64,000 bases of DNA from assembly GCA_036566745.1 (NCBI GenBank), contig DATCVR010000339.1, forward strand, positions 2,580 through 66,579, given 5' to 3'. Shown here piece after piece: positions 1 through 64,000 of the stretch. Each line of letters opens with the position of its first letter. The first letter of the stretch is position 1. The position numbers and the translations under genes are program-made. This DNA is from Jiangellaceae bacterium. Lineage in GTDB: Bacteria > Actinomycetota > Actinomycetes > Jiangellales > Jiangellaceae. The notes under the pieces were generated by a model. The model ran no database searches and was not told the origin of the DNA. It saw nothing but the letters and a program-made list of their open reading frames with translations.

Positions 1-231
1 GCGGTCGAGGCCGGCGCCGACACGGTGCTGCTTGACAACTTCGAGGTGGCGGAGGTCCGCGAGGCGGTCGCCGCGATCGCCGGGCGGGCCCGCATCGAGG
101 TGAGCGGTGGGCTGACCCTCGACGAGGCCCGGGCCTACGCCGAGACCGGCGCCGACTACCTCTCCGTCGGTGGCCTCACCCACTCGGTGATCGCCCTCGA
201 TCTCGCCCTCGACGTCCAGAGCGTCGGCTGA
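1..231 (+). CDS. nadC: Nicotinate-nucleotide (quinolinate) pyrophosphorylase, C-terminal part; gene starts upstream of the window
   Basis: The open frame runs from the window edge. The tail ...[29 protein letters not shown]... looks like a QPRTase C-terminus. It stops 1 nt before coaX. Confidence 0.65.
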
Positions 232-232
232 C

Positions 233-1009
233 ATGCTGCTCGCCATCGACGTCGGCAACACCGAGACGGTCATCGGGCTGCTCGACGGCACCGACGTCGT
301 CCATCACTGGCGCATCGCCACGGTGTCGCGGCGCACGGCCGACGAGATCATGGCCCTGCTCCACGGACTGTTCGCGACTGCGGGGCTCGACGACCACGTC
401 GGCGGTGTGGCGGTCTGCTCGACCGTTCCGGCCGTCCAGCACGAGATGCGTGCGCTCGTCGGGCGCTACTACTCGGGAGTGCCGTCCCTGCTGGTCGAGC
501 CCGGGGTCCGCACCGGCGTTCCGGTCCTCATGGACAACCCCCGCGAGGTCGGCACCGATCGCATCGTCAACGCCCTCGCCGCCCACCACCTGTATGCGGG
601 GCCGTGCATCGTCGTCGACTTCGGCACGGCCACCACGTTCGACGTGGTCTCGGAGCGGGGCGAGTACATCGGCGGGGCCATCGCTCCGGGCATCGGCGTG
701 TCCCTGGACGCACTCGGCGACGCCGGGGCGCAGCTGCGGCGCGTCGAACTGGTGCGACCGCGTTCGGTGATCGCCAAGAACACCGTCGAGGCGCTGCAGT
801 CCGGCGCCCTCTACGGGTTCAGCGGCCAGGTCGACGGCATCGTCACCCGCATGGCGGCCGAGCTGGGCATCCCGCTCGCGCGGCTCACGGTGATCGCCAC
901 CGGCGGGCTGGCCACGCTGGTCCTCGACGAGCTGACCACCGTCCACCGGCACGAGCCGTGGCTCACGCTGATCGGCCTGCGCCTCGCCTACGACCGCAAC
1001 ATCACCTGA
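233..1009 (+). CDS. coaX: Type III pantothenate kinase
   Basis: N-terminal LLAIDVGNTETV (DxGNT phosphate-1 motif), 258 aa, high GC3 in frame. Confidence 0.9.
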   Translation: MLLAIDVGNTETVIGLLDGTDVVHHWRIATVSRRTADEIMALLHGLFATAGLDDHVGGVAVCSTVPAVQHEMRALVGRYYSGVPSLLVEPGVRTGVPVLMDNPREVGTDRIVNALAAHHLYAGPCIVVDFGTATTFDVVSERGEYIGGAIAPGIGVSLDALGDAGAQLRRVELVRPRSVIAKNTVEALQSGALYGFSGQVDGIVTRMAAELGIPLARLTVIATGGLATLVLDELTTVHRHEPWLTLIGLRLAYDRNIT

Positions 1010-1060
1010 CCGGGTGGTTGGAGGAAGGTGGCTGCCAGAGCGGCCGGAATCGTCCAACGA

Positions 1061-1984
1061 TCACCCGGCTGAAGGGCGGTCCTGCAGCAACGCGTTCATG
1101 TCGCCGACCTCGCCGAGGTGGTGCAGCTTGTCGGGGTTGATGAGGTTGCGCAGCGCCTGAACCCGGCCGTCGGCGATGTCGATCGACAGCACCCCGAGCA
1201 GCCGGCCGTCCCGATCGACGATGCGCGCGGCCGGCCCGCCGTTGGCCTCGGTGAGCTCGAGACGGCCCCCGACACGGTCGCCGACGCGCACCAGGCCCAC
1301 GAGGAAGCGGGCCACCTGGGTGCGCCCGGTCATCGGCGTGCGGATGGCCGGCGCCTTTCCGCCGCCGTCGCCCACGAACACGATGTCGTCGGCGAGCAGC
1401 CGCTCGACGGCCGCGACGTCGCCCTCGGCGAGCGCGGCGAGGAAGCCGCGCGTCAGCTCGTCGCGGCGCTCGGGCGACGGTTCGAACCTGGGGCGGTCGG
1501 CGTCGATCCGCTGACGCGACCGCACGAGGATCTGGCGGCAGTTGGCCTCGCTCTTGCCGATGATCGCGGCGATCTCGGGGTAGCCGTAGTCGAAGACCTC
1601 ACGCAGCACGAACACCGCCCGCTCGACCGGCGCCAGCTGCTCCAGGAGCACCAGGAAGGCCGTGGTCACCGTCTCGTCCAGCTCGATGCGATGGGACGGA
1701 TCGGTGTCGACCGATCCGACCACCGGCTCGGGCAGCCACGGCCCGACGTACTCCTCACGCCGCACCCGCGCCGCCCGCAGTGCGTCGATGGCCAGGCGGG
1801 TGGTGACCGTGGTGGCGAACGCCTCGGGCCGCTGCACGACGGTGCCCTCGAGGTCGGTCTTGTGCATGCGCAGGAACGCCTCCTGCACGACGTCCTCGGC
1901 CTCGGCGACGCTGCCCAGCATCCGGTAGGCGATCGAGAACATCAACGGCCGCAGCGAGTCGTGTTCCGCGATGAGGTTCGTCAC
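1061..1984 (-). CDS. ECF sigma factor, ECF41/SigJ-like, with a fused SnoaL-like C-terminal domain
   Basis: Region 2 (MFSIAYRMLGSVAEAEDVVQEAFLRM) and region 4 (YPEIAAIIGKSEANCRQILVRSR) are followed by about 100 extra residues. I trimmed the 420-aa ORF to the GTG at 1984 (VTNLIAEHDS...). Confidence 0.8.
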   Translation of the reverse strand: MTNLIAEHDSLRPLMFSIAYRMLGSVAEAEDVVQEAFLRMHKTDLEGTVVQRPEAFATTVTTRLAIDALRAARVRREEYVGPWLPEPVVGSVDTDPSHRIELDETVTTAFLVLLEQLAPVERAVFVLREVFDYGYPEIAAIIGKSEANCRQILVRSRQRIDADRPRFEPSPERRDELTRGFLAALAEGDVAAVERLLADDIVFVGDGGGKAPAIRTPMTGRTQVARFLVGLVRVGDRVGGRLELTEANGGPAARIVDRDGRLLGVLSIDIADGRVQALRNLINPDKLHHLGEVGDMNALLQDRPSAG

Positions 1985-2004
1985 GCCCTCGATCCAACCA
2001 CCGC

Positions 2005-2031
2005 TGTCACAGATCGGGTCGCGGGGCCGTC
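2005..2031 (+). promoter_or_regulatory. ECF41-type target promoter TGTCACA-N16-CGTC in front of the epimerase gene
   Basis: TGTCACA at 2005-2011, a 16-nt spacer, CGTC at 2028-2031. It lies 38 nt upstream of the ATG at 2069, in the gap between the divergent sigma and epimerase genes. Confidence 0.6.
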
Positions 2032-2068
2032 GGACGGGATGAGACGGGACGAGAGATGGGAGAACACC

Positions 2069-3010
2069 ATGAAGGTCTTCCTGGCCGGAGCCACCGGTGC
2101 GGTGGGTCAGCGGCTGGTGCCGAAGCTGGTGGCAGCGGGCCACGAGGTCGTGGGCACCACACGAGCGGCGTCGAAGCTCGCCGAGCTCGAGGCGAACGGA
2201 GCCGAAGGGGTCGTCGTGGACGGCCTCGACCGCGACGGCGTCGTCGAGGCGGTGCGCAAGGCCCAGCCCGACGTCATCGTCCACCAGCTCACCGCGCTGA
2301 GTGGATCGCCCGACTACAAGCACTTCGACCGCTACTTCGCGGCGACGAACCAGCTGCGCACGGTCGGCACCGACAACCTGATCGCCGGTGCCCGGGCGGC
2401 CGGCGTGCCACGCATCGTGGCGCAGAGCTACACGGGCTGGCCGAACCCGCGGTCCGGCTCATGGGTGAAGACGGAGGACGACCCGCTGGACTCGCACCCC
2501 ACCGCGGTCTCGCGGGAGTCGCTGGCGGCCATCCGCTATGTCGAGTCGGTGGTTCCGGCCCTCGACGGCATCACCGGCGTCGTGCTCCGGTTCGGCTCGT
2601 TCTACGGACCGGGCACCTCGCTGGGCGCCGGGGGCGAAATCGTCGACCTGATCCGGGCCCGCAAGTTCCCGATCGTGGGCGGTGGCACCGGCGTGTGGTC
2701 CTTCCTGCACATCGACGACGCCGCCACGGCAACGATCGCGGCGCTGGACCACGGCACGGCAGGGCTCTACAACGTGGTCGACGACGACCCGGCGCCGGTC
2801 ACCCAGTGGCTGCCCTACCTGGCCGAATGCCTCGGCGCGAAGGCACCGATGAAGGTGCCGGCCTGGCTGGTCCGGCCGCTGCTCGGCGAGCACACGCTGG
2901 CCGCGATGACGTCCATGCGGGGCTCCTCGAACGCCAAGGCCAAGCGTGAACTCGGCTGGATCCCGTCACACGCCAGCTGGCGCGAGGGATTCCGCACGGC
3001 GCTGGGCTGA
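2069..3010 (+). CDS. NAD(P)-dependent epimerase/dehydratase-family oxidoreductase (the 'COE' partner of the ECF41 sigma)
   Basis: MKVFLAGATGAVGQ Rossmann motif. The 630-aa ORF is trimmed to the ATG at 2069, because the upstream part is antisense to the sigma gene. Confidence 0.8.
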   Translation: MKVFLAGATGAVGQRLVPKLVAAGHEVVGTTRAASKLAELEANGAEGVVVDGLDRDGVVEAVRKAQPDVIVHQLTALSGSPDYKHFDRYFAATNQLRTVGTDNLIAGARAAGVPRIVAQSYTGWPNPRSGSWVKTEDDPLDSHPTAVSRESLAAIRYVESVVPALDGITGVVLRFGSFYGPGTSLGAGGEIVDLIRARKFPIVGGGTGVWSFLHIDDAATATIAALDHGTAGLYNVVDDDPAPVTQWLPYLAECLGAKAPMKVPAWLVRPLLGEHTLAAMTSMRGSSNAKAKRELGWIPSHASWREGFRTALG

Positions 3011-3106
3011 GGGCTGCGGGGCTGCGGGGCTGAGGGCGGCGGGGCCGAGGCGGCGGGTGGTTAAGGTCGTCGGGTCAGCTCCGACGGTTCGGCGATCACG
3101 GGACGG

Positions 3107-4078
3107 GTGACGGAGCGGCCTCCGTACGACCGATGGTTCGGCGCGGAGGCCTTCGACGCCACCTACGGCTACGACCTCGACGCCCTGCTCGCCGTCGAGG
3201 CACCGCCCGAGCCGCCGGGCTTCGCGGACTTCTGGTCCGGTCTGTACTCCCGGGCCGCCGCCGTCGATCCCGCGCCCCGGCTGACCAGGATCGACGCGAG
3301 TGGCGACACGCACGTGTTCGAGGTCGCGTACACCTCGCTCGGTGGGGTGCGGCTCGGCGGCTGGGTCAGCCTGCCGGCCCGGGGTGACGCCGAGGACGCC
3401 ATGGTCGTGGGTCACGGATACGGCGGGCGCGACGCGCCGGACCTCGACCTCGTGCCCGATCGCACCGCGGCGATCTTCCCGGTCGCTCGCGGGTTGCCCA
3501 CGGCCGGCCTGGCCGACGGCATCCCCGCGGCGTCCGGCGAGCACGTGTTGCACGGGATCGAGGCGGTCGAGTCCTATGTCCACGGCGGGTGCGCTGCGGA
3601 CCTCTGGATCGCGGCGTCGGCCCTGCTACGGGTCGTGGGCGAGGCTCCGGCGCGGCTCGACTACGTGGGGGCGAGCTTCGGCGGCGGCATCGGTGCCCTG
3701 GCGCTGCCGTGGGATCCCCGGTTCACCGCCGCCGTGCTGCGGGTGCCGAGCTTCGGCCAGCACGACCTCAGGCTCACGATGCCGTGCACGGGCAGTGGCG
3801 AGGCGGTGCGCGGGTACGTCGCCGAGCATCCCGAGGCCCGCGACGTCCTGCGCCACTTCGACGCGGCCACGGCAGCCGGCCGGCTGCGGATCCCGACGAT
3901 GGTCGCGCCCGCGACCTGGGATGCCGCGGTGCCACCGCCTGGCCAGTTCGCCGTGTACAACGCGCTGGCCGGACCGAAGGAGCTGTTCGTGTTCAGCGCG
4001 GGGCACGCCGACTACCCCGGCGAGCCGGACGAGTACACGCGGTTCGTCAGGGCGGCGACGGCGTTTCTGCGCTCGTGA
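3107..4078 (+). CDS. Acetylxylan esterase / cephalosporin-C deacetylase-like (CE7, AXE1) alpha/beta hydrolase
   Basis: AXE1-like N-terminus (FWSGLY...), HGYGG, and the nucleophile elbow GASFGG. Confidence 0.65.
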   Translation: MTERPPYDRWFGAEAFDATYGYDLDALLAVEAPPEPPGFADFWSGLYSRAAAVDPAPRLTRIDASGDTHVFEVAYTSLGGVRLGGWVSLPARGDAEDAMVVGHGYGGRDAPDLDLVPDRTAAIFPVARGLPTAGLADGIPAASGEHVLHGIEAVESYVHGGCAADLWIAASALLRVVGEAPARLDYVGASFGGGIGALALPWDPRFTAAVLRVPSFGQHDLRLTMPCTGSGEAVRGYVAEHPEARDVLRHFDAATAAGRLRIPTMVAPATWDAAVPPPGQFAVYNALAGPKELFVFSAGHADYPGEPDEYTRFVRAATAFLRS

Positions 4079-4433
4079 CCGGGCTGGTGCCCTTGCGCTG
4101 GGACGGCACCGTCAGCGGGCTGGGCTCCATGAAATGCCACCCGGCGGCTTCGACGGCTCGGTGTGCGGGTCCGCTCATGGCGGCGAACGACACCTGGAAA
4201 CCGGCCTGGGCGCCGCGGCCGGACAGCTCGCGGAGGAACGCCAGCGCGGCGTCGCCCAACGCGGTGACCCGGTGCATGTCGACCACGACGTGATCGAGCC
4301 CATTGAGCGCCTCGAGACGGGCCACCTCGTCGACGGCCTCGTGCAGCGTGCTGGTCAGTTCGGCTCCCACATCGCCGGAGAGGAACACGACGATCTCGCG
4401 GGCACCTCGGTCGACGACCTCGACATCGCCCAT
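4047..4433 (-). CDS. STAS-domain protein (anti-sigma-factor antagonist family)
   Basis: VVFLSGDVGAELTSTLHEAVDEV...VVVDMHRVTALGDAALAFL is a typical SpoIIAA/STAS pattern. Start set at MGDVEVV. Its 3' end overlaps the convergent esterase by 32 nt. Confidence 0.6.
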   Translation of the reverse strand: MGDVEVVDRGAREIVVFLSGDVGAELTSTLHEAVDEVARLEALNGLDHVVVDMHRVTALGDAALAFLRELSGRGAQAGFQVSFAAMSGPAHRAVEAAGWHFMEPSPLTVPSQRKGTSPVTSAETPSPP

Positions 4434-4509
4434 CGACCTCACCTCCCTCTCCCAGCAGCGTGGCACCTTCGCGACGATCGGGCAACGCCGCGTCATACCC
4501 TTGTGCCTC

Positions 4510-6006
4510 ATGGGTGAGCAGTCCACGGCGCATGACGACGACCTTCCGGAACAGATCCGGGTGCGTCGTGAGAAGCGCGCCGAGCTGCTCGCCAGCGGTG
4601 TCGAGCCCTACGTGCTCGGCTTCGACCGCACCCACACCATCGCCGAGCTCCGAGCGGCCTACCCCGACCTCGAACCCGGCACCGAGACCGGCGACCGGGT
4701 GGCCGTCGCCGGTCGGGTGATCTTCCTCCGCGACACCGGCAAGCTGTGTTTCGCGCGGCTGCGCGCCGGCGAGGGCACCGAGCTGCAGGCGATGCTGTCC
4801 CTCGACCGCATCGGCGAGGAGCGGCTGGCCGAGTGGAAGCACCTCGTCGACATCGGCGACCACGTCGGGATCGAGGGCGAGGTCATCGCGAGCAAGCGCG
4901 GCGAGCTCTCGGTGATGGCTGATCGCTGGACGATGGTCTCCAAGGCACTTCGGCCGCTGCCGGTGGCCCACAGGCCGCTCAACGAGGAGACCCGCGTCCG
5001 GCAGCGGTACGCCGATCTCATCGTCAACGAGCACGCCCGCGAGATGGTGCGCACGTGTGCCGCCGTGATGCGCTCGTTGCGCGAGACATTGCACCGCTAC
5101 GGGTTCGTCGAGGTCGAGACCCCGGTCCTGCAGTCCATCCAGGGCGGCGCGGCGGCCCGACCCTTCGAGACCCATCTCAACGTCTTCGACATCCCGATGA
5201 CGCTTCGGATCGCCCTCGAGCTGTATCTCAAGCGAGCGGTGGTGGGCGGTATCGATCGGGTCTACGAGATCGGGCGGATCTTCCGTAACGAAGGCGTTGA
5301 TTCCACCCACAGCCCCGAATTCACGATGCTGGAGGCATACGAGGCTTACGGTGATTACGACACCATGGCGACGCTGACCCGAGATCTTGTTCTCGACGCC
5401 GCCCGAGCCGTCGGCCGAACCGCTGTTCCGGACGGTCACGGCGGCCAGATCGATCTCGAACAGCCGTGGTCGCGAGTGACGATTCACGAAGCCGTCTCCA
5501 ATGCCGTGGGCGACGAGATCACGATCGATACGTCCGAGGCTCGGCTGCGCGAACTGGCCGACAAGCACGATGTCGCGCTCCGGCCTTCCTGGGGCCATGG
5601 CGAAATCGTCCTCGAGCTGTTCGAGAAGCTCGTCGAGCACACCCTGATGAGCCCGACATTCGTATGCGACTATCCCGAATCGGTACGTCCGCTCGCCCGG
5701 CCCCACCGCGACGATTCCCGGCTCGTCGAGGCGTGGGATCTGATCATCGGGGGAGTCGAGCTCGCTCCGGCCTATTCGGAGCTGGTCGACCCGGTGATTC
5801 AGCGTGAGCGACTCATGGCCCAATCACTCCTCGCCGCGGCCGGCGATCCCGAGGCGATGCGGTTGGACGAGGACTTTCTGCGAGCCCTCGAATACGGAAT
5901 GCCACCCACCGGCGGGGTGGGTGTGGGTGTCGACCGGCTCGTGATGCTCCTGACCGGCACCGGAATTCGCGAAACGATCTTGTTCCCGCTTGTGAAGCCC
6001 GAATGA
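4510..6006 (+). CDS. lysS: Lysine--tRNA ligase, class II
   Basis: IFRNEGVDSTHSPEFTMLEAYEAY (motif 2 region) and GGVGVGVDRLVMLLTG (motif 3). ORF trimmed to MGEQST at 4510. Confidence 0.92.
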   Translation: MGEQSTAHDDDLPEQIRVRREKRAELLASGVEPYVLGFDRTHTIAELRAAYPDLEPGTETGDRVAVAGRVIFLRDTGKLCFARLRAGEGTELQAMLSLDRIGEERLAEWKHLVDIGDHVGIEGEVIASKRGELSVMADRWTMVSKALRPLPVAHRPLNEETRVRQRYADLIVNEHAREMVRTCAAVMRSLRETLHRYGFVEVETPVLQSIQGGAAARPFETHLNVFDIPMTLRIALELYLKRAVVGGIDRVYEIGRIFRNEGVDSTHSPEFTMLEAYEAYGDYDTMATLTRDLVLDAARAVGRTAVPDGHGGQIDLEQPWSRVTIHEAVSNAVGDEITIDTSEARLRELADKHDVALRPSWGHGEIVLELFEKLVEHTLMSPTFVCDYPESVRPLARPHRDDSRLVEAWDLIIGGVELAPAYSELVDPVIQRERLMAQSLLAAAGDPEAMRLDEDFLRALEYGMPPTGGVGVGVDRLVMLLTGTGIRETILFPLVKPE

Positions 6007-6575
6007 GCTCGGACGCCACCCGCGCGGGCGAGGCCGCCGACCAGATCGCTCAGCCGGCTCTCCCGACCCGCTTCGGCGTGCGTAGAGCGCGCACCGGTGA
6101 CGTGCGCACCATTCGATCGCTGGTCGATGGATATGCGGCCCAGCGCATTCTGCTCTCGAAGGAGACGGTCACCTTCTACGAGGACGTACAGGAGTTCTGG
6201 GTCGCCGAGGCCACCGACACTCGTGAAGTGATCGGATGTGGCGCACTTCACGTCATGTGGGAAGATCTGGCCGAGGTCCGCACACTGGCCACCGCACCCG
6301 AATGGCGCGGCCACGGAGTCGGACATGCCGTACTCACGCAGTTGCTCGACGTGGCGTCCGATCTCGGGGTGTCTCGCGTGTTCTGTCTCACGTTCGAGGT
6401 CGACTTCTTTGCCCGCCACGGATTTGACGTGGTCGAAGGAACGCCCGTCGATCAGGATGTCTACACGCAGCTGCTGCGCTCCGGCGACGAGGGTGTGGCC
6501 GAGTTTCTCGACCTCGATCGGGTCAAGCCGAACACTCTCGGCAACTCCCGGATGCTCCGTCGTATTGCCCGCTGA
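6003..6575 (+). CDS. GNAT-family N-acetyltransferase (amino-acid N-acetyltransferase-like)
   Basis: RGHGVGHAVL acetyl-CoA motif. The ATGA overlap with the lysS stop suggests translational coupling. Confidence 0.7.
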   Translation: MSSDATRAGEAADQIAQPALPTRFGVRRARTGDVRTIRSLVDGYAAQRILLSKETVTFYEDVQEFWVAEATDTREVIGCGALHVMWEDLAEVRTLATAPEWRGHGVGHAVLTQLLDVASDLGVSRVFCLTFEVDFFARHGFDVVEGTPVDQDVYTQLLRSGDEGVAEFLDLDRVKPNTLGNSRMLRRIAR

Positions 6576-6689
6576 CTGTTGATCATGAAATCCGGTCAAG
6601 CGTTTCGAATTGAAATTCCCGGGTATATGGCGTATCTATAGTGGCGTCACGGCAATCTCTGCGTTAAACATACTCAGGAAGGACCACCG

Positions 6690-7022
6690 ATGGCCCAGAA
6701 GGTTCAGGTCATTCTCCTCGACGATCTCGACGGTGGTTCCGCCGACGAGACGGTGAGCTTCTCGCTGGACGGTGTCGCCTACGAGATCGACGTCTCCAAG
6801 GCCAACGCCGCGAAGCTTCGCGATGCGTTCGCTCCCTTTGTCGCCTCGGCTCGCCGAGCCGGCGGACGACGTGGGCGCCGCGGCCCGGCGGGCGGCGCTC
6901 GCAGCGGCCGCACCGACACCTCTGCTGTGCGCGACTGGGCGCGCGGCCAGGGGCTCAAGGTGTCCGATCGCGGTCGGATCCCCTCCGACATCCTCGAGAA
7001 GTACGAAGCCGCAAACGGCTGA
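6690..7022 (+). CDS. lsr2: Nucleoid-associated protein Lsr2
   Basis: MAQKVQVILLDDLDGG...VSFSLDGVAYEIDVS dimerisation domain, an RG-rich linker, and the C-terminal RDWARGQGLKVSDRGRIP DNA-binding motif. SD AGGAAGGA lies 7 nt upstream. Confidence 0.9.
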   Translation: MAQKVQVILLDDLDGGSADETVSFSLDGVAYEIDVSKANAAKLRDAFAPFVASARRAGGRRGRRGPAGGARSGRTDTSAVRDWARGQGLKVSDRGRIPSDILEKYEAANG

Positions 7023-7071
7023 GCCGGTCCCGCCGCGTCACCGGGGAGGCGCGGCGGGCCGTCGTCCCAGC

Positions 7072-7116
7072 AGGGGCGTCCACCACGATCGGTATCCGGT
7101 CGAGGTGGGCGCCCCT
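7072..7116 (+). terminator. Hairpin downstream of lsr2 (probable intrinsic terminator), preceded by a second hairpin at 7029-7058
   Basis: AGGGGCGTCCACC (7072-7084) pairs with GGTGGGCGCCCCT (7104-7116): 13 bp with one G-U pair, followed by GTTGTCTG. Upstream, CCCGCCGCG (7029-7037) pairs with CGCGGCGGG (7050-7058). Confidence 0.45.
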
Positions 7117-7255
7117 GTTGTCTGCCGGCCGGGTTGGCGTCGGGCGGCGTGCGCGTCGATGACATGCGGCCTCGATAGACTGCCGCGCTGACGGCGTTCG
7201 AGGGACGCCGCGGGTGCGGATCCCGCACCGCACGGCACTGGGATGAGAGCGGTCG

Positions 7256-8143
7256 ATGCTGGGACGTAGCGAACTCGAGTCCGGGGCGCAGGCACGGTCG
7301 GCGGCCCGGATCGCCGGCTGGATCGACGAGGACGACGCCACCTTCGGCGCCCTGCTCGATCTCGGCCCCACCACGGCCACCCTGTCCACCGTCGCCCACA
7401 TGCCGGGTCTGGCGGCCGTGGTCCACCTCGGTCACCCCGCACAGCCGTCGCACGAGCTCGAGCGAGCGTTGCTGGCCGCGCCGCCGGCGCTGATGATCAC
7501 GTCGGCCGTGGCCATCCCCGCCGAATGGGTGTGGGTCGGCCGCACCGCCGAGGCCGCGGCCGGGGTCGTGGTCGACGACGCCGCGATGCGCGACTGCCAG
7601 CACACGCTGCGGATGATGGGCCTCAACCCCCAGCTGGTCTCGACCAGGACGCCCATCGACACCCGCATCGAGCTGGCCGGTGCCGGCGGCACCCTCGTGG
7701 TCGAGCGGACGAACGTCCCGCCCGGGTTCGTCGAGCTGCCCGGCAGCGCCCAGCTCGCCGAGGGTGCGGCCATCTGGTACGGCCTGGTCGAGGCGCGCGA
7801 CCACCTGCCCGACACCCTCGTGTCGTCGCAGGTGTGGCTCGCCTTCGGCCCCCACGACGACCACCGCGGCTCGCTCCAGCAGACCCTCGCCGTGATCGCC
7901 GACGCCGGCATCGACCTCCAACACCTGCGCAGCCACGAGTCGAAGGCCGGTCCCCACGTCTTCTTCTCGGCCTTCACGTGCGACGACCGCTCCGCCCTCG
8001 AGCAGCTCGTCCGCGAGTTCGACGACCGCGAGGTCGCCCACCGGGTGCTCGCGGTGGTCCCCGGCCAGGGTTTCGCGCCCTGTCCCGACGGCATCGTCCC
8101 GATGTGGTCCACCCGCGAGGTCGCGGAGACCGCCGGCGCGTGA
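7256..8143 (+). CDS. Divergent prephenate-dehydratase-like protein (PDT-like N-terminal part plus ACT-like C-terminal domain), possibly non-catalytic
   Basis: Strong GC3 bias in frame. VVHLGHPAQPSHE resembles the PheA N-terminus IGYLGPEGTFTHQ. The C-terminus VWLAFGPHDDHRGSLQQTLAVIADAGIDLQHLRSHES..GPHVFFSAF fits the ACT pattern. I found no TRF motif. The stop overlaps the pheA GTG (GTGA). Confidence 0.5.
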   Translation: MLGRSELESGAQARSAARIAGWIDEDDATFGALLDLGPTTATLSTVAHMPGLAAVVHLGHPAQPSHELERALLAAPPALMITSAVAIPAEWVWVGRTAEAAAGVVVDDAAMRDCQHTLRMMGLNPQLVSTRTPIDTRIELAGAGGTLVVERTNVPPGFVELPGSAQLAEGAAIWYGLVEARDHLPDTLVSSQVWLAFGPHDDHRGSLQQTLAVIADAGIDLQHLRSHESKAGPHVFFSAFTCDDRSALEQLVREFDDREVAHRVLAVVPGQGFAPCPDGIVPMWSTREVAETAGA

Positions 8144-9129
8144 GCCGCATCGGTTACCTCGGACCCGAGGGCACGTTCACCCATCAGGCCGCCCTGGCGT
8201 GCGCCGGCGCGGGTGGTCCGGACGTCCTTCGCGGTGCCGAGCTCGTGCCGTTGGGCACCGTCGCCGACATCTGCGCCCAGGTGGCCTCCGGTGAGGTCGA
8301 GGCCGGAGTCGTGGCCATCGAGAACACCGTCGAGGGGTACGTCGTGCCGTCCCTCGAGGCGATCATGGGCGCGACGAACGTCATCGCGGTCGACGAGGTC
8401 GTGCTCGGCATCAGCTTCGATGCCTTCGCCCGTCCCGACGCCACGGGCGAGTTCACCGAGGTGGCGGCACATCCGCACGGCCTGGCCCAGTGCAGCGGCT
8501 TCGTCGCGCAGTCCGGCCTGGCCCCGATCTCGGCGACCTCCAACGCGGCGGCCTGCCGCGATATCACCGTTGGTCAGCTGGCGCTCGGCCCGGCGATCTG
8601 TGGCGAGCTGTACGGCCTGCGGACCCATGCCCGCGCCGTTGAGGACTTCCACGGCGCCCGTACCCGATTCCTCCTGCTCACCCAGCGCACCCCGGCCCGC
8701 GACACTGCCGCGGGTCCGTCGGCCGCCGCCGCGCTCGATCCCCGGAACCGTCGCGACGAGCGGCCCTCCGCGGGCTGGCGCACGATGCTGGCCGTCACGC
8801 CGCACCTCACCGGCCCCGGCGTGCTCGCGCGGATCACCCAGGCGTTCGGGGCCGCCGGCGTGAACCTCTCGAGCCTGATCACCCGGCCGCTCAAGGCCCA
8901 GGAGGGCAAGTACGTCTTCGTGCTGACCGTCGACGCCGCGCCCTGGGAGCCCTCGGCGCGCGCGGTGTTCGAGGCCCTTCTCGCGGCCGGCGACTCGCTC
9001 AAGACACTCGGCGTCTACCCGGGCCGGGGGGACCTCGACGACGAGTTCGACTCCGAGCGGGTCCCGCTGGGCAGCGTCCGCGCCACGTCGAGCTCCGATG
9101 ACCGGGCCGGCGCCCTCCTGTGGGACTGA
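8140..9129 (+). CDS. pheA: Prephenate dehydratase
   Basis: RIGYLGPEGTFTHQAA, the ARTRFLLL (TRF) motif, and the C-terminal ACT domain GVLARITQAFGAAGVNLSSLITRP...YVFVLTVD. GTG start at 8140. Confidence 0.85.
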   Translation: MSRIGYLGPEGTFTHQAALACAGAGGPDVLRGAELVPLGTVADICAQVASGEVEAGVVAIENTVEGYVVPSLEAIMGATNVIAVDEVVLGISFDAFARPDATGEFTEVAAHPHGLAQCSGFVAQSGLAPISATSNAAACRDITVGQLALGPAICGELYGLRTHARAVEDFHGARTRFLLLTQRTPARDTAAGPSAAAALDPRNRRDERPSAGWRTMLAVTPHLTGPGVLARITQAFGAAGVNLSSLITRPLKAQEGKYVFVLTVDAAPWEPSARAVFEALLAAGDSLKTLGVYPGRGDLDDEFDSERVPLGSVRATSSSDDRAGALLWD

Positions 9130-9181
9130 CCTGCCACGCCGACGGGCTCGACCCCTGCCACGCCGACGGGCAGCCCGGCCG

Positions 9182-10039
9182 TCAAGCCTGACGGACCTGC
9201 TGGCGCTGGCGGCCCAGCCCGTCGATCTCGAGCTCGACGACGTCGCCGTCGCGCAGGTACGGCTGGCCGGGCAGTCCCATGGCGACTCCCGCGGGCGTGC
9301 CGGTGTTCACCAGGTCGCCCGGGTCGAGCACCATGAACTGGCTGAGGTACCAGACCACGTGCCCGATGCCGAAGATCAGGTCGGCGCTGGTGCCGTCCTG
9401 ACGCAGCTCACCGTTGACCCACAGCCGCAGGCCCAGCTTGCCGGGCACCTCGACGCCGGCCGCGGGCACGAGCCACGGCCCGAGCGGGTTGAACGTCTCG
9501 CACGACTTGCCCTTGTCCCACTGGCCACCGCGTTCGAGCTGGAACTCGCGCTCGGAGACGTCGTGCGAGACGACGTAGCCGGCGATCACGTCGAGCGCGG
9601 CCTCGGGGGAGTCGAGGTAGCGGGCGGTCTTCCCGATCACCACGCCGAGCTCGACCTCCCAGTCGGTCTTGACGCTGGCCCGGGGGATGAGGACGTCGTC
9701 GTTCGGGCCCACCACCGTGTTCGACGCCTTCATGAAGACGACCGGCTCGGCCGGGACGGCCAGACCGCTCTCGGCGGCGTGGTCGCGGTAGTTCAGGCCA
9801 ATGCAGACGACCTTGCCCGGCCGGGCGATCGGAGCGCCCACGCGTTCGTCGGCGGCTCCGGCATCGAGGACCGGCACCTCACCCGCGTCGAGGGCGGCCT
9901 CGGCCCGGGCGATGCCGCCGCCCGCGAGGAACGCGCCGTCGATGTCGGTGGTGAGGGCGCCGAGGTCGTGCACGACGCCGTCATCGGTGCGGAGGGCGGG
10001 TCGTTCGGCGCCGATCGGGCCGAGGCGCATGAGCTGCAT
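9182..10039 (-). CDS. Fumarylacetoacetate hydrolase (FAH)-family protein; candidate 2,4-diketo-3-deoxy-L-rhamnonate hydrolase (LRA6-like)
   Basis: A 285-aa FAH fold (KVVCIGLNYRDHAAE..., WEVELGVVIGK, DGDVVELEIDGLG). The function is inferred from the neighbouring lldD and the rhamnonate module. Confidence 0.75.
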   Translation of the reverse strand: MQLMRLGPIGAERPALRTDDGVVHDLGALTTDIDGAFLAGGGIARAEAALDAGEVPVLDAGAADERVGAPIARPGKVVCIGLNYRDHAAESGLAVPAEPVVFMKASNTVVGPNDDVLIPRASVKTDWEVELGVVIGKTARYLDSPEAALDVIAGYVVSHDVSEREFQLERGGQWDKGKSCETFNPLGPWLVPAAGVEVPGKLGLRLWVNGELRQDGTSADLIFGIGHVVWYLSQFMVLDPGDLVNTGTPAGVAMGLPGQPYLRDGDVVELEIDGLGRQRQQVRQA

Positions 10040-10126
10040 GGCTGTCTCCGTGAGGTCGGGAGTCTCGACAGGTGAGTCTGACTGTTCCGGTGTGTGGACG
10101 GCAGGCCGGGGTCGGCTACGGGATCG

Positions 10127-11338
10127 TCAGGGCAGCCGGACGTGGTCGGGCGTGAGCTCGCCGACGCTGCGGACGCCGAGCAGCTGCATGGTGCGACGGA
10201 TCTCGCGGGCGAGGATGTCGGCGGCTCGGGCGACGCCCCGCTCGCCCCCGGCCATGAGCCCGTACAGATAGGCACGCCCGACCAGGCAGGCGTCCGCTCC
10301 GAGCGCCACGGCGGCGACCACGTCGGCGCCGTTCATGATCCCGGTGTCGAGGTAGATCTCGGTCCGGTCGCCGACCTCGGCGGCCACCTCGGGGAGGATC
10401 CGCAGCGGCGTGGGAGCCCGGTCGAGCTGGCGGCCGCCGTGGTTGGAGAGCACGATCGCGTCGGCTCCGGCGTCGACGACGCGCCGGGCGTCGTCGACGG
10501 TCTGGATGCCCTTGACGATCAGCGGACCGTTCCAGATCGAGCGGAGCCAGGCGAGGTCGTCGATGGTCATGGTCGGGTCGAACAGCGTGTCGAGCAGCTC
10601 GGCCACGGTGCCCTGCCACGACGACAGCGACGCGAAGGTGAGCGGCTTGGTGGTGAGGAGGTTCGCCCACCACCTCGGGTGGGTCGCGGCGTCGAGCACC
10701 GTCTTCGCCGTGAGCGACGGGGGGATGGTGAAGCCGTTGCGGACGTCACGCAGCCGGGCGCCGGCGACCGGCACGTCCACGGTCAGCATCAGCGCCTCGT
10801 AGCCCGCGGCGGCGGCCCGCTTGACGAGGTCCTCGCCCGCGGCTCGGTCCTTCCACACGTAGAGCTGGAACCACGTCCGGGCCGCCGGTGCGGCTGCCGC
10901 CACGTCCTCGATCGAGGTCGTGCCCATGGTCGAGAGAGCGTACGGGATGCCGACGCGCTCGGCGACCCGCACCACCGCGCTCTCGCCCTCGTGGTTCATC
11001 ATCCGGGTGAATCCGGTGGGGGCGAAGGCGAACGGGAGCGCCGCCTTCGTGCCGAGCATCGTCGTGGTCGTGTCGACGTCGGCCACGTCGTGCAGGATCG
11101 ACGGCCGCAGCTCGAGGTTCGCGAACAGCGCCCGCGCGCGGTTCAAGCTGATCTCCGCCTCGGCCGCCCCGTCGGTGTAGTCGAACACCGAGCGTGGTGT
11201 CCGGCGGCGAGCCACCCGACGCAGGTCGGCGATGGTGAGCGCCTTGGCCAGCCGCCGGTCGGTGGCGTTGAGCGTGACCGGCTTGGTGCGCAGCAGTGGC
11301 TTGAGTTCGGACCAGCGAGGTCGTTGGCGCTCGGTCAT
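10127..11338 (-). CDS. lldD: FMN-dependent alpha-hydroxy-acid dehydrogenase (L-lactate dehydrogenase)
   Basis: RSVFDYTDGAAEAE and VLSNHGGRQLD motifs, 403 aa. Confidence 0.85.
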   Translation of the reverse strand: MTERQRPRWSELKPLLRTKPVTLNATDRRLAKALTIADLRRVARRRTPRSVFDYTDGAAEAEISLNRARALFANLELRPSILHDVADVDTTTTMLGTKAALPFAFAPTGFTRMMNHEGESAVVRVAERVGIPYALSTMGTTSIEDVAAAAPAARTWFQLYVWKDRAAGEDLVKRAAAAGYEALMLTVDVPVAGARLRDVRNGFTIPPSLTAKTVLDAATHPRWWANLLTTKPLTFASLSSWQGTVAELLDTLFDPTMTIDDLAWLRSIWNGPLIVKGIQTVDDARRVVDAGADAIVLSNHGGRQLDRAPTPLRILPEVAAEVGDRTEIYLDTGIMNGADVVAAVALGADACLVGRAYLYGLMAGGERGVARAADILAREIRRTMQLLGVRSVGELTPDHVRLP

Positions 11339-11365
11339 GAGGGGCAGGCTCCGTGGCTGACGTTG

Positions 11366-11405
11366 TGTGGTCTGACCACACTGTAGAGGGTGTGGTCAGA
11401 CCACA
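11366..11405. promoter_or_regulatory. Two 15-bp palindromic GntR/FadR-type operators in the lldD-lldR divergent gap
   Basis: TGTGGTCTGACCACA (11366-11380) and TGTGGTCAGACCACA (11391-11405). Each is a perfect palindrome and they are reverse complements of each other, with centres 25 bp apart. Confidence 0.6.
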
Positions 11406-11421
11406 CCAGTAGGGTGTCGGC

Positions 11422-12111
11422 GTGAAGACGTACGAGCTGGTGTTGCAGCAGGTCGAGACAGACCTGGCGGCGGGGAGGCTGCGGCTCGGCGAACGCCTGC
11501 CGGGCGAGCGCGGACTGGCCGAGCAGCTCGGCGTGAGTCGCGCGTCGGTGCGCGAGGCCATCCGGGTGCTCGAGGCGATGGGCGTGGTGCGGACGTCGGT
11601 GGGCTCGGGTCCCGACGCCGGCGCGGTCATCGTGGCCGATCCGTCGTCGGCGCTCAGCTCAGCGCTCCGGCTCCACCTGGCGACGAGTCATCTGCCCATC
11701 TCCGACATCGTCCAGACCAGGGTGCTGCTGGAGTCGTGGGCGGCCCGTGAGGCGGCGCGGCGCAGCGGTGCGGGCGACCTGGCTGCGGCCGAGCTGCTGC
11801 TCGACGAGATGGACGACCCCGGCCTCACCCCCGAGCGGTTCCACCTGCTCGACGCCGAGTTCCACGTCACCCTGACCGCGCTCGCCGGCAACGTCCTGAT
11901 CGCGGCGGTGATGTCGGCGCTGCGCGAGTCGATCCACGGGTACGTCATGGCGGCGGTGCCCCAGCTCGCCGATTGGGAGAGCACCGCCCGGCGCCTGCGC
12001 AGCGAGCACCGCGCGGTGGTGGCGGCTGTGCGGGCCGGCGACGGCGGGGCCGCTGCCACGATCGTGTCCGCCCACATCGCGGGCTTCTACCGCGAGACGC
12101 ACCTCGGCTGA
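11422..12111 (+). CDS. lldR: GntR/FadR-family regulator (FCD domain), probable L-lactate regulator
   Basis: wHTH LPGERGLAEQLGVSRASVREAIRVLEAMGVV. It is divergent from lldD, with TGGT-N3-ACCA operators between them. GTG start. Confidence 0.7.
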   Translation: MKTYELVLQQVETDLAAGRLRLGERLPGERGLAEQLGVSRASVREAIRVLEAMGVVRTSVGSGPDAGAVIVADPSSALSSALRLHLATSHLPISDIVQTRVLLESWAAREAARRSGAGDLAAAELLLDEMDDPGLTPERFHLLDAEFHVTLTALAGNVLIAAVMSALRESIHGYVMAAVPQLADWESTARRLRSEHRAVVAAVRAGDGGAAATIVSAHIAGFYRETHLG

Positions 12112-12115
12112 GCTG

Positions 12116-13300
12116 TCAGCTACCGAATCGCCGCAGCTCGCACGCGGGGTCGAGGCGCACGCCGAAGCCGGGCCGGTCCAGTGCCGACACGGCGAGCCGC
12201 CCGTCACGCGGGACCGGCTCGTCGAGCAACAGCGGCGCGAACATCGGCACCACCTCGGTGCCGTCGGGGTGCATCATCAGGAACTCCGCGAACGGGCTGG
12301 AGTGCCGGGTGGCGACGAAGTGGTACGAGTACACGCTCGAACCGTGTGGGATCACGAACGCGTTGCGGGCCTCCGCCAGGGCGGAGATCTTCACCAGCTC
12401 GGTCAGCCCGCCGCACCACCCGACGTCGGGCTGGATGACGTCGACGTCGCCGGTCTCCAGCAGCAGCCGGAAGCCGTACCGGGTGGCCTCGTGCTCGCCG
12501 CTGCTGAGCAGGACCGTGGGCGGCATCCTCCGGCGCAGCTCGGCCAGCGACCAGTAGTCGTCGGGCAGGAACGGCTCCTCGAGCCAGTGCAGGCCGAGGT
12601 CGCCGAACGCGTGCGACAGCCGGATCGCCTCGTCCAGGTTCAGCGACATCCAGCAGTCGACCATCAGCCAGAAGTCCGACCCCACGGCCTCGCGCGCCGC
12701 CGCAAGCGCCTCGACGTTGCGGCGGAACCCGTCGGCACCCTCGGCCGGGCCGTGGTGCAGCGGGATCTTCGCACCGACGAACCCCAGCTTCCGCGCGAGA
12801 TCGGGCCGTGGCCCGGTGGCGTAGAGGACCAGCTCGTCGCGGACCGCGCCGCCGAGCACGACGTGGACCGGTTCGTCGCGCAGCTTGCCGAGCAGGTCCC
12901 ACAGCGCGAGGTCGACGCCGCTGATCGCGTTCAGGGCCAGGCCCTTGCGGCCGTAGTGGAGGCTCGAGAGGAACATCTGGTCCCAGATCCGCTCGAGTTC
13001 GGTGACCGGAGCGCCCACGAGCAGCCCGGCCAGATGGTTCTCGACGATCCAGGCGGCCGGCTCACCCCCGACCGTGGGGGCGAACCCCACCGTGCCGTCC
13101 GACGCCTCGACCTCGACGACCACCGTGCCGAGCAGGTGCAGCCCGAACGACTGCCGGCTGGACCGGTAGGCCGGGTACTTCGCCATCGGGCTGGCGATGT
13201 GGTCGTCGATCCAGTGGCCGGACGGCTGGTCGTGGTAGTCCGCTCCGCCGCTGCTCACGGGCAGGTAGGCCCGTACGGCGGCGATCGTCGGGGTACTCAT
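12116..13300 (-). CDS. rhmD: L-rhamnonate dehydratase (enolase superfamily, RhamD group)
   Basis: By eye it aligns over its full length to E. coli RhmD as I recall it: GGADYHDQPSGHWIDDHIASPMAKY, FWLMVDCWMS, WLEEP, SGEHE, IQPDVGWCGGLTE, IPHGSSVYSYH. The 732-aa ORF is trimmed to MSTPTIAAV. Confidence 0.85.
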   Translation of the reverse strand: MSTPTIAAVRAYLPVSSGGADYHDQPSGHWIDDHIASPMAKYPAYRSSRQSFGLHLLGTVVVEVEASDGTVGFAPTVGGEPAAWIVENHLAGLLVGAPVTELERIWDQMFLSSLHYGRKGLALNAISGVDLALWDLLGKLRDEPVHVVLGGAVRDELVLYATGPRPDLARKLGFVGAKIPLHHGPAEGADGFRRNVEALAAAREAVGSDFWLMVDCWMSLNLDEAIRLSHAFGDLGLHWLEEPFLPDDYWSLAELRRRMPPTVLLSSGEHEATRYGFRLLLETGDVDVIQPDVGWCGGLTELVKISALAEARNAFVIPHGSSVYSYHFVATRHSSPFAEFLMMHPDGTEVVPMFAPLLLDEPVPRDGRLAVSALDRPGFGVRLDPACELRRFGS

Positions 13301-14214
13301 GGCGTGGACGGGGCGGTGGGGAGGTCCAACCGGTACACGCGCTGTGCCGTCCCGGAGAACAACGCGCTCCGCTCGTCCGGCGAGAAGTCGGCCGTGAGGG
13401 TGTCGAACGCGCCGTAGAGCTGGGCATAGGTGGAATAGAGGCTGTCGACCGGGAAGTTGCTGGCGAACATCGCCCGATCGGGCCCGAACGCCTCGATCGT
13501 GTCCAGGACGATCGGGCGCAGGGAGTCGAGCGTCCAGCGGTGATCGGTCATCCCGATTCCGGAGATCTTCACCGTGGTGTTCGGCTGGGCGGCAAGGGTG
13601 GCCAGACCGGATCGCCAGGCCGCGAGGGTCTCGTCGTCGCGTTCCGTGGGCATGCCGGCGTGGTCGAGGATCACCGGTGTGTCCGGATGGGCCGCTGCCA
13701 GCTCCGCAGCTTCGGCCAGCTGGTGTGGGTACACCTGCAGGTCGAACGAGAGCCCGTGATCGGCCAGCCGGGCGTAGCCGACCAGCCACGCCGGGTCGCT
13801 CATGAGGTCGGGCCGGTCGGTGTAGGTCAGCGCGGGGTCGGCGTGCCAGTTCAGGATGTGCCGCACGCCGCGCACATTGGGCAGGGCGGCGAGGCTGTCG
13901 AGCGCGTCGCCGACGTCGTCGGCGTCGAGGCGGACGCCGGCAACGATGCCCTGGGGAAAGCCGGAGTCGTCGGCCAGGTCCTGCAGCCAGCGCGCCTCTT
14001 CCAGCGGATCGCCCGCCCCCGCGTCGACGTGGACCGACGCCACGGGCCGGAGCGGCTCGGCCTCGCGCAGGAAGTCGCCCAGCAGGTAGTCGCGGCGGAT
14101 GGCGGTGTCCTCGCCGTGGACCTTCAGCCGGCCGGCCGGCTCCTGGAGCCACGGGTAGGACCGGGACAGGTCCCAGAGGTGGTGATGCGCGTCGACGATG
14201 TCGAGTTCGAGCAT
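13297..14214 (-). CDS. Amidohydrolase-2 family protein, candidate L-rhamnono/fucono-lactonase
   Basis: LDIVDAHHHLWD metal motif and DHAGMP. ATGA overlap with the rhmD start. Start set at MLELDIV. Confidence 0.7.
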   Translation of the reverse strand: MLELDIVDAHHHLWDLSRSYPWLQEPAGRLKVHGEDTAIRRDYLLGDFLREAEPLRPVASVHVDAGAGDPLEEARWLQDLADDSGFPQGIVAGVRLDADDVGDALDSLAALPNVRGVRHILNWHADPALTYTDRPDLMSDPAWLVGYARLADHGLSFDLQVYPHQLAEAAELAAAHPDTPVILDHAGMPTERDDETLAAWRSGLATLAAQPNTTVKISGIGMTDHRWTLDSLRPIVLDTIEAFGPDRAMFASNFPVDSLYSTYAQLYGAFDTLTADFSPDERSALFSGTAQRVYRLDLPTAPSTP

Positions 14215-14366
14215 CGATCCCCCCTGGGATGTCCGGCAAGCACCCCCGATGGGCACAACACGGAACGATGTTCTGATTCCCGACATCCCAGCGTGCGTGC
14301 GGGCTTCGGCTCAATGCACAGGTCGCTCAAGGCGTTGCACGGGTCGCCGACCCGGCCCGCTGCCGA

Positions 14367-15200
14367 TCAGGACAGGGCGGAGCCGCGCCGCCGGACCTCG
14401 CCCGGCGTGCACGACATCGCCGACTTGAGGTGGCGGCTCAGGTGGCTGGGGGAGTGGTAGCCGCACCGGTCGGCGATGGAGGCCAGGGTCAGGTCGGAGG
14501 TCTGGAGCAAGGCCACGGCGTGGCCGAGCCGGATCTGGAGCAACCTGGCCTGGGGTGGCATGCCCAGCTCGCCGGTGAAATAGGCGCGCAGGGTCGAGCC
14601 CGACACCCCCACCTCGCGGGCGAGGTCGTCGATGCGGACGTGCTCGGCGTGGCGCTCTTCCAGCAACTGGTCGACGGCGTTGACGATGGCCCGTGCCTGG
14701 GACTCGTGACGCCGGGCGTGGTCGCGCCGGAGCACGATGTCGATCTGCTGGACCAGAGCGTCGATCATGGTCTCGGCGAGGTCGTCGGGCGAGGCCATCT
14801 CGCGGGCCAGGCCGGCGAACGCGCTGCCGAGCCGGTGCGAGCCGTCGTCGGCGGTCACGCTCGGCCACGGCCAGTCGGGCAGGGCGTTCACGAGCACGTA
14901 GTAGTTCGAGTAGGCGGTGTGGGCGATCTCCGCGTGGTCGACGTGGGGCGGCACGACGAGCACGGTGCCCGCGGTGACGGCGTAGCGGGTGTCGTCGACC
15001 AGTGCATCGATGCGCCCCGAGCGGTAGTAGGTGAGCTTCCAGACGGCATACCGGTGCGGAGCGGCGTCCTGCCGGATGGGCGCGGAGTAGGCGCCCGCGG
15101 AGACGAACATCGGGCGCGGCGGGCGGGGCCACTGGACGGCCGCCTTGGCTGCCCGGGCCAGGGACGATCCCGCGAACACCACGGACGGCCGGTCGCTCAT
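14367..15200 (-). CDS. AraC-family transcriptional regulator (cupin plus HTH)
   Basis: C-terminal HTH_18 pattern IDDLAREVGVSGSTLRAYF...IADRCGYHSPSHLSRHLK. Confidence 0.8.
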   Translation of the reverse strand: MSDRPSVVFAGSSLARAAKAAVQWPRPPRPMFVSAGAYSAPIRQDAAPHRYAVWKLTYYRSGRIDALVDDTRYAVTAGTVLVVPPHVDHAEIAHTAYSNYYVLVNALPDWPWPSVTADDGSHRLGSAFAGLAREMASPDDLAETMIDALVQQIDIVLRRDHARRHESQARAIVNAVDQLLEERHAEHVRIDDLAREVGVSGSTLRAYFTGELGMPPQARLLQIRLGHAVALLQTSDLTLASIADRCGYHSPSHLSRHLKSAMSCTPGEVRRRGSALS

Positions 15201-15356
15201 GGACGCAGGATGCTACCGGCGGAGCGCGTCGTTGGATACGTGTGAGTTGCCTTCATGTGGATCATCGGGCAGCGCGGCGCCAGTTCGGTGGCACGGCGAT
15301 CCGTGCAACGTCCACGTCGAGGCCTGCATTGAGCTGCCACCCCCGGCGCCCGTGCA

Positions 15357-16151
15357 ATGGACGGCATGACCACGACGTCCGACACGGCCACACCCACCAC
15401 CGTCGACGCCGCGCTGTCCGCGCTCGGTGTCATTGCCGACACGCTGGGCGCCGACCAGCTCCGACAGCTCGACACCGACGGATTCCTCGTCCTGCCCGGC
15501 CGGATCGGCGACGCCCGGCTCGCGGCGCTGCGCGAGCGCACCGAGGAGCTCCAGGCGGCCGAGGGGCCGGCTGCCGGTCACGAGGTGGGACGCCAGCAGG
15601 GTGCGGCGATGCTGGCCGACCTGATCAACAAGGGCGAGGTCTTCGAATCGGTCTTCGTCGAACCCGAGGTGCTGGCGGCCATGCGGCAGGTCCTCGGGGA
15701 CTTCCGGGTGAACTCGCTGAACTTCCGGGCCGCGCTCCCCGGCGAGGGCCACCAGAACCTCCACTCGGACTGGGGCAGACCGGTGGCCGCCGACGACTTC
15801 CGCATCTGCAACTCGATGTGGCTGCTCGACGACTTCACCCCGGAGAACGGCGCCACCCGGGTGGTGCCGGGATCGCACCGGTGGGGCCGGGTCCCGGCGG
15901 ACGACCTGGCCGATCCGGCCGACGCCCACCCGGACGAGCAGCTGGTGCTCGGGCCCGCCGGCACGGTGGTCGTCTTCAACGCCCACCTGTGGCACGGCGG
16001 CACCCGGAACCGCACCGGCACCCCACGCCGCGGCCTGACGATGTCGTACTGCCGGCGTGACGAGCCGCAACAGGTCGACCAGGCCGCTCACGTCCGCAAG
16101 GCGGTGTACGACCGGCTCTCGCCGGCTGCGCGCTTCGTCCTCGACGTCTGA
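15357..16151 (+). CDS. Phytanoyl-CoA dioxygenase (PhyH)-family Fe(II)/2-oxoglutarate oxygenase
   Basis: LHSDW...(H-x-D), ENGATRVVPGSH, and HGGTRNRT are typical PhyH signatures. Confidence 0.7.
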   Translation: MDGMTTTSDTATPTTVDAALSALGVIADTLGADQLRQLDTDGFLVLPGRIGDARLAALRERTEELQAAEGPAAGHEVGRQQGAAMLADLINKGEVFESVFVEPEVLAAMRQVLGDFRVNSLNFRAALPGEGHQNLHSDWGRPVAADDFRICNSMWLLDDFTPENGATRVVPGSHRWGRVPADDLADPADAHPDEQLVLGPAGTVVVFNAHLWHGGTRNRTGTPRRGLTMSYCRRDEPQQVDQAAHVRKAVYDRLSPAARFVLDV

Positions 16152-16179
16152 GCACGCCGGGTCCCACAGGCGTGGGCCG

Positions 16180-17277
16180 TCAGCCGGCCTGGCGGATCGG
16201 TCCCGTGCCGGCGGTGGACTGACGCTCGGTGAGGTGGGGCTGGAAGACGATGCGCTCGTGGCGGGCGTCCGGCCCTCCGGCGATCTCCTTGAGCAGCAGC
16301 TCCGCCGCGACCTGGCCCAGCTCGTACTTCGGCTGCCCGATGGAGGTGAGCGGAATCGGCGCCTCGGCCGCGAGCTCGACGTCGTCGTACCCGGCCACGG
16401 CGACGTCGTCGGGCACGTTCAGCCCCGCCTCGGTGAGCCGGCGGGTGACGCCGATGGCCATGAGGTCGTTGGCGCAGAACACGGCGTCGGGGCGGATGTC
16501 GAGGGCGAGGAGGCGTTCGGCGGCGGCGACCCCGGCGTGGATGCTCATGGTCTCCATGGAGACCTCGACGAGGTCGTCGGCGGCACGCCCGGCCTTGTCG
16601 AGGGCCTTGCGGGCGCCGCGCCGGCGGTCGGCGCACTGGCGCAGGGTGGCCGGGCCGTTGACCATCGCGACGGTGCGAGCGCCGCTGGCCAGGAGGTGTT
16701 CGACGGCCACCTGGCCGCCGCGGACGTCGTCGACGGCGACCGAGGAGTACTCGCTGACCTTGGCGGTGCGGTCGACCAGCACCACGCCCGATCCGCGGTC
16801 GCGCAACCGGCCCAGCCGTGACGGGATCTTGCCGATGGGGTTGATCAGCACCCCGGCCACGCGTTGTTCCTCGAGCACGTCGAGGTAGCCGTCCTGCTTG
16901 CCGATGTCCTGGTCGCTGTTGCACAACACCACGACGTAGCCCTGCTGGCTGGCGGCGTCGACGGCGCCGCGAGCCACCTCGGCAAAGAAGGGGTTGGTGA
17001 TGTCGGGGACGACGAGGCCGATCATCCGGCTGCGGCCGGTACGCAGGTCGGCGGCGCCGCGGTTGGGGACGAAGTCGAGGCGCTCGATGACCTGCTCGAC
17101 CCGGCGCAGGGTCTCCTCGGAGACCTTCTCGGGACGGTTCAACACGTTGGACACCGTGCCCACCGACACGCCGGCCAGGCGGGCGACCTCGCGGATGCCG
17201 GTCAGCGGCTTCGCGGCGGACGTGCGTGCCGAGCGACGCGCCTTGTCGATCGCCATCTCGACCTCGTTCCCGCTCAT
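16180..17277 (-). CDS. LacI-family transcriptional regulator, candidate rhamnose regulator (RhaR-type)
   Basis: HTH IREVARLAGVSVGTVSNVLN plus a periplasmic-binding-protein-like core. It is divergent from a GH78 gene with an operator in between. Start ambiguous (17277 or 17256). Confidence 0.85.
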   Translation of the reverse strand: MSGNEVEMAIDKARRSARTSAAKPLTGIREVARLAGVSVGTVSNVLNRPEKVSEETLRRVEQVIERLDFVPNRGAADLRTGRSRMIGLVVPDITNPFFAEVARGAVDAASQQGYVVVLCNSDQDIGKQDGYLDVLEEQRVAGVLINPIGKIPSRLGRLRDRGSGVVLVDRTAKVSEYSSVAVDDVRGGQVAVEHLLASGARTVAMVNGPATLRQCADRRRGARKALDKAGRAADDLVEVSMETMSIHAGVAAAERLLALDIRPDAVFCANDLMAIGVTRRLTEAGLNVPDDVAVAGYDDVELAAEAPIPLTSIGQPKYELGQVAAELLLKEIAGGPDARHERIVFQPHLTERQSTAGTGPIRQAG

Positions 17278-17367
17278 CGTTCGGACAGGTTGCGATTGTG
17301 TCACGCCGGACCTGTGCAGGTCGGTCACCGAGTCGGCGTGTGACAGGCCCGCTCCAGCCGGCCTGTG

Positions 17368-17423
17368 TTGACACCCGCCGAACCGGACTCTAGCGTGCCT
17401 CACCACGGTTTGAAACGTGTCAA
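17368..17423 (+). promoter_or_regulatory. Promoter (TTGACA-17-TAGCGT) plus LacI-type operator TTGAAACGTGTCAA for GH78 gene 1
   Basis: -35 at 17368-17373, -10 at 17391-17396, operator at 17410-17423. Confidence 0.55.
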
Positions 17424-17452
17424 TTACGGTCCGTCGTCAGGAGTCGGAGTCC

Positions 17453-20400
17453 GTGCCGCACCACCCGCCCACGCCGCCCGTCGACCCCGCCGGTGCACCG
17501 AACGTGGTGGATCTCCGGGTCGAGCGTCTGGTGAACCCGCTCGGTGTGGGTGAGGCGCGTCCGCTGTTCGGCTGGCGCCTGGAGGCCGCTGGGCGGGACC
17601 GCAGGCAGACGGCCTACCGCATCAGGGTCACCACCGACGATGCCGCGCTGGCGGTGTGGGACTCCGGCCTGGTGCGGTCGAGCCGCTGCCACGACGTGCG
17701 CCATGACGGCCCTCCGCTGCGCTCGCGCACGCGGTACCAATGGTCGGTGCGGGTGTGGGACGAGTCGGCCCGGTCCTCGCCCTGGAGTGCTCCGGCCACC
17801 TTCGAGACCGCCCTGGCCGACGACCAGTGGCACGCCGCCGCCTGGATCGGCTCGTCCATCGAGCGTGACGCCCGGAGGCTGCCATCGCTCGACCCGACCT
17901 CGCAGTTCGGCGACATCTGCCGGGTGTGGGCGCCGGACGTCGACGGAGCGGTGCCGCGGGCGGCGGTGTTCGGCACCGTCGTGTCGCTGCCGGACGAGCC
18001 CGTGGCGGGTGCCGGCGCCGTCGTGGTGGGTGCCGGGCACGCCGAGCTCTGGGTGAACGACACGCTCGTCGACCTCGATGCCGGTGGCGTCGTCGACGGC
18101 GCGCTGGTGGCCGCCCTGGTGCCGGGCCCGAACCGCATCGTCGTGAGCGCCGCCACCGATCTGGGCGGACCGCCGGGGGTGCTGGCGCGCGTGGACGTCC
18201 GGCTGCGGTCGGGGGCGACGATGTCGGTCGGCACGGACGGGCGGTGGCGGTGTGGCGACACGCCGGCTGCGGTGTCGGCGCCGACGTCCGCGCTGGCGGT
18301 CGAGGTGGGCGCGCACGGCGATCCGCCGTGGGGGCGCGAGGTCATCACCCACCGGCCGAGCCCTTACCTGCGCCGCGAGATCGACCTGCCCGCGCCGGTC
18401 CGTCGTGCTCGGGCCCGCTCCACCGCCCTGGGCGCGTACGAGCTGCGGATCAACGGCCGTCGCGTAGGGGAGAGCCGGCTGAGCCCGGGCTGGACCGACT
18501 TCGCCACCCGTGTCGCGTATCAGACCCATGACGTGACCGACCTGTTCCAGCCGGGTGCGAACGCCGTCGGCGCGGTCCTCGCGGACGGCTGGTACGCCGG
18601 TCACCTCGCCGACTGGGGCCCCTTCCAGTACGGCGACCAGCGGCTGTTCCGGATGCGGATCGACCTCGAGCTCGAGGACGGCAGCCGGGTCGTCGTGGTC
18701 ACCGACCGGGACTGGCGCGTCGGCGACGGTGCCACGCGGTATGCCGACCTCCAGAACGGCGAGGTGGTCGACCTCCGGCTGGAGCCCACGCGGTGGGACT
18801 GCCCCGGCTTCGACGACACCGACTGGGCGGCGGCGCTGGTGGCCGAGCCGTCGCACGGGCGGCTGGAACCTGAGTCGGCTCCGCCCATCGTGGCCACTCA
18901 GGAGATCCCCGCCGAGACGGTCGTCACCCGGGCCGACGGCGCCCACGTCGTCGACTTCGGGCAGAACGTCGTGGGCTGGGTGCGCCTGCGGCTCGCCGGG
19001 GCGGCCGGTACCCGGGTCCTGGTCCGGCACGCCGAGGTGCTCGACGCCGGGCCAGGCTCCGGACTCACGACGTCCGGCGAGCGGCCGTTCCTCTACACGG
19101 AGAGTCTTCGGCACGCCCGCTGCACCGACGAGTACATCCTGGCCGGGGACCCGGACGGCGAGTTGGCCGAGCCGCGCTTCACCGTCCACGGGTTCCGCTA
19201 CTGCGAGGTGATCGGGTACGACCGCCCGCTCGCGCCCGGCGACATCACGGCGGTGGTCGCGCACGCCGACCTCGAACCCACCGGCACCTTCGAGTGCTCC
19301 GACGCCCGGCTGAACCGGCTCCACGCCAACATCGGCTGGAGCCAGCGCGGCAACTTCCTGGCCGTGCCCACCGACTGTCCCCAGCGGGACGAGCGCATGG
19401 GCTGGACCGGCGACGCCCAGGCCTTCGCGTCGACCGCGGCGTTCGGCTACGACGTGCGGGGATTCCTGCGCAAATGGCTCCAGGACGTGCGCGACGCCCA
19501 GTTCGCCGACGGCTCGGTGCCGCACGTCGCGCCCGACCTGTTCACCAAGGCCGGCGTCGCCCGAGGTGACGCGGGGGGAGCTGCCGGGTGGGGCGACGCG
19601 ATCGTCGTCGTGCCGGCTGAGCTGGCGCGGCTGTACGGCGACGACCGCGTCGTGGAGGAGAACCTGGAGGCGATCGGCGCCTGGCTGGAGTTCTGCCGCG
19701 GGTCCAGCGCCGGCGGCATCCGTCCGGACAGTGGGTTCGGCGACTGGCTGGCGGTCACGCACACCCCGCGGGACCTCGTGGCCACGGCGTTCTTCGCGCA
19801 CTCGGCGCGACTGGCGGCCGGGCTGGCAGCGCGGGTCGAGCGCCCCGATCTCGTCGCCCGGTGGTCGGCACTGCACGCCGAAGTGCGGGCGGCGTTCCGG
19901 GCGCGGTGGGTCCGGGGCGGCGGTGTGATCGTTCCCGGGACCCAGGCGGCCTACGTCCTGGCGCTGCACTTCGGGTTGTTCGACGACGCCGAGCGTGACC
20001 GGGCGGCGGCCCGGCTGGCCGCCGAGGTGCGAGCCCGCCATGACCACCTGACCACCGGCTTCCTGGCCACGCCGTACCTCCTGCCGGTGCTGTCGTCGCA
20101 CGGGTACGAGGACATCGCGTTCCGGCTGCTCGGCCAGGAGAGCTATCCGTCGTGGCTGTACCCGGTGGTCCACGGCTCGGCGACCACGATCTGGGAGCGG
20201 TGGGACTCCTGGAGCGACTCGCGTGGCTTCCAGGACCCGTCGATGACCTCGTTCAACCACTACGCCTACGGAGCGGTCGGGGAGTGGATGTATCGCACGC
20301 TCGGCGGCATCGAGATCCTGGAGGACGGGCCGCACACGCTGCGGGTCCGTCCTCGTCCCGGCGGCGGGGTGACGTGGGCTCGGGCGACGCTGCGCACGGT

Positions 20401-20635
20401 GATGGGTGACGTCTCGAGCGAGTGGCGGGTCGGCGAGGGCCGCTTCGAGCTGCGCGTCGGCGTGCCCGTGGGCGCGACGGCCGACGTCCGGCTCCCGACG
20501 TCGCGGCTGGACGACGTGCGCGAGTCCGGTGCGGTGGTGGCCGCCACCGCCACCGCCGCCGCCGCCGACGTCGGCGCCGAGGTCTCCGTGATCGTCGGCT
20601 CCGGCCGGTACGAGTTCACCGCACCCTGCGGCTGA
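17453..20635 (+). CDS. Alpha-L-rhamnosidase, GH78 (no signal peptide)
   Basis: GH78 N-terminal pattern (VERLVNPLGV...FGWRLEA...QTAYRIRV...WDSG) and the catalytic-domain motif FLAVPTDCPQRDERMGWTGDAQ. The GTG at 17453 follows AGGAG. The ORF-track start at 17417 lies inside the operator. Confidence 0.85.
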   Translation: MPHHPPTPPVDPAGAPNVVDLRVERLVNPLGVGEARPLFGWRLEAAGRDRRQTAYRIRVTTDDAALAVWDSGLVRSSRCHDVRHDGPPLRSRTRYQWSVRVWDESARSSPWSAPATFETALADDQWHAAAWIGSSIERDARRLPSLDPTSQFGDICRVWAPDVDGAVPRAAVFGTVVSLPDEPVAGAGAVVVGAGHAELWVNDTLVDLDAGGVVDGALVAALVPGPNRIVVSAATDLGGPPGVLARVDVRLRSGATMSVGTDGRWRCGDTPAAVSAPTSALAVEVGAHGDPPWGREVITHRPSPYLRREIDLPAPVRRARARSTALGAYELRINGRRVGESRLSPGWTDFATRVAYQTHDVTDLFQPGANAVGAVLADGWYAGHLADWGPFQYGDQRLFRMRIDLELEDGSRVVVVTDRDWRVGDGATRYADLQNGEVVDLRLEPTRWDCPGFDDTDWAAALVAEPSHGRLEPESAPPIVATQEIPAETVVTRADGAHVVDFGQNVVGWVRLRLAGAAGTRVLVRHAEVLDAGPGSGLTTSGERPFLYTESLRHARCTDEYILAGDPDGELAEPRFTVHGFRYCEVIGYDRPLAPGDITAVVAHADLEPTGTFECSDARLNRLHANIGWSQRGNFLAVPTDCPQRDERMGWTGDAQAFASTAAFGYDVRGFLRKWLQDVRDAQFADGSVPHVAPDLFTKAGVARGDAGGAAGWGDAIVVVPAELARLYGDDRVVEENLEAIGAWLEFCRGSSAGGIRPDSGFGDWLAVTHTPRDLVATAFFAHSARLAAGLAARVERPDLVARWSALHAEVRAAFRARWVRGGGVIVPGTQAAYVLALHFGLFDDAERDRAAARLAAEVRARHDHLTTGFLATPYLLPVLSSHGYEDIAFRLLGQESYPSWLYPVVHGSATTIWERWDSWSDSRGFQDPSMTSFNHYAYGAVGEWMYRTLGGIEILEDGPHTLRVRPRPGGGVTWARATLRTVMGDVSSEWRVGEGRFELRVGVPVGATADVRLPTSRLDDVRESGAVVAATATAAAADVGAEVSVIVGSGRYEFTAPCG

Positions 20636-20689
20636 GCGCGGCGGGCGCGGGCGCACGTGGCCGGTCCCGGCCGTGCGTGGTGGTCGTCC

Positions 20690-20743
20690 TTGACCGCCGA
20701 TCTCGGGCCGACCTAGCGTGATCCGGGATTGAAACGGATCATT
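20690..20743 (+). promoter_or_regulatory. Promoter (TTGACC-18-TAGCGT) plus operator ATTGAAACGGATCATT for the enolase-paralog operon
   Basis: -35 at 20690-20695, -10 at 20714-20719, operator at 20728-20743. Confidence 0.55.
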
Positions 20744-20789
20744 GCGCCTGCCCCCGCGCTCGCCGCGATCGCGCGCTGAGAGGACTCCT

Positions 20790-22025
20790 GTGACCACGAC
20801 TCCAGGCGATCGGATCGTCGCCGTCCGGGCCTATTTCGAAGATCAGCCCGACGCTCCGGCCGCCGAGGCCGCGGCCGAGCCCGGGAGCACCGACGCTGGC
20901 GTGAGCGAACCGGAGAAGCCTGCCCACTGGCTCCAGGGCAAGGTCGCGAACCCGATGACGAAGTACGCCGAGTTCCGCGACAACCGGCACGCCGCGATCG
21001 GCCCGAAGGCCAACCGCGGTGTGATCGTGGAGGTCGAGAGCGCCTCGGGACACCGCGGGTACGCGACGACGTCGGGCGGCCTGGCGGTGGCGGCGATCAT
21101 CGAGCAGCACCTCGAGTACCTGCTCGTCGGCGAGAGTGCCTACTCCCACAGCCGGCTGTGGGACCGGATGTTCTCGAGCACCCTGCTGTACGGGCGCAAG
21201 GGCATCGTCCTGCACGCCATCTCCGGCGTGGACCTCGCGATCTGGGACCTCCACGGCCGGATCAGCGGCCTCCCGGTCCACGCCCTCCTGGGCGGCAAGA
21301 TCCGCGACGCCGTGCGCGTCTACGCCACGGGCCCGGAGCCCGCCACGGCCCGTGACCTGGGATTCGCCGGCTCCAAGCTGCCGCTCACGTACGCACCCTG
21401 CGAGGGCGAGGCCGGCTTCCGGGCCAATGTCGAGATCGCCGCGAAGGCCCGCGAGTCGCTGCCCGACGACTTCCCGATCATGTACGACTGCTGGATGTCG
21501 CTCGACGTCGACTACGCCGCGCGGCTGGCCCACGCCGTCTCCGACCTGGGCTTCGCTTGGATCGAGGAGCCGCTGCCGCCGGACGACTACTCGGGGCTGC
21601 GCCGCCTGCGCGACAGGATGCCGCCGGACATGATGCTGACGACCGGCGAGCACGAGTACACGGCCAGGGGATTCCGGCTGCTGTGCGAGGCCGGCGTCGA
21701 CATCGTCCAGCCCGACCCTGCCTGGTGTGGTGGCCTGACGGAGCTGCTGCGCATCTCGGCGGTGGCCCAGACGTTCGGCGTCAAGGTGATCCCGCACGTC
21801 GGAGGCATGGCCGCCTACCACTTCGTCGCGACCCGCCCCGACGGCGACCTGGCCGAGTTCCCCGTGCTCTCCGCCGACGGCGGCACCGTGACCGGGCAGC
21901 ACGCGCCGCTGTTCACCGGCGAGGTGCTGCCGGTCGACGGGTGGATCACCCCGAACGACGAGCCGGGCTTCGGCCTCACGCTGAACCCGGACGCCGTCCT
22001 GCGGCGAGCAGTCCCGGAGGGCTGA
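20790..22025 (+). CDS. Enolase-superfamily dehydratase, divergent paralog of L-rhamnonate dehydratase
   Basis: Collinear with rhmD (YDCWMSLDV, WIEEP, TGEHE, VQPDPAWCGGLTE, IPHVGG). The N-terminal GGADYHDQ..HWIDDHIA block is replaced by a different, longer segment. GTG start at 20790 after GAGAGGA. Confidence 0.8.
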   Translation: MTTTPGDRIVAVRAYFEDQPDAPAAEAAAEPGSTDAGVSEPEKPAHWLQGKVANPMTKYAEFRDNRHAAIGPKANRGVIVEVESASGHRGYATTSGGLAVAAIIEQHLEYLLVGESAYSHSRLWDRMFSSTLLYGRKGIVLHAISGVDLAIWDLHGRISGLPVHALLGGKIRDAVRVYATGPEPATARDLGFAGSKLPLTYAPCEGEAGFRANVEIAAKARESLPDDFPIMYDCWMSLDVDYAARLAHAVSDLGFAWIEEPLPPDDYSGLRRLRDRMPPDMMLTTGEHEYTARGFRLLCEAGVDIVQPDPAWCGGLTELLRISAVAQTFGVKVIPHVGGMAAYHFVATRPDGDLAEFPVLSADGGTVTGQHAPLFTGEVLPVDGWITPNDEPGFGLTLNPDAVLRRAVPEG

Positions 22026-23083
22026 TGAGACGTCCCCGGATCGCCGTCGTCGGCACCGGATGGTGGGCCGCCGCGCATCACATCCCGTCGCTGGCCGGCT
22101 ACGACGGCGCCGACCTGGTGGCCTTGTGTGACCCCGAGCGGGCGCGGGCCGACGAGCTGGCAGCGCGGCACGCCGTACCGGCCGTGTACGCCGACCTCGA
22201 CCAGCTGCTGCACGCGGGTGGCGTGGACGCGGTCGTGATCGCCACGCCGCACTCGACGCACCACCGGCTGGCCCGGGCCGCCCTCGACGCCGGACTCCAC
22301 GTGCTGGTGGAGAAGACGATGACCACCACCGCCGCGGACGCCTTCGACCTGGTCGTGGCGGCGGAGAAGGCCGGGCTGCACCTCAGCGTCGGATACACCT
22401 ACCAGCACGCCGCCACGGCCGAGCTGGCCCGCGCCGCCGTTCAGCAGGAGATCGGTGACCTGGTGCAGGTCGTGGCCGAGTTCGCCTCCGGCACCGAGTC
22501 GTTGTTCGCGGCGGCCGGCTCCGGCGACGAGGGCGACGCGGTGGACGCCCCGCACCCGGTCACGTACTCCGCCCGGCTGGGTGGCGGCCAGGCGCACACC
22601 CAGCTCACCCACGTTCTGGGGATGGTCTGCTGGGCCACCGGCCGCGAGATCGCCGACGTCATGGCCTTCGTCGACCATCGTGGCCTGGAGGTCGACGTCG
22701 ACGACGTGGCGGCCTTCCGGTTCACCGGCGGTGGCACCGGCGTGGTGGCGTCCACGGGGGTGGCCGGCGAGGTCGGCGGGATCCGCCACCACGTGCGCTA
22801 CCTCGGTACCCGCGGCACGGTGGAGCAGGACATGTTGTCGGCGCGGGTCGTGGTCCGCCGGGCCGACGGAACCCACACCGTCCACGAGCCGGGCGACGAC
22901 GGCCGGTCCACCTATCGGGCAGGTCAGCCGGCCCGCGCGTTCGCCGACCTCGTGGCCGGACGCGGGCCGAACCGCTCGCCGGGCAGGCCGGCGGCGGCCG
23001 CGGTCGCGTGCATCGAGGCGGTGCTGGAGTCGGCTCGATCCGGTCGGGTCGCCTCCGTCGAGCAGCTTCCGCCCCAGACCTGA
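22025..23083 (+). CDS. Gfo/Idh/MocA-family NAD(P) oxidoreductase (candidate sugar 1-dehydrogenase)
   Basis: RIAVVGTGWWA Rossmann motif and VLVEKTMT (EKP-like). TGATG overlap with the upstream enolase gene. Confidence 0.8.
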   Translation: MRRPRIAVVGTGWWAAAHHIPSLAGYDGADLVALCDPERARADELAARHAVPAVYADLDQLLHAGGVDAVVIATPHSTHHRLARAALDAGLHVLVEKTMTTTAADAFDLVVAAEKAGLHLSVGYTYQHAATAELARAAVQQEIGDLVQVVAEFASGTESLFAAAGSGDEGDAVDAPHPVTYSARLGGGQAHTQLTHVLGMVCWATGREIADVMAFVDHRGLEVDVDDVAAFRFTGGGTGVVASTGVAGEVGGIRHHVRYLGTRGTVEQDMLSARVVVRRADGTHTVHEPGDDGRSTYRAGQPARAFADLVAGRGPNRSPGRPAAAAVACIEAVLESARSGRVASVEQLPPQT

Positions 23084-23090
23084 GCGCCGC

Positions 23091-26000
23091 TCACCAGGTC
23101 CGCCGCGCGGCACTCCAGCCGACCTCGCCGAGGTGGAACGCCACCGGGACGGCCGGGGCGTCCGCCTGGTAGAGGACGCTGTCCGTGGCGGCGACGTCGT
23201 GGCGGAACCGCACCCCGGCCTCGACGGCGACGACGTCGGCGCGGCCGGCCCAGTCGCCGAGACCCGCCGCCACCCGGTTCCAGCCCGCCGGCCAGACTCG
23301 CGCGTACCCCACCCGCTCGCCCGCGGTGGCGCTGTGCACGCGCAGGACCAGCTCGGGCCGCATCCCATGTGGCGTGGCCAGGCACAGGTCGACCATCGCG
23401 TAGCCGAACGTCGCCGTGGTCAGGTCGAGTGGCTCCGGGAAGTCGATCCGCAGCAGCTGGGGGACTTCGGCGCCGGTGTCGGTGCGACCCGTCGCCCGGA
23501 CGACCGGCCCGCCGAGCTGCGCGTGATGGACCGGCATGCAGACGATGCCCTCGGGCAGGACGTCGAGGGCGGCGAGGTCGACGGTCGGGGTGAGCGACCC
23601 TGCCTCGACCGCCGCGGCCAGCCAGCCGCCTCCGCCTCGGACGTCGGACGGCACCGGCGCCCGCGCGGGTGCCTGGAACGGCGGCGTCGGCGCAGGTGAC
23701 GATGCAGTCGGCGCGGGCCAGCCGGTCTCGGTGCGGTGGCGTCCGGATCCCAGCTCGACGTCGTCCGTGCCCGGCAGTCGCACCGTCGCCGACGAGCCGA
23801 CCGGCACCTCCACGTCGACGACCAGACGGTCGCCGACGCGCTGCCAGCCGGCCCGGACGGTGCCGCGCACCGTCTCGGTGACCGAGGCCGCCCGGCTCAC
23901 CCCGTCGACCGGCTGCGGAGCGACGACGAACGACCGGAACCCCGGTGCCGACGGCCGCACTCCGACCAGCGTCGTCCACACCCATCCGGCGAACGGTCCG
24001 CCGAGGCCGACGTGGTCGAGCGACCCCGTGCCGGTGTTGCGCGGGTCGATCCACCACGACTCCCAGAGCGTTCCCGGACCGTCGACCAGCATCGCGCCCA
24101 CACCGGGCTGGGCCGGCTGGTGGATCGCGTCGCTGATCGCCTGCGAGCGCCCCACACCGGCCAGCGCCCGCACGACCGTGCTGGTGGCGCCGAAGCCGGT
24201 GGTGATCCGGTTGCCCCGGGCGTGCATGACCTCGGCGACCCGCGCTCCGAGCAGCCGTGCCTCGGCGGGGGTGGCGAGGCCCGCGGCCATCGCCACGCCG
24301 GACGAGCCCTGTGAGCCGTTGCCCCAGGTGCCGCGCTCGGGGTCGTGGAACACCGCGCGCGCGGAGGCTCGCAGGGTGGCCGCCTGGCCTCGCCGGAGCT
24401 CGGCCGCCGGGTCGTCGCCCAGCGCGGCCTCGAGCTCGGCCAGGCTGTCGAGGGCGTCCAGCGCGGCTCCGGTGTGCAGGACCTCCGGCGGGGTCTGTTC
24501 GAGGCCGAGCCAGTCGTGGCCGTAGCTGATCGCGGCCCCGGACACGACGCCGTCGCGGACGAGTCCGAGCTGGTAGTCGGCCCAGCGCCGCAGGCTGTCG
24601 AGGTGGGCCTCGACCACGCTGCGGTCGCCATAGTGGTGCCAGTGGCCGAGCAGGACGCGTTGCAGCGCCGAGCCCCACACCGGGTCCGGCGGCGTCGCGT
24701 CCGGGCGCAGGCTGGGTGCGATGGCGGGGAGGGCGCCGTCGTCGCGCTGGCTCGTAGCGAGGTCGCCCAGCCACTTGCGGTAGAAGCCGGCCAGGTCGAG
24801 GTGGGCGAGCGCGAGGTCGGTGGTGGCCGCGGCGTCGCCGGTCCAGCCCGACTGCTCGCGGGTGGGGCAGTCCTCGGGGATGCCGTGGGCGTTGTTGAGC
24901 TGCGTCCGGGACGCCGCGGCCACGAGCCGTTCGAGCGTGGCGTCGTCACTGCTGAAGCCGGCCAGCCGGGGGAGATCGGAGTGCAGGACCAGCGCGTGGA
25001 CCTCGACCTCGGCGTCGTCGGGCAGCCCGATGACCTCGACGTAGCGGAAGCCGTGGAACGCGAACCACGCCTCGGCCTGCTCGCCCGGGCGCCCGGCGGC
25101 GGTGTACTCGACGGACTGGCGGTGCCGGCCGGTGTCGTAGGGCATCTTCAGGTTGGTGGTGTCCACGCCGCCGTCGGGGTGCAGCAGCTCGCCGTGGACC
25201 AGGGTGAGCGAGGTGCCCGGCGGCAGCGCGCTGTGCAGCGTGAGGCGGCTGCGTCCGGCGATGTTCTCGCCCGCGTCGAAGATCCGGCTCCCCGTGGTGG
25301 TCCGGCGGAGCTCCCGGGTGCCGAGCTCGGCGCCCACCCGGATCGGGGGCGCGGGATCGGGCTCGATCCGGCGCGGAAGCAGGGGCACCGGCTCGGTTCC
25401 CGTCGTCACGCCGGCCGGTCCGAGCACCGTCGCCGGTTCGCCGCCGGACGCGTCGGCGGCGTGCCGGCCGTCGTGGGCTTCGACGTAGAACGCCTCGTCG
25501 ACGACGACCTGGGACCGGCGGGTGCGCCAGCCCGTCCCGGTGCCGGCGCGATGCACCGAGCCGTCGGGCAGCACCGCGACGACCTCGGCGAGAACGCGCG
25601 GATCCAGCCCACTCGCCCGCCAGTGGCTCGCGCCCAGGACCAGCTCGAGGTCGTTCTGGCCCTCGCGCAGCAGATCCGTGACGTCGTAGGTGCGGCTGAG
25701 GGCGCGGACGGGATCGGTGCGCGACGGCTCGGCGGTGCCCGGATTCACCGCCACGCCGCCGATCGAGGCGCGGTACAGACCTTGTCCGGTGACGTGCAGG
25801 CGGGCCCGGATCGGCGCGCCGGGCAGGACGACGACCCCGGTCACGGCGCTGGTCGAGGGTGCGCCGAGCCACGACGCCGACCAGTCCGCCGCGCTGAACG
25901 GCCCGGTCTCGAGCGCCACCGGATCGGCCCAGGGCGACCACGCGTCGTGCTCGTCACACACCCGGACCGTCCACGCCCACCTGCCGTGTGCGGTCAGCTC

Positions 26001-26276
26001 GGCGTCCGGCCGGATCCAGGTCGACTCCGCGGACTCGACCCGGCCGGAACCCCAGGTCAGTTCGGCGCGAGGGCAGCCGCGCGGGTCGAGTCCGTCCGGC
26101 GCGACCCGGATCTCGTACGCGGTCTGGGCCTGTCCGTCGCGCCACAGGGGGACGACCCACGACAGGCGGGGGCGCGGCTCGATCGCGACGTCCACGAACC
26201 GGTCCGGCCGGGCGGGCTGATCCGCGGGCGGACGGTCGTCGACCCGCAACCGGATCGGCGCGGGACTCGACGACAT
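23091..26276 (-). CDS. Alpha-L-rhamnosidase, GH78, with an extra C-terminal module of about 210 aa (no signal peptide)
   Basis: QTAYEIRV...WGSG N-terminal pattern and GIPEDCPTREQSGWTGDAA. ORF trimmed to MSSSPAPIRL at 26276, 2 nt after the upstream stop. Confidence 0.85.
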   Translation of the reverse strand: MSSSPAPIRLRVDDRPPADQPARPDRFVDVAIEPRPRLSWVVPLWRDGQAQTAYEIRVAPDGLDPRGCPRAELTWGSGRVESAESTWIRPDAELTAHGRWAWTVRVCDEHDAWSPWADPVALETGPFSAADWSASWLGAPSTSAVTGVVVLPGAPIRARLHVTGQGLYRASIGGVAVNPGTAEPSRTDPVRALSRTYDVTDLLREGQNDLELVLGASHWRASGLDPRVLAEVVAVLPDGSVHRAGTGTGWRTRRSQVVVDEAFYVEAHDGRHAADASGGEPATVLGPAGVTTGTEPVPLLPRRIEPDPAPPIRVGAELGTRELRRTTTGSRIFDAGENIAGRSRLTLHSALPPGTSLTLVHGELLHPDGGVDTTNLKMPYDTGRHRQSVEYTAAGRPGEQAEAWFAFHGFRYVEVIGLPDDAEVEVHALVLHSDLPRLAGFSSDDATLERLVAAASRTQLNNAHGIPEDCPTREQSGWTGDAAATTDLALAHLDLAGFYRKWLGDLATSQRDDGALPAIAPSLRPDATPPDPVWGSALQRVLLGHWHHYGDRSVVEAHLDSLRRWADYQLGLVRDGVVSGAAISYGHDWLGLEQTPPEVLHTGAALDALDSLAELEAALGDDPAAELRRGQAATLRASARAVFHDPERGTWGNGSQGSSGVAMAAGLATPAEARLLGARVAEVMHARGNRITTGFGATSTVVRALAGVGRSQAISDAIHQPAQPGVGAMLVDGPGTLWESWWIDPRNTGTGSLDHVGLGGPFAGWVWTTLVGVRPSAPGFRSFVVAPQPVDGVSRAASVTETVRGTVRAGWQRVGDRLVVDVEVPVGSSATVRLPGTDDVELGSGRHRTETGWPAPTASSPAPTPPFQAPARAPVPSDVRGGGGWLAAAVEAGSLTPTVDLAALDVLPEGIVCMPVHHAQLGGPVVRATGRTDTGAEVPQLLRIDFPEPLDLTTATFGYAMVDLCLATPHGMRPELVLRVHSATAGERVGYARVWPAGWNRVAAGLGDWAGRADVVAVEAGVRFRHDVAATDSVLYQADAPAVPVAFHLGEVGWSAARRTW

Positions 26277-26278
26277 GC

Positions 26279-28303
26279 TCAGGCCCCCTGGTCGTCGGCG
26301 AGGAAGGACAGGAGGTTGACCGCGATGGTGTCCGGCATGATCGCCATGCCGCCGTACCTGCCGGTGGTGGAGTTGTGGGTGTCCGGCAGGCACAGGTCGA
26401 ATCGGCCCTCGCGGTAGGCGTCGAGGGTCGCGGGCAGGTTGTGTGGGCGCCACGAGTCGTCGTCATGATCGAGCAGCCAGCGCACCGCGGCCCAGGTGAC
26501 GCCCTTCTGGAAGCGTCGCCAGTCGATCTCCGGATCCGCCTCGGCGAGATCCAGACCATGCGCGATGGCCAGCGCGAATGTCGCCAGCACCTCCCACTGC
26601 ACGTGGTCGCGTACCCAGTGCGCGAAGTACCAGTCCGACGAGCACAGGCAGGGCTTGGTGTTGTAGAGCATCGGGGTGTCGCGCGGCTCCCACAGGTGGG
26701 TGAACGCGAGCAGGGTACGCAGCCAGTGGGCCGCGCGAGCCCGGTACCGGGCGTCGCCGAAGACCCGGTGGCCCAGCTCGTAGGCCACCGCGGCGTGACC
26801 GGCGGCGAGGAGGTTGGGTGCGTGCAGGGGCGTCTCCCAGAAGTCGCCACCCTCGGGCCGGTGCAGGTCGAGGCACGCGTCGAGGGCCCGCCGGGCGCCC
26901 TCGGCGAAGGCCTTGTCGCCGGTGGCGTCGTGCAGCTCGAAGAGCCGGATCGCCGGGGTCATGCTCAGGTCGAGGGCGGTGTCGCCGGCCAGGCCCATCG
27001 GCGCCACGAGGTCGCGCGCCACCACGAAGTCGTCCTTGCTCTTGTGTCGGCCGTCCGGCTCGAAGGCGAAGGTGCCGTCGTCGCGCTGGTGGGACAGCAG
27101 CTCGTGCCCCTCGGCACGCAGTTCGTCGACGCCGGGCTCGACGCGCGGAGGCAGGGTGGCCAGCTGGTCGACCAGGTGCCGGGAATGCGGGCTCTGCGGG
27201 AACCGCTCGACGTAGCCCGCCGCGAACGCGGGCGCGGTGGGACGGACGTCGGTCGGGGTCTGCGCGGGTCCGTAGCCGCGGCCGTCGTGCCAGAGGTGGG
27301 TGGTGACCGCCTCGGCGATGCGGTGCAGGGTCTCCTCCAGCGGCCACCGTGGCGCCGGAGGCTCGGGCAGGCCGTGCCGGAGCACCCAGTCGGTGACGGC
27401 GTCGAGGCTGCGTCCGGCAACGACGCTGATCTCGGCGCCGAGCTCGATCCGCTGGCCCTTGTGCAGTTCCATCGGCGGATCGGCGTGCCAGCCGTCGCCG
27501 GAGAGGTCGCGCGCCTCCGGCAGCATGAGCCCGAGCAGTGAGTTGTCGCGGCGCTCGACCACGTTCGGCGAGGAGAACACCGGCTGGGGGTGCTCGCGGC
27601 TCATGCTGAACCAGCCGGTGGCGTCCTGGTCGGGATCCCACGACAGCGCCACCGCGGTGCCGTGGTGCGACACCGCCATGACCGGCACCGACACCGTCTG
27701 GCGATGGGGGACCGTCCGCATCGCCCACGGGTCGCGGAACCAGTCGGTGCCGCTGGTCCACTCCCGGTCCAGCGCCCACTCGACCCCCGGCAGCAGGGCG
27801 TCGTCGCGGGCCGCTCCGAACGAGCCCTCGCCCACCCGCAGCCAGGGCCCGCGCAGGTAACGCACATAGAGGTCGGCCTGCGACTCCAGCCGATAGTCGA
27901 GCCGGAGCCGGGCCGCCGTGGCGTCGAGGGTGAGGGTGACCCGGCCGGTGATCGCCGGACCGTCGAAGGGCGAGCCGATCCAGCTGCCGAAGGACGTGGT
28001 GCGCAGCGCGTCGGCCACCACCATCGACCGGACCTCGAACGCCAGCTGCTGCTCGCCTTCGGCGCCGGCGCTCGACTCGACCTCGGCCGCCTCCAGCCGC
28101 ACCGGCACCGGCGAGTCCCGCAGCGACAGCTCGCCGAGGTGGTCGAGCACACCCAGCAGGGTGCCGTCCTGAGCGACGAGCTCGGCCCAGCCCCAGCCGG
28201 TGGTGCGGCGGTGCGCCTCCACCCGCAGGGCGTGGTTGGCGATCACCCGCGTGTCGTGTCCGTACACCGCGTGGCGATAGCGCGGCTGGGCCGGGGTCGG
28301 CAT
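26279..28303 (-). CDS. Hypothetical 674-aa cytoplasmic protein with no family assignable by eye (beta-rich N-terminal half, helical repeat/toroid-like C-terminal half)
   Basis: Strong SD (CCAGGAGGCCACGATG), high GC3, tight packing between the amidohydrolase and GH78 genes. The C-terminal half is rich in helical G-x-A-x repeats, plus HQRDDGTFAF. Confidence 0.7.
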   Translation of the reverse strand: MPTPAQPRYRHAVYGHDTRVIANHALRVEAHRRTTGWGWAELVAQDGTLLGVLDHLGELSLRDSPVPVRLEAAEVESSAGAEGEQQLAFEVRSMVVADALRTTSFGSWIGSPFDGPAITGRVTLTLDATAARLRLDYRLESQADLYVRYLRGPWLRVGEGSFGAARDDALLPGVEWALDREWTSGTDWFRDPWAMRTVPHRQTVSVPVMAVSHHGTAVALSWDPDQDATGWFSMSREHPQPVFSSPNVVERRDNSLLGLMLPEARDLSGDGWHADPPMELHKGQRIELGAEISVVAGRSLDAVTDWVLRHGLPEPPAPRWPLEETLHRIAEAVTTHLWHDGRGYGPAQTPTDVRPTAPAFAAGYVERFPQSPHSRHLVDQLATLPPRVEPGVDELRAEGHELLSHQRDDGTFAFEPDGRHKSKDDFVVARDLVAPMGLAGDTALDLSMTPAIRLFELHDATGDKAFAEGARRALDACLDLHRPEGGDFWETPLHAPNLLAAGHAAVAYELGHRVFGDARYRARAAHWLRTLLAFTHLWEPRDTPMLYNTKPCLCSSDWYFAHWVRDHVQWEVLATFALAIAHGLDLAEADPEIDWRRFQKGVTWAAVRWLLDHDDDSWRPHNLPATLDAYREGRFDLCLPDTHNSTTGRYGGMAIMPDTIAVNLLSFLADDQGA

Positions 28304-28351
28304 CGTGGCCTCCTGGGTTCCTGGATCGGGCGGGCGGGGCAGCTGGCCCGG

Positions 28352-29251
28352 TCAGGGGAGCGGCGTGGCAGCGGGCACGGTGGAGGGCCGGCGGGTGCGC
28401 AGGACCTGGTCGAGGGTGCCGCCCAGCACGAGCCCCAGCTCGATCGCGTCCCACCACGGTGAGAGGTCGCGCACGACGGCCAGGGACTGGGTGTACGTGA
28501 GATGGGTGCGCGCGGCCGGGAAGTCCGATCCCCAGGCCAGCCGGTGCGCGCCGAAGGCGTGGGCGATCGGCCGGGTGATCCGCTCACGCGCCTCGGCGTA
28601 CGGAAAGCTCCACGACGGCACCGTCAGGTAGTGGTACCCCGAGATCTTGACGTGCACGTTCGGCAGCTCCGCGAGGGCGAGCAGGGCGGCGAGGTCGGCG
28701 TCGAAGGTGGGCGAGTCCAGCCGGACGCCGCCCTGGTGGTGCAGCAGGATCGGCAGGCTCGGATGACGTCGCGCGACCTCACGCAGCGCGGCGAACCAGG
28801 CCGGCGTCACCGCGAGCGAGGCCACCAGGTCGAGCTCGGCCGCCGCGGCGAAGAACTCCAGCCCGTCGTCGTGGGCGAACCATCCGTCGTCGGTGTCGCC
28901 GACGTAGTGGGTGAACGCGCCCAGCTCGTAGCGCTCGACGCTCTCGCGGAGCCGTTCGGCCGCGCCGGGGCGGTGGTGTTCCGGCCGCCACACGCAGTCG
29001 ACGTCGGCGACCACGACCAGCCGGTCCGGATGCCGGGCGGCCGCCGCGGCGACGTAGTCGTTGTCGTCGTCGTTGGCGAAGTCGGGGCCGATCTCGTGCC
29101 CGATGCGCGCACACACGACGGCCGCGCGTTCGACGTCGTGCCGGTCCATCTCGTAGAGCAGGGCCTCGACGGAGCCCTTGTGGTCGGCGTCGGGTACCCG
29201 CGCGTCGTAGGGCCAGCGTCGCCAGGCATGGCAGTGGCTGTCGAGGATCAC
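28352..29251 (-). CDS. Amidohydrolase-2 family protein (second copy in the window)
   Basis: VILDSHCHAW metal motif, LLHHQGG, WGSDFP. GTG start at 29251 after GAGG. Confidence 0.75.
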   Translation of the reverse strand: MILDSHCHAWRRWPYDARVPDADHKGSVEALLYEMDRHDVERAAVVCARIGHEIGPDFANDDDNDYVAAAAARHPDRLVVVADVDCVWRPEHHRPGAAERLRESVERYELGAFTHYVGDTDDGWFAHDDGLEFFAAAAELDLVASLAVTPAWFAALREVARRHPSLPILLHHQGGVRLDSPTFDADLAALLALAELPNVHVKISGYHYLTVPSWSFPYAEARERITRPIAHAFGAHRLAWGSDFPAARTHLTYTQSLAVVRDLSPWWDAIELGLVLGGTLDQVLRTRRPSTVPAATPLP

Positions 29252-29259
29252 TCGTGGCC

Positions 29260-29592
29260 TCAGATGAGGTGGCGCCGGGCCGCCCAGGCCACGACCTGGA
29301 TGGTGCTGACGACGCCGAGACGGTCGCACATCGCCCGTGAGCGCCGGCGGATGGTGCGGTCGGACAGGTCCAGGCGCCGGGCGATGGCCTCGATGCACAG
29401 GCCGTCGGCGAACAGCGAGAGCAGCGCCAGCTCGTCGACGGTGAAGACGGGCGGACGCGCGCCGTCGGCCGCGGTCACGGTCGAGCCCGCGGCCGGCGCC
29501 GTGTCGCCCTCGAGCGGCGGGCAGACGCGCAGATGCGGGTGTCGGTCCTGCGTGGGGTGGGCCACCGGGGCGGAAGAACGGTTCAGCGTCAT
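29260..29592 (-). CDS. LuxR/GerE-type HTH protein with no receiver or ligand domain (110 aa 'solo' DNA-binding domain)
   Basis: C-terminal FTVDELALLSLFADGLCIEAIARRLDLSDRTIRRRSRAMCDRLGV fits a GerE HTH. The N-terminal 50 aa are low complexity. Confidence 0.6.
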   Translation of the reverse strand: MTLNRSSAPVAHPTQDRHPHLRVCPPLEGDTAPAAGSTVTAADGARPPVFTVDELALLSLFADGLCIEAIARRLDLSDRTIRRRSRAMCDRLGVVSTIQVVAWAARRHLI

Positions 29593-29649
29593 GGCGTCGA
29601 CCTGTTCGGGAGAGCGGATTTTCGCCTGATCTGATGTTTCTCAGGTGTG

Positions 29650-29711
29650 AACGTACGGGGTCTACGCGGTGACGGTCAATCGGTGTTCGGTAACTATTTG
29701 ATACGGTTCAA
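29650..29711 (-). promoter_or_regulatory. Candidate promoter (TTGACC-18-TACGTT on the minus strand) with a weaker operator-like site TTGAACCGTATCAA upstream
   Basis: -35 is the complement of 29674-29679 and -10 the complement of 29650-29655. The 14-mer is the complement of 29698-29711. This is a locally AT-rich gap. Confidence 0.35.
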
Positions 29712-29721
29712 CCAGGTGAAC

Positions 29722-29752
29722 GGCCCCGGCCGCGACGAGCGCGACCGGGGCC
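29722..29752 (-). terminator. Hairpin immediately after the secreted-enzyme gene
   Basis: GGCCCCGGCCGCG (29722-29734) pairs with CGCGACCGGGGCC (29740-29752): 13 bp with one mismatch and a 5-nt loop. Confidence 0.5.
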
Positions 29753-29769
29753 GAATCTGGCCGGCGGGC

Positions 29770-32700
29770 TCAGGCGTCCGCGCCGAACCAGCCGATCGAG
29801 TCGACCTGGAAGTGCGGGTTCCAGGTTGGGTAGTCGGCTCCCACGGCGTGCATGGTCACCTCGACGTGATCGACGGACGAGCGCCCCGCCCAGCCCGAGA
29901 CGTCGAGCGACACCTCGTTCCAGCCGTCCGGCGCGTAGGGCTCGGTGACGGTGAGCGTGTCCGTCCCCGAGGCCAGCGTGAACGTGACCTCGTAGCTCGT
30001 CGCGCCCGGCGCGCCGCCGTAGGAGTTGACGTACGCGACCACCGTCGCCGCGTCGCCGAGGTCGATCGGTTCGGCGGCGTCGACGAACATCGTCTTGGGC
30101 GCCAGCGACGATCCCACCGTCGCGGCCCCGTCCAGGGCGTGCGATCCGCTCTGGGGCGAGCCCGGGCCGTTGGCCGTGGAGGTCACGGCCGCCACCGAGT
30201 CCATGCCCTCACCGGCCTGCCAACCCTGGACCGTGCCGTCGTCGAAGTCGTAGATCGGCGTCGCGACGGGCACCGGCTTGGGCGGGACGTCGACCTTCTC
30301 CGCGTACTGCCGGGTGGCGATCGAGAAGCACATCGTCGGGTCGTACGGGTCGGCCGGCGCGGAGCCGGTGACCGTCACCGTGAAGGTCCGGCTCTCGCCC
30401 GGAGCGAGGCCCTGGGCGCCGAGTTCGGCCGGGCTGACCCGGATCCCGTCGCACGCCTTGACCTCGATCTCCTCCTCGAGCGGGCTGAGGTCGTCGTTGC
30501 GCACCGTGACCTCCACGGACTCGCCCACGCCGATCCCGCCGGTCGCGGCCGCGTCGATCTCGACGTTGACCGCGCGATCGGCACCGGCGAGCTGGCGAGC
30601 CACCTGGACGTCGTCGAGGTCGACGTGTCCGGACCACTCGGCGTTCGTGTCTCCGCGTGCCCAGACCTTGATCCGCGCGATCGAGCTGCGCCCGTCCCAG
30701 CCGGACAGGTCGACGCTGACCCGCTGCCAGTCGCCGTTCTCGGGCAATCGGGCCGTGCCTTCGGCGACGCTGCCATCGGCGCCGTACACCTTGACCTTGG
30801 CGTAGCGGGACCCGATGTCGGCGTCCGCGGGGATTCGCACCCTCAGGCTGAGCGCCGTCGCCGACGACGCGTCGAGCGGCTCGGGGAGGACGACGTCGGT
30901 GCCCCTCCAGAGCTTGGCCAGGTTGGCCGCCATGCCTGCCTCGTAGGTGAAGCTGGTGCGCAGGAATCCGCCGGTGGCCGCCACGGTGTTGGCCGCGTCC
31001 GAGGTCCGCCAGCCCTGGGTGCCGTCGGAGAAGTCGGACACCGTGGTGGTCTTCCTGGGCGTGGCGGTGCTGCTCGCCCCGACCGTCACCGGGAGGTCAC
31101 GTACCGCCAGCGCGTCCGGATCCCAGCCGTCGACCACCTCGGACCAGTCGTCGATCCCGATGACGTCGAGGGCGAAGTCGGTGACCTCGAGCGAGCGCTC
31201 GGTGTCGATGTACTTGAACACGTCGTAGATCAGCTTCTGCTCGGCGGGCGGTGCGGGCGCGTCGACCGTGTCGTCCCACCACCACAGCCCCAGCCGCAGT
31301 CCGCCCTCGACCTTGTGGTCGACGTGGCGGTGCAGGATGAAGGAGTCGATCGCGGGCAGGAAGCGGATCTTGTAGTACGCCAGCGCATAACAGGCGGCCT
31401 GCAGCTTCTCCGCCTCGGCCGACGTCCCCGGGGTGTTGCAGCCCTGCTCGGAGAGGATGACGCGACGCGGCTGGCCGTTGTACAGCTGCTCGTCTCGGAG
31501 CAGGTACTCGTTGAGCACCTCGATGTTCTTGAACGTGATGCGCTCGGTGGTCTCCGGGTCCGGCGTGGCCGTCACGTCCTCCCAGAACGCCGGATCCAGC
31601 AGGTTCTCCGGGTAGGGGTGGTGGGCGATGTACCAGGGGTAATCGCCGTGTGCCTTGGTCAGCGCGTTCAGCCCGTCCACCACGTCGCGGCCCGGATAGA
31701 AGCGTCCGGGCGGGTCGGTCGGTCCGCTGGCGGTGCGCCACGAGTGGGTCAGCGAGGTGTAGGTGCGAGCCTCGTCGTAGGCCGTGCGGGTGGCGAGGTA
31801 GGTGATCCGCAGGGCCCGCTCGTAGGCGAGCAGGAATTCGTCGAGCGTCTTGACTCCCATGTTCTGCCACACCCACTGCGCGTCGACCTCGTTGCCGACG
31901 ATGAAGCCGGTGGCGCGGCCGAACTGCTGGTCCTCGCGGGTGTAGCGCTCGGCCAGGAACTCGATCGCGGCCGTGTAGTACGCCACCCCCTCGGCGGTCT
32001 CGGTGTTGAAGCCGAATACCGGGCCGCCGCTGAGGTCGGCGTCGGGGTGCTTGAGCACCGGCCAGGCGGAGTTGGCCGCCCCGTCGCGGTACAGGATGAG
32101 GATGAGGTTCACCACCGCGCCGTTGTCCGACAGCGGCTTGATCTGGCGGTCGAGTCCGGCCACGGCGTCGGCGTCGAAGTAGTACTCCGTGCCGTTCGAC
32201 GTGAACGGGATCGACTGCCCGTCGCCCTTGTCCTCGAGCTGCATGAGCGAGTTGAACGCGACGTTGATGCCCGCGTGGCCGATGCCCAGCTCCTCGGCGT
32301 CCGCGGTCAGCTGGACCTGCAGCCCCTTCTTGGTGGGGCTGTCGGGATAGGGGAACTGGTTGGTGGAAGTGATCTGGACGTCGTCGACGTAGTGGTACGT
32401 CCCGAGGGCGGCACCGTCGGCGACGGCCAGGTACTTGGCGTAGTAGAGGTCACGCTCGCCCGAGGTGCGGGCGACGTCCGCGCTGAAGGTGCCGTCTGCG
32501 GCGGTCGTGACGGTGGCGACCGGCTCGCCCGAGGCCCACGACGACTCGTCGGCCTCGGTGGCGAGCGCGTAGAGGTCCACGGTCGATCCGGCGGCCGCGA
32601 GGCCCGAGACCGTGACGGCCGCGTCGGTGGCGCGCACGCTCGTCACACCGGTTCCGGCCGCTGCCGGGGAGGCGGGTGGCGCCTCGCCGGCGGTGCTGGT

Positions 32701-32799
32701 GGGTGCGGCGACGGCTGGCGTGCCGGCCAGGGCGCTCCAGCCCAGCGCTAGTGCGAGCAGCGGCGACAACGTGGTGCGGAGGTGACGGGGTCTTCGCAT
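29770..32799 (-). CDS. Secreted multidomain glycoside-hydrolase-like protein (signal peptide, Ig-like domain, clan-GH-A-like TIM barrel, repeated beta-sandwich/CBM-like modules)
   Basis: Signal peptide MRRPRHLRTTLSPLLALALGWSALAGTPAVAA. FIVGNEVD (Asn-Glu acid/base-like) and VILSEQG (nucleophile-like). Two D-F-[SD]-D-G-T-Q-G-W module starts. My recollection is that the barrel resembles Pfam DUF5722 (unverified). Confidence 0.8.
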   Translation of the reverse strand: MRRPRHLRTTLSPLLALALGWSALAGTPAVAAPTSTAGEAPPASPAAAGTGVTSVRATDAAVTVSGLAAAGSTVDLYALATEADESSWASGEPVATVTTAADGTFSADVARTSGERDLYYAKYLAVADGAALGTYHYVDDVQITSTNQFPYPDSPTKKGLQVQLTADAEELGIGHAGINVAFNSLMQLEDKGDGQSIPFTSNGTEYYFDADAVAGLDRQIKPLSDNGAVVNLILILYRDGAANSAWPVLKHPDADLSGGPVFGFNTETAEGVAYYTAAIEFLAERYTREDQQFGRATGFIVGNEVDAQWVWQNMGVKTLDEFLLAYERALRITYLATRTAYDEARTYTSLTHSWRTASGPTDPPGRFYPGRDVVDGLNALTKAHGDYPWYIAHHPYPENLLDPAFWEDVTATPDPETTERITFKNIEVLNEYLLRDEQLYNGQPRRVILSEQGCNTPGTSAEAEKLQAACYALAYYKIRFLPAIDSFILHRHVDHKVEGGLRLGLWWWDDTVDAPAPPAEQKLIYDVFKYIDTERSLEVTDFALDVIGIDDWSEVVDGWDPDALAVRDLPVTVGASSTATPRKTTTVSDFSDGTQGWRTSDAANTVAATGGFLRTSFTYEAGMAANLAKLWRGTDVVLPEPLDASSATALSLRVRIPADADIGSRYAKVKVYGADGSVAEGTARLPENGDWQRVSVDLSGWDGRSSIARIKVWARGDTNAEWSGHVDLDDVQVARQLAGADRAVNVEIDAAATGGIGVGESVEVTVRNDDLSPLEEEIEVKACDGIRVSPAELGAQGLAPGESRTFTVTVTGSAPADPYDPTMCFSIATRQYAEKVDVPPKPVPVATPIYDFDDGTVQGWQAGEGMDSVAAVTSTANGPGSPQSGSHALDGAATVGSSLAPKTMFVDAAEPIDLGDAATVVAYVNSYGGAPGATSYEVTFTLASGTDTLTVTEPYAPDGWNEVSLDVSGWAGRSSVDHVEVTMHAVGADYPTWNPHFQVDSIGWFGADA

Positions 32800-32822
32800 G
32801 GCGGACTCCTGTCCGGCGGGGT

Positions 32823-32866
32823 TGAGACGTTTCAGAGACTGTGGCCCAGCAGGTACCCGGAGGCAA
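32823..32866 (-). promoter_or_regulatory. Operator TGAAACGTCTCA with CAGTCT -10 (minus strand) upstream of the secreted enzyme gene
   Basis: The operator is the complement of 32823-32834, the -10 of 32836-32841, and a possible -35 TTGCCT of 32861-32866 (19-nt spacer). Confidence 0.45.
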
Positions 32867-33064
32867 CGGTCCGCCGGCCCGGTGACCTGATCCGGTCAGG
32901 TGGCGGGCCGGTGCGGGAGCTCTGGTGGGTGAGCCGCCGCGCCATGCCGGACGACACCTGAGCGGTCCCTGACCGGTACCGGCCGGGGCCTCGCGCGATC
33001 GCGGGACGGCTGCCTAGCGTCGGAGCCGCCGAACCCGTTCACGGACCTCCCGAGGAGACCCACG

Positions 33065-34315
33065 ATGACGAACCCGGTACCGCTCGGACTGGTCGGCTGC
33101 GGCGGCATGGGGCAGCGGCACGTCCTCGGCTACGAGGCGCTGCGGGCCACCGGTCACGCCGCCGTCGAGATCGTGGCCGTGTGCGACACCAACGAGGAGA
33201 ACGCCCGGCGCGCCGCCGCCGAGGTGGCACGGGTGGACGGTCGCACGCCGTCGGTCCATCTCAGCGTGGAGTCCGCCCTCGCCGATCCGGCCATCGCCGC
33301 GTTCGACGTGGTCACCGACGCGAGCAGCCACGTCGGCGTCGTCGTCCCGCTGCTCGAGGCCGGCCGGCATGTCATGTCGGAGAAGCCGCTGGGCCTCACC
33401 GTGCGGTCGTGCCGGCGGATGATCGAGCTGGCGGCGAAGGCCGGCGTCGTGCTGGCCACGGCCGAGAACTACCGGCGCGATCCGGTGAACCGGCTGGCCA
33501 AGGCGGTCGTCGACAGCGGACTCCTGGGTGAGCTGCACCTGATGACCCAGACCGCCGTGGGCGGTGACGACCGTATCGTCATCACGCCGTGGCGGCACCT
33601 CAAGGAGCGCGGCGCCATCGGCCTCGACATGGGCGTGCACCTCACCGACATCGTGCGGTACTACCTCGGCGAGATCGAGAGCGTGTTCGGCCGCGGGCTC
33701 ATCGCCGAGCCGGTGCGCCGCCGCCAGCCCGGGCCGGAGCTCGAGCTGGAGTCCTACCGGGCGCGCTTCGCTGAGATCCCCGAGCAGGTGGTGGCCACGG
33801 GCGAGGACTCGGTGATCGCGATGTACCGGATGCGGTCCGGCGTGAGCGTCACCGTGGCCTACGTGCCGTCCGGGCCCGGGCACTCGTACTGGCAGCGCAC
33901 TGTGCACGGGCGGGCGGGGTCGATGGCGGTCCCGGTGGATCGCAGCGGCGGGCCGGTGGAGGTGCGGCGGGCCGCGGGCGTCCTGCGTGGCCGCGAGCTC
34001 CTCGGCGAGCTCGACGGCTTCGAGCTCGACCGCACCACCGCCGAGCTCTTCGGCCCCGGCGGTGTCACCTACGACCTGGCCTCAGCGCAGGTCGACGCTG
34101 CTCTGCTGGCGATCGAGCTGCAGGACTTCGGCGAGGCGATCCAGGCCGGTCGCCCGCCGGAGGTGGACGGGACCGGAGGGCTGAACGCCGTCGCGGCGGT
34201 GCTCGCGGCGTACGAGTCCGACCGGCTCGGGCGCTCGGTCACGATGTCCGAGGTGCTCGACGGATCCGTCTCGGGCTATCAGGACGAGATCGACGCGGCC
34301 CTGGGCTTGCGGTAG
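33065..34315 (+). CDS. Gfo/Idh/MocA-family oxidoreductase
   Basis: LGLVGCGGMGQRH Rossmann motif and HVMSEKPL. SD GAGGAG upstream. Confidence 0.8.
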   Translation: MTNPVPLGLVGCGGMGQRHVLGYEALRATGHAAVEIVAVCDTNEENARRAAAEVARVDGRTPSVHLSVESALADPAIAAFDVVTDASSHVGVVVPLLEAGRHVMSEKPLGLTVRSCRRMIELAAKAGVVLATAENYRRDPVNRLAKAVVDSGLLGELHLMTQTAVGGDDRIVITPWRHLKERGAIGLDMGVHLTDIVRYYLGEIESVFGRGLIAEPVRRRQPGPELELESYRARFAEIPEQVVATGEDSVIAMYRMRSGVSVTVAYVPSGPGHSYWQRTVHGRAGSMAVPVDRSGGPVEVRRAAGVLRGRELLGELDGFELDRTTAELFGPGGVTYDLASAQVDAALLAIELQDFGEAIQAGRPPEVDGTGGLNAVAAVLAAYESDRLGRSVTMSEVLDGSVSGYQDEIDAALGLR

Positions 34316-35109
34316 CCCGTGCGCACGGCCAGTTCGGAGGCGATGGCGTCGAGGTCGTGGCGGCAGCGGGCGATCCGCTCACGGGTGGCCTGCGACTTGA
34401 GCATGGTCAGGCTGACACCGTGCAGGCCGCGCTGCGGGTCGTCGCTCGGGACCACGCGTCCGACGCAGTACATGCCCTCCAGGGTCTCCTCGTCGTCGAC
34501 CGCGAACCCGTCGGCACGCACCTTCTCCAGCTCGGCCGCCAGCGAGCGCGCATCGGCGATCGAGTGGGGCGTCAGTCGGGGAAGCGGTCCGGAGGCCCGC
34601 AGCCTGGCCTGCACCTCCGGCCACGGCAGCGTGCTGAGCATGGCCTTTCCGGTGGCGGTGGTGGTGGCGACGAGGCGACGGCCGACGTCGGAGGCGATCC
34701 GGACCGGGCCGGTGCCCTCCTTGCGGGCGAGGTACGCGACGTCGAGGCCACGGTCGAGGATGGACAGCTGCACGGTCTCCTGCAGGCCGGGCGCGACTTC
34801 GCGGCAGACGGCGTAGAAGGTCGTGACGATGTCGACCGTGCGCAGGTAGGCGCTGCCGAGCCCGACCAGCCGGTGACCGAGCTGGTAGCCGACGCCCTCG
34901 CGGCGGGCCAGCCCCGACTCCACCAGCGCGTCGCAGATGTAGGCCGCCGACGATTTGGCGATGCCCAGCTCGCGGGCGATCTCGGTGGGGCCGACGGCGT
35001 TGCCCTCGGCGGCGGCGAAGATCTCCAGGATCGCCGCCGCGCGGCTGACCGCAGGCGCGCGGCTGCGTCCGATGTCGAGCGTGGCGCCGGTGGTCGAGGG
35101 TGCGGGCAT
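34279..35109 (-). CDS. IclR-family transcriptional regulator
   Basis: HTH GPTEIARELGIAKSSAAYICDALVESGL plus an IclR effector domain. The 860-aa ORF is trimmed to MPAPSTTG at 35109. Confidence 0.85.
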   Translation of the reverse strand: MPAPSTTGATLDIGRSRAPAVSRAAAILEIFAAAEGNAVGPTEIARELGIAKSSAAYICDALVESGLARREGVGYQLGHRLVGLGSAYLRTVDIVTTFYAVCREVAPGLQETVQLSILDRGLDVAYLARKEGTGPVRIASDVGRRLVATTTATGKAMLSTLPWPEVQARLRASGPLPRLTPHSIADARSLAAELEKVRADGFAVDDEETLEGMYCVGRVVPSDDPQRGLHGVSLTMLKSQATRERIARCRHDLDAIASELAVRTGYRKPRAASISS

Positions 35110-35238
35110 GGCGCTCCCTTCGGAGCAACGTCGGGCAACACGGTGGCGCGGCCGCCGAGGGTGGCCGTGACCGGACACGGTGCTGCGCAGGTCGTGCCGG
35201 CGCGGCAATGATAGGCCGTGTTCATCACCAGGCGTCAT

Positions 35239-35254
35239 GTTCGCTCTAGAGAAC
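35239..35254. promoter_or_regulatory. Imperfect 16-bp palindrome GTTCGCTCTAGAGAAC (candidate IclR operator)
   Basis: 6 of 8 half-site matches around a perfect CTCTAGAG core. It is unusually AT-rich for this genome and lies 11 nt before the ALDH GTG. Confidence 0.3.
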
Positions 35255-35265
35255 GGTCGGACAGA

Positions 35266-36648
35266 GTGACCCCAACGAACGCGGTACGCACCGTCGACCC
35301 GTCCACCGGCGAGCTCCTCGCCGAGCACCCGCTGTGGAACCACGCGCAGGCCGCCGCCGCACTCGACGACGCCTGGACCGCCTGGCAGTCGTGGCGCCGG
35401 CGCTCGCTCCATGACCGGGCCGCCGCGCTGGCCCCGCTGGCCGATGCGCTGCGCGAGCGCGAGGACGATCTCGCCGGGATGCTGACCGCCGAGATGGGCA
35501 AGCCACTGGCGGCAGCGCGGGCGGAGATCCGCAAGACCGCCGACGCGGTGACCGCCGTGGTGCGCCACGCCCCCGACGCGCTGGCCTCGGAGGAGCGCGC
35601 GGCCGATCCGCCGGGCCGAGCGCTGGTGCGCTACGACTCTCTCGGACCCCTGCTCGGCATCATGCCGTGGAACTTCCCGTACTGGCAGAGCGCGCGGTTC
35701 CTCCTCCCCGCGCTGGTGGCGGGCAACGTCGTGCTGATCAAGCCGGCACCGTCGACGCTCGGCAGCGCGGGCGTCCTCCAGTCGGTGATCGACTCGCTCG
35801 GCCTGCCGTCCGGCGTGGTGCGGACCGTGCCCGTCGACGTCGACGAGGTGGCGGCGCTCATGGCCGACCCGAGGCTGCGCGGGGTGAGCCTCACCGGGAG
35901 CGCCCGGGCGGGGCGAGCCGTGGCCGAGCTGGCCGGCCGGCACCTCACCAAGGTCGTCCTCGAGCTGGGTGGATCGGATCCGTTCATCGTGCTGCCGGAC
36001 GCCGACGTCACGGCGGCCGCCGCGGCGGCGATCGCCTCGCGGATGCAGAACAGCGGGCAGAGCTGCATCGCCGCCAAGCGGTTCCTCGTCCACCCCGACG
36101 TGGCCGAGGAGTTCGTCGCGGCTCTGGTCGACGGTGTGGCCGGCCTCGTCGTCGGCGATCCGACCGACCCGGAGGTGAGCGTCGGGCCGCTCGCCACGGC
36201 CGACGCCGTCGCCACGATCGAGGCCCAGGTCCGCGCGAGCGTCGACGCGGGCGCCACCGTGGCGATCGGCGGCAGGCGGCTGGACCGACCGGGATTCTTC
36301 TACGCGCCGACGGTCCTCACCGGCGTCGACGCCTCCATGCCGTGCGTGGCGGAGGAGGTGTTCGGGCCGGTCGCGGCCGTCTCGACGGTCGCCGACGTCG
36401 ACGACGCCGTCGCGCAGGCGAACGCCAGCGAATACGGCCTGGGCGCCAGCGTCTGGACGGCCGACCACGGCCTCGCCACCGACCTGGCGGCGCGGCTCGA
36501 GGTCGGGCAGGTGTTCGTCAACGGCATGGTGGTGTCGGACGCGCGGTACCCCTTCGGCGGGGTCAAGAGCTCCGGCTTCGGCCGCGAGCTGGGCCCGGAG
36601 GGGTTCCGCGAGTTCACCAACGTCAAGCTCGTGCGGGTGATGGGATGA
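35266..36648 (+). CDS. NAD(P)-dependent aldehyde dehydrogenase (succinate-semialdehyde/lactaldehyde DH-like)
   Basis: VLELGGSDP and the catalytic NSGQSCIAAKR. GTG start at 35266 (VTPTNAVRTVDPSTGE); the ORF-track start is 35218. Confidence 0.85.
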   Translation: MTPTNAVRTVDPSTGELLAEHPLWNHAQAAAALDDAWTAWQSWRRRSLHDRAAALAPLADALREREDDLAGMLTAEMGKPLAAARAEIRKTADAVTAVVRHAPDALASEERAADPPGRALVRYDSLGPLLGIMPWNFPYWQSARFLLPALVAGNVVLIKPAPSTLGSAGVLQSVIDSLGLPSGVVRTVPVDVDEVAALMADPRLRGVSLTGSARAGRAVAELAGRHLTKVVLELGGSDPFIVLPDADVTAAAAAAIASRMQNSGQSCIAAKRFLVHPDVAEEFVAALVDGVAGLVVGDPTDPEVSVGPLATADAVATIEAQVRASVDAGATVAIGGRRLDRPGFFYAPTVLTGVDASMPCVAEEVFGPVAAVSTVADVDDAVAQANASEYGLGASVWTADHGLATDLAARLEVGQVFVNGMVVSDARYPFGGVKSSGFGRELGPEGFREFTNVKLVRVMG

Positions 36649-37202
36649 GCCCGCCGGTCCATCGGGCCGACCGGGCAGACCTGGCCGACCGGGCAGACCG
36701 GGTCGCGGCGCTGCTGGGTGCTCCGGTGCGCCAGCTCGCATTCGTGGTGCGCGATCTCGAGGCGAGCATGCGGTCCTGGGCCGATCTCCTCGACGTCGGC
36801 CCATGGTCGGCGTACCCGCTAGGCCCGCCGCGGTTGCGGGAGATGGTCTACCGCGGCACACCGGCCGAGTTCTCCTTCTGGCACGCCCTGGCGTGGTCGG
36901 GCGAGCTGCAGGTCGAGCTGGTGCAGCCGGTGAGCGGCCCGAGCATCTTCGCCGAGCACCTCGAACGACACGGCGAGGGGATGCACCACGTCGGCGTCGT
37001 CGTGCCGGACCACGCCGCGGCGAGCCGGCTGCTGCTCGCGCGAGGGTTCACGCCCGTGCAGAGCGCCGCCGGGTTCGGCCTCGACGGCAGCGGGCGTTTC
37101 GCCTACTTCGAGCCGCCGCCCGGCCTGGGCATCGTCGTCGAGCTGATCGACCCGCCCGTGGTCCGGGCCGAGCCCGACGCCGTCTACCCGAAGGAGCGCT
37201 GA
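36645..37202 (+). CDS. VOC (glyoxalase/dioxygenase) family protein
   Basis: VRQLAFVVRDLEASM...GEGMHHVGVVVPD...VELI pattern. ATGA overlap with the ALDH stop. Confidence 0.7.
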   Translation: MSPPVHRADRADLADRADRVAALLGAPVRQLAFVVRDLEASMRSWADLLDVGPWSAYPLGPPRLREMVYRGTPAEFSFWHALAWSGELQVELVQPVSGPSIFAEHLERHGEGMHHVGVVVPDHAAASRLLLARGFTPVQSAAGFGLDGSGRFAYFEPPPGLGIVVELIDPPVVRAEPDAVYPKER

Positions 37203-37205
37203 GCG

Positions 37206-38333
37206 ATGCGGATCGAGCAGGTCGAGGTGCTGCCAGCGGCGGGCGCCCTCTACGTCCGGATCACCACGGACGACGGCACGACCGGGGTGGGGGAGAGCAC
37301 CTTCTTCGGCTGGCCGGCGGCCGCAGGGGTGATCGCGGACTCGTTCGTGCCCCCTCTCGTCGGAGCCGACCCCTTCGACACCGAGCATCTCTGGCTCACG
37401 CTCTACCGGGCGTTCTGCTTCCGGGGGATGGCCGTCGTCGGGGCGATCAGCGCGGTCGACCAGGCGCTGTGGGACCTCAAGGGCAAGGCGCTCGACGAGC
37501 CGGTGTGGCGGCTGCTGGGTGGTCGCGTGCGCAAGGGCGTACGGGCGATGCGGGTGCTGCCCTACGGCACGCCGGACGAGGTCGCGAAGGCGGGCCTGGC
37601 GGCGGTCGAGGAGGGATACACCGCCGTGAAGGCGCTGCTCTTCCAGAGTGAGCACCACCGGATGCCGCTGGCCCGGCGGCTGGGTGATCTCGTCGACCGG
37701 ACCGCCCTGCTGCGCGACGCGCTCGGCCCGGACGTCGACCTCGCGATCGAGCTGCACCGCAACATGGGGCCGGGCGACTCCCTCATGCTCATGGACGAGA
37801 TCGCGCGCTTCCGGCCGATCTTCGTCGAGGACCCGATCCCGCCGGACAGCGTCCTTTCCCTGGGCGAGATCGCGCGCAAGGCCCGGGTGCCGATCGCCGC
37901 GGGCGAGCGCAACACGACCATCTGGGAGTTCCGCGAGTACATCGAGCACGGCGGCATCGACGTGGTGCGGCCGGACGTCGGCATCGCGGGTGGCATCACC
38001 CACGTCCGAAAGATCTGCGCGCTGGCCGAGTCACACCACCTGCTGATCGCTCCGCACGCGGTGCCCTCGGGCCCGGTCGCCACCGCGGCGCACGTCCAGC
38101 TGGGCCTGGCGAGTCCGGGGTGGGAGTGGCAGGAACACGTGCCGCAGGACACCGACCCGCGCTGCGCCGAGGTGGTCGACGCGGTCGTGCCGGTGGTCGA
38201 CGGGTGGCTGGTCCCGCCGGATCGTCCCGGGCTGGGCATCGAGCTCGACGACGACGGGCTGGCGCGGCACCCCGCGACGGCTCCCGCGATCGAGGTGCCC
38301 CTGCGCGAGAGCGAGGCGGTGGCGTTCCGATGA
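37206..38333 (+). CDS. Enolase-superfamily (mandelate racemase/galactonate-dehydratase-like) acid-sugar dehydratase
   Basis: GVGESTFFG, AISAVDQALWDLKGK, DLAIELH, FVEDP, AAGER, VRPDVGIAGGIT. SD AAGGAG upstream. Confidence 0.85.
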   Translation: MRIEQVEVLPAAGALYVRITTDDGTTGVGESTFFGWPAAAGVIADSFVPPLVGADPFDTEHLWLTLYRAFCFRGMAVVGAISAVDQALWDLKGKALDEPVWRLLGGRVRKGVRAMRVLPYGTPDEVAKAGLAAVEEGYTAVKALLFQSEHHRMPLARRLGDLVDRTALLRDALGPDVDLAIELHRNMGPGDSLMLMDEIARFRPIFVEDPIPPDSVLSLGEIARKARVPIAAGERNTTIWEFREYIEHGGIDVVRPDVGIAGGITHVRKICALAESHHLLIAPHAVPSGPVATAAHVQLGLASPGWEWQEHVPQDTDPRCAEVVDAVVPVVDGWLVPPDRPGLGIELDDDGLARHPATAPAIEVPLRESEAVAFR

Positions 38334-39463
38334 CGCGGAAACCGATGGGTGCGCGGCCCGCGGTGGCGATCGCCCTCCGCGCCGACCTGCGCGCGAGCAT
38401 GATCGCCGACGCCGAGCTGGCCCGGCTGCGGGAGTTCGCCGACGTCCGCATCGCCGAGTTCGGCGGAGCCGTGCACACCTACGAGCGCCCCGAGCCCGAC
38501 GCCGAGGCAGAGGCCGGGCTCGCGGCGTTCGCGGCCGGTGCCGACGCGCTGGTCGTCACGCACGGCGCCCCGCGGGTCACCGCCGAGGTGCTCGCCGCCT
38601 GCCCGGACCTGCGGTTCGTGGGCGAGCTGGAGGGTGATCGCTTCGCCGGCCGGATCGACGTGGACGCGGCTGCGGCCCGTGGCGTCGTCGTGGTCGACAC
38701 CACGCACGGCTCGTCCTGGCCGGTCGCCGAGTACGCGCTGGCCATGGCGATCCTCGGGCTCCGCGACTCGGGGCGCTACGTCCGGGCGCTGGCCGAGGGC
38801 GAGCCGGTGGCGAACGCGGCCCGCGGTGACGCGGCGCGCCTGGGCAACCGGGAGCTGACCGGGCGGCGCGTCGGCCTGGTCGGCTTCGGCCACATCGCCT
38901 GGCGGCTGGTCGAGTTCCTCCGGCCGTTCCGGGTCACGCTGGTGGCGCACGATCCCTACGCGCCGCGAGAGATCGGCGACGCCCTGGGCGTGTCGTTCGG
39001 CTCGCTCGACGCGGTCATGTCCACCAGCGACGTGGTGATCTGCCTGGCGCCCCTCACGCCGTCCAGCCGAGGCTCGATCACCGAGCGTCACCTGCGGTCG
39101 CTCCGTCCGGGCAGCGTGTTCGTGAACGTCTCCCGGGGCGCGGTGGTCGACGCCGTGGGCCTCGAGGCTGTGGCGGCTCGGGGCGAGGTGGTGTTCTGCC
39201 TCGACGTGCTCGATCCGGAGCCGGTGCCCGTCGGCCATCCACTGCGCGCTCTGCCCAATGTCCTGCTCACCCCCCATCTGGCCGGCACCACCGACGACGC
39301 CGGGCAGCGCTTCTTCGCCCTCATGGTCGACGAGCTGCATCGCTTCGCCGCCGGCCTGGAGCCGCAGGCTCAGCTCACCCCGCGGGTGATGGCCGGCCGG
39401 CACGACGACGGCGCCCACGCCCGCCTCACGACCACCCTCTCCGCGGAAGGATCCAGCCGATGA
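38330..39463 (+). CDS. D-isomer-specific 2-hydroxyacid dehydrogenase family protein
   Basis: GLVGFGHIAWRL, NVSRGAVVD, DVLDPEP, TPHLAG. ATGA overlap with the enolase stop. Confidence 0.8.
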   Translation: MTRKPMGARPAVAIALRADLRASMIADAELARLREFADVRIAEFGGAVHTYERPEPDAEAEAGLAAFAAGADALVVTHGAPRVTAEVLAACPDLRFVGELEGDRFAGRIDVDAAAARGVVVVDTTHGSSWPVAEYALAMAILGLRDSGRYVRALAEGEPVANAARGDAARLGNRELTGRRVGLVGFGHIAWRLVEFLRPFRVTLVAHDPYAPREIGDALGVSFGSLDAVMSTSDVVICLAPLTPSSRGSITERHLRSLRPGSVFVNVSRGAVVDAVGLEAVAARGEVVFCLDVLDPEPVPVGHPLRALPNVLLTPHLAGTTDDAGQRFFALMVDELHRFAAGLEPQAQLTPRVMAGRHDDGAHARLTTTLSAEGSSR

Positions 39464-39756
39464 TCGTCCTGGTCGCCAAGTACTACCTGAAGTCCGTCGA
39501 CGACCTCCCGGCGGTGCGGTCCGCGCTCGAGGAGATGGCCGTGCGAGTCCGGGCCGACGAGCCGGCCTGCACGCTCTACCAGGCCTCGGTGTCGACCGAG
39601 CGTCCCGATCTGGTCATGCTCTACGAGCACTACACCGACGAGGCCGCCTTGCTGGCTCACCGCGAGACCCCGCACTTCGCCGAGCTGGTCGAGGGTCGCG
39701 TGGTGCCGTTGCTCGACCGCCGCGAGCGCGAGGTCTACGAGCTGCTGGTGTCCTGA
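39460..39756 (+). CDS. ABM-domain (dimeric alpha+beta barrel) protein
   Basis: 98 aa with MIVLVAKYYLK...LYEHYTDEAALLAHRETPHF, a typical ABM pattern. ATGA overlap upstream and TGATG overlap downstream. Confidence 0.7.
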   Translation: MIVLVAKYYLKSVDDLPAVRSALEEMAVRVRADEPACTLYQASVSTERPDLVMLYEHYTDEAALLAHRETPHFAELVEGRVVPLLDRREREVYELLVS

Positions 39757-40826
39757 TGCGGCTCGTCTCGTTCACCACGGAGGTGGCCGGTGTCGGCCGC
39801 CGGCATCACCTGGGTGCGCTCGCCTCCGACGCCACCACCGTCGTCGACCTGCCGACGGCCACCGAGGCCCGGCTGGTGGCGCACGGGCTGCCGGTGTCGG
39901 CCGCGACGCGGGTGGCGGCCGGCCTCGTGCCGGCCGAGCTGCGCGCGTTCGTCGAGAACGCGGAGCTCGATCTCGACGCCGCCCGCGAGGCGCTGACCTG
40001 GGTCGAGGCCACGGGCACCGAGCTCGGGCCTAGCGGCGCGGCGCTCGTGCACGAGCTCGACACCGTGACGGTGCGCCCGGCCGTGCCCGAACCCTCGCTC
40101 ATCCGCGACTTCATGGCCTTCGAGCAGCACCTGCGCAACATCTATCCGCGGCTCGGCCGGGAGATCCCGGAGGAGTGGTTCGCCCTGCCGGTCTACTACA
40201 AGGGCAACCCGCAGTCGGTCGGGGCGCATCTGGACGAGATCGTCATGCCCGACTACGCCGAGGGGCGGCTCGACTTCGAGTTCGAGGTGGCGGCGGTGAT
40301 CGGCCGGGGTGGTCGCGACATCGCGGTCGAGGACGCGATGTCGCACGTCTACGGCTACACGATCTACGACGACTTCTCCGCCCGCGACACCCAGGCCCGC
40401 GAGATGTCCGTGGGTCTCGGGCCGGCCAAGGGCAAGGACTTCGACCGCGCCCACGTCCTCGGACCGTGGCTCGTCACGACCGACGAGATCGCCGACCCGT
40501 ACGCCCTGGCCATGCATGCCGACGTCAACGGCGAGGCGTGGGCGACCGGGTCCACCGGCGACATGCACTGGCGGTTCGAGCAGATGATCGCCCACGCCTC
40601 GCGCGGGGAGACGCTCCGGCCGCTGGAGGTGTTCGGCTCCGGGACGGTCGGCGGAGGAAGCGCGGCCGAGCGCGGGGCCACGCTGGGCGCCGGCGACGTC
40701 GTGGAGCTCCGCGTCGACGGCCTCGGCCTGCTGCGCAACACGATCGTGGCCGCAGGAGGCCGGAATCGACCGGAATCGGACGTGCCACAGGTCCGTAACA
40801 CTCCCTTGACACCACCGACACGATGA
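39756..40826 (+). CDS. Fumarylacetoacetate hydrolase-family protein (long form with N-terminal domain)
   Basis: IRDFMAFEQH, FEFEVAAVIGRGG, YGYTIYDDFSARD, GPAKGKDF, GDVVELRVDGLG. The non-conserved C-terminal tail runs into the next promoter. Confidence 0.8.
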   Translation: MRLVSFTTEVAGVGRRHHLGALASDATTVVDLPTATEARLVAHGLPVSAATRVAAGLVPAELRAFVENAELDLDAAREALTWVEATGTELGPSGAALVHELDTVTVRPAVPEPSLIRDFMAFEQHLRNIYPRLGREIPEEWFALPVYYKGNPQSVGAHLDEIVMPDYAEGRLDFEFEVAAVIGRGGRDIAVEDAMSHVYGYTIYDDFSARDTQAREMSVGLGPAKGKDFDRAHVLGPWLVTTDEIADPYALAMHADVNGEAWATGSTGDMHWRFEQMIAHASRGETLRPLEVFGSGTVGGGSAAERGATLGAGDVVELRVDGLGLLRNTIVAAGGRNRPESDVPQVRNTPLTPPTR

Positions 40827-40850
40827 GACAGTCTCACTGAATCGTTTTTA
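40806..40850 (+). promoter_or_regulatory. Promoter (TTGACA-17-CAGTCT) plus operator TGAATCGTTTTTA for the ABC permease genes
   Basis: -35 at 40806-40811, -10 at 40829-40834, operator at 40838-40850. Confidence 0.5.
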
Positions 40851-40923
40851 TGGACGACGTCATGGACGACGCCGGCGGGTAGCCGGCGACCGCGCGGGTC
40901 ACCCGTCGACGGAGGACAGACAG

Positions 40924-41880
40924 ATGGCAACAACCACTGGCGCTCCACCGGTAGTGCCACCGGTCGGCGATCCCGAGCCGCCGAGAGCGCGGCGGCGGAG
41001 CATCCCGTGGTTCGTCTACGTGGCGCTGCTGCCCCTGGCCGCGGTGCTCGCGCTCTTCCAGTACTACCCGGCGCTGAGCGGGATCTTCAGGTCGTTCTGG
41101 GACTGGAATCCCGGCCTCGAGTCGACCTTCGTCGGCCTCGACAACTTCGCCACGATGATGGACGACGAGATCTGGTGGCGGTCGTTCAAGAACCTCGGCT
41201 ACATCTTCGTGTTCGGGGTGGTGTCGTGGATCATCCCGATCATCGCCGCCGAGCTGCTCATCACGCTGCGCAGTGACCGGGCCCAGTTCGTGTTCCGCAC
41301 GCTGCTGATCATCCCGATGGCCTTCCCCGGCGTGGTGACGGCGCTGGTGTGGTCGTTCATGTACCACCCGAACAACGGCGTGATCAACAAGGCGCTGACC
41401 GCGATCGGGCTGGAGAGCCTGGCGCAGAACTGGGTCGGCGACCCGTCGTTCGCCTTGTGGTCGCTGCTGTTCATCGGGTTCCCGTTCATCGCCGGATTGC
41501 CGTTCCTGATCTTCTACTCGACCTTGCGGAACATCCCGCGGGAGATCTTCGAGGCCGCGGCGCTCGACGGCGTGAGCCGGGTGCGGAGGTTCTGGTCGAT
41601 CGACCTGCCGTTGATGGCCCGCCAGGTGAAGCTCCTGGTGTTCCTGGCCGTCATCGGCACCCTGCAGTACGGCTTCATGGCCTACATCGTCACCTCCGGC
41701 GGCCCGGACAACTCGACCATGGTGCCGGTGCTCCGGATGCTGAACGTCGCCTTCCAGGGCCAGGACTGGGGCTACGCCGCCGCGCTGTCCACCACGCTGT
41801 TCGTCTTCACGCTCGTCCTGAGCGGGCTCGTGGTGTTCGTCCGGCGCCGCGACTCCTCCACCAACGTCCGCGGCATGTGA
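40924..41880 (+). CDS. Carbohydrate ABC transporter permease (MalF/UgpA-like)
   Basis: Multiple TM segments and the EAA loop EAAALDGVSRVRRFWSIDLPLM. SD GGAGGA. Confidence 0.85.
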   Translation: MATTTGAPPVVPPVGDPEPPRARRRSIPWFVYVALLPLAAVLALFQYYPALSGIFRSFWDWNPGLESTFVGLDNFATMMDDEIWWRSFKNLGYIFVFGVVSWIIPIIAAELLITLRSDRAQFVFRTLLIIPMAFPGVVTALVWSFMYHPNNGVINKALTAIGLESLAQNWVGDPSFALWSLLFIGFPFIAGLPFLIFYSTLRNIPREIFEAAALDGVSRVRRFWSIDLPLMARQVKLLVFLAVIGTLQYGFMAYIVTSGGPDNSTMVPVLRMLNVAFQGQDWGYAAALSTTLFVFTLVLSGLVVFVRRRDSSTNVRGM

Positions 41881-41912
41881 GCGGCCCCGAGACGCAAGGA
41901 GTGTCTGTCACG

Positions 41913-42788
41913 ATGAGCACCGCCACGCTCGAGGCCCCGGCCACCACCAGGTCGGCGTCGCCGGCACCGAAGAAGCGGTCGCGGCAGTGGGGGGTGAAGG
42001 CGGCCCTGAGCGGGCTGGTCTTCGTCAGCCTCTTCCCGTACCTGTTCATGCTCGGCACGTCGGTCAAGGACAACCTGCAGTTCTCCGAGAACTACTGGAT
42101 GCCGGTGCTGCCGTTCCACTGGGAGAACTACGGCCGGGCATGGGAGCAGATCCAGCCCTACATGGTGGCCTCGGTGGTGGTCGCCGTGGTGGCGATCGTG
42201 GCCATCGTGGCGTTGTCGCTGGTGGCGGGGTTCGTGCTGGCGCGGTACTCGTTCCCGGGGCGCAGCTTCTTCTTCGTGATGATCGCCGCGCTGATGATGG
42301 TGCCGAGCATCTCCAGCCTGATCCCGCTGTTCGTGATGATGCGCGACTTCGGGCTGCTCAACACGTATCCGGTGCTGATCATCCCGCACGTGGCCGGCGG
42401 CGTGGTCATCGGCACGATCCTGATGAAGACGTTCATCGAGGGCATCCCGCAGGAGCTGTTCGACGCCGCGCGGGTCGACGGCGCCGGTGGCCCGAGGATG
42501 TTCGCCTCGATCATGATGCCGCTGTCGCTTCCGGTCATCGGCACCGTCGCGCTCATCACCATCAACGGGGTGTGGAACGACTTCTTCTGGCCGCTGCTCA
42601 CGGTCACCGAGAACGAGCTGCGCACGGTCTCGGTCGGGCTGCTGTTCTTCCAGGGGCAGTCAGGCACCGAGTACGGCCCGATGTTCGCGGGCTACATGCT
42701 GGCGAGCGTGCCGCTGTTGCTGCTGTTCACCTTCCTGTCCAAGTATTTCCTGGCCGGGGTGCAAGGCGGACTGCCCGGATCGCACTGA
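41913..42788 (+). CDS. Carbohydrate ABC transporter permease (MalG/UgpE-like)
   Basis: EAA loop DAARVDGAGGPRMFASIMMPL. ORF trimmed to the ATG at 41913 after AAGGAG. Confidence 0.85.
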   Translation: MSTATLEAPATTRSASPAPKKRSRQWGVKAALSGLVFVSLFPYLFMLGTSVKDNLQFSENYWMPVLPFHWENYGRAWEQIQPYMVASVVVAVVAIVAIVALSLVAGFVLARYSFPGRSFFFVMIAALMMVPSISSLIPLFVMMRDFGLLNTYPVLIIPHVAGGVVIGTILMKTFIEGIPQELFDAARVDGAGGPRMFASIMMPLSLPVIGTVALITINGVWNDFFWPLLTVTENELRTVSVGLLFFQGQSGTEYGPMFAGYMLASVPLLLLFTFLSKYFLAGVQGGLPGSH

Positions 42789-42976
42789 GCACGGCGGCGG
42801 CATCCGTCGCGTTCCGGCCGGGTCGTGTCCGGCGGCTGGGGGATGAACCGGCTCAATCGAAGCCAGGGTCCGCGCCTGTCCGGCCGGAGCCGGTGCACGC
42901 GACCCGGCAACGATGCGGTTGGCCAGGCGTGACCTGATCCGGCCAGTGCTGGCGGCCAGGTTCTCCCGAGCATCTC

Positions 42977-43021
42977 TTGACACGCGGCTGCTCCGGGCCG
43001 AGCCTGAGTGAAACGTTTTTA
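42977..43021 (+). promoter_or_regulatory. Promoter (TTGACA-17-GAGCCT) plus operator TGAAACGTTTTTA for rhaI-SBP-rhaM-SDR
   Basis: -35 at 42977-42982, -10 at 43000-43005, operator at 43009-43021. Confidence 0.5.
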
Positions 43022-43053
43022 GACGTACGTCGAGACGACGCGGGAGTGCATGG

Positions 43054-44220
43054 ATGTCTGACCGGGCGAGGGCCGTCGAGGCCCTGAAGGCGCAGCAGAT
43101 CGAGCTACCGTCGTGGGCCTTCGGCAACTCCGGGACGCGGTTCAAGGTGTTCGCCCAGCCCGGTGTGCCCCGTACGCCGGAGGAGAAGATCGACGACGCC
43201 GCCCAGGTGCACGCCTTCACCGGCGCCGCGCCGATCGTGTCGCTGCACATCCCGTGGGACCAGGTCGACGACTACGAGAAGCTCGCCGCTCATGCCCAGG
43301 ACCGTGGCGTCCGCATCGGTGCCATCAACGCCAACGTCTTCCAGGACGACGAGTACCTGCTCGGCAGCGTCACCAGCCCGCGGCCGGCCGTCCGCCGCAA
43401 GGCCACCGACCACCTGCTCGCGTGCGTCGAGATCGCCCGGGCCACCGGCTCGCGGGACATCAAGCTGTGGTTCTCCGACGGCACGAACTACCCGGGGCAG
43501 GACAGCATCCGCGCTCGTCAGGACCGCCTGGCCGGCGCGCTGGACGAGGTGTATGCCGCGCTCGGCCCGGACCAGCGCATCCTGCTGGAGTACAAGTTCT
43601 TCGAGCCCGCGTTCTACACCACGGACGTGCCCGACTGGGGCACGTCGTACGCCCACTGCCTGCGCCTCGGCGACCAGGCGATGGTCTGTGTCGACACCGG
43701 CCACCACGCGCCCGGCACCAACATCGAGTTCATCGTCGCCTTCCTCGTGCGGGAGGGGAAGCTCGGAGCCTTCGACTTCAATTCCCGCTTCTACGCCGAC
43801 GACGACCTCATGGTCGGGGCCGCCGATCCGTTCCAGCTGTTCCGGATCATGCACGAGATCGTGCAGGCTGGCGTGGTCGAACCGGACTCGGGCATCAACT
43901 TCATGCTCGACCAGTGCCACAACATCGAGCCCAAGATCCCGGCCCAGATCCGGTCGGTGATGAACGTTCAGGAGGCCACCGCGAAGGCTCTGCTGGTGGA
44001 CTCCGAAGCGCTCGCGGCGGCCCAGGCCGCGGGCGACGTCCTGGGCGCCCACGGCGTCCTCATGGACGCCTACGACACCGATGTCCGCCCGATGCTCGCC
44101 GAGATCCGGCAGGAGCAGGGACTCGACCCGGATCCCGTGGCCGCCTTCACCAGGTCGGGCTACCACGAGCGGGTCGTCGACGCTCGCCAGGACGGAGTCC
44201 CGGCCGGCTGGGGAGCCTGA
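43054..44220 (+). CDS. rhaI: L-rhamnose isomerase (actinobacterial/Pseudomonas stutzeri type, xylose-isomerase-like TIM barrel)
   Basis: IELPSWAFGNSGTRFKVF, LHIPWD, DTGHHAPGTNIE, DQCHNIEPK. 388 aa. Confidence 0.88.
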   Translation: MSDRARAVEALKAQQIELPSWAFGNSGTRFKVFAQPGVPRTPEEKIDDAAQVHAFTGAAPIVSLHIPWDQVDDYEKLAAHAQDRGVRIGAINANVFQDDEYLLGSVTSPRPAVRRKATDHLLACVEIARATGSRDIKLWFSDGTNYPGQDSIRARQDRLAGALDEVYAALGPDQRILLEYKFFEPAFYTTDVPDWGTSYAHCLRLGDQAMVCVDTGHHAPGTNIEFIVAFLVREGKLGAFDFNSRFYADDDLMVGAADPFQLFRIMHEIVQAGVVEPDSGINFMLDQCHNIEPKIPAQIRSVMNVQEATAKALLVDSEALAAAQAAGDVLGAHGVLMDAYDTDVRPMLAEIRQEQGLDPDPVAAFTRSGYHERVVDARQDGVPAGWGA

Positions 44221-44286
44221 TGCGCCCGCACCCACGTCTGACCCGTACACACTCACCGTCGAGGTGTCGAGAGAAGAGGATCCGTC

Positions 44287-45741
44287 ATGTCCGTGCTTGA
44301 ACACCGCCGCAGACGTGCCGTCGCCGTGTTCGCGACGCTGGCGGCCACGTCCCTGGTGGCCACTGCCTGTGGTTCGGACTCGGCCGACGGCGGTGACGGT
44401 GACCAGGTCACCATCACGCTGTCCGGGCCGAACCAGTGGAACAACGACCCGCAGAGCTTCGGCCCGGCGTGGGAGGACCTGATCGAGCGGTTCGAGAAGG
44501 CCGAGCCGGACATCAACGTCGAGACCACCGTGCTCCCGATCCCGGAGTTCGCCCAGACGCTGTCGACGCAGCTCTCGGCCGGCACCGCGCCGGAGCTGAT
44601 CTTCAACCAGGCGCCGCACACCCCGGAGCAGATCCATCCCCTCGACGAGTACCTCGAACAGCCGAACCCCTATGTCGACGGCAACGAGAAGTGGGTCGAC
44701 CTGTTCAACCAGGACTACTTCGGGCCGGATGCCAGCGGCGCGCGCAACGCGGCCGGCAACTACGAGTTCATCCCGTTCAACCTGGTGATCGTCGGTCTGT
44801 ACTACAACGCCGACATCCTCGACGAGGCCGGCGTCGAGGCGCCGATCGAGACCTACGGCGACCTGATGGACGCCTGCGCCGACATCAAGGACGCCGGCTA
44901 CGTCCCGTTCTCGATGGACCAGGGCTGGCTGGGTCAGGGCTGGACGCTGGGCACGATCGGCTCGATGCTGCTCAACAAGTACGCCGAGGACTTCAACCAG
45001 TTCGGCGCCGACAACGAGCCCGGCACGGCCCGCCAGCTCACCGGGAAGAGCATGGCCAAGGCGATCCTCACCGGCGAGCTCGACCCCACCACCACGCCCG
45101 AGGTCGCCGAGACGATGACCCTGCTCAAGCAGGTGTTCGACGAGTGCGCCACCCCGAACTGGTCCGGCGTCACCGGCGGAGCCGCCTTCATCGGCTACGA
45201 CGACTTCGTCGGAGGCAGGGCGGCGCTCAGCTACGGCACGAACTTCGCCGCCGAGAACCTCGCCGACGTCGAGTGGGACTGGGGCACCATGCCGTTCCCG
45301 ACCATCGCCGAGGCCGACAGCGACGTCTCGACCGGCCAGGAAGCGCAGTTCGGCGCGGCCGTCGGTGGCACGAGCTACATGATCCCCGCCACCACCGAGG
45401 GCGCGAAGCTCGACGCCGCGGTGAAGTTCCTGCAGTTCGTCAGCAGCCCCGAGGGTGGCCAGCCGTGGCTCGACGGCTCCGGCGGCATCCCGGCGGCGGC
45501 CGAGGCCGAGCCCGCGCCCGGACTCGAGGGCCTGATGTCCGGGGCGTGGTTCGAGACGCCCACCGTGCCGGCGATCACCTTCGTGCCCAAGGCCAGGGCC
45601 GGTCAGTCGGTGTACGACGGCTTCCTCCTCGGCACCAAGTCGCTGGAGGACCAGCTGGCCGAGATGAAGAGCGACTGGACGGAATGGGCCAAGGAGCAGG
45701 CCGTCGACGGTGGCTGGACCGACGACTGGGCCCAGGGATAG
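44287..45741 (+). CDS. ABC transporter sugar-binding lipoprotein (family 1 SBP)
   Basis: Signal peptide with lipobox LVATAC, 484 aa. It lies in the rha operon, separate from the permease genes. Confidence 0.85.
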   Translation: MSVLEHRRRRAVAVFATLAATSLVATACGSDSADGGDGDQVTITLSGPNQWNNDPQSFGPAWEDLIERFEKAEPDINVETTVLPIPEFAQTLSTQLSAGTAPELIFNQAPHTPEQIHPLDEYLEQPNPYVDGNEKWVDLFNQDYFGPDASGARNAAGNYEFIPFNLVIVGLYYNADILDEAGVEAPIETYGDLMDACADIKDAGYVPFSMDQGWLGQGWTLGTIGSMLLNKYAEDFNQFGADNEPGTARQLTGKSMAKAILTGELDPTTTPEVAETMTLLKQVFDECATPNWSGVTGGAAFIGYDDFVGGRAALSYGTNFAAENLADVEWDWGTMPFPTIAEADSDVSTGQEAQFGAAVGGTSYMIPATTEGAKLDAAVKFLQFVSSPEGGQPWLDGSGGIPAAAEAEPAPGLEGLMSGAWFETPTVPAITFVPKARAGQSVYDGFLLGTKSLEDQLAEMKSDWTEWAKEQAVDGGWTDDWAQG

Positions 45742-45755
45742 GAACCCTGACCTGC

Positions 45756-45798
45756 GAGCCGGCCGGGGTGAGCTGCGTCGCCAGCCCCCGGCCGGCTC
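45756..45798 (+). terminator. Perfect 13-bp stem hairpin after the SBP gene (attenuator/mRNA-stabiliser or terminator)
   Basis: GAGCCGGCCGGGG (45756-45768) pairs with CCCCGGCCGGCTC (45786-45798), with a 17-nt loop. Confidence 0.45.
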
Positions 45799-45874
45799 GT
45801 GTGAACAGCCTCGTGTGACCAGTCAGCGCGCCGCCGGGCCCGGACCGGCGGCGCCCGAGCGAGAGGTGCCAGCG

Positions 45875-46261
45875 ATGCCGCGGGTGTGTTTCCTGTCCCG
45901 CATCAAGCCGGATCGGCTCGAGGAGTACCGCGCCCGCCACCGCGCGGTGTGGCCGGAGATGGTGCGAGCGCTGCACGACGCCGGCTGGCGCAACTACTCG
46001 CTCTTCGTCACCGCCGAGGGCGTCCTCGTCGGGTACTACGAGATCGACGATCCCGACGCAGGCAACCAGGCCATGGCCGCCGCGGAGGTCAACGCCCGCT
46101 GGCAGGCCGAGATGGGGGAGTACTTCGTCGACACCGACGGTCAGCGCCCCGACGAGAGCTTCAGCCCGCTCGAGGAGGCCTTCAACCTGGCCGAGCACCT
46201 CGATCGTTATGGTCGCGACGGAGAGTCCGCACGTGGCCACGACACCGGAGAGCACTCATGA
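45875..46261 (+). CDS. rhaM: L-rhamnose mutarotase
   Basis: RIKPDRLEEYRARHRAVWPEM...AGWRNYSLF...YYE, a typical RhaM/YiiL pattern. Start at ATG 45875 after GAGAGG. Confidence 0.85.
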   Translation: MPRVCFLSRIKPDRLEEYRARHRAVWPEMVRALHDAGWRNYSLFVTAEGVLVGYYEIDDPDAGNQAMAAAEVNARWQAEMGEYFVDTDGQRPDESFSPLEEAFNLAEHLDRYGRDGESARGHDTGEHS

Positions 46262-47010
46262 TCAGCTTCGAGGACCAGTCGGCCGTCGTGGTCGGAGCCG
46301 GCGCGGGCATCGGCCGAGCGGCCGCCTTGGCGCTCGCGGAGCTCGGCGCCGCTGTGACCTGCGTCGACCGGGACGAGGAGGCCGCGGCCAAGGTCGCGGC
46401 CGAGATCGGTGCGGCGCACGGAGCCGCGACGTCGGTGGGTGCCGACATCACCGACCCGCCCGCAGTGCGGTCGGCCTTCGCGCTCGCCACGGCCGCCCAC
46501 GGGCAGGTCCACGCGGTGGTGAACTGCGCCGGCATCACCGGGCAGACCGGCGCGCCCAGCCACGAGGTGAGCCTCGACGACTTCGAACGCGTCTACCGCG
46601 TCAACGTGGTGGGGGCGCTCGTGGTCAGCCAGGTGGCGGTCGAGCACATGCTGCCGCACGGCTACGGCCGGATCGTCCACGTCGCCTCGATCAGCGGCAA
46701 GGACGGCAACCCGAACATGGTGGCCTACTCGTCGTCCAAGGCCGCCCTGATCGGCATGGTCAAAGCCCAGGGCAAGGAGTACGCGCAGTCGGGCATCACC
46801 GTCAACGCCATCGCGCCCGCCGTCATCCGCACCGACATGGTCGACGCGATGCCCGACGACGTCGTGGCGTACATGGTGTCCAAGATCCCGATGGGCCGCA
46901 CGGGCGAGTTGTCCGAGGCAGCGTCCCTGATCGCCTTCGCGGCGTCGTCGGTGTGCAGCTTCACCACCGGGTTCACCTTCGACCTGACCGGCGGCCGGGC
47001 CACCTACTGA
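46258..47010 (+). CDS. Short-chain dehydrogenase/reductase (candidate L-rhamnose 1-dehydrogenase or KDR 4-dehydrogenase)
   Basis: VVGAGAGIGRA, NCAG, and YSSSK catalytic motifs. ATGA overlap with the rhaM stop. Confidence 0.8.
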   Translation: MISFEDQSAVVVGAGAGIGRAAALALAELGAAVTCVDRDEEAAAKVAAEIGAAHGAATSVGADITDPPAVRSAFALATAAHGQVHAVVNCAGITGQTGAPSHEVSLDDFERVYRVNVVGALVVSQVAVEHMLPHGYGRIVHVASISGKDGNPNMVAYSSSKAALIGMVKAQGKEYAQSGITVNAIAPAVIRTDMVDAMPDDVVAYMVSKIPMGRTGELSEAASLIAFAASSVCSFTTGFTFDLTGGRATY

Positions 47011-47024
47011 TGCCGCCGGCCACG

Positions 47025-47079
47025 TTGACGACCGCGGCCGCGTTGCCCTAGCGTGGCGCACCGATTGAAACGAATCAAT
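47025..47079 (+). promoter_or_regulatory. Promoter (TTGACG-18-TAGCGT) plus operator ATTGAAACGAATCAAT for rhaEW-rhaB
   Basis: -35 at 47025-47030, -10 at 47049-47054, operator at 47064-47079. Confidence 0.55.
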
Positions 47080-47102
47080 GCACTCGACTCGTGAGGGATG
47101 AC

Positions 47103-49142
47103 ATGGCCAGCGACAGTCCCGTCTCCGCCCTGGTCGACCGGAGCAACCGGCTCGGTTCGGACCCGCGCAACACGAACTTCGCCGGCGGGAACACCTCGGC
47201 CAAGGGGACCGGCGTCGACCCGGTGACCGGCGAGGACGTCGAGCTGCTGTGGGTCAAGGGCTCGGGCGGCGACCTCGGCACGCTGACCTCCGCGGGGCTG
47301 GCCACGCTCCGCCTTGACCGGCTGCGCGCGCTCGCGGGGGTCTACCCCGGCGTCGAGGCCGAGGACGAGATGGTCGCGGCGTTCGACTACTGCCTGCACG
47401 GCAAGGGCGGCGCGGCGCCGTCGATCGACACCGCGATGCACGGGCTCCTCGACGTCGCCCACGTGGACCACCTGCACCCCGACTCCGGCATCGCCCTGGC
47501 CACGGCGGCCGACGGCGAGGCGCTGACCGAGGAGTGCTTCGGCGGGCGCGTGGTGTGGGTGCCCTGGCGCCGTCCCGGGTTCCAGCTGGGCCTGGACATC
47601 GCGGCGATCGCGGCCGAGTTCCCGCAGGCGATCGGCTGCGTCCTCGCCGGCCACGGCATCACCGCCTGGGGGTCCACCAGCGACGAGTGCGAGAGCCGCT
47701 CGCTGGAGATCATCCGGACCGCCGAGGCCTTCCTCGCCGAGCGCGGGGTGGCCGAGCCGTTCGGAGCGGTGGTCCCGGGGTTCGAGGCCCTGGCCGCGGA
47801 CGAGCGCCGGGCCCGGGCGGCCGCGCTGGCACCGATCGTGCGCGGGCTGGCGTCGACCGACCAGCCCCAGGTCGGCCACTTCACCGACGCCGACGTGGTC
47901 CTCGACTTCCTGTCCCGTGAGAAGCTGCGGACGCTCGCCGCCCTGGGCACGTCGTGCCCCGACCACTTCCTGCGTACGAAGGTGCGTCCGCTCGTCCTCG
48001 ACCTGCCGGCGGCAGCGACGGTCGAGGAGTCGGTCACCCGGCTGCGTGAGCTGCACGAGGAGTACCGCGCCGAGTACGCCGCGTACTACGAGCGCCACGC
48101 CGAGCCGGACAGCCCGGCGATGCGTGGCGCCGACCCGGCGATCGTGCTGGTGCCGGGCGTGGGCATGTTCAGCTTCGGCAAGGACGCCCAGACCGCGCGC
48201 GTGGCCGGCGAGTTCTACGTCAACGCGATCAACGTCATGCGGGGCGCCGAAGCCGTCTCCACGTACGCCCCCATCCCGGAGAGCGAGAAGTTCCGGATCG
48301 AGTACTGGACCCTCGAGGAGGCCAAGCTCCGGCGGATGCCCACGCCGAGGCCGCTGGCCTCCAGGGTCGCCCTTGTGACCGGCGCGGGCTCCGGCATCGG
48401 CAGGGCGATCGCCACCCGGCTCGCCGCAGAGGGAGCCTGCGTCGTCGTCGCCGACCGTGACGGAGCCGCCGCGGCGGAGGTGGCCGCTGGGCTCGGCAGT
48501 ACCGACGTGGCCCTGCCCGTGACCGTCGACGTCACCGACGAGGCGCAGATCGGGGCCGCGTTCGACGCGGCGGTGCTGGCCTTCGGCGGGGTGGACCTCG
48601 TGGTCAACAACGCCGGGCTCTCGATCTCCAAGCCGCTGCTCGACACCACCGTCGCCGACTGGGACCTCCAGCACGACGTGATGGCCCGCGGGTCGTTCCT
48701 GGTCGCCCGGGAGGCTGCCCGGGTGATGATCGACCAGGGACTCGGCGGCGACCTCGTCTATATCGCCAGCAAGAACGGCGTCTTCGCCGGACCCAACAAC
48801 ATCGCCTACGGCGCCACCAAGGCCGATCAGGCCCACCAGGTCCGGCTCCTCGCCGCCGAGCTCGGCGAGCACGGCATCCGGGTCAACGGCATCAACCCCG
48901 ACGGCGTGGTGCGCGGCTCCGGCATCTTCGCTTCCGGCTGGGGTGCCAAGCGCGCGGCCGTGTACGGAGTCCCCGAGGAGGAGCTGGGAGCCTTCTACGC
49001 CCAACGCACGCTGCTCAAGCGCGAGGTCCTGCCCGAGCACGTCGCCAACGCGGTGATCGCCCTGACCAGCGGGGAGCTGAGCCACACGACCGGGCTCCAC
49101 ATCCCGGTCGACGCAGGCGTCGCGGCGGCCTTCCTGCGATGA
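47103..49142 (+). CDS. rhaEW: Bifunctional rhamnulose-1-phosphate aldolase / lactaldehyde dehydrogenase (class II aldolase fused to SDR)
   Basis: NFAGGNTSAKG, VKGSGGDLGTL, and the SDR half VTGAGSGIGRA...YGATKA. Start probably ATG 47103 (the ORF-track GTG is at 47091). Confidence 0.88.
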   Translation: MASDSPVSALVDRSNRLGSDPRNTNFAGGNTSAKGTGVDPVTGEDVELLWVKGSGGDLGTLTSAGLATLRLDRLRALAGVYPGVEAEDEMVAAFDYCLHGKGGAAPSIDTAMHGLLDVAHVDHLHPDSGIALATAADGEALTEECFGGRVVWVPWRRPGFQLGLDIAAIAAEFPQAIGCVLAGHGITAWGSTSDECESRSLEIIRTAEAFLAERGVAEPFGAVVPGFEALAADERRARAAALAPIVRGLASTDQPQVGHFTDADVVLDFLSREKLRTLAALGTSCPDHFLRTKVRPLVLDLPAAATVEESVTRLRELHEEYRAEYAAYYERHAEPDSPAMRGADPAIVLVPGVGMFSFGKDAQTARVAGEFYVNAINVMRGAEAVSTYAPIPESEKFRIEYWTLEEAKLRRMPTPRPLASRVALVTGAGSGIGRAIATRLAAEGACVVVADRDGAAAAEVAAGLGSTDVALPVTVDVTDEAQIGAAFDAAVLAFGGVDLVVNNAGLSISKPLLDTTVADWDLQHDVMARGSFLVAREAARVMIDQGLGGDLVYIASKNGVFAGPNNIAYGATKADQAHQVRLLAAELGEHGIRVNGINPDGVVRGSGIFASGWGAKRAAVYGVPEEELGAFYAQRTLLKREVLPEHVANAVIALTSGELSHTTGLHIPVDAGVAAAFLR

Positions 49143-50587
49143 GCCGGGCGCCACGATCGGCTACGTCCGGCGACGAGCTGGTGGCTGCCGCGGTCGATCT
49201 CGGCGCGTCCAGCGGTCGGGTGGTGGTCGGGCGGATCGGGCCCGAGCGGCTCTCGGCCGAGGTGGTCCACCGGTTCGAGAATCGTCCGGTGCGTCGCGAC
49301 GGCCGGCTGACCTGGGACTTCGATGCCCTGATCACCGGCGTCGTCGACGGGCTACGCCAGGCCGTCGCGCTCAGTGGCGGGCTGGACTCGGTCGGTGTCG
49401 ACGCATGGGCGGTCGACTACGGGCTGCTCGACGCCGAGGGCGGTCTGATCGGCCCGCCGGTGCACTACCGCGACGACCGCACGGCCGGCGCCATGGAGCG
49501 GGCGCGGGCTCGGCTCGGCGACGATCGCCTGTACGACGTGACCGGCGTCCAGTTCCTCCCGTTCAACACGCTGTACCAGCTGATGGCCGAGGACCCGGGT
49601 CGGCTGGCCGCGGCGTCGACGCTGCTGATGGTCCCCGATCTCGTGGTGCACGTCCTGACCGGGGCCGTCGGCGCAGAGCGGACCAACGCCTCGACCACCC
49701 AGTTCTACGACGTCGGCCGGGGCGAATGGGCCGGCGACCTGCTGAGCGACCTCGGCCTGCCCACTCACCTCCTGCCCGGCCTGCACGACCCCGGAGCCCG
49801 GCGCGGATCGTTGCTCGGGCCGGTGCGCGAGCGGATCGGCGACGACGGCCGGGCGGTCGTGCGCGCGGTCGCCTCGCACGACACTGCATCCGCGGTGGCG
49901 GCGGTGCCGGCGCGGGACGAGCGATTCGCCTACATCTCGTGCGGGACGTGGTCGCTGGTCGGTGTCGAGCTCGACGCGCCGGTGCGGACCGCCGCCAGCC
50001 GGGCCGCGAACTTCACCAACGAGGTGGGCGTCGACGGAACCGTGCGCTTCCTGCGCAACGTCATGGGCCTGTGGCCACTGCAGGAGTGCCTGCGGCACTG
50101 GGCCGAGCGAGGCGGGCCGTCCGACCTGGCGGGGCTTCTGGCGGCGGCCGAGAGTGAGCCGCCTCGGCGCAGCGTGATCGACGCCGAGGCCCCTGAGCTG
50201 TTGCCGCCCGGCGACATGCCCGCGCGGATCGCCGCACTGTGCCGGAGCGCCGGCCAGCCGGTACCGGCCTCACCTGCGGCGTCCGTGCGGTGCATCCTCG
50301 ACAGTCTCGCGATCGGGCACGCCCGGGCCGTCCGTGCCGCGCGGGAGCTGTCCGGCCAGGCGGTCGAGGCGATCCACCTCGTGGGCGGCGGCGCTCGCAA
50401 CCGCCTGCTGGCCCAGCTCACGGCCGACGCCGCGGGGCTGCCGGTGATCGCGGGACCGGTCGAGGCGACGGCGCTGGGCAATCTGCTGGTCCAGGCCCGG
50501 TCGGCCGGTGTGCTGGGTAGCCGCGACGAGGCGCGGGCGCTCGTGGCGGACACCCAGCCGGTGGAGCGGGTCGAGCCGGCGACCTGA
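49139..50587 (+). CDS. rhaB: Rhamnulokinase (FGGY family)
   Basis: AAVDLGASSGRVVVG and HLVGGGARN. ATGA overlap with the rhaEW stop. Confidence 0.88.
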   Translation: MSRAPRSATSGDELVAAAVDLGASSGRVVVGRIGPERLSAEVVHRFENRPVRRDGRLTWDFDALITGVVDGLRQAVALSGGLDSVGVDAWAVDYGLLDAEGGLIGPPVHYRDDRTAGAMERARARLGDDRLYDVTGVQFLPFNTLYQLMAEDPGRLAAASTLLMVPDLVVHVLTGAVGAERTNASTTQFYDVGRGEWAGDLLSDLGLPTHLLPGLHDPGARRGSLLGPVRERIGDDGRAVVRAVASHDTASAVAAVPARDERFAYISCGTWSLVGVELDAPVRTAASRAANFTNEVGVDGTVRFLRNVMGLWPLQECLRHWAERGGPSDLAGLLAAAESEPPRRSVIDAEAPELLPPGDMPARIAALCRSAGQPVPASPAASVRCILDSLAIGHARAVRAARELSGQAVEAIHLVGGGARNRLLAQLTADAAGLPVIAGPVEATALGNLLVQARSAGVLGSRDEARALVADTQPVERVEPAT

Positions 50588-50633
50588 CCGGGGGGCGGGC
50601 ACCGGTGCCCTGGTCGCATCGCTGTCCGTCCGC

Positions 50634-51554
50634 TTGCAGAGCTCGGCGCTCGCCGCGGCGCGACGATGCGGCGACCGGCGGGAGGAGTCCCGAGCCGAGA
50701 ACGCGCTGGGTTCCGCCACCGCGCGGATGGGTGTCCACGACCAGGCCCAGCGGCACCACGAGCGGGCACTGGAGCTCGCCCGCGACGCCGGCGACCGGAT
50801 GCTCCAGGCAGCCGCGCTGAACAACCTCGGCGTGCTCCATCGGCTGATGGGCTTTCTGCGCAAGTTACATCTGGACTTCGGCGCGGCGCTCGATCTCTGC
50901 CGCGCCGAGGGCGACGAGCAGCGGGCATGTATCGCCCTCGGCAACCTCGGTGACAACCTCGTACAGCTCGGCGAGTACGACGCCGCCCGCACGTACATCG
51001 ACGAAGCACACGACGTGTCGATCGCCGTGGGGAACAGCCATCTCCAGGCATGGGCGCGTCGATGCCGGGCTTCGATCCTCGAGGCGAGCGGTGATCCGGC
51101 GAGCGCGCTCGCCGTCGCCCAGCTGGCCATCGAGTCGGCCCGTCGGGGTGGCGATCGGCTGATCGAGTGCGAGGCGGTCGAGACGATGGCGCTGGCGCAC
51201 GTGACGCTGGGCGACCACGAACGCGCTGGCGAGCTCTTCGCCACCGCGCACGACATCGCCCGTGAACTCGGTGACCACGGGATGATCGTCGACACGCTCG
51301 AAGGCCGCGGGCGCGCGCTGGCCGCCACCGACCCAGGGTCGGCGATCGACCTGCTCGGCCAGGCACACACCCTGGCCCGCCGCCATGGCATGCGCCTGCG
51401 TGAGGCCAAGGCGTGCCTGGCTCTCGCGGATGTCCATGAGAAGGCAGGCGACGCCGTAGCTGCCCGTGACCGGCTGGAGAACGCCCTCCGACTGTGCGAG
51501 GAGATCGACGATCCGCGCGCTGAGACGATCCGCGCTCGGCTGGCGGCCGCGTGA
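50634..51554 (+). CDS. Tetratricopeptide-repeat protein; start codon unresolved (TTG 50634 or ATG 50727)
   Basis: Repeated 34-40-aa helical units (ALNNLGVLHRLMG.., ALGNLGDNLVQLGEYDAARTY...). No N-terminal output domain and no clear SD. Confidence 0.45.
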   Translation: MQSSALAAARRCGDRREESRAENALGSATARMGVHDQAQRHHERALELARDAGDRMLQAAALNNLGVLHRLMGFLRKLHLDFGAALDLCRAEGDEQRACIALGNLGDNLVQLGEYDAARTYIDEAHDVSIAVGNSHLQAWARRCRASILEASGDPASALAVAQLAIESARRGGDRLIECEAVETMALAHVTLGDHERAGELFATAHDIARELGDHGMIVDTLEGRGRALAATDPGSAIDLLGQAHTLARRHGMRLREAKACLALADVHEKAGDAVAARDRLENALRLCEEIDDPRAETIRARLAAA

Positions 51555-51564
51555 TCGAGCCCGG

Positions 51565-54500
51565 TCAGCTGGCTGGCCGGAGGGTCCGCTCGATGTAGAC
51601 CGGCGCCGGTTCGTCGGCGACGATCCGTCCGCCGGCCACCACCAGCACCCGGTCCACCCAGCGCAGCGACTGCGGCCGGTGGGTCACCACGAGCGTCGTG
51701 CGGCCGGCCGAGGCCACCCGCATCGCCTGGTTGACGCGCCGCTCGCTGGCCAGGTCGAGGTTCGACGTCGCCTCGTCGAGGATCAGGATCGACGGGTCGC
51801 CGAGCAGGGCCCGGGCCAGGCACACGAGCTGACGCTGGCCCGCCGACAGCGAGCGTCCGCGCTGGGCCACGACGTGGTGGTAGCCGCCGGGCAGCCGCTG
51901 GATGAAGGCGTGCGCCCCGACCGCGCGGCTGGCCGCCTCGACCTCCGCCGCGCTGGCGTCGGGCCGGGCGTAGGCGATGTTGTCCCGGATGGTGCGCGAG
52001 AACAGGAACGGCTCCTGTGGCACGTAGCCGAGGTGTTGCCGGTAGCTCGTCACGTCGAGCTCGTCGAGCGGGCGGCCGTCGACGAGCACCGCGCCCTCGG
52101 TGGGGTCGTAGAAGCGCGCGATCAGCTTGGACAGCGTCGACTTGCCGGCGCCCGTCCGTCCCACGAAGGCAACCCGCTGACCGGCCGGAACATGCAGGTC
52201 CACGTCGCGGATCGCATCCGTGGAGGCGCTCGCATAGCGCAGCCGCACCGAGTCGAAGCGCAGCTCGCCGCGCACGTCGTCCACAGGCGTGGCGTCCGGG
52301 CGCACCGGTGTCGACGTCTCGAGCGAGAGCAGACCACGCACCCGCACCAGCCCGGTGCGGGCGCGCTGGTAGACGTCGAAGACCTGCGACATCTGCTGGA
52401 TCGGGGCGAACACCTGAGCCAGGTACAGCAGGAAGGCCACGAGCGTCCCAAGGGCCAGCGTGCCCGACTCGATCCGCGCGGCGCCGACACCGAGAACGGC
52501 CGCGATGGCGAGCACCGAGAGCAGCTCGACCGTGGCGACGTACACGGCGGTGGCGAAGAGCCCACGCAGGCTTGCGGCCACGTACGCCCGGCCCAGCGCG
52601 GCGAACCGCGCCAGGTTCACCGCTTCCCGACGGTAGGCGTGCGTGATCCGGATTCCGGCCATGCCCTCCTGGATGGTGGCGTTGATCGTCGAGACTTGTT
52701 CGCGGGCCTCGTCGTAGGCGACCGAGGCCCTGCGGCGATACCACCAGGTGATGGCCGCGGCGAAGGGGATCACGCTGAGCACGACGAGGGCCAGCGTCGG
52801 GTCGAGCGCCACGACGACCACCGTCATGCCGCTGAACGTCGCGATGCTGACCACGGCGTTGATCAGCCCGATCTGGAACAGCTCGGCGATCGCGTCGACG
52901 TCGGAGGTCATCCGGGTCATCACCCGCCCGGCCTGGGTCCGGTCGTAGAAGTCGATGCCCAGACGCTGGAGCTGGCCGAAGATCCGCACCCGCAGGGCCA
53001 GCAGGAGTCGCTCGGTGCTGCGGGAGGTCCAGAGGTAGCCGGTGCGCTGGTCGAGCCAGAGCAGGACCACGAGCACCGCGGAGACACCGCAGATCGTGAC
53101 CAGTGCGGGGACCGAGCCGGCCAGCATCCCGTCGTCGACGGCCTCGCGGACCAGCATCGGGTTGACGAGGAGGATCGCTGCTTCGAGGACGACCAGCGCC
53201 AGCCCGACGAGCAGCCCACCGGCGTACGGGCGCAGGAACGCCACCAGCCGCAACGGACCCCGCGCGGCGCCTTCGCGGGTGAAGTCGACGACGGGCGGGT
53301 CCGTGGGCGCCGGGAGCGCGGCGATCTGCTCGGCGACCTCGGGCGGGATCGCCGTATCGGCGCCGGGGAGGTGGCCGGTGGCGTCCTGCCGCGACTCCCA
53401 GGCCGATGCCGTCACCGCGAACCGGCCGGTGCGGGCCCGGCTGATGAGCTCGGCGGAGTCCGGAGCGGCATCGGCCGGACCACCGCCCGGGGCCGGCACT
53501 GCGGCGTCCTCCCCGAACAGGTCGCGGTACAGCGCGGAGCGGACGAGCAGCTCGGTGTGGCTGCCCTGGTCGACGACCCGGCCGTCGTCGACCAGCACGA
53601 CGCGGTCGGCCAGCCTGAGCGTGGACTCGCGATAGGCGACGAGCAGGACGGTGCGCACGGCGAGGAACGGCGCGAGGTTGGCGTGGATCTCCTCCTCCAC
53701 CTGCACGTCCACCGATGACGTCGCGTCGTCCAGCAGCAGGATGCCGGGCTCGGCGAGCAGCGCCCGGGCCAGTGCCACGCGCTGACGCTGGCCGCCGGAG
53801 AGGGTGATGCCCTCCTCGCCCACCACGGTGTCGTAGCCCTCGGGCAGGCCGGTGATGAAGGTGTCGGCCGCCGCCGCCCGGGCCGCCGTGCGGATCTCCT
53901 CCAGCGTCGCTTGCGGGCGTCCGTAGGAGATGTTCGCCGCGATGGTGTCGGAGAACAGGAAGCTGTTCTCGAACACCACCCCGATCCGTCGCCTGAGCTC
54001 GGGCAGCGACCACCGCCGCACGTCGATGCCGTCGATGGTCACGGTGCCCGCGTCGGCGTCGAAGAACCTCGGCAGCATGGTCAGCGCCGTCGACTTGCCG
54101 CACCCCGACGCCCCGACCAGCGCCACCGTCTCACCCGCGGCGACGTCGAGGGTGAATCCGCGCAGCACCTGGTGGCCGTCGCCGTCGGCGTAGGCGAAGC
54201 GCACGTCCCGGAAGGACACCACACCGCCCTGGTCGGCGACGTCGATCGGGCGCAGCGGCTCGGTGATCTCCGCCTCGAGGTCGAGCAGCTCACCGACCCG
54301 CTCGGTGGCCGCCCGGCACAGCGGTGCGTGGACCATGATCACCCCGGCGACCCGGGCCAGGCCGACCAACTCGGCCAGGTAGCCCGTGCACGCCAGGAAG
54401 ACGCCGACCGTCAGCTGCCCGTTCAGGACGAGCAGGCCGCCCACCAGCAGCACCAGGACCTGCCCGGCGAGCGGCGCGCCCTGCAGTGAGGCGATGAACG

Positions 54501-55314
54501 GCGCCCGCAGCCGGACCGCCCGCACTCGCGAGGCGAACATGCCCAGGAGCGATCCGTGGAGGCGCCGGGTCTCGGCCGGTTGCTGGCCGAAGGCCCGCAC
54601 CACCCGCACGCCGGTGACCGCCTCCTCGACCAGCGACGTCATCTCGGCTTCGCGCTCCTGCGCGTCCCAGCCCGCGGCGTACACCCGGCGGCGCTGCCGG
54701 TGGGTGACGGCGAACACGGCCACGATCACGCCCAGGACCAGCGCAGCGACCGGGGGAGACAGGACGAACATCACGACCAGCGCGAGGCTCGCCGAGGTGG
54801 CCGCAGCGGCGACCTGGGGGATCCAGCTCAGCAGCAGGTGGACGTAGCGCAGGTCGCTGCTGATGCGCGACACCAGCTGGCCGCTCTGCAGCTGCGCGTG
54901 ACCGGTGAAGTCGAGGCGCTGCAGCGTGTCGTACACGTCGCGACGCAGCTCGTCCTGGATTCGGAACGCGGTCGTGCCGCCGAGGTAGCGCCAGCCCGCC
55001 GACAGGACGAACCGGCTCACCGCGAGGACGGCCAGCAGCATCAGCAGGGGCATCAGCGGCGCGGTGCCGGCCACGATCGCGTCGTCGATGACCCGGCCCT
55101 GCGTGACGGGGAGGAAGGCGACGGTCACCGCCCACCCGATCGCCAGGACGGCCGAGACGAGCAGGGTCCGCTTGTGCCGGAGGAGATAGGGGGCGAGGCG
55201 GCGGAAGGAGCCCGGAGGAGCGGCCGGCCGGCCGGGTGACTCTGTGTCGATCGGGAGCGAGACCGAGGCAGCGGCGGGATCTGAGGGGCGCGAGGAGGAT
55301 GTGCGACTGGGCAC
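51565..55314 (-). CDS. Fused full-length ABC exporter (TMD-NBD-TMD-NBD in one 1249-aa polypeptide), Rv0194-like architecture
   Basis: Two Walker A motifs (GASGCGKST, GRTGAGKST), two signature motifs (LSGGQRQR, LSAGQRQL), and two TMD blocks. GTG start after GGAG. Confidence 0.85.
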   Translation of the reverse strand: MPSRTSSSRPSDPAAASVSLPIDTESPGRPAAPPGSFRRLAPYLLRHKRTLLVSAVLAIGWAVTVAFLPVTQGRVIDDAIVAGTAPLMPLLMLLAVLAVSRFVLSAGWRYLGGTTAFRIQDELRRDVYDTLQRLDFTGHAQLQSGQLVSRISSDLRYVHLLLSWIPQVAAAATSASLALVVMFVLSPPVAALVLGVIVAVFAVTHRQRRRVYAAGWDAQEREAEMTSLVEEAVTGVRVVRAFGQQPAETRRLHGSLLGMFASRVRAVRLRAPFIASLQGAPLAGQVLVLLVGGLLVLNGQLTVGVFLACTGYLAELVGLARVAGVIMVHAPLCRAATERVGELLDLEAEITEPLRPIDVADQGGVVSFRDVRFAYADGDGHQVLRGFTLDVAAGETVALVGASGCGKSTALTMLPRFFDADAGTVTIDGIDVRRWSLPELRRRIGVVFENSFLFSDTIAANISYGRPQATLEEIRTAARAAAADTFITGLPEGYDTVVGEEGITLSGGQRQRVALARALLAEPGILLLDDATSSVDVQVEEEIHANLAPFLAVRTVLLVAYRESTLRLADRVVLVDDGRVVDQGSHTELLVRSALYRDLFGEDAAVPAPGGGPADAAPDSAELISRARTGRFAVTASAWESRQDATGHLPGADTAIPPEVAEQIAALPAPTDPPVVDFTREGAARGPLRLVAFLRPYAGGLLVGLALVVLEAAILLVNPMLVREAVDDGMLAGSVPALVTICGVSAVLVVLLWLDQRTGYLWTSRSTERLLLALRVRIFGQLQRLGIDFYDRTQAGRVMTRMTSDVDAIAELFQIGLINAVVSIATFSGMTVVVVALDPTLALVVLSVIPFAAAITWWYRRRASVAYDEAREQVSTINATIQEGMAGIRITHAYRREAVNLARFAALGRAYVAASLRGLFATAVYVATVELLSVLAIAAVLGVGAARIESGTLALGTLVAFLLYLAQVFAPIQQMSQVFDVYQRARTGLVRVRGLLSLETSTPVRPDATPVDDVRGELRFDSVRLRYASASTDAIRDVDLHVPAGQRVAFVGRTGAGKSTLSKLIARFYDPTEGAVLVDGRPLDELDVTSYRQHLGYVPQEPFLFSRTIRDNIAYARPDASAAEVEAASRAVGAHAFIQRLPGGYHHVVAQRGRSLSAGQRQLVCLARALLGDPSILILDEATSNLDLASERRVNQAMRVASAGRTTLVVTHRPQSLRWVDRVLVVAGGRIVADEPAPVYIERTLRPAS

Positions 55315-55444
55315 GGTGAACTCCGAGGCGAGGCTCGAGCGACGGGGTGATGGCCCGATCTGGACCGATAGTGACCCTACGCGGGCAACTGAACGGTCTC
55401 AACACGATTCGCCGGCCCGGTCGTGGCCAGGATCGGCCATCGGC

Positions 55445-55822
55445 TCAGATCTCCGGGAACGGGTCCTCCGGCAGGGCATCCGGCCCGTCGAGCTCCGCGT
55501 CGGCGGCGGCCACGGCGGCGAGGTACTCCTCGGCGATCTCGTAGTAGCGACCGCCGAACTCGATCGTCGGCGTGAGGGAGGTGTCGATCGGCCCCAGCCG
55601 CTGCGAGCGGGGGAACTCCTGGGCGATCTGGGCGGGCCGATGCCGGCGGAACGTGCCGCCCACGACGATCACGATGCGGCGGTCGGTGACGACGATGAAG
55701 CACTCGGCGGCGTAGGCGATCACGCCCACGCCGGCGGCCAGGGTGGGAATCAGGTAGCGGATCGATTCGCCCTGGTCGAGGAGCTCCCGACACCGTCGGC
55801 GTACGTCGGCCGGGACCGGCAT
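55445..55822 (-). CDS. Hypothetical small soluble protein (PH/GRAM-like pattern) upstream of the ABC exporter
   Basis: SD GAGGAGG lies 8 nt before the ATG at 55822, and GC3 is high. ESIRYLIP...FIVVTDRRIVIV resembles bacterial PH-like domains (weak). Confidence 0.5.
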   Translation of the reverse strand: MPVPADVRRRCRELLDQGESIRYLIPTLAAGVGVIAYAAECFIVVTDRRIVIVVGGTFRRHRPAQIAQEFPRSQRLGPIDTSLTPTIEFGGRYYEIAEEYLAAVAAADAELDGPDALPEDPFPEI

Positions 55823-55913
55823 CGGCGCCACCTCCTCGTGGGACCGTTTCGTGCCGCGAACCTAAGCCCGGCCGGCGGGTCGCGTCGAGATGTCGAGACG
55901 TCGAGACCGCGAC

Positions 55914-55940
55914 CAATCCGGATCCGGACCGGTCGCGAAC
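55914..55940 (+). promoter_or_regulatory. ECF-type promoter candidate CAATCC-N16-CGAAC (shared with the sigK upstream region)
   Basis: CAATCC at 55914-55919 and CGAAC at 55936-55940. The 14-mer GACCAATCCGGATC (55911-55924) is identical to 59887-59900. The ATG at 55948 implies a near-leaderless mRNA. Confidence 0.4.
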
Positions 55941-55947
55941 ACCGGGC

Positions 55948-57584
55948 ATGAAGCTTCGGCCGTCGTCGACGACAGTGCGCGCCGCCCTCGCTGGCGCGCT
56001 CGCAGGAGGCGTCGCGCTCGGGGTCGGCGAACTGGTGTCGGCTGCGGTCGGCCCGGCGTCGGCGCCCTTCCTCGCGGTCGGCAACGCGTTCGTCGACCTC
56101 ACGCCGGAGTGGCTGAAGAGCTTCGCGATCCGCACGTTCGGCCAGAACGACAAGATCGTGCTGCTGCTGGGGATGGCCGGGGTGATCGCCCTGGGTGCGG
56201 CTCTGGCCGGGGTGCTCGAACTGCGCCGCCCGCCCGCGGGCTCGGTGGTGCTGGCGGCGGCCGGCCTCGTGGCCGGTGCGGCGGCGCTGACCCGTCCGGC
56301 CGCGACGCTGGTCGACGTGGTGCCGACGGTGGCCGGGATCGCGCTCGGCGTCGTGGTGCTGCGCGTCCTGGTGGGACACCTGCGTGCCGCGACCAAGACA
56401 CCCGCGGTGCCGGAGGCGGCGGGCCCGACGGTCGAGTCGGCCGGCGAGTCGGTAGCCGAGCCGACTGGCGATTCGGCTGCTCAGCTGACCGGCGAGACGG
56501 CCGGCGAGGCCCGGCTGCGCCGCCGCCGTTTCCTCGTGTTGTCGGCGGCTGCGGCCGGGCTCGCCGTGCTGGCGACCGTCGGAGGCCGGCGGCTCGGTCA
56601 GGCCGCGCAGGACGTGCGGGCCGCGCGTGATCGGCTGCGACTCCCCACGCCGGCCGGTGTCGCCCCGGCACTGCCTTCGGGCGTCCAGCTCTCGACGTCG
56701 ACGGCATCACCGCGTTCCGCACGCCGAATGCCGACTTCTACCGCGTCGACACCGCGCTGTCGGTGCCGAAGGTCCTTCCGGAGGACTGGCGGCTACGGGT
56801 CCACGGCATGGTCGAGAGCCCGTTCGAGCTGGACTTCTCCGACGTCCTCGACCTCGAGCTGGTCGAGCGGATGATCACGCTGACCTGCGTCTCGAACGAG
56901 GTGGGCGGCGACCTCGCCGGCAACGCGACCTGGCTCGGCTACCCGCTGGCCGCCCTGCTGGACCGCGCCGGGCCGAGCGCCGACGCCGACATGGTCCTCT
57001 CGACCAGCGTCGACGGCTTCACGGTCGGGACCCCGCTGGCCGCGCTCACCGACGGCCGCGACGCGCTGCTCGCGATCGGGATGAACGGCGTACCGCTGCC
57101 GCTCGAACACGGCTTCCCGGCCCGGATGGTGGTGCCCGGCCTGTACGGCTACGTCTCGGCGACGAAGTGGGTCGTCGACCTGGAGGTCACCCGGTTCGAC
57201 CGGGCCAGCGCGTACTGGACCGACCGCGGCTGGGCCGCCGAGGCGCCGATCAAGACCGCCTCGCGGATCGACGTCCCGGGCTCGTTCGCCAAGCTCACCG
57301 CGGGCCCGACCACGGTCGCCGGCGTCGCGTGGGCCCAGCACCGGGGTGTCTCCGCGGTCGAGGTCCGCGTCGACGACGGGCCGTGGGACGAGGCCCGACT
57401 CGCGGACGAGGCATCCGTGGACACCTGGCGGCAGTGGGTGTGGGAGTGGGACGCCACCCCTGGCCGCCACACCCTCCGGGTCCGGGCCACCGACGGCGTC
57501 GGTGCGGTCCAGATCGAGGACACGGCTCCGCCGTTCCCCGAGGGGTCCAGCGGCTGGCACTCCGTCTCGGTGGAGGTGAGCTGA
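55948..57584 (+). pseudogene. Membrane-anchored molybdopterin-dependent (sulfite-oxidase-fold) oxidoreductase, split by a frame shift of -1 near 56690
   Basis: Frame A (55948-) encodes TM helices and reads ...ALPSGVQL. Frame B continues DVDGITAFRTPNADFYRVDTALSVPKV...TLTCVSNEVGG...GFPARMVVPGLYGYVSATKW to 57584. The junction lies in the TCGACGTCGACG direct repeat. Confidence 0.7.
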
Positions 57585-57642
57585 CCAGACCTGACGGCTT
57601 CATCTGCTCGGAACCGCATCCGCATTCACGAGAGGACCTGTC

Positions 57643-58317
57643 ATGAAGTTCCTGAACATCCGCCGTTCCGCCCTCGTCGCCACCGCGGCGTTCCTGGCCC
57701 TGACCACGGCCGCCTGTGGCGCCGACGACACCTCGACCGGCTCCGGCTCGGACGACACGTCGACGTCGGCGGCCGAGGAGCCGACCGAGGACGACCTGGC
57801 GAGCGAGAGCCCCGAGGAGATGGCCGGGCCGGTCGGCCCGGGCTGCGCCGACTACGCCGCCATGGTTCCCGACGGCGCCGGCTCGGTCGAGGGCATGTCC
57901 GAGGCCCCCGTGGCCACGGCGGCGTCCAACAACCCGCTGCTCACGACTCTGGTCAAAGCCGTCTCCGGGCAGCTCAACCCGGACGTGAACCTCGTCGACA
58001 CCCTCAACGGCGACGAGTTCACCGTCTTCGCGCCCGTGGACGACGCGTTCGCCGCGGTCGACCCCGCGACCATCACGGCTCTCTCGACCGACGCGGACCT
58101 GCTGTCCACGGTGCTCACGTACCACGTGGTGCCGGGACAGCTCGCGCCCGAGGACGTCGTGGGCGACCAGACCACCGTCCAGGGCGGCACCGTCACCGTG
58201 ACGGGCACGCCCGCGGCGCTCGAGGTCAACGACGCCGGCGTGATCTGCGGTGGTGTCACGACGGCCAACGCGACCGTCTACCTGATCGACGGCGTGCTGA
58301 TGCCGCCCACCAGCTGA
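57643..58317 (+). CDS. Fasciclin (FAS1)-domain lipoprotein, MPT70/MPT83-like
   Basis: Lipobox [17 protein letters not shown], and [10 protein letters not shown]. Confidence 0.85.
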
Positions 58318-58324
58318 TCACCGA

Positions 58325-58386
58325 CGGGGAGGAGCCCGGTCCGGGGCGAGTCGGCTCCGGGCCGGGCTTCGTCGTAGTCCTCCCCG
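58325..58386. terminator. Nested hairpin in the convergent gap between the fasciclin and cfa genes (bidirectional terminator candidate)
   Basis: Outer stem CGGGGAGGA (58325-58333) pairs with TCCTCCCCG (58378-58386). Inner stem is GCCCGGTCCGG/CCGGGCCGGGC. Confidence 0.45.
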
Positions 58387-58394
58387 CCGAGGGG

Positions 58395-59660
58395 TCAGCG
58401 CACGCCTCCGGTGCTGAGAGTGAGCTGGCTGACGTCGATCCGACCGGCCCGGAATCCCGCCTCGCAGTAGGCGAGGTAGTACTCCCACATCCGGCGGAAG
58501 ACGTGGTCGAATCCGAGGGCCGCCACCGTCTCCTCGGCCGCGAGGAAACGCTCGCGCCACAGCCGGAGCGTCTCGGCGTAGTGCTGCCCGAACGCGCGGC
58601 GGTGGAGGACCCGGAGGCCGCCGTCACGCGCGGCGTGGTCGCGGATCGCGGTCGTCGACGGGATCAGCCCGCCCGGGAAGATGTACTTGTGGACCCAGCC
58701 CCACGACCGGCGGGTGTTGAGCAGGTGCTGGTGGGGCATGGTGATCGCCTGCAGGCCCACCCGCCCGCCGGGCGCCAGCAGCCGGCCCAGCGCGCCGAAG
58801 TAGTCGGGCCAGTACCGCTCGCCCACCGCCTCGATCATCTCGACGCTGACGATCGCGTCGAACTCTCCCTCGACGTCGCGGTAGTCACGCACCACGACGT
58901 CCACCCGATCGGCCACCCCGGCGTCGTCCACCCGCTGCTGGGCCAGGGCCCGCTGCTCCGCCGAGAGGGTGATCGTGGTGACCCGGGCCGAGCGCTCGGT
59001 CGCGGCCCGCACCGCGAGCGCGCCCCAGCCGCTGCCGATCTCCAGGAGGTGGGTGTCCCGGCCCACCGACGCGGCATCGAGGATCGCGTCGATCTTGCGC
59101 AGCTGGGCCCGTTCGAGGTCGTCGCCGGGGGAGAACAATGCCGACGAGTAGGTCATCGTCGGGTCGAGGAACGCCGCGAACAGCTCGTTGGACAGGTCGT
59201 AGTGGCGGGCGACGTTGCGCCGCGCGCCGTGGCGGTCGGGGTCCTCGCCTTCGGGCATCGGAGCGTCGACGAGGCGACGCACACGCTGCAACGGCTCGGG
59301 GACCAGGTCGGTGAGCCGGTCCGCCATCACGGCGAGGAGGCCGGGGAGGTCGTCGGTGTCCCAGGCCCCGCTCATCCAGCCCTCGCCGAAGCCGATGAGT
59401 CGATCGGCGCCGAGGCGGGAGAAGAATTCGTCAGGCCGGACGACCCTGAGCACAGGCACTCCGGCTCCTGCCCCGAACGTGGTTCCATCGGGCAGCCGCA
59501 CCTGGAACCCGGCCACCTCCGACGCTCTCCGGAGCACCGCGCGGGCGATCCGCGCCCGTCCGGGGGCCCAAGGTCGAGCGGCGATGTCCGGCCAGAGCCG
59601 GGCGTCGACGGGAGCAGGGCGCGGCGCCCTGCCGGTCGATGAGGTCGGATACGTGGTCAT
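58395..59660 (-). CDS. cfa: Cyclopropane-fatty-acyl-phospholipid synthase-family SAM methyltransferase (UfaA1-like)
   Basis: HYDLSNELFAAFLDPTMTYSSALF, LLEIGSGWGALA, and the C-terminal WEYYLAYCEAGF. Confidence 0.88.
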   Translation of the reverse strand: MTTYPTSSTGRAPRPAPVDARLWPDIAARPWAPGRARIARAVLRRASEVAGFQVRLPDGTTFGAGAGVPVLRVVRPDEFFSRLGADRLIGFGEGWMSGAWDTDDLPGLLAVMADRLTDLVPEPLQRVRRLVDAPMPEGEDPDRHGARRNVARHYDLSNELFAAFLDPTMTYSSALFSPGDDLERAQLRKIDAILDAASVGRDTHLLEIGSGWGALAVRAATERSARVTTITLSAEQRALAQQRVDDAGVADRVDVVVRDYRDVEGEFDAIVSVEMIEAVGERYWPDYFGALGRLLAPGGRVGLQAITMPHQHLLNTRRSWGWVHKYIFPGGLIPSTTAIRDHAARDGGLRVLHRRAFGQHYAETLRLWRERFLAAEETVAALGFDHVFRRMWEYYLAYCEAGFRAGRIDVSQLTLSTGGVR

Positions 59661-59845
59661 CAGCTCGCCTCCCAGAATCGGCTGGCAACTATCCGCATGC
59701 GTGCTCCATTCTCAGGTGGTGCCAGCGCCGTCCGGCCCGGGGCCCGTCCCAGCCACGTGCACCAGCACAGCGGTCGGCGGTTTCCGTTCGGTTGCTGCTC
59801 ACTTGTCGATCGAGCTGTCAGGCATCGTGGCGGAGCATCATCCGG

Positions 59846-59916
59846 ATTCGTGAGGCCGATCCGTGGTCGGATTGGTGCATGTCGCGGACCAATCCGGATC
59901 GGCCGCCGCGACGAAT
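59846..59916. promoter_or_regulatory. Back-to-back ECF-type promoter candidates (ACCAATCC boxes on both strands) between cfa and sigK
   Basis: Plus strand: CAATCC 59890-59895, N16, CGAAT 59912-59916. Minus strand: CAATCC is the complement of 59869-59874, N18, CGAAT the complement of 59846-59850. Confidence 0.4.
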
Positions 59917-59990
59917 GACGGGCGGGAAGCGACGGGACCCGACCCGAAGGAGCCGGTCATGACGACGAACCCGCCGATCGGGGGCTGCTG

Positions 59991-60581
59991 ATGCCGACCC
60001 TGCGTTCCGTGCCGGCCGGCGAGTCCGGAGCCGGAGGCGATCCGCTGGGCGCGCTCCTCGACCGCACCGCGCGTGGCGACGTCGCGGCGTTCGACCAGGT
60101 CTACGACCGGGTGGCCGGTGCGGTGCTCGGCCTGGCCACGCGGGTGGTGCGTAACCGCGCGCTGGCCGAGGAGGTCGCGCAGGACGTGCTGGTCGAAGTG
60201 TGGCGGACCGCTGCCCGGTACGAGTCCGGCCGGGGCTCCGCGCAGGGCTGGATCATGACGATCGCGCATCGTCGCGCTGTCGACCGGGTGCGGCGGGAGC
60301 AGGCCGCCACCGAGCGCGAGGAGCGGGTGGCCGCCCGTGACGAGCGGCGTCCTCACGACGAGGTGGGCGAGGCCGTCGAGACGAGCCTCGAGCGCGAGCA
60401 GGTGCGACGATGCATGGGCTCGCTCACCGACCTCCAACGCGAGTCCGTCGCGCTCGCGTACTACGACGGGTACACCTACCGGGAGGTGGCGCAGTTGCTC
60501 CATACGCCACTGGGCACCATCAAGTCCCGGCTGCGCGACGGCTTGATCCGGTTGCGCGACTGCATGGGGCTGGGGCGATGA
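59991..60581 (+). CDS. sigK: ECF sigma factor SigK-like
   Basis: By eye it is collinear with M. tuberculosis SigK as recalled (WIMTIAHRRAVDRVRREQ, LTDLQRESVALAYYDGYTYREVA, TIKSRLRDGL). An RskA-type anti-sigma gene follows. Confidence 0.8.
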   Translation: MPTLRSVPAGESGAGGDPLGALLDRTARGDVAAFDQVYDRVAGAVLGLATRVVRNRALAEEVAQDVLVEVWRTAARYESGRGSAQGWIMTIAHRRAVDRVRREQAATEREERVAARDERRPHDEVGEAVETSLEREQVRRCMGSLTDLQRESVALAYYDGYTYREVAQLLHTPLGTIKSRLRDGLIRLRDCMGLGR

Positions 60582-61390
60582 CGATGGCTTCCGACGCCGA
60601 GATCCACACCCTCGCCACCCCCTACGCGCTGCACGCGTTGCCCGCCGACGAGGTCGAGCTGTTCGAGCGGCACCTGGCTGAGTGCTCGGCGTGCCGGAGC
60701 GAGGTCGACGAGATCCGCGAGACCTCCTCGCGACTGGGCCTGGCCATGACCACCACGCCGCCACCCGAGCTGAAGTCCCAGGTCATGGCTCGTATCGCCG
60801 GGGTCCGTCCGTTGCCGCCGGTGCCCGAGGTGGAGTCGGACACCGCGGAGCCGGGCCGGGGGACCGGGCCGGTGGCCGGATCGGCGGACGGCGCGGGGGC
60901 CGGGCCCGCGCAGGCTCGGGCCTGGCAGCGTTGGTGGCCGCGGATCGCGACCGGGGTGGCCGCGGCCATGACGGCAGCGGTGGTGGCGCTGGCCGCGCAG
61001 CTCGCCGATGTCCGCGACGACCTCGAGCGCTCGCAGGCGATCGGGGCGCAGATGCGCGAACTCGTCGAGGCTCCGGACGTCGCGATGGTGCGTGCCTCGG
61101 ACGACGGCTCGAACGGCACGGTTCTCATGGCGCGTTCGATCGACACCGCCGTGCTGATCGCCGACGGGATGAACCCCGCGCCGGACGCGCACACCTACCA
61201 GCTGTGGTTCATCGAGGACGGCGACATGCGTTCGGCCGGGATCCTCGGCAGCGACGACGACGGCCGGCTGGGCCCGTTCACCGCGCACGGACTCGACGAT
61301 GCCGGTCAGCTGGGCATCACGGTCGAGCCCGCGGGCGGATCGGAGCAGCCCACGACCGACCCGGTGATGGTGATCGACCTCCCGGCGTGA
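60578..61390 (+). CDS. rskA: Anti-sigma-K factor RskA-like (zf-HC2 N-terminus, one TM helix, extracytoplasmic RskA domain)
   Basis: ALHALPADEVELFERHLAECSACRSEV, a TM segment (IATGVAAAMTAAVVALAA), and the C-terminal YQLWFI...GITVEPAGGS. ATGA overlap with the sigK stop. Confidence 0.8.
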   Translation: MTMASDAEIHTLATPYALHALPADEVELFERHLAECSACRSEVDEIRETSSRLGLAMTTTPPPELKSQVMARIAGVRPLPPVPEVESDTAEPGRGTGPVAGSADGAGAGPAQARAWQRWWPRIATGVAAAMTAAVVALAAQLADVRDDLERSQAIGAQMRELVEAPDVAMVRASDDGSNGTVLMARSIDTAVLIADGMNPAPDAHTYQLWFIEDGDMRSAGILGSDDDGRLGPFTAHGLDDAGQLGITVEPAGGSEQPTTDPVMVIDLPA

Positions 61391-61420
61391 GGCGGGCCCC
61401 CCGTGAGGTCGATCACCGAG

Positions 61421-62572
61421 CTACGAGCGGTAGACGATGACCTTGTCGCCGACGCTGACCTGGTCGAACAGCGAGGCGATGGCGCCGCGGTCGCGGACGT
61501 TCGCGCAGCCGTGGGACGAGCCGTTGTAGCCGTTGGCCGCGAAGTCGGCGGAGTAGTGGACCGCCTGACCGCCGCTGAAGAACATCGCGTACGGCATGGG
61601 CGTGTGGTACAGCGACGACACGTGGTCGCGCGACTTCGAGTTGACCTGGAAGGCGCCCTCGCGGGTGGGCGTGAGCTCCGAGCCGAAGCGGACGTCGAGG
61701 GTCATCAGGACCTCGCCGTTGACGACCCACCGCAGGCTGCGCGAGGTCTTGTCGATGCACAGCGCCCGGCCGGTGGTGCAGCGCGGATCGAGGCCGGCGT
61801 CGCCGCCGCCGTTGTTCTCGGACTCGCGGTTGTGCAGCTCGTCGTCGGTGGGCGTGCTGGTCATCGCCACCAGCTTGTCCCAGGTGCGCTGGTCGACCTC
61901 GCCGGTCGAGGGGATCGAACGCTTGGTCTGGAAGCCCGCGACCGCGGCGCGGGTGGTCTCGCCGTAGTCGGGCGTGACGTCGCCGCTGTACCAGCTGATC
62001 TGCTTGAGCCGCGCCTGGAGTTCACGCACCTGGTCGCCGGAATCGCCGGGACCGAGGATGGCCGGGCCGGGGACGAGGCGGTTGTGCTTCTCGTCGTCGG
62101 TGGGCGTGCGCGTCATCGCGACCAGCTTGTCCCAGGTGGCCTGGTCGACCGAACCGGTCTGCGGCAGCTCGCGCTTGCCCTGGAAGCCACTGACGGCGTC
62201 GGCGGTGACGGTGTCGTACTGACCGGTGATGTCCGGGGTGTACCAGCTGATCTGCTTGAGCCTCGACTGCAGCTCGCGCACCTGGTCGCCGTGGGTGCCG
62301 GGCGCCATGAGCAGGGCGGGGGCGGGCGGCGTGGTGGGCACCGGTGTGGTGGGAGCAGGCGTGACGGGCGGAGCCGGGACGGCCGTCGGGGTCGGGGATT
62401 CCGTCGGTGTGTCGGTCGGAGTCGGTGTGACCGAGGCGGCGCTCGACGTGCTGGGCGATGCGGTGGGTTCGTCGCCACCGAGCTGGTTGACGCCATAGGC
62501 GGCGCCCGCAGCCACGGCAACGGCGGCCAGGGCCGCAACGATGCCCGTGCCGATCCTTCTACCTCGTGCCAC
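61421..62572 (-). CDS. L,D-transpeptidase with two peptidoglycan-binding (PG_binding_1) domains
   Basis: N-terminal TM anchor, Pro/Thr-rich linker, two GDQVRELQ.RLKQISWY repeats, and the YkuD catalytic motif SSHGCANV. Confidence 0.85.
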   Translation of the reverse strand: MARGRRIGTGIVAALAAVAVAAGAAYGVNQLGGDEPTASPSTSSAASVTPTPTDTPTESPTPTAVPAPPVTPAPTTPVPTTPPAPALLMAPGTHGDQVRELQSRLKQISWYTPDITGQYDTVTADAVSGFQGKRELPQTGSVDQATWDKLVAMTRTPTDDEKHNRLVPGPAILGPGDSGDQVRELQARLKQISWYSGDVTPDYGETTRAAVAGFQTKRSIPSTGEVDQRTWDKLVAMTSTPTDDELHNRESENNGGGDAGLDPRCTTGRALCIDKTSRSLRWVVNGEVLMTLDVRFGSELTPTREGAFQVNSKSRDHVSSLYHTPMPYAMFFSGGQAVHYSADFAANGYNGSSHGCANVRDRGAIASLFDQVSVGDKVIVYRS

Positions 62573-62675
62573 GATCCTGTGTCCTTCCTCCCGGAACGGC
62601 GCCCGTCACGCCGCCCCCAACCGGGATGACGCCTATGGTGCCGGTCAGGTTGCGTCGATTGCACCAAGATCTGTA

Positions 62676-63185
62676 TTACGACTCGGTCTCGACGGATCTG
62701 AACGCTTGATAGGCGCGAGCTGAGAAGAGTACGAACCGCGCGAGCTCCACCCGTGTCGGCGTAGACCGTACCGTGTGGACGGCGATTCGGGCAGCGCCGT
62801 CCATCGGCCAGCCGAAGATTCCCGCCGACACGGCCGGAAAGGCCATCGTCGCGGCGCCCAGCTCGTCGGCCACGCGCAACGCTTCGCGGTAACACGACGC
62901 GAGCAGGTCCGGATCGTTCTGGCCGGCCCGGCGATCGGGACCCACGACGTGGACGACCCAGCGCGCCGGCAGGTCCCCGGCCGTGGTCCAGCCGGCCTGG
63001 CCGGTGGGCAGGCCGTCGGGGAATCGCCGTACGCAGTCGGCCAGGATCGCCGGACCTCCGGCTCGGTGGATCGCCCCGTCGACCCCGCCTCCGCCGCGCA
63101 TCCGGGAGTCGGCGGCGTTCACGATGACGTCCACGTGCTGGGTCGTGATGTCGCCCTGGACGTACTCGAGTTCCATGTCATCCAT
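62676..63185 (-). CDS. Macro-domain protein (O-acetyl-ADP-ribose deacetylase / ADP-ribose-binding)
   Basis: [34 protein letters not shown] and [12 protein letters not shown]. The 428-aa ORF is trimmed to MDDMELEY. Confidence 0.8.
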
Positions 63186-63284
63186 GGTGGCCGGAATGGA
63201 ACGGCCCCGGAATCCGGCACCCGCGCCGGGCCGGACCGCCGCGAGTGGGACCATGAGCGGGGCGGCGCGAAGGGAGTACCCACG

Positions 63285-64000
63285 GTGACTGGCTCGAACC
63301 GCGGCTCGGTTCCGCGCCGCGTGGCGATGCTCAGTGTCCACACCTCCCCCCTGGACCAACCCGGTTCCGGCGACGCCGGTGGCCTGAACGTGTACGTCGT
63401 CGAGCTGGCCCGTCGCCTCACGCGTCACGACGTCGAGGTCGAGATCTTCACCCGCGCCATCGCCTCCGACCAGCCGCCCGTGGTCGAGGCGGCTCCCGGG
63501 GTCCTCGTCCGGCACGTCATGGCCGGGCCGTTCGAGACGCTCCCCAAGGAGGAGATGCCGGCCCAGCTGTGCGCCTTCGCCTCCGGCGTGCTGCGAGCCG
63601 AGGCGGCCCACGAACCCGGGTGGTACGACGTCGTCCACTCGCACTACTGGCTCGCCGGCCAGGTCGGCTGGCTGGCCAGCGAGCGGTGGGGCGTCCCGCT
63701 GATCCACTCGATGCACACGATGGCCCGCGTGAAGAATCTCGCGATCGCCGACGACGACCTGCCCGAGCCGCCCGCGCGCGAGCTGGGTGAGCAACAGGTC
63801 GTCGAGGCGGCCGATCGGCTCGTGGCCAACACCGACGACGAGGCCACGGCGCTGATCGAGCTCTACCGGGCGCCGCCGGACAAAGTCGTGACGATCGCTC
63901 CCGGCGTCGACCTCGACGTGTTCTCGCCCGGGTCCCGGGCCGAGGCGCGGGCCCGCCACCACCTGCCGGCCGATGCCGTGGTGGTGCTCTTCGTGGGCCG
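63285..64000 (+). CDS. mshA: D-inositol-3-phosphate glycosyltransferase (mycothiol biosynthesis), 5' part; continues past the window end
   Basis: Read directly from the sequence; it is absent from the ORF track because there is no stop in the window. [31 protein letters not shown]..., [14 protein letters not shown] at 63285 after AGGGAG. Confidence 0.85.

What the first reader, a model, noticed from the sequence alone, without database searches (positions are those of the whole stretch)
29770..32799. Secreted 1009-aa clan-GH-A-like enzyme under the rhamnose operator: likely the extracellular depolymerase of the system, substrate unknown
It has a signal peptide ending AVA-AP and an Ig-like domain. 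A TIM-barrel-like core carries an Asn-Glu pair (FIVGNEVD) and a downstream Glu (VILSEQG), spaced as the acid/base and nucleophile of retaining clan-A hydrolases. At least two beta-sandwich modules follow, each beginning D-F-[SD]-D-G-T-Q-G-W. I recall this barrel as the uncharacterised DUF5722 type, which is unverified. The rha-type operator 1 nt after its -10 ties it to rhamnose. No characterised rhamnose-releasing endo-enzyme has this architecture, to my knowledge.
Basis: partly seen in the sequence, partly recalled or inferred. Interest (0 to 1): 0.7.

Follow-up and report, generated by a model that had tools for sequence, protein, structure and literature searches.

The report
Secreted uncharacterised glycosidase in rhamnose regulon
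This gene encodes a secreted, multi-domain enzyme from an uncharacterised family (DUF5722) that has the fold and catalytic residues of a classical sugar-chain-cutting enzyme and is wired into the bacterium's rhamnose-utilisation circuit, making it a strong, testable candidate for a new family of enzymes that attack rhamnose-containing glycans outside the cell.

Summary
The ORF 29770-32799 (-) encodes 1009 aa: a Sec-type signal peptide (AVA|AP), an Ig-like domain, a full-length DUF5722 domain (E=1.4e-130), then CBM-like, beta-sandwich and CBM-like modules.

A confident AF2 model (pLDDT 93.6) is a (beta/alpha)8 barrel. Its nearest PDB neighbours are clan GH-A families (GH39, GH2, GH1, GH53) at only 8-16% identity. 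N303-E304 end strand beta4 and E451 ends beta7. These residues, plus H394 and Y396, are conserved in 250-254 of 254 family members.

A 16-bp LacI-type operator lies 22 nt upstream of the ATG. It recurs only at intergenic sites next to rha genes in the window. Similar sites head DUF5722 genes or operons in 10 of 23 actinomycete loci.

GH78 rhamnosidase genes lie within 10 kb in 30 of 51 Actinomycetota/Bacillota loci and 2 of 28 loci from other phyla. In the 12-50 kb rha region only this enzyme and the ABC binding protein carry export signals.

Best reading: a rhamnose-regulated, secreted retaining GH-A glycanase. It would feed rhamnosylated oligosaccharides to a co-regulated ABC importer and cytoplasmic GH78s. 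Substrate and bond are unknown. No paper or solved structure was found. It would define a new GH-A family.

The parts
29770..32799 (-). Whole ORF, 1009 aa plus stop: secreted DUF5722 multi-domain protein
32707..32799 (-). Sec-type signal peptide, aa 1-31, predicted cleavage AVA|AP
   Evidence: read from the sequence; hydrophobic N-terminus in 107/113 homologues and no strict Tat motif
32416..32652 (-). N-terminal Ig-like beta-sandwich, about aa 50-128
   Evidence: AF2 model, strands E12-88 of the aa 40-580 construct, pLDDT above 90
31135..32352 (-). DUF5722 (PF18989) catalytic (beta/alpha)8 barrel, aa 150-555
   Evidence: Pfam E=1.4e-130; AF2 pLDDT 93.6; Foldseek hits to GH39/GH2/GH1/GH53, E 1e-9 to 1e-7
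31888..31893 (-). N303-E304, predicted acid/base Glu preceded by Asn, at the C-terminal end of strand beta4 (FIVG-NE)
   Evidence: N in 250/254 and E in 253/254 family members; strand positions
31612..31620 (-). H394-P395-Y396, the beta6 His-x-Tyr motif typical of GH5-like clan GH-A enzymes
   Evidence: H in 251/254, Y in 254/254; strand E350-354 of the model. The comparison with GH5 is from my own knowledge.
31447..31449 (-). E451, predicted catalytic nucleophile at the end of strand beta7 (RVILSE)
   Evidence: 252/254 conserved; strand E408-413 of the model
30586..31062 (-). CBM-like jelly-roll module 1, about aa 580-738, begins DFSDGTQGW
   Evidence: profile hit to the CBM of mannanase 1wky, E=1.5e-4; AF2 and Foldseek (tandem CBM22 4xup 1.7e-9; 1wky rmsd 2.9 A); PF21253 Mann_GBD_bact matches in homologues
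30289..30564 (-). Middle beta-sandwich (Ig/FN3-like spacer), about aa 746-837
   Evidence: AF2 model strands E174-265 of the aa 573-1009 construct
29785..30261 (-). CBM-like jelly-roll module 2, about aa 847-1005, begins DFDDGTVQGW
32821..32836 (-). LacI-type (RhaR-like) operator TCTGAAACGTCTCAAC; its last base is 22 nt upstream of the ATG
   Evidence: The equivalent site is conserved in J. rhizosphaerae L084 (17.8 bits, same position).
32838..32866 (-). Putative promoter: -35 TTGCCT (32861-32866), 17-nt spacer, -10 CACAGT (32838-32843)
   Evidence: read. The same layout (TTGATC, 17 nt, CACAGT) is present in L084. Not found by the consensus scan. Inferred only.
29697..29712 (-). Second operator, between the target's stop codon and the downstream LuxR-like / amidohydrolase / 674-aa / GH78b gene string
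16180..17406 (-). LacI-family regulator (candidate RhaR), divergent from GH78a, with an operator at 17409-17424 between them
   Evidence: LacI orthologues next to GH78/rha genes in other actinomycetes
40924..45741 (+). Co-regulated CUT1-type ABC importer (two permeases 40924-42788, lipoprotein SBP 44287-45741) with rhaI (43054-44220); operator at 42842-42857
   Evidence: Orthologues of these three transporter genes sit directly beside DUF5722 genes in many genomes.
17417..20635 (+). GH78 alpha-L-rhamnosidase a, no signal peptide, close homologue of SaRha78A
23091..26453 (-). GH78 alpha-L-rhamnosidase b, no signal peptide (ORF start probably downstream of 26453; 1061 aa in the ENA gene call)

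Best explanation
The gene encodes a Sec-exported, modular glycoside hydrolase of the uncharacterised DUF5722 family. This family is a distinct sequence family within the clan GH-A (4/7) (beta/alpha)8-barrel hydrolases.

By analogy with that clan, it should work by a retaining double-displacement mechanism. E451 (end of beta7) would be the nucleophile and E304 (end of beta4, preceded by N303) the acid/base. H394 and Y396 (beta6) would position the nucleophile.

Transcription is most likely repressed by the locus's LacI-type RhaR, through an operator that abuts the putative -10 element, and relieved when L-rhamnose or a catabolite is present.

Outside the cell, held on its substrate by two CBM-like modules, the enzyme would cut a rhamnose-decorated or rhamnose-rich glycan. 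The bond is most likely a beta-D-type (equatorial) backbone or aglycone linkage rather than the rhamnosyl bond itself. The rhamnosylated oligosaccharides produced would be taken up by the co-regulated CUT1 ABC importer. Cytoplasmic GH78 rhamnosidases would then strip the rhamnose, which enters the isomerase/kinase/aldolase route and the oxidative route, both encoded in the window.

Shown: domain family, fold, residue conservation, export signal, operator recurrence, conserved synteny. Inferred: catalysis, retaining stereochemistry, induction by rhamnose, endo action, the substrate, and the flow of products.

My confidence by sub-claim: clan GH-A type hydrolase about 0.9; member of the rhamnose (RhaR-like) regulon about 0.8; extracellular enzyme feeding the importer and GH78s about 0.6. 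The overall figure applies to the whole chain.
For: Family and fold.
- DUF5722, full-length match, E=1.4e-130.
- AF2 pLDDT 93.6, pTM 0.93.
- 417 PDB matches at E<=1e-3. The listed top 50 are clan GH-A barrels (GH39 5jvk 1.8e-9, GH2 beta-glucuronidases, GH1, GH53).
- N303/E304 follow strand FIVG (beta4) and E451 ends strand RVILSE (beta7).
- Conservation in 254 members down to about 36% identity: N303 250, E304 253, H394 251, Y396 254, E451 252.

Export.
- Signal peptide present, with a hydrophobic N-terminal segment in 107/113 homologues.
- Some Bacillota homologues carry SLH cell-surface anchors.
- Among the products of the 12-50 kb region, only this protein and the SBP lipoprotein have export signals. 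Both GH78s and the 674-aa protein do not.

CBM-like modules.

Regulon.
- The operator occurs at 7 sites against 1.64 expected, all intergenic. They lie at LacI/GH78a, an L-rhamnonate dehydratase, rhaI, rhaEW, the target, the downstream gene string and an ABC exporter.
- A PWM built from these sites finds 32 sites of at least 18 bits in 982 kb of related high-GC loci, against 0-1 in shuffles.
- Such sites head the DUF5722 gene or its operon in 10 of 23 Actinomycetota loci, plus a 17.8-bit site at the same position in the closest named orthologue.
- This fits the LacI-type RhaR regulon predicted for Actinomycetales, which includes rhamnosidases and an oligosaccharide ABC system (PMC3870299).

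Synteny.
- GH78 within 10 kb in 13/23 Actinomycetota and 17/28 Bacillota loci, but only 1/5 Chloroflexota and 1/23 other phyla.
- GH106 is also adjacent in Kribbella and Microbacterium.
- ABC permeases are near DUF5722 in 35 of 79 loci.
- A Jiangella paralogue sits inside the rha operon.
Against: - No biochemical datum exists for any family member that I could find.
- The closest non-Jiangella orthologue examined, in Actinopolymorpha alba (67% identity), sits next to a GH84/GH20-type enzyme with no rhamnose genes and no operator. Ten of 23 actinomycete loci lack a nearby GH78. Members in Verrucomicrobiota and Planctomycetota associate with sulfatases instead. Family specificity is therefore not uniform, and the rhamnose link may hold only for a sub-clade.
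- The operator upstream of the target scores lower (23 bits) than those at rhaEW, GH78a and the L-rhamnonate dehydratase (27-28 bits). The PWM was trained on the window's own sites.
- The promoter hexamers are weak and were not found by the consensus scan.
- CAZy membership could not be checked.
Confidence: 0.6

Rival explanations
1. The enzyme is itself an endo-alpha-L-rhamnosidase or rhamnanase. It would cleave Rha-Rha or Rha-X bonds inside an L-rhamnan or rhamnose-rich backbone (bacterial cell-wall or O-antigen rhamnans, algal rhamnan sulfate). It would handle alpha-L-rhamnoside much as GH39 alpha-L-iduronidase handles an alpha-L sugar on a beta-D-type scaffold.
For: - The identifiable glycosidases in the window's regulon are rhamnosidases, plus one 674-aa protein of unknown function, and all identifiable catabolic genes are for rhamnose. 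Partner loci add GH106 and further GH78s. An all-rhamnose product would explain this.
- The top Foldseek hit is a GH39.
- Sulfatases accompany the family in marine-type phyla.
- In the searched literature all endorhamnosidases are phage beta-helix tailspikes, so the niche for a bacterial enzyme appears unfilled.
Against: - No clan GH-A enzyme is known to cleave alpha-L-rhamnopyranosides. Known rhamnosidase families (GH78, GH106, GH28, GH90, GH145) have other folds (own knowledge).
- The GH39 hit is no better than the hits to GH1, GH2 and GH53.
- M. murale has a GH1 in the locus, and the 674-aa and ~570-aa unknown proteins may be the enzymes for non-rhamnose residues.
Confidence: 0.15
2. It is a diglycosidase acting on small plant rhamnoglycosides (rutinosides, neohesperidosides, saponins). 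It would cleave the beta-glucosidic bond to the aglycone and release a rhamnosyl disaccharide, which is imported and split by GH78.
For: - Clan GH-A chemistry fits cleavage of a beta-D-glucoside. Known rutinosidases include GH5_23 enzymes, which are also clan GH-A (own knowledge).
- Only a GH78, plus a GH1 in M. murale, would then be needed inside the cell.
- GH78a is a close homologue of SaRha78A.
Against: - Two CBM-like modules, SLH anchors and fused SGNH esterases in homologues point to a polymeric, possibly acetylated substrate.
- The protein is large and multi-modular, unlike known diglycosidases (own knowledge).
Confidence: 0.1
3. The rhamnose link is incidental for this protein. It would be a glycanase for a substrate unrelated to rhamnose (for example a beta-mannan, beta-galactan or glucuronan-type polymer) that happens to lie in a carbohydrate island, and the upstream operator-like sequence is non-functional.
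For: - The A. alba orthologue and many family members lack rha neighbours.
- The CBM-like module resembles that of a mannanase.
- The target's operator is among the weaker sites.
Against: - Operator plus synteny recur independently in Jiangella, Nonomuraea, Microtetraspora, Rhizohabitans, Microbacterium and Kribbella, and synteny also in Paenibacillaceae.
- Shuffled controls give 0-1 sites against 32 observed.
- From my rough estimate of GH78 copy number per genome, only a few per cent of random 20-kb windows should contain a GH78, against 59% observed.
Confidence: 0.08
4. It is catalytically something other than a hydrolase: a transglycosylase that remodels the organism's own cell-envelope glycan, or a non-catalytic binding protein.
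For: Clan GH-A includes transglycosylases (own knowledge). No activity data exist for the family.
Against: The full catalytic constellation is near-invariant. The gene is placed in a catabolic regulon with an importer and exo-rhamnosidases.
Confidence: 0.05

Closest known systems
Clan GH-A (4/7 superfamily) retaining glycoside hydrolases; nearest structural neighbours are GH39 (PDB 5jvk), GH2 beta-glucuronidases (5uj6, 6d50), GH1 beta-glucosidases and GH53 beta-1,4-galactanases (2gft, 6gp5)
   Same: (beta/alpha)8 barrel. Asn-Glu at the end of beta4, Glu at the end of beta7 and His-x-Tyr on beta6, all near-invariant.
   Different: Only 8-16% identity to any solved structure, with Foldseek E values no better than 1e-9. 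No sequence-level match to any GH Pfam model, NCBIfam model or PDB chain. It is therefore a separate sequence family with unknown specificity.
LacI-type RhaR regulon of Actinomycetales (Rodionova et al. 2013, PMC3870299): rha catabolic genes plus the rhiLFG-like ABC system and rhamnosidases ramA/rhmA
   Same: A LacI regulator divergent from a GH78. A palindromic operator at rhaI, rhaEW, GH78 and the ABC transporter. Uptake of rhamnose oligosaccharides co-regulated with catabolism. lldD-type dehydrogenase nearby.
   Different: The sections of that paper I read list cytoplasmic rhamnosidases and transporters but no secreted upstream enzyme. The DUF5722 protein would be the missing extracellular step. 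I could not compare my motif with the published logo, because figures are not held.
Bacillus sp. JAMB-602 alkaline mannanase (PDB 1wky): GH5 barrel plus C-terminal CBM (CBM59 as I recall; Pfam Mann_GBD_bact PF21253)
   Same: Secreted clan GH-A barrel followed by a jelly-roll module that begins DFE..TQGW. Profile hit E=1.5e-4; rmsd 2.9 A over 160 columns.
   Different: The catalytic domains are unrelated at sequence level. The window protein has two such modules plus Ig-like domains. The window protein itself does not reach any Pfam threshold for PF21253.
Phage tailspike endorhamnosidases (P22, Sf6; GH90)
   Same: In the literature searched, these are the only endo-acting enzymes that cleave within rhamnose-containing polysaccharides.
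   Different: They have a right-handed beta-helix fold, use an inverting mechanism and are virion-bound (own knowledge). No sequence or fold relation to DUF5722.
Diglycosidases (6-O-alpha-L-rhamnosyl-beta-D-glucosidases, for example fungal GH5_23 rutinosidases)
   Same: Secreted clan GH-A enzymes that release a rhamnosyl disaccharide, so a rhamnosidase acts afterwards (own knowledge).
   Different: Small single-domain enzymes acting on flavonoid glycosides. There is no evidence here for that substrate, and the CBM, SLH and esterase fusions argue for a polymer.

Membership tests
Pfam DUF5722 (PF18989) | HMM match above the gathering threshold over the whole model | tested here: met
   436.2 bits against a cut-off of 30.5, E=1.4e-130, profile positions 1-393 of 393, aa 150-555
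Clan GH-A (4/7 superfamily) | (beta/alpha)8 TIM-barrel catalytic domain | tested here: met
   AF2 pLDDT 93.6 with an alternating strand/helix pattern. Foldseek probability 1.00 to GH39, GH2, GH1 and GH53 barrels. This is a prediction, not an experimental structure.
Clan GH-A (4/7 superfamily) | Acid/base Glu, preceded by Asn, at the C-terminal end of strand beta4 | tested here: met
   FIVG (model strand E259-262) followed by N303-E304. N in 250/254, E in 253/254.
Clan GH-A (4/7 superfamily) | Nucleophile Glu at the C-terminal end of strand beta7 | tested here: met
   RVILSE (model strand E408-413) ends with E451. 252/254 conserved.
Clan GH-A (4/7 superfamily) | Retaining double-displacement hydrolysis demonstrated | not testable with these tools
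   Needs enzyme assays, NMR of the product anomer, and trapping of the glycosyl-enzyme intermediate
Any characterised GH family of clan GH-A (GH1, GH2, GH5, GH39, GH53 and others) | Significant sequence similarity to family members | tested here: not met
   No other Pfam family at E<=1 apart from a sub-threshold CBM_17_28 hit. No relevant NCBIfam hit. No PDB hit by phmmer at E<=10. The profile search hits only a CBM. hhalign against a GH1 gives nothing. Foldseek identity is 8-16%.
CAZy GH family assignment | Listing in, or HMM match to, a CAZy/dbCAN family | not testable with these tools
Zero papers mention DUF5722 or PF18989.
Actinomycete LacI-type RhaR regulon | Palindromic operator upstream of the gene that is shared with core rha genes | tested here: met
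   Seven sites against 1.64 expected, at LacI/GH78a, an L-rhamnonate dehydratase, rhaI, rhaEW and the target
Actinomycete LacI-type RhaR regulon | Operator conserved upstream of orthologues in other genomes | tested here: met
   Sites of at least 18 bits head the DUF5722 gene or operon in 10 of 23 Actinomycetota loci. L084 has a 17.8-bit site at the same position. Overall 32 sites against 0-1 in shuffles. Absent in A. alba and some Kribbella loci.
Actinomycete LacI-type RhaR regulon | Regulator binding and rhamnose-dependent induction | not testable with these tools
   Needs EMSA or DNase footprinting, and RT-qPCR or RNA-seq
CBM59 / Pfam Mann_GBD_bact (PF21253) | HMM or sequence match and jelly-roll fold | tested here: inconclusive
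   The window protein alone gives no PF21253 hit at E<=1. A family profile hits the 1wky CBM at E=1.5e-4. Homologues give sub-threshold PF21253 hits of 20-26 bits against a cut-off of 27. The fold matches 1wky, CBM22 and CBM11. Carbohydrate binding is untested.
Known alpha-L-rhamnosidase or endorhamnosidase families (GH78, GH106, GH28, GH90, GH145) | Sequence or fold similarity | tested here: not met
   No Pfam hit to the Bac_rhamnosid* or Glyco_hydro_106 models. The fold is a TIM barrel, not an (alpha/alpha)6 toroid, beta-helix or beta-propeller.

The most novel reading that the evidence does not exclude
DUF5722 would be a new glycoside hydrolase family of clan GH-A whose actinomycete and Paenibacillaceae clade is dedicated to rhamnose-rich glycans. 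Its members would cleave rhamnosidic backbone bonds themselves. That would make them the first cellular, TIM-barrel, retaining endo-alpha-L-rhamnosidases (rhamnanases). They would work with at least two further unannotated cytoplasmic protein families (the 674-aa and ~570-aa proteins) in a previously undescribed rhamnan utilisation pathway.
Probability: 0.15. Interest if true: 0.8.

Novelty: new variant of a known kind. Interest (0 to 1): 0.6.

Why it matters
Rhamnose is abundant in pectins, gums, algal and bacterial polysaccharides and plant glycosides. In soil Gram-positive bacteria, the known routes start with exo-rhamnosidases and importers. In the predicted actinomycete RhaR regulon no extracellular enzyme has been assigned to make the imported oligosaccharides.

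This work turns a large 'domain of unknown function' into a precise and cheap hypothesis. The family has 1,668 cluster representatives at 50% identity and spans many phyla. The hypothesis is a secreted retaining clan GH-A glycanase with named catalytic residues, a named regulator site, a defined partner transporter and partner GH78 enzymes.

If confirmed, it would found a new GH family and supply a tool for dissecting or valorising rhamnose-containing polymers. It would also give a handle on two further conserved, unannotated proteins that travel with it.

Tried and rejected
- Sequence searches of the whole protein against the PDB found nothing (phmmer). A family profile hit only a CBM.
- NCBIfam gave no meaningful hit for the target.
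- Literature searches gave no characterisation: DUF5722, PF18989, new GH-A or rhamnose families, rhamnan or endo enzymes, endorhamnosidase terms (phage tailspikes only).
- hhalign of the family alignment against a single GH1 sequence found no alignment. It therefore could not independently align the catalytic residues, and the assignment rests on the AF2 strand positions.
- The consensus promoter/terminator scan found no sites in 29500-33100.
- The solute-binding protein had only distant, uninformative PDB relatives, so the imported ligand could not be inferred.
- The 674-aa neighbour gave no Pfam hit even at E<=10, no PDB hit and only 'hypothetical' homologues, so it gave no clue to the substrate.
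- The 352-aa 'DUF5722' in J. rhizosphaerae looked at first like an intracellular paralogue. It is an internally deleted remnant without the catalytic residues and was rejected as evidence.
- An oxidative uronate pathway as a clue to a Rha-uronic acid product was considered. NCBIfam instead names two of the three enolase-superfamily dehydratases L-rhamnonate dehydratase, above the curated cut-off, and one FAH enzyme resembles 2,4-didehydro-3-deoxy-L-rhamnonate hydrolase. The idea has no support.
- Tat export was considered because of the N-terminal RR. No strict Tat motif occurs here or in 113 homologues.
- Model coordinates are not exposed to scripts, so cleft versus pocket geometry and subsite residues could not be analysed.

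Full report

Yes. The minus-strand ORF 29770..32799 starts with ATG and encodes 1009 aa. Its codon-position GC (0.66/0.51/0.93) is that of genuine genes in this 72% GC window, unlike the overlapping antisense frames. An AGGAG lies 7 nt before the ATG.

The signal peptide ends AVA|AP. FIVGNEVD starts at aa 299 and VILSEQG at aa 447. DFSDGTQGW is at aa 589. The second copy, at aa 851, reads DFDDGTVQGW, one Val more than the stated pattern.

PF18989 matches end to end (1-393 of 393, aa 150-555, 436 bits, E=1.4e-130), and nothing else in Pfam or NCBIfam matches meaningfully.

**2. Anatomy**

Two AlphaFold2 models were built on alignments of 35 and 31 homologues. Both are confident: aa 40-580 has pLDDT 93.6 and pTM 0.93, and aa 573-1009 has pLDDT 93.8. 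Together they give this layout:

- signal peptide, aa 1-31
- Pro/Ala-rich linker
- Ig-like sandwich, about aa 50-128
- (beta/alpha)8 barrel, aa 150-555
- jelly roll 1, about aa 580-738
- small beta-sandwich, about aa 746-837
- jelly roll 2, about aa 847-1005

Foldseek against the PDB gives 417 matches at E<=1e-3. The listed top 50 are clan GH-A barrels: GH39 5jvk (1.8e-9), GH2 beta-glucuronidases, many GH1 enzymes and GH53 galactanases. Identity is only 8-16%. No PDB chain is detectable by sequence.

In the model, N303-E304 directly follow strand FIVG (beta4). H394-x-Y396 follow strand YIAHH (beta6). E451 ends strand RVILSE (beta7). This is the defining '4/7' arrangement.

An exhaustive HMMER search finds 1,668 cluster representatives at E<=1e-3. 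I aligned the 254 retrieved family members with more than 80% coverage of the core; these include representatives down to about 36% identity. Conservation was N303 250, E304 253, H394 251, Y396 254 and E451 252.

The C-terminal jelly rolls resemble tandem CBM22, CBM11, CBM28 and the CBM of mannanase 1wky. For 1wky the profile E-value is 1.5e-4 and the rmsd is 2.9 A. Homologues give weak hits to Pfam Mann_GBD_bact.

Homologues add SGNH esterase domains or SLH anchors. In 107 of 113 full-length homologues there is a hydrophobic N-terminal segment, and none has a strict Tat motif. The family is therefore extracellular and modular, as polysaccharide-active enzymes usually are.

**3. Surroundings**

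The window is an L-rhamnose island. It contains:

- a LacI regulator (16180-17406) divergent from GH78a (17417-20635; E=6e-218 to SaRha78A)
- a second GH78 (23091-26453)
- equivalog-level L-rhamnose isomerase, plus rhaM, rhaB and the aldolase-dehydrogenase fusion RhaEW
- a CUT1 ABC importer
- an oxidative branch with two L-rhamnonate dehydratases above the curated cut-off, FAH-family hydrolases, Amidohydro_2 lactonase-like proteins, an aldehyde dehydrogenase and an lldD-like dehydrogenase

Downstream of the target on the same strand are a small GerE/LuxR protein, an Amidohydro_2 protein, a 674-aa protein with no family, and GH78b. Among all products of the 12-50 kb region, only the target and the SBP lipoprotein carry export signals.

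An ENA metagenome contig carries the same gene order. The nearest named relatives are from Jiangella, at 76-77% identity.

**4. The operator**

TGAAACGTCTCA lies at 32823-32834; the 16-mer TCTGAAACGTCTCAAC spans 32821-32836. It is 22 nt upstream of the ATG and starts 1 nt after CACAGT, which is preceded at 17 nt by TTGCCT.

With up to 2 mismatches the motif occurs at 7 sites, against 1.64 expected, and 0 of 100 shuffles reach that count. Every site is intergenic:

- between LacI and GH78a
- before an L-rhamnonate dehydratase
- before rhaI
- before rhaEW
- before the target
- before the downstream gene string
- before a fused ABC exporter

The consensus is aTTGAAACGnnTCAAt, a typical LacI-family palindrome.

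A PWM built from these sites finds 32 sites of at least 18 bits in 982 kb of related high-GC loci, against 0-1 in shuffles. With gene orientation checked, such sites head the DUF5722 gene, or a same-strand operon running into it, in 10 of 23 Actinomycetota loci. These are from Nonomuraea, Microtetraspora, Rhizohabitans, two Microbacterium species and the Jiangella paralogue.

The closest named orthologue (J. rhizosphaerae) keeps TTGATC, 17 nt, CACAGT and then CTGAATCGTCTCAG (17.8 bits) at the same position.

This fits the LacI-type RhaR regulon that Rodionova et al. predicted for Actinomycetales. That regulon co-regulates rha genes, rhamnosidases and an oligosaccharide ABC system (PMC3870299). 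Binding and induction are inferred, not shown.

**5. Comparative context**

In Kribbella amoyensis the order is LacI, permease, permease, SBP, DUF5722, GH78, a BNR/LamG protein, GH106. In Microbacterium murale it is LacI, GH78, permease, permease, SBP, DUF5722, GH1, GH106, GH78. In Cohnella a GH78-like gene precedes the DUF5722 gene. In J. asiatica and J. muralis a DUF5722-SGNH paralogue lies inside the rha operon.

Across 79 genome loci, a GH78-type gene lies within 10 kb in:

| Group | Loci with GH78 |
|---|---|
| Actinomycetota | 13 of 23 |
| Bacillota | 17 of 28 |
| Chloroflexota | 1 of 5 |
| Other phyla | 1 of 23 |

ABC permeases are the commonest neighbour, in 35 of 79 loci.

There are exceptions. 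The A. alba orthologue sits beside a GH84/GH20-type gene. Members in Planctomycetota and Verrucomicrobiota sit with sulfatases. The rhamnose link is therefore strong but clade-limited.

**6. Mechanism proposed**

Shown: the fold family, the catalytic constellation, export signals, CBM-like modules, operator recurrence and synteny.

Inferred: a retaining double-displacement hydrolase with E451 as nucleophile and E304 as acid/base. It would be derepressed when rhamnose is sensed and would act outside the cell on a rhamnose-bearing glycan. The resulting rhamnosylated oligosaccharides would enter through the co-regulated ABC importer and be trimmed by the cytoplasmic GH78s.

Because clan GH-A enzymes cleave equatorial (beta-D-type) bonds, I consider cleavage of a non-rhamnosyl backbone or aglycone bond the more likely chemistry. 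Candidate substrates:

- AGP or gum-arabic-type glycans, since SaRha78A releases Rha from gum arabic (PMC4052742)
- acetylated rhamnose-containing heteropolysaccharides, given the SGNH fusions
- rhamnans
- plant rhamnoglycosides

None of these can be chosen with the present data.

**7. Rivals**

- An endo-alpha-L-rhamnosidase acting on the rhamnosyl bond itself (0.15)
- A rutinosidase-like diglycosidase (0.10)
- An incidental neighbour with a non-functional operator (0.08)
- A non-hydrolytic role (0.05)

Evidence for and against each is given in the rival explanations section.

**8. Known or new?**

The domain family is catalogued in Pfam and by PGAP as DUF5722. I found no paper that mentions it, no solved structure and no functional name. 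Named homologues are labelled DUF5722 or 'hypothetical', apart from one evidently mis-assigned JGI label.

In the searched literature, endorhamnosidases are all phage tailspikes. I could not query CAZy or dbCAN, so a recent GH number cannot be excluded.

I file it as a member of Pfam DUF5722 and, structurally, of clan GH-A. It is not a member of any characterised GH family. As a kind of system it is familiar: a secreted glycanase, an ABC importer and cytoplasmic exo-glycosidases under one repressor. The enzyme family and its rhamnose connection are new, so I rate it 'new variant of a known kind'.

**9. Verdict**

Observation confirmed. Interpretation supported. Interest 0.6. This is a well-defined, experimentally cheap candidate for a new GH family tied to rhamnose glycans, and two further unannotated conserved proteins accompany it. 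It is not a new principle.

Noticed in passing
window 26279-28303 (-): A 674-aa cytoplasmic protein between the Amidohydro_2 gene and GH78b. It has no Pfam match even at E<=10 and no PDB sequence hit. It has 409 homologues, all unnamed or 'hypothetical', at about 50-58% identity across Actinomycetota, Chloroflexota, Planctomycetota, Paenibacillus and Bacteroidota. It co-locates with DUF5722 in L011, L014, L025, L076 and L084. It may be a further unrecognised enzyme of the same pathway.
   Followed up: partly
L036:12881-14590 and equivalents in L031, L038, L042, L047, L048, L049, L052; L076:2245-4041: A ~570-aa protein family with no Pfam match and no signal peptide. It lies directly downstream of the DUF5722 gene in 8 Paenibacillaceae loci. 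In an Anaerolineales MAG it is adjacent to a homologue of the 674-aa protein.
   Followed up: partly
window 9182-14286, 20790-23083 and 33065-50587: The island encodes both the phosphorylated rhamnose route (RhaI, RhaB, RhaEW, RhaM) and an oxidative route. The oxidative route has two L-rhamnonate dehydratases above the NCBIfam cut-off, FAH-family hydrolases resembling 2,4-didehydro-3-deoxy-L-rhamnonate hydrolase, lactonase-like Amidohydro_2 proteins, an aldehyde dehydrogenase and an lldD-like FMN dehydrogenase. AraC, GntR and IclR regulators are present in addition to LacI.
   Followed up: partly
window 51565-55314 (-) and 55388-55403: A fused ABC exporter-type protein (two TMD-NBD halves, 1249 aa) has an operator-like site (18.8 bits) just upstream of its start. 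Similar fused exporters lie near DUF5722 loci in 10 other genomes, including two Jiangella species. Its role in a catabolic regulon is unclear.
   Followed up: no
L084:5293-6351 (-) (Jiangella rhizosphaerae): A 352-aa 'DUF5722' gene inside the ABC-importer operon is an internally deleted remnant. It keeps the signal peptide, the Ig domain and the first half of the barrel, fused to the last ~50 aa of the terminal CBM. It lacks the N-E pair and the nucleophile Glu.
   Followed up: yes
L020, L023, L053, L060, L076, L079, L081: Sulfatase genes recur next to DUF5722 genes. These seven loci come mostly from Planctomycetota, Verrucomicrobiota and Chloroflexota, with one from Actinomycetota; only two of the seven (L020, L060) have a GH78 within 10 kb. 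This hints that those family members act on sulfated glycans.
   Followed up: no
window 17409-17424 versus ORF starts 17417 (+) and 17406 (-): The mechanical ORF starts of GH78a and of the LacI regulator abut or overlap the shared operator. The true start codons are probably further inside. The LacI HTH domain begins only at aa 71 of the ORF.
   Followed up: no
window 29260-29592 (-) and 29697-29712: A small (110-aa) GerE/LuxR-type HTH protein with its own operator sits directly downstream of the target. It is conserved in the same position in Jiangella (L014, L084, L087). It may be a second, local regulator of the Amidohydro_2 / 674-aa / GH78b string.
   Followed up: no
L012, L013, L016, L045 (Nonomuraea / Microtetraspora): These genomes carry two DUF5722 paralogues flanking the LacI-GH78-ABC cluster. 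In L013, L016 and L045 each paralogue is preceded by a high-scoring operator; in L012 the second paralogue is cut off at the locus edge, so its upstream region is not visible.
   Followed up: partly
window 4500-7250: This stretch has lower GC (0.67-0.69), and no ORF passed the GC3 coding filter although long ORFs are present. It was not examined.
   Followed up: no

What the first reader, a model, noticed from the sequence alone, without database searches (positions are those of the whole stretch)
33065..40826. IclR-controlled, translationally coupled six-gene operon (ALDH, VOC, enolase-family dehydratase, 2-hydroxyacid DH, ABM, FAH): an uncharacterised acid-sugar/deoxysugar route
Four of the five gene junctions overlap (ATGA at 36645, 38330 and 39460; TGATG at 39754-39758). 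The fifth has a 3-nt gap, so stoichiometric co-expression is likely. The enzyme set parallels the non-phosphorylative 6-deoxyhexose logic: dehydratase, then dehydrogenase, then FAH-type diketo hydrolase, then aldehyde/lactate oxidation. However, it uses a D-2-hydroxyacid-DH-fold enzyme instead of an SDR, and adds VOC and ABM proteins. The ABM fold is the same dimeric alpha+beta barrel superfamily as rhamnose mutarotase. A Gfo/Idh/MocA dehydrogenase (33065-34315) sits next to the regulator. The operon is wedged between the secreted enzyme and the rhamnose transporter but has no rha operator, so it has a separate inducer.
Basis: inference. Interest (0 to 1): 0.7.

Follow-up and report, generated by a model that had tools for sequence, protein, structure and literature searches.

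The report
Conserved orphan sugar-acid breakdown operon
This tightly packed six-gene operon is real and is the core of a larger enzyme set, conserved across soil bacteria and often next to rhamnose-utilisation genes, that most likely burns an unidentified sugar by an oxidative route with no phosphorylation step and that nobody has characterised.

Summary
Six + strand genes (ALDH, VOC, GalD-type enolase-superfamily dehydratase, D-2-hydroxyacid dehydrogenase, ABM, FAH) are joined by ATGA/TGATG overlaps or a 3-nt gap. A divergent IclR gene and a Gfo/Idh/MocA gene sit upstream.

Comparative genomics changes the unit. The invariant core is Gfo-VOC-enolase-HADH plus a cog3618 lactonase-like amidohydrolase, which lies apart in this window at 28352-29248. 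It occurs in 24-27 of 27 non-Chloroflexota loci that carry an enolase orthologue. ABM-FAH is an accessory pair; ALDH is less conserved, and two unrelated ALDH types have been recruited. All three FAH orthologues I sampled sit in this module.

A two-site operator (GTTCA..., then 19 bp on a GTTC-N8-GAAC palindrome) is conserved before IclR-linked module genes in actinomycetes and in Devosia. A separate LacI-type rha operator marks the neighbouring rhamnose genes and is absent from the IclR-ALDH gap.

No module protein reaches an NCBIfam equivalog cut-off. I found no paper describing this gene set.

Best reading: an oxidative, non-phosphorylative route (dehydrogenase, lactonase, dehydratase, beta-diketone hydrolase) for an unidentified sugar that travels with L-rhamnose. 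The roles of HADH, VOC, ABM and ALDH are inferred only. It is a new variant of a known kind.

The parts
28352..29248 (-). Amidohydro_2 (cog3618) lactonase-like gene. It is the orthologue of the lactonase found inside the module in other genomes. Here it lies 4 kb away in a separate operon (LuxR-like gene, lactonase, 674-aa unknown, GH78).
   Evidence: Pfam PF04909. It is 44-61% identical to module lactonases in 12 loci. A family profile hits only cog3618 members: 4i6k, 2ffi, L-fucono-1,5-lactonase 4dlf and 4mup (which I recall as galactarolactone isomerase Gli). The best NCBIfam match is L-fucono-1,5-lactonase, at 36 bits against a 400-bit cut-off. The true start is near VILDSHCHAW.
33065..34315 (+). 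Gfo/Idh/MocA NAD(P)-dependent sugar dehydrogenase. It is an invariant module member and the presumed first (C1-oxidising) enzyme.
   Evidence: Pfam PF01408, PF22725 and PF02894. Present at 47-67% identity in 27 of 27 non-Chloroflexota loci with an enolase orthologue. The nearest structures are distant: levoglucosan dehydrogenase 6a3f at E 6e-22, DgpA, and glucose-fructose oxidoreductase.
34279..35109 (-). IclR-family regulator, divergent from the operon. Its 3' end overlaps the 3' end of the Gfo gene by 37 nt.
   Evidence: Six-frame translation. Pfam HTH_IclR and IclR_C. Orthologues at 63% (L081) and 31% (Devosia-type loci) are linked to the module.
35220..35254 (.). Putative IclR operator. 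A degenerate site GTTCATCACCAGGCGT (35220-35235) lies exactly 19 bp upstream of the palindrome GTTCGCTCTAGAGAAC (35239-35254). The palindrome ends 12 nt before the ALDH start.
   Evidence: It is the only conserved block in the window/L081 intergenic alignment. The same two-site, 19-bp architecture occurs before module genes in L081, L013, L015 and L089. Exact GTTC-N8-GAAC occurs 4 times in 64 kb against 0.43 expected.
35266..36648 (+). Aldehyde dehydrogenase resembling succinate-semialdehyde dehydrogenase (Sad/YneI type). Accessory module member.
   Evidence: Pfam Aldedh, E 6e-136. Best NCBIfam match is SSADH PRK09406, 492 bits against a 730-bit cut-off. Best PDB matches are Sad/YneI-type SSADHs, E 4e-112. 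Orthologues occur only in L081 and Devosia-type loci; L088 has recruited a different, GabD-like ALDH (34% identical). The start was revised by N-terminal comparison.
36645..37202 (+). VOC (Glyoxalase_4) metalloenzyme resembling methylmalonyl-CoA epimerase. Invariant partner of the enolase gene; its role is unknown.
   Evidence: Pfam PF13669. Nearest PDB match is 3gm5 at E 1e-13, then methylmalonyl-CoA epimerase 1jc4. Present in 26 of 27 loci. Invariant residues Q30, H80, E91, H115 and E166 fit a VOC metal site.
37206..38333 (+). Enolase-superfamily acid-sugar dehydratase with the D-galactonate dehydratase (GalD) catalytic template. Substrate unassigned.
   Evidence: Pfam MR_MLE_N and MR_MLE_C. 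Scores 256 bits against the GalD model, cut-off 311. It is 31% identical to E. coli DgoD. E182/H184, E208, E234, D257 and H284 align with the DgoD motifs DFH, IEEP, GER, QPD and APH. The orthologue group (55-98% identity) is cleanly separated from the next tier (41% or less).
38330..39463 (+). D-isomer-specific 2-hydroxyacid dehydrogenase-family enzyme, predicted to use NAD. Invariant module member.
   Evidence: Pfam 2-Hacid_dh and 2-Hacid_dh_C. No NCBIfam cut-off is reached; the best is PGDH at 130 bits against 454. Nearest PDB matches are 1wwk and 4hy3. The sequence has GxGxxG...D and the Arg/Glu/His triad motifs SRG, DPEP and TPH (my reading). Present in 27 of 27 loci.
39460..39756 (+). ABM-family small alpha+beta barrel protein, always immediately upstream of the FAH gene and coupled to it.
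   Evidence: Pfam PF03992, E 5e-14. Weak similarity to the diketone isomerase LsrG: NCBIfam E 2.5e-5 and PDB 2gff E 4e-5. The ABM-FAH pair is conserved in L081, L083, L087, L088, L089, L013 and L015.
39756..40826 (+). Fumarylacetoacetate-hydrolase-family enzyme with an N-terminal domain. Probably a beta-diketone C-C hydrolase. Its clade was found only in this module in the contexts sampled.
   Evidence: Pfam PF01557, E 1e-55. Best PDB matches are 8sky (E 2e-29) and the L-2,4-diketo-3-deoxyrhamnonate hydrolase 8gsr (E 3e-26); the KdaD dehydratase 2q18 scores only E 2e-8. D118...H125 align with residues 126...133 of mouse fumarylacetoacetase 1qqj. Three orthologues chosen without regard to context all lie in the same module.

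Best explanation
The six genes are the IclR-repressed part of a larger, conserved catabolic module. The module comprises Gfo dehydrogenase, a cog3618 lactonase, a GalD-type dehydratase, VOC and D-2-hydroxyacid dehydrogenase, plus the accessory ABM-FAH pair and an ALDH.

It most likely degrades a still unidentified aldose without phosphorylation. The proposed steps are:
1. Gfo oxidises C1 of the sugar to a lactone.
2. The lactonase opens the lactone to an aldonate.
3. The enolase-superfamily enzyme removes water, giving a 2-keto-3-deoxy acid. Its catalytic template suggests a substrate with the C2/C3 configuration of D-galactonate, D-gluconate, L-arabinonate or D-fuconate.
4. That acid is oxidised to a 2,4-diketo acid.
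5. The ABM protein (a tautomerase or diketone isomerase) hands the diketo acid to the FAH enzyme.
6. FAH cuts the C-C bond, giving pyruvate plus a short 2-hydroxy acid.

HADH is either the 4-dehydrogenase of step 4 or the dehydrogenase that converts a D-2-hydroxy acid product to a 2-keto acid. VOC is a metal-dependent epimerase or isomerase at a step I cannot place. The SSADH-like ALDH removes a semialdehyde side product or branch product.

The substrate probably reaches the cell together with L-rhamnose, as part of rhamnosides cleaved by GH78 enzymes.

What is shown: gene identities, conservation, coupling, and the operator. What is inferred from families: steps 1-3 and 6. What is speculative: step 4 and the roles of HADH, VOC, ABM and ALDH.
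For: - Families and junctions.
- Core synteny: Gfo 27/27, HADH 27/27, VOC 26/27 and lactonase 24/27 of non-Chloroflexota orthologue loci. ABM-FAH is present in 7, plus the window. Pfam-labelled contexts.
- Enolase: the catalytic residues align with E. coli DgoD.
- Lactonase: the family profile hits only cog3618 members.
- FAH: it is closer to the diketo-hydrolase LRA6 and to YisK than to the KdaD dehydratase. It keeps the DFxxxxQH segment, which maps to residues 126-133 of fumarylacetoacetase. In all three contexts sampled, the FAH orthologue lies in this module.
- Transport: a dedicated CUT1 ABC transporter is orthologous in five lineages.
- Rhamnose linkage: GH78, RhaI/RhaB or RhamD-Gfo2 lie next to the module in the window, L083, L085-type loci, L087, L088, L091 and L092.
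- In L083, one lactonase and one FAH are shared by two dehydrogenase/dehydratase pairs, one of which includes an equivalog-level L-rhamnonate dehydratase. This suggests the two routes converge on similar intermediates.
- The IclR operator is conserved across phyla.
- Precedent: KDR/KDP 4-dehydrogenases and hydrolases have been drawn from different superfamilies (PMC6336799; reference list of PMC10444878).
Against: - No D-2-hydroxyacid-dehydrogenase-family enzyme known to me oxidises a hydroxyl that is not alpha to a carboxylate. HADH as 4-dehydrogenase would therefore be a new reaction for the fold.
- Most core loci (20 of 27) have no ABM-FAH within 10 kb. Some carry an SDR, a second GalD-like enolase, a muconolactone-isomerase-like protein and E1 alpha/beta instead. 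The end of the pathway is therefore variable.
- The hydrolase route produces no aldehyde, yet two unrelated SSADH-like ALDHs have been recruited.
- VOC, which is invariant, has no role in any described route of this kind.
- The nearest solved relatives of the Gfo enzyme oxidise C3, not C1.
- The substrate is unknown, and there are no expression or enzyme data.
Confidence: 0.55

Rival explanations
1. Weimberg-type route to 2-oxoglutarate. A pentose (for example L-arabinose or D-xylose) or a hexarate is oxidised and dehydrated to a 2-keto-3-deoxy acid. That acid is dehydrated again by FAH or VOC to 2,5-dioxopentanoate, which the SSADH-like ALDH oxidises to 2-oxoglutarate.
For: The trio enolase dehydratase + FAH-family enzyme + ALDH is the archaeal pentose pathway pattern (from my own knowledge; reviewed in PMC9795676, which was listed but not read). 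ALDHs of SSADH type were recruited twice. The GalD-type template fits L-arabinonate or D-xylonate. Gfo-family pentose 1-dehydrogenases are known; the NCBIfam Gfo6 model hits weakly.
Against: FAH matches the KdaD dehydratase only at E 2e-8, against E 3e-26 for the diketo-hydrolase. JGI names its orthologues with the COG0179 name, whereas the KDP dehydratases belong to COG3970. ALDH is absent from most module loci. HADH and ABM are left unexplained.
Confidence: 0.15
2. Oxidative uronate/aldarate route for the uronic acid that accompanies rhamnose in pectin RG-I, gum arabic or ulvan-like polymers. Gfo acts as the uronate dehydrogenase, the amidohydrolase as the lactone isomerase or hydrolase, and the enolase as the lactone cycloisomerase or aldarate dehydratase. 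Downstream enzymes process 5-keto-4-deoxyglucarate.
For: GH78, sulfatase and heparinase-II/III-like genes lie next to some modules. The amidohydrolase profile also hits 4mup, and the enolase hits 4ggb/4hpn. From memory, these are the A. tumefaciens galactarolactone isomerase and cycloisomerase. The ALDH could be a 2-oxoglutarate-semialdehyde dehydrogenase. HADH could act on the alpha-hydroxy acid end of an aldarate.
Against: The similarities to Gli and Gci are weak (E 1.6e-4 and E 1e-32, far below the best hits). No KdgD-type enzyme is present. CUT1 ABC transporters are more typical of neutral sugars. L081 and Devosia modules have no pectin or uronate genes nearby.
Confidence: 0.1
3. The module is a third catabolic route for L-rhamnose itself.
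For: It recurs next to rhamnosidases and rhamnose genes.
Against: The window and loci L083, L087 and L091 also carry a separate L-rhamnonate dehydratase with its own Gfo partner; this dehydratase passes the NCBIfam equivalog cut-off in the window and in L083. The module enolase is only 28% identical to that dehydratase and has the GalD two-histidine template. L081 and Devosia modules have no rhamnose genes. The IclR-ALDH promoter lacks the rha operator.
Confidence: 0.05
4. A pathway for a non-sugar (aromatic or lignin-derived) acid. The best NCBIfam model for the IclR is PcaR-like. The 4,5-cleavage pathway uses LigC (Gfo family) and LigI (Amidohydro_2). Enolase-superfamily members include muconate cycloisomerases.
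For: IclR best NCBIfam hit is PcaR/PcaU/PobR. The amidohydrolase profile hits a putative 2-pyrone-4,6-dicarboxylate hydrolase. A muconolactone-isomerase-like gene occurs in some variants.
Against: The enolase has the acid-sugar dehydratase template, not the muconate-lactonizing one (muconate model 85 bits against GalD model 256 bits). The dedicated transporter is of the sugar (CUT1) type. Neighbours are glycosidases and rhamnose genes. No ring-cleavage dioxygenase is present.
Confidence: 0.03

Closest known systems
Non-phosphorylative L-rhamnose pathway, diketo-hydrolase branch (LRA1, 2, 3, 5, 6; described in bacteria and archaea), and the analogous L-fucose pathway of Xanthomonas campestris
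   Same: The order of chemistry matches: sugar 1-dehydrogenase, lactonase (cog3618 in the fucose route), enolase-superfamily dehydratase, oxidation to a 2,4-diketo-3-deoxy acid, then an FAH-family C-C hydrolase giving pyruvate plus lactate. There is no kinase and no aldolase. The window carries recognisable parts of this pathway elsewhere: RhamD 20742-22025, Gfo2, an LRA6-like FAH 9182-10039 and LldD.
   Different: The dehydrogenase is Gfo/Idh/MocA, not SDR. The dehydratase is GalD-type, only 28% identical to RhamD. The FAH has an extra N-terminal domain and is only 32% identical to the LRA6-like paralogue. There is no SDR 4-dehydrogenase in the minimal modules. VOC, D-2-HADH and ABM are added, and none of these belongs to the known routes.
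Route III of non-phosphorylative pentose metabolism (Herbaspirillum huttiense; PMC6336799)
   Same: A 2-keto-3-deoxy acid is oxidised at C4 and cut by a COG0179 FAH-family hydrolase, giving pyruvate plus glycolate. This route coexists with a 2-oxoglutarate branch that needs an ALDH.
   Different: There the dehydratases are UxaA/GarD or IlvD type and the 4-dehydrogenase is an SDR. The hydrolase has the His-x-x-Glu pair, whereas the window FAH has His-Leu-Arg-Asn (my reading); from memory, true fumarylacetoacetase also has Asn at that +3 position.
Weimberg / archaeal pentose oxidation pathway
   Same: Gfo-family sugar dehydrogenase, enolase-superfamily pentonate dehydratase, an FAH-family enzyme and an ALDH.
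   Different: The FAH member there is a dehydratase (KdaD/XylX type), to which this FAH is only distantly related. That pathway has no HADH, VOC or ABM.
Agrobacterium oxidative D-galacturonate pathway (Udh, Gli, Gci, KdgD, ALDH)
   Same: A dehydrogenase, then a cog3618 amidohydrolase acting on a lactone, then an enolase-superfamily enzyme, and an ALDH at the end.
   Different: Similarities to Gli and Gci are weak. There is no KdgD. The dehydrogenase family differs.
LsrG/LsrF step of autoinducer-2 degradation
   Same: An ABM-fold isomerase converts a diketone to a 1,3-diketone, which the next enzyme cleaves. The ABM-FAH pair here may follow the same logic. ABM shows weak similarity to LsrG.
   Different: The similarity is marginal (E about 1e-5). 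The cleaving enzyme here is an FAH hydrolase, not a thiolase. This is a working analogy only.

Membership tests
Enolase superfamily, D-galactonate dehydratase (GalD)-type acid-sugar dehydratases | Three carboxylate metal ligands at the ends of strands 3, 4 and 5; a His after the first ligand; and an Asp-His dyad on strands 6 and 7 | tested here: met
   E182/H184, E208, E234, D257 and H284 align with the E. coli DgoD motifs DFH, IEEP, GER, QPD and APH. K142, E208, E234, D257 and H284 are invariant across all nine aligned sequences, which include DgoD, a second GalD-like paralogue and RhamD. The first ligand is Glu rather than Asp. The DgoD residue roles are from memory.
D-galactonate dehydratase DgoD (isofunctional equivalog) | Score above the NCBIfam NF010624 cut-off (311 bits) | tested here: not met
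   256.1 bits. 31% identity to E. coli DgoD. No dgoK or dgoA neighbours.
L-rhamnonate dehydratase (LRA3/RhmD) | Score above the NF011968 cut-off (393 bits) | tested here: not met
   The module enolase scores 115.7 bits. The separate gene at 20742-22025 scores 417.9 bits and does meet it.
FAH superfamily | FAA_hydrolase C-terminal domain with the ExE...D metal motif and a Lys | tested here: met
   PF01557, E 1e-55. The motifs FEFE, DDFSARDTQ and AKGKDF are present and align with solved members.
2,4-didehydro-3-deoxy-L-rhamnonate hydrolase (LRA6 equivalog) | Score above the NF053535 cut-off (500 bits) | tested here: not met
   108.9 bits. The paralogue at 9182-10039 scores 315 bits over its full length, which is also below the cut-off.
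FAH-family C-C hydrolases (as opposed to dehydratases or isomerases) | A catalytic His that activates water (His133 with Glu364 in fumarylacetoacetase; a His-x-x-Glu pair in the COG0179 hydrolases) | tested here: inconclusive
   The alignment coordinates place D118 opposite residue 126 of 1qqj, which puts H125 opposite His133 if the stretch is ungapped. The partner Glu could not be located. The His-x-x-Glu pair described in PMC6336799 is His-Leu-Arg-Asn here.
cog3618 lactonases of the amidohydrolase superfamily | Amidohydro_2 fold with HxH...H...D, and nearest relatives that act on lactones | tested here: met
   PF04909. The HxH motif at the N-terminus is near-invariant (DSHCHAW); H108, H200 and D236 are invariant. 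The profile hits only 4i6k, 2ffi, 4dlf (L-fucono-1,5-lactonase), 6uvz and 4mup. No equivalog cut-off is met (36 bits against 400). Activity is not testable here.
D-isomer-specific 2-hydroxyacid dehydrogenases | Both domains, the GxGxxG-D nucleotide motif, and the Arg/Glu/His catalytic triad | tested here: met
   PF00389 and PF02826. GFGHIA...HD, SRG, DPEP and TPH are present in the sequence (my reading). No equivalog cut-off is met.
VOC superfamily metalloenzymes | Paired beta-alpha-beta-beta-beta modules with His/Glu-type metal ligands | tested here: met
   PF13669. Q30, H80, E91, H115 and E166 are invariant in 12 orthologues. It does not reach the methylmalonyl-CoA epimerase equivalog (35 bits against 115).
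L-rhamnose mutarotase (RhaM) | PF05336 domain | tested here: not met
   The ABM protein matches PF03992 only and has no BLAST similarity to the window's own RhaM. In the 98%-identical relative L086, the gene at the corresponding position is PF05336.
IclR-type regulon | An IclR gene next to its targets and a conserved palindromic operator in their promoters | tested here: met
   Divergent IclR gene. Two-site operator with fixed 19-bp spacing in seven promoters from three lineages. Binding itself is not testable here.
Rhamnose (LacI-type RhaR) regulon of this genome | TTGAAACGnnTCAA operator upstream | tested here: not met
   There are 10 strand-matches at six positions with 2 or fewer mismatches, against 0.39 expected: 17410, 20729, 29698, 32822, 42843 and 47065. 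None lies in 35110-35265. The lactonase operon (29698) and the DUF5722/Gfo intergenic region (32822) do carry it. A degenerate copy follows the FAH gene at about 40836.

The most novel reading that the evidence does not exclude
The module is a previously undescribed catabolic pathway for a rare sugar released together with L-rhamnose (for example a D-series 6-deoxyhexose such as D-fucose or D-quinovose, or another sugar with D-galacto/D-gluco C2-C3 configuration). In it, three enzyme folds carry out chemistry not known for them in sugar metabolism. A D-2-hydroxyacid-dehydrogenase-fold enzyme oxidises C4 of a 2-keto-3-deoxy acid. A methylmalonyl-CoA-epimerase-like VOC enzyme epimerises or isomerises a keto-acid intermediate. 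An LsrG-like ABM protein isomerises or tautomerises the diketo acid for a dedicated FAH hydrolase.
Probability: 0.3. Interest if true: 0.7.

Novelty: new variant of a known kind. Interest (0 to 1): 0.55.

Why it matters
The module is widespread. The enolase has 889 relatives at E 1e-60 or better and the FAH has more than 5,000 at E 1e-40 or better in the metagenome-scale protein set. They occur in soil Actinomycetota (Solirubrobacterales, Acidimicrobiales, Microbacteriaceae, Actinopolymorpha) and in Devosia; enolase orthologues also occur in SAR202-type Chloroflexota.

Every member is annotated only at superfamily level, and "galactonate dehydratase" is probably wrong for the enolase.

Assigning the substrate would name five to eight genes in many genomes. 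It would explain what accompanies rhamnose in the rhamnosides these bacteria import. It could also add new reactions to the VOC, ABM and D-2-HADH families.

The conserved operator and the compact operon make the system directly testable.

Tried and rejected
1. Known isofunctional families. NCBIfam gave no equivalog for any module protein. The PDB neighbours of the enolase are unannotated structural-genomics entries. A literature search on their PDB codes found nothing relevant.
2. Published pathways with this gene content. Searches combining enolase superfamily, FAH, 2-hydroxyacid dehydrogenase, glyoxalase and 2-keto-3-deoxy terms found none. The rhamnose regulon survey PMC3870299 does not mention these families. 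DUF5722 appears in no paper.
3. Plasmid relatives in model rhizobia. Only 39%-identical haloarchaeal dgoD genes were found.
4. IclR control of the separated lactonase. A GTTC-N8-GAAC palindrome at 29706 looked promising. However, it overlaps a good LacI-type rha operator at 29698, and by my count on the sequence printed its upstream GTTC lies 21 nt away, not 19. I do not claim it.
5. Guessing the co-substrate from the secreted DUF5722 enzyme. A confident AlphaFold model (pLDDT 95.6) matched only generic clan GH-A TIM barrels at TM about 0.5 (GH1, GH53, GH39, GH26). With the invariant GNE and SEQG motifs, it looks like a new retaining glycosidase family, but its specificity cannot be read.
6. 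The 674-aa cytoplasmic protein (26279-28303) and the 761-aa secreted protein of L083. No usable Pfam or NCBIfam hit and no similarity to each other.
7. Sulfoquinovose, levoglucosan, 3,6-anhydrogalactose and apiose pathways were considered and set aside. Their signature enzymes (GH31 sulfoquinovosidase, LgdB-type isomerases, AHG-type context, RuBisCO-like proteins or DUF1537 kinases) did not appear in any of the Pfam-labelled contexts examined.
8. Rfam found no riboswitch or other RNA family in 28000-47500.

Full report
**1. What is in the sequence**

The window has about 72% G+C, so I called genes by third-position G+C. Between 33065 and 40826 there are eight genes:
- Gfo/Idh/MocA dehydrogenase, 33065-34315 (+)
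- IclR regulator, 34279-35109 (-). It is read inside a long antisense ORF, and its 3' end overlaps the 3' end of the Gfo gene by 37 nt.
- On the + strand: ALDH, VOC (Glyoxalase_4), an MR_MLE enolase-superfamily protein, a D-2-hydroxyacid dehydrogenase (HADH), an ABM protein and an FAH-family protein (Pfam).

The junctions are exactly as reported: ATGA at 36645, 38330 and 39460, TGATG at 39754, and a 3-nt gap after the VOC gene with a GAAGGAG ribosome-binding site. The ALDH probably starts at GTG 35266 rather than 35218.

**2. No member has an assigned function**

Against NCBIfam, none of the eight proteins reaches a curated cut-off:
- Enolase: 256 bits on the galactonate dehydratase model (cut-off 311).
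- FAH: 109 bits on the 2,4-didehydro-3-deoxy-L-rhamnonate hydrolase model (cut-off 500).
- ALDH: 492 bits on an SSADH model (cut-off 730).

The nearest solved relatives are:
- Enolase: unannotated structural-genomics entries 4e4u, 3rr1 and 2poz.
- ALDH: Sad/YneI-type SSADHs.
- Gfo: only distant relatives, including levoglucosan dehydrogenase, DgpA and glucose-fructose oxidoreductase.
- VOC: 3gm5, then methylmalonyl-CoA epimerase.
- ABM: 3kkf and LsrG, both weak.
- HADH: phosphoglycerate, formate and glyoxylate dehydrogenase-type enzymes.

Public names for the enolase relatives are only "galactonate dehydratase" or [quoted passage not shown].

**3. The real unit is a conserved module**

A scan of one genome per species found enolase orthologues at 55-66% identity, then a sharp drop to 41% or less. 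I tabulated 40 distinct orthologue loci: those from this scan plus loci retrieved through homologue look-ups (L081, L083, L087, L088, L089, L092).
- The 13 Chloroflexota loci keep only the enolase, plus a distant Gfo.
- Of the other 27 loci, all carry Gfo and HADH, 26 carry VOC, and 24 carry an Amidohydro_2 protein.

In this window, that amidohydrolase lies apart at 28352-29248 (-). It is 44-61% identical to the in-module copies. A family profile hits only cog3618 members, including L-fucono-1,5-lactonase 4dlf and 4mup, which I recall as galactarolactone isomerase.

ABM-FAH is present in 7 of the 27 loci and in this window. Orthologous ALDH is present in 4.

Pfam-labelled contexts show the same picture:
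- L081 repeats the window's architecture at 60-74% identity, with five of five junctions overlapping, its own ABC transporter and no rhamnose genes.
- Actinopolymorpha singaporensis has Gfo-VOC-ENO-HADH-lactonase-ABM-FAH, followed by an L-rhamnonate dehydratase (437 bits, cut-off 393) and a second Gfo.
- Devosia-type loci have SBP-permease-permease-Gfo-VOC-ENO-lactonase-ALDH-HADH-...-IclR-ABM-FAH.

I chose three FAH orthologues (56-57% identical) only for their contig length. All three fell in the same module, so in the contexts sampled the FAH clade is dedicated to it. L088 has an ALDH at the same place that is only 34% identical and GabD-like. An SSADH-like ALDH has therefore been recruited twice.

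Acidimicrobiales variants lack ABM-FAH nearby. Instead they carry a second GalD-like enolase, a muconolactone-isomerase-like protein and E1 alpha/beta subunits.

**4. Regulation**

The only conserved block in the IclR-ALDH intergenic alignment of the window and L081 is a palindrome: GTTCGCTCTAGAGAAC in the window and GTTCACTATAGTGAAC in L081. Exact GTTC-N8-GAAC occurs 4 times in the window against 0.43 expected.

The same palindrome, always preceded at exactly 19 bp by a degenerate GTTCA site, lies before module genes in four other loci:
- L081, in the IclR-ALDH gap. A further single GTTC-N8-GAAC site lies between SBP and Gfo.
- Devosia L013 and L015, before SBP and before ABM.
- L089, before ABM.

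This supports IclR control.

Separately, a LacI-type motif TTGAAACGnnTCAA gives 10 strand-matches at six positions with 2 or fewer mismatches, against 0.39 expected. The positions are:
- before GH78b and LacI (17410)
- before RhamD (20729)
- before the LuxR-lactonase-unknown-GH78a operon (29698)
- next to the DUF5722 start (32822)
- a weaker match in the permease-RhaI gap (42843)
- before RhaEW (47065)

Degenerate copies lie before RhaI and just after FAH. None lies in the IclR-ALDH gap. In this organism, however, the module's lactonase belongs to the rhamnose regulon.

**5. Context: a rhamnose supercluster**

From about 9 kb to 51 kb the window carries three systems.

*The phosphorylative rhamnose route:*
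- RhaI 43054-44220, RhaM, RhaEW 47091-49142 and RhaB 49139-50587.

*Parts of the non-phosphorylative rhamnose route*:
- L-rhamnonate dehydratase 20742-22025 (418 bits, cut-off 393)
- a Gfo2 gene at 22022-23083, which overlaps the end of the dehydratase gene
- a second cog3618 amidohydrolase at 13297-14286
- an LRA6-like FAH at 9182-10039, adjacent to an LldD-like FMN dehydrogenase at 10127-11338

*The module itself, with two GH78 rhamnosidases nearby.*

The paralogous pairs are only 27-32% identical. Rhamnose genes or GH78 also flank the module in Solirubrobacterales (RhaB, RhaI), Microbacteriaceae (two GH78, RhamD-Gfo2), L088 (GH78, sulfatase), L091 and L092. They do not in L081 or Devosia.

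The module's own ABC transporter is orthologous in five lineages, and in two of them a GH78 gene directly follows it.

The module is therefore not the rhamnose pathway. It handles something that often arrives with rhamnose.

**6. Mechanism**

*Enolase.* It aligns with E. coli DgoD so that E182/H184, E208, E234, D257 and H284 match the DgoD motifs DFH, IEEP, GER, QPD and APH. This is the GalD-type template. By established enolase-superfamily knowledge (from memory), it abstracts the proton of a 2R acid sugar and expels the 3-OH. I therefore infer a dehydratase acting on an aldonate with the C2/C3 configuration of D-galactonate, D-gluconate, L-arabinonate or D-fuconate.

*Upstream steps.* Gfo plus a cog3618 lactonase fit the usual sequence of C1 oxidation followed by lactone opening.

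*FAH.* It is much closer to the L-2,4-diketo-3-deoxyrhamnonate hydrolase and to 8sky (which I recall as B. subtilis YisK) than to the KdaD dehydratase. Its segment RDFMAFEQH maps onto residues 126-133 of fumarylacetoacetase, which contain that enzyme's catalytic His133 (from memory). I infer a beta-diketone C-C hydrolase.

*The gap.* The route needs an oxidation between the dehydratase and the hydrolase. In the minimal modules (L081, Devosia) the only remaining NAD enzyme is HADH, so HADH as the 4-dehydrogenase is the economical reading. It would be a new reaction for that fold.

*The alternative for HADH.* HADH may instead oxidise a D-2-hydroxy acid product (D-lactate, D-glycerate or glycolate). 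This mirrors the adjacent LRA6-like FAH and LldD-like genes of the rhamnose route in this window, and an SDR often lies near the module. But that reading leaves minimal modules without a 4-dehydrogenase.

*ABM.* It is always translationally coupled to FAH, is weakly LsrG-like, and is replaced by a muconolactone-isomerase-fold protein in other variants. It is best read as a proton-transfer isomerase or tautomerase that feeds FAH.

*VOC.* It is invariant, has a complete metal site and resembles methylmalonyl-CoA epimerase. It is probably an epimerase or isomerase on a keto-acid intermediate, but I cannot place it.

*ALDH.* The twice-recruited SSADH-like ALDH implies an omega-oxo-acid intermediate that the simple hydrolase route does not produce. 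This is the main unexplained point, and it keeps a Weimberg-like branch alive.

**7. Rivals**

- Weimberg-type conversion to 2-oxoglutarate (0.15).
- An oxidative uronate/aldarate route for the uronic acid partner of rhamnose (0.10).
- A third rhamnose route (0.05).
- An aromatic-acid route (0.03).

Evidence for and against each is given in the rival entries.

**8. Comparison with known systems and novelty**

The module works like the diketo-hydrolase branches of the L-rhamnose and L-fucose pathways and like Route III of pentose metabolism (PMC6336799). It fails the equivalog tests for DgoD, RhmD and LRA6. It uses a Gfo rather than an SDR dehydrogenase, and it adds three families absent from every described route.

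I found no paper describing it. Work on SAR202 shows that many parallel, unassigned pathways of this type exist (PMC10444878), and its reference list includes a KDR dehydrogenase from the MDR superfamily alongside the better-known SDR type.

I classify it as a new variant of a known kind, of moderate interest. It is well defined, widespread and directly testable, but its logic is not surprising.

**9. Limits**

- All functional statements rest on family membership, motifs and gene context. No expression or activity data exist.
- Loci extend only 10 kb on each side, so "absent" means absent nearby.
- The residue roles in DgoD and fumarylacetoacetase, the Pfam clan membership of ABM, RhaM and MIase, and the identities of 3gm5, 4mup, 4ggb and 8sky are from memory.

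Noticed in passing
window 20742-23083 (+): An equivalog-level L-rhamnonate dehydratase (NF011968, 418 bits against a 393-bit cut-off). A second Gfo/Idh/MocA gene (22022-23083) follows it, and its start overlaps the end of the dehydratase gene. The same RhamD-Gfo2 pair sits next to the module in L083, L087 and L091. This suggests a Gfo-type L-rhamnose 1-dehydrogenase or KDR dehydrogenase.
   Followed up: partly
window 9182-14286 (-/+): A further cluster: an LRA6-like FAH (9182-10039; 315 bits on the L-rhamnonate diketo-hydrolase model, below the 500-bit cut-off) directly downstream of an LldD-like FMN dehydrogenase (10127-11338); a divergent GntR/LldR-like regulator (11422-12111); and a second cog3618 amidohydrolase (13297-14286). 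Together with RhamD and Gfo2, these look like a scattered non-phosphorylative L-rhamnose pathway that coexists with RhaI/RhaB/RhaEW.
   Followed up: partly
window 17410, 20729, 29698, 32822, 42843, 47065 (weaker copies near 40836 and 43020): A LacI-type operator, TTGAAACGnnTCAA, gives 10 strand-matches at six positions against 0.39 expected. It marks a rhamnose regulon that probably belongs to the LacI gene at 16180-17406. The regulon covers GH78b, RhamD-Gfo2, the LuxR-lactonase-unknown-GH78a operon, DUF5722 and RhaEW-RhaB.
   Followed up: partly
window 29260-29592 (-): An unannotated small gene (110 aa, GC3 0.93) with a C-terminal LuxR/GerE-type helix-turn-helix, by my reading of the sequence; NCBIfam gave no hit. 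It lies immediately upstream of the lactonase gene.
   Followed up: no
window 29770-32799 (-): A secreted 1009-aa DUF5722 protein. The family has invariant GNE and SEQG motifs. A confident AlphaFold model (pLDDT 95.6) resembles clan GH-A TIM-barrel glycosidases only weakly (GH1, GH53, GH39; TM about 0.5). It is probably an undescribed retaining glycoside hydrolase family. It is widespread in Actinomycetota, Verrucomicrobiota, Planctomycetota and Paenibacillus, and no paper mentions DUF5722.
   Followed up: partly
window 26279-28303 (-): A 674-aa cytoplasmic protein with no Pfam or NCBIfam match, lying between the lactonase and a GH78 rhamnosidase in the same transcription direction. It may be a new glycosidase or lyase for a rhamnoside.
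   Followed up: partly
window about 32885-32901 and 42930-42950: The palindrome ACCTGATCCGGTCAGGT in the DUF5722/Gfo intergenic region, with a near-copy (GTGACCTGATCCGGCCAG) upstream of RhaI. It may be the site of a third regulator. Coordinates are approximate.
   Followed up: no
window 34279-34315: The convergent Gfo and IclR genes overlap by 37 nt at their 3' ends, leaving no room for a terminator between them.
   Followed up: no
loci L005-L012, L014 (Acidimicrobiales MAGs): A variant of the module lacks ABM-FAH. Instead it carries E1 alpha and beta (thiamine-diphosphate) subunits, a second GalD-like enolase (about 40% identical), a muconolactone-isomerase-like protein and a LacI regulator. 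This suggests a different way of cleaving the same intermediate.
   Followed up: partly
loci L087 3704-4828, L089 7678-8739, L083 582-1409: A luciferase-like (LLM) oxidoreductase recurs in or next to the module in Microbacteriaceae, a Devosia-like genome and Actinopolymorpha. The L087 and L089 copies are 38% identical. Its role is unknown.
   Followed up: no
loci L017-L028, L033 (Dehalococcoidia/SAR202): Enolase orthologues at 55-57% identity occur in marine Chloroflexota. They are followed only by a distant Gfo gene (33-38% identical) and lack VOC, the lactonase and FAH nearby; two loci have an HADH-like gene about 4 kb upstream. This is consistent with the paralogue expansions reported for SAR202.
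   Followed up: no
window 40850-40872: The direct repeat ATGGACGACG-TC-ATGGACGACG lies in the 97-bp gap between FAH and the first permease gene, next to a degenerate rha-operator-like sequence CTGAATCGTTTTTA.
   Followed up: no
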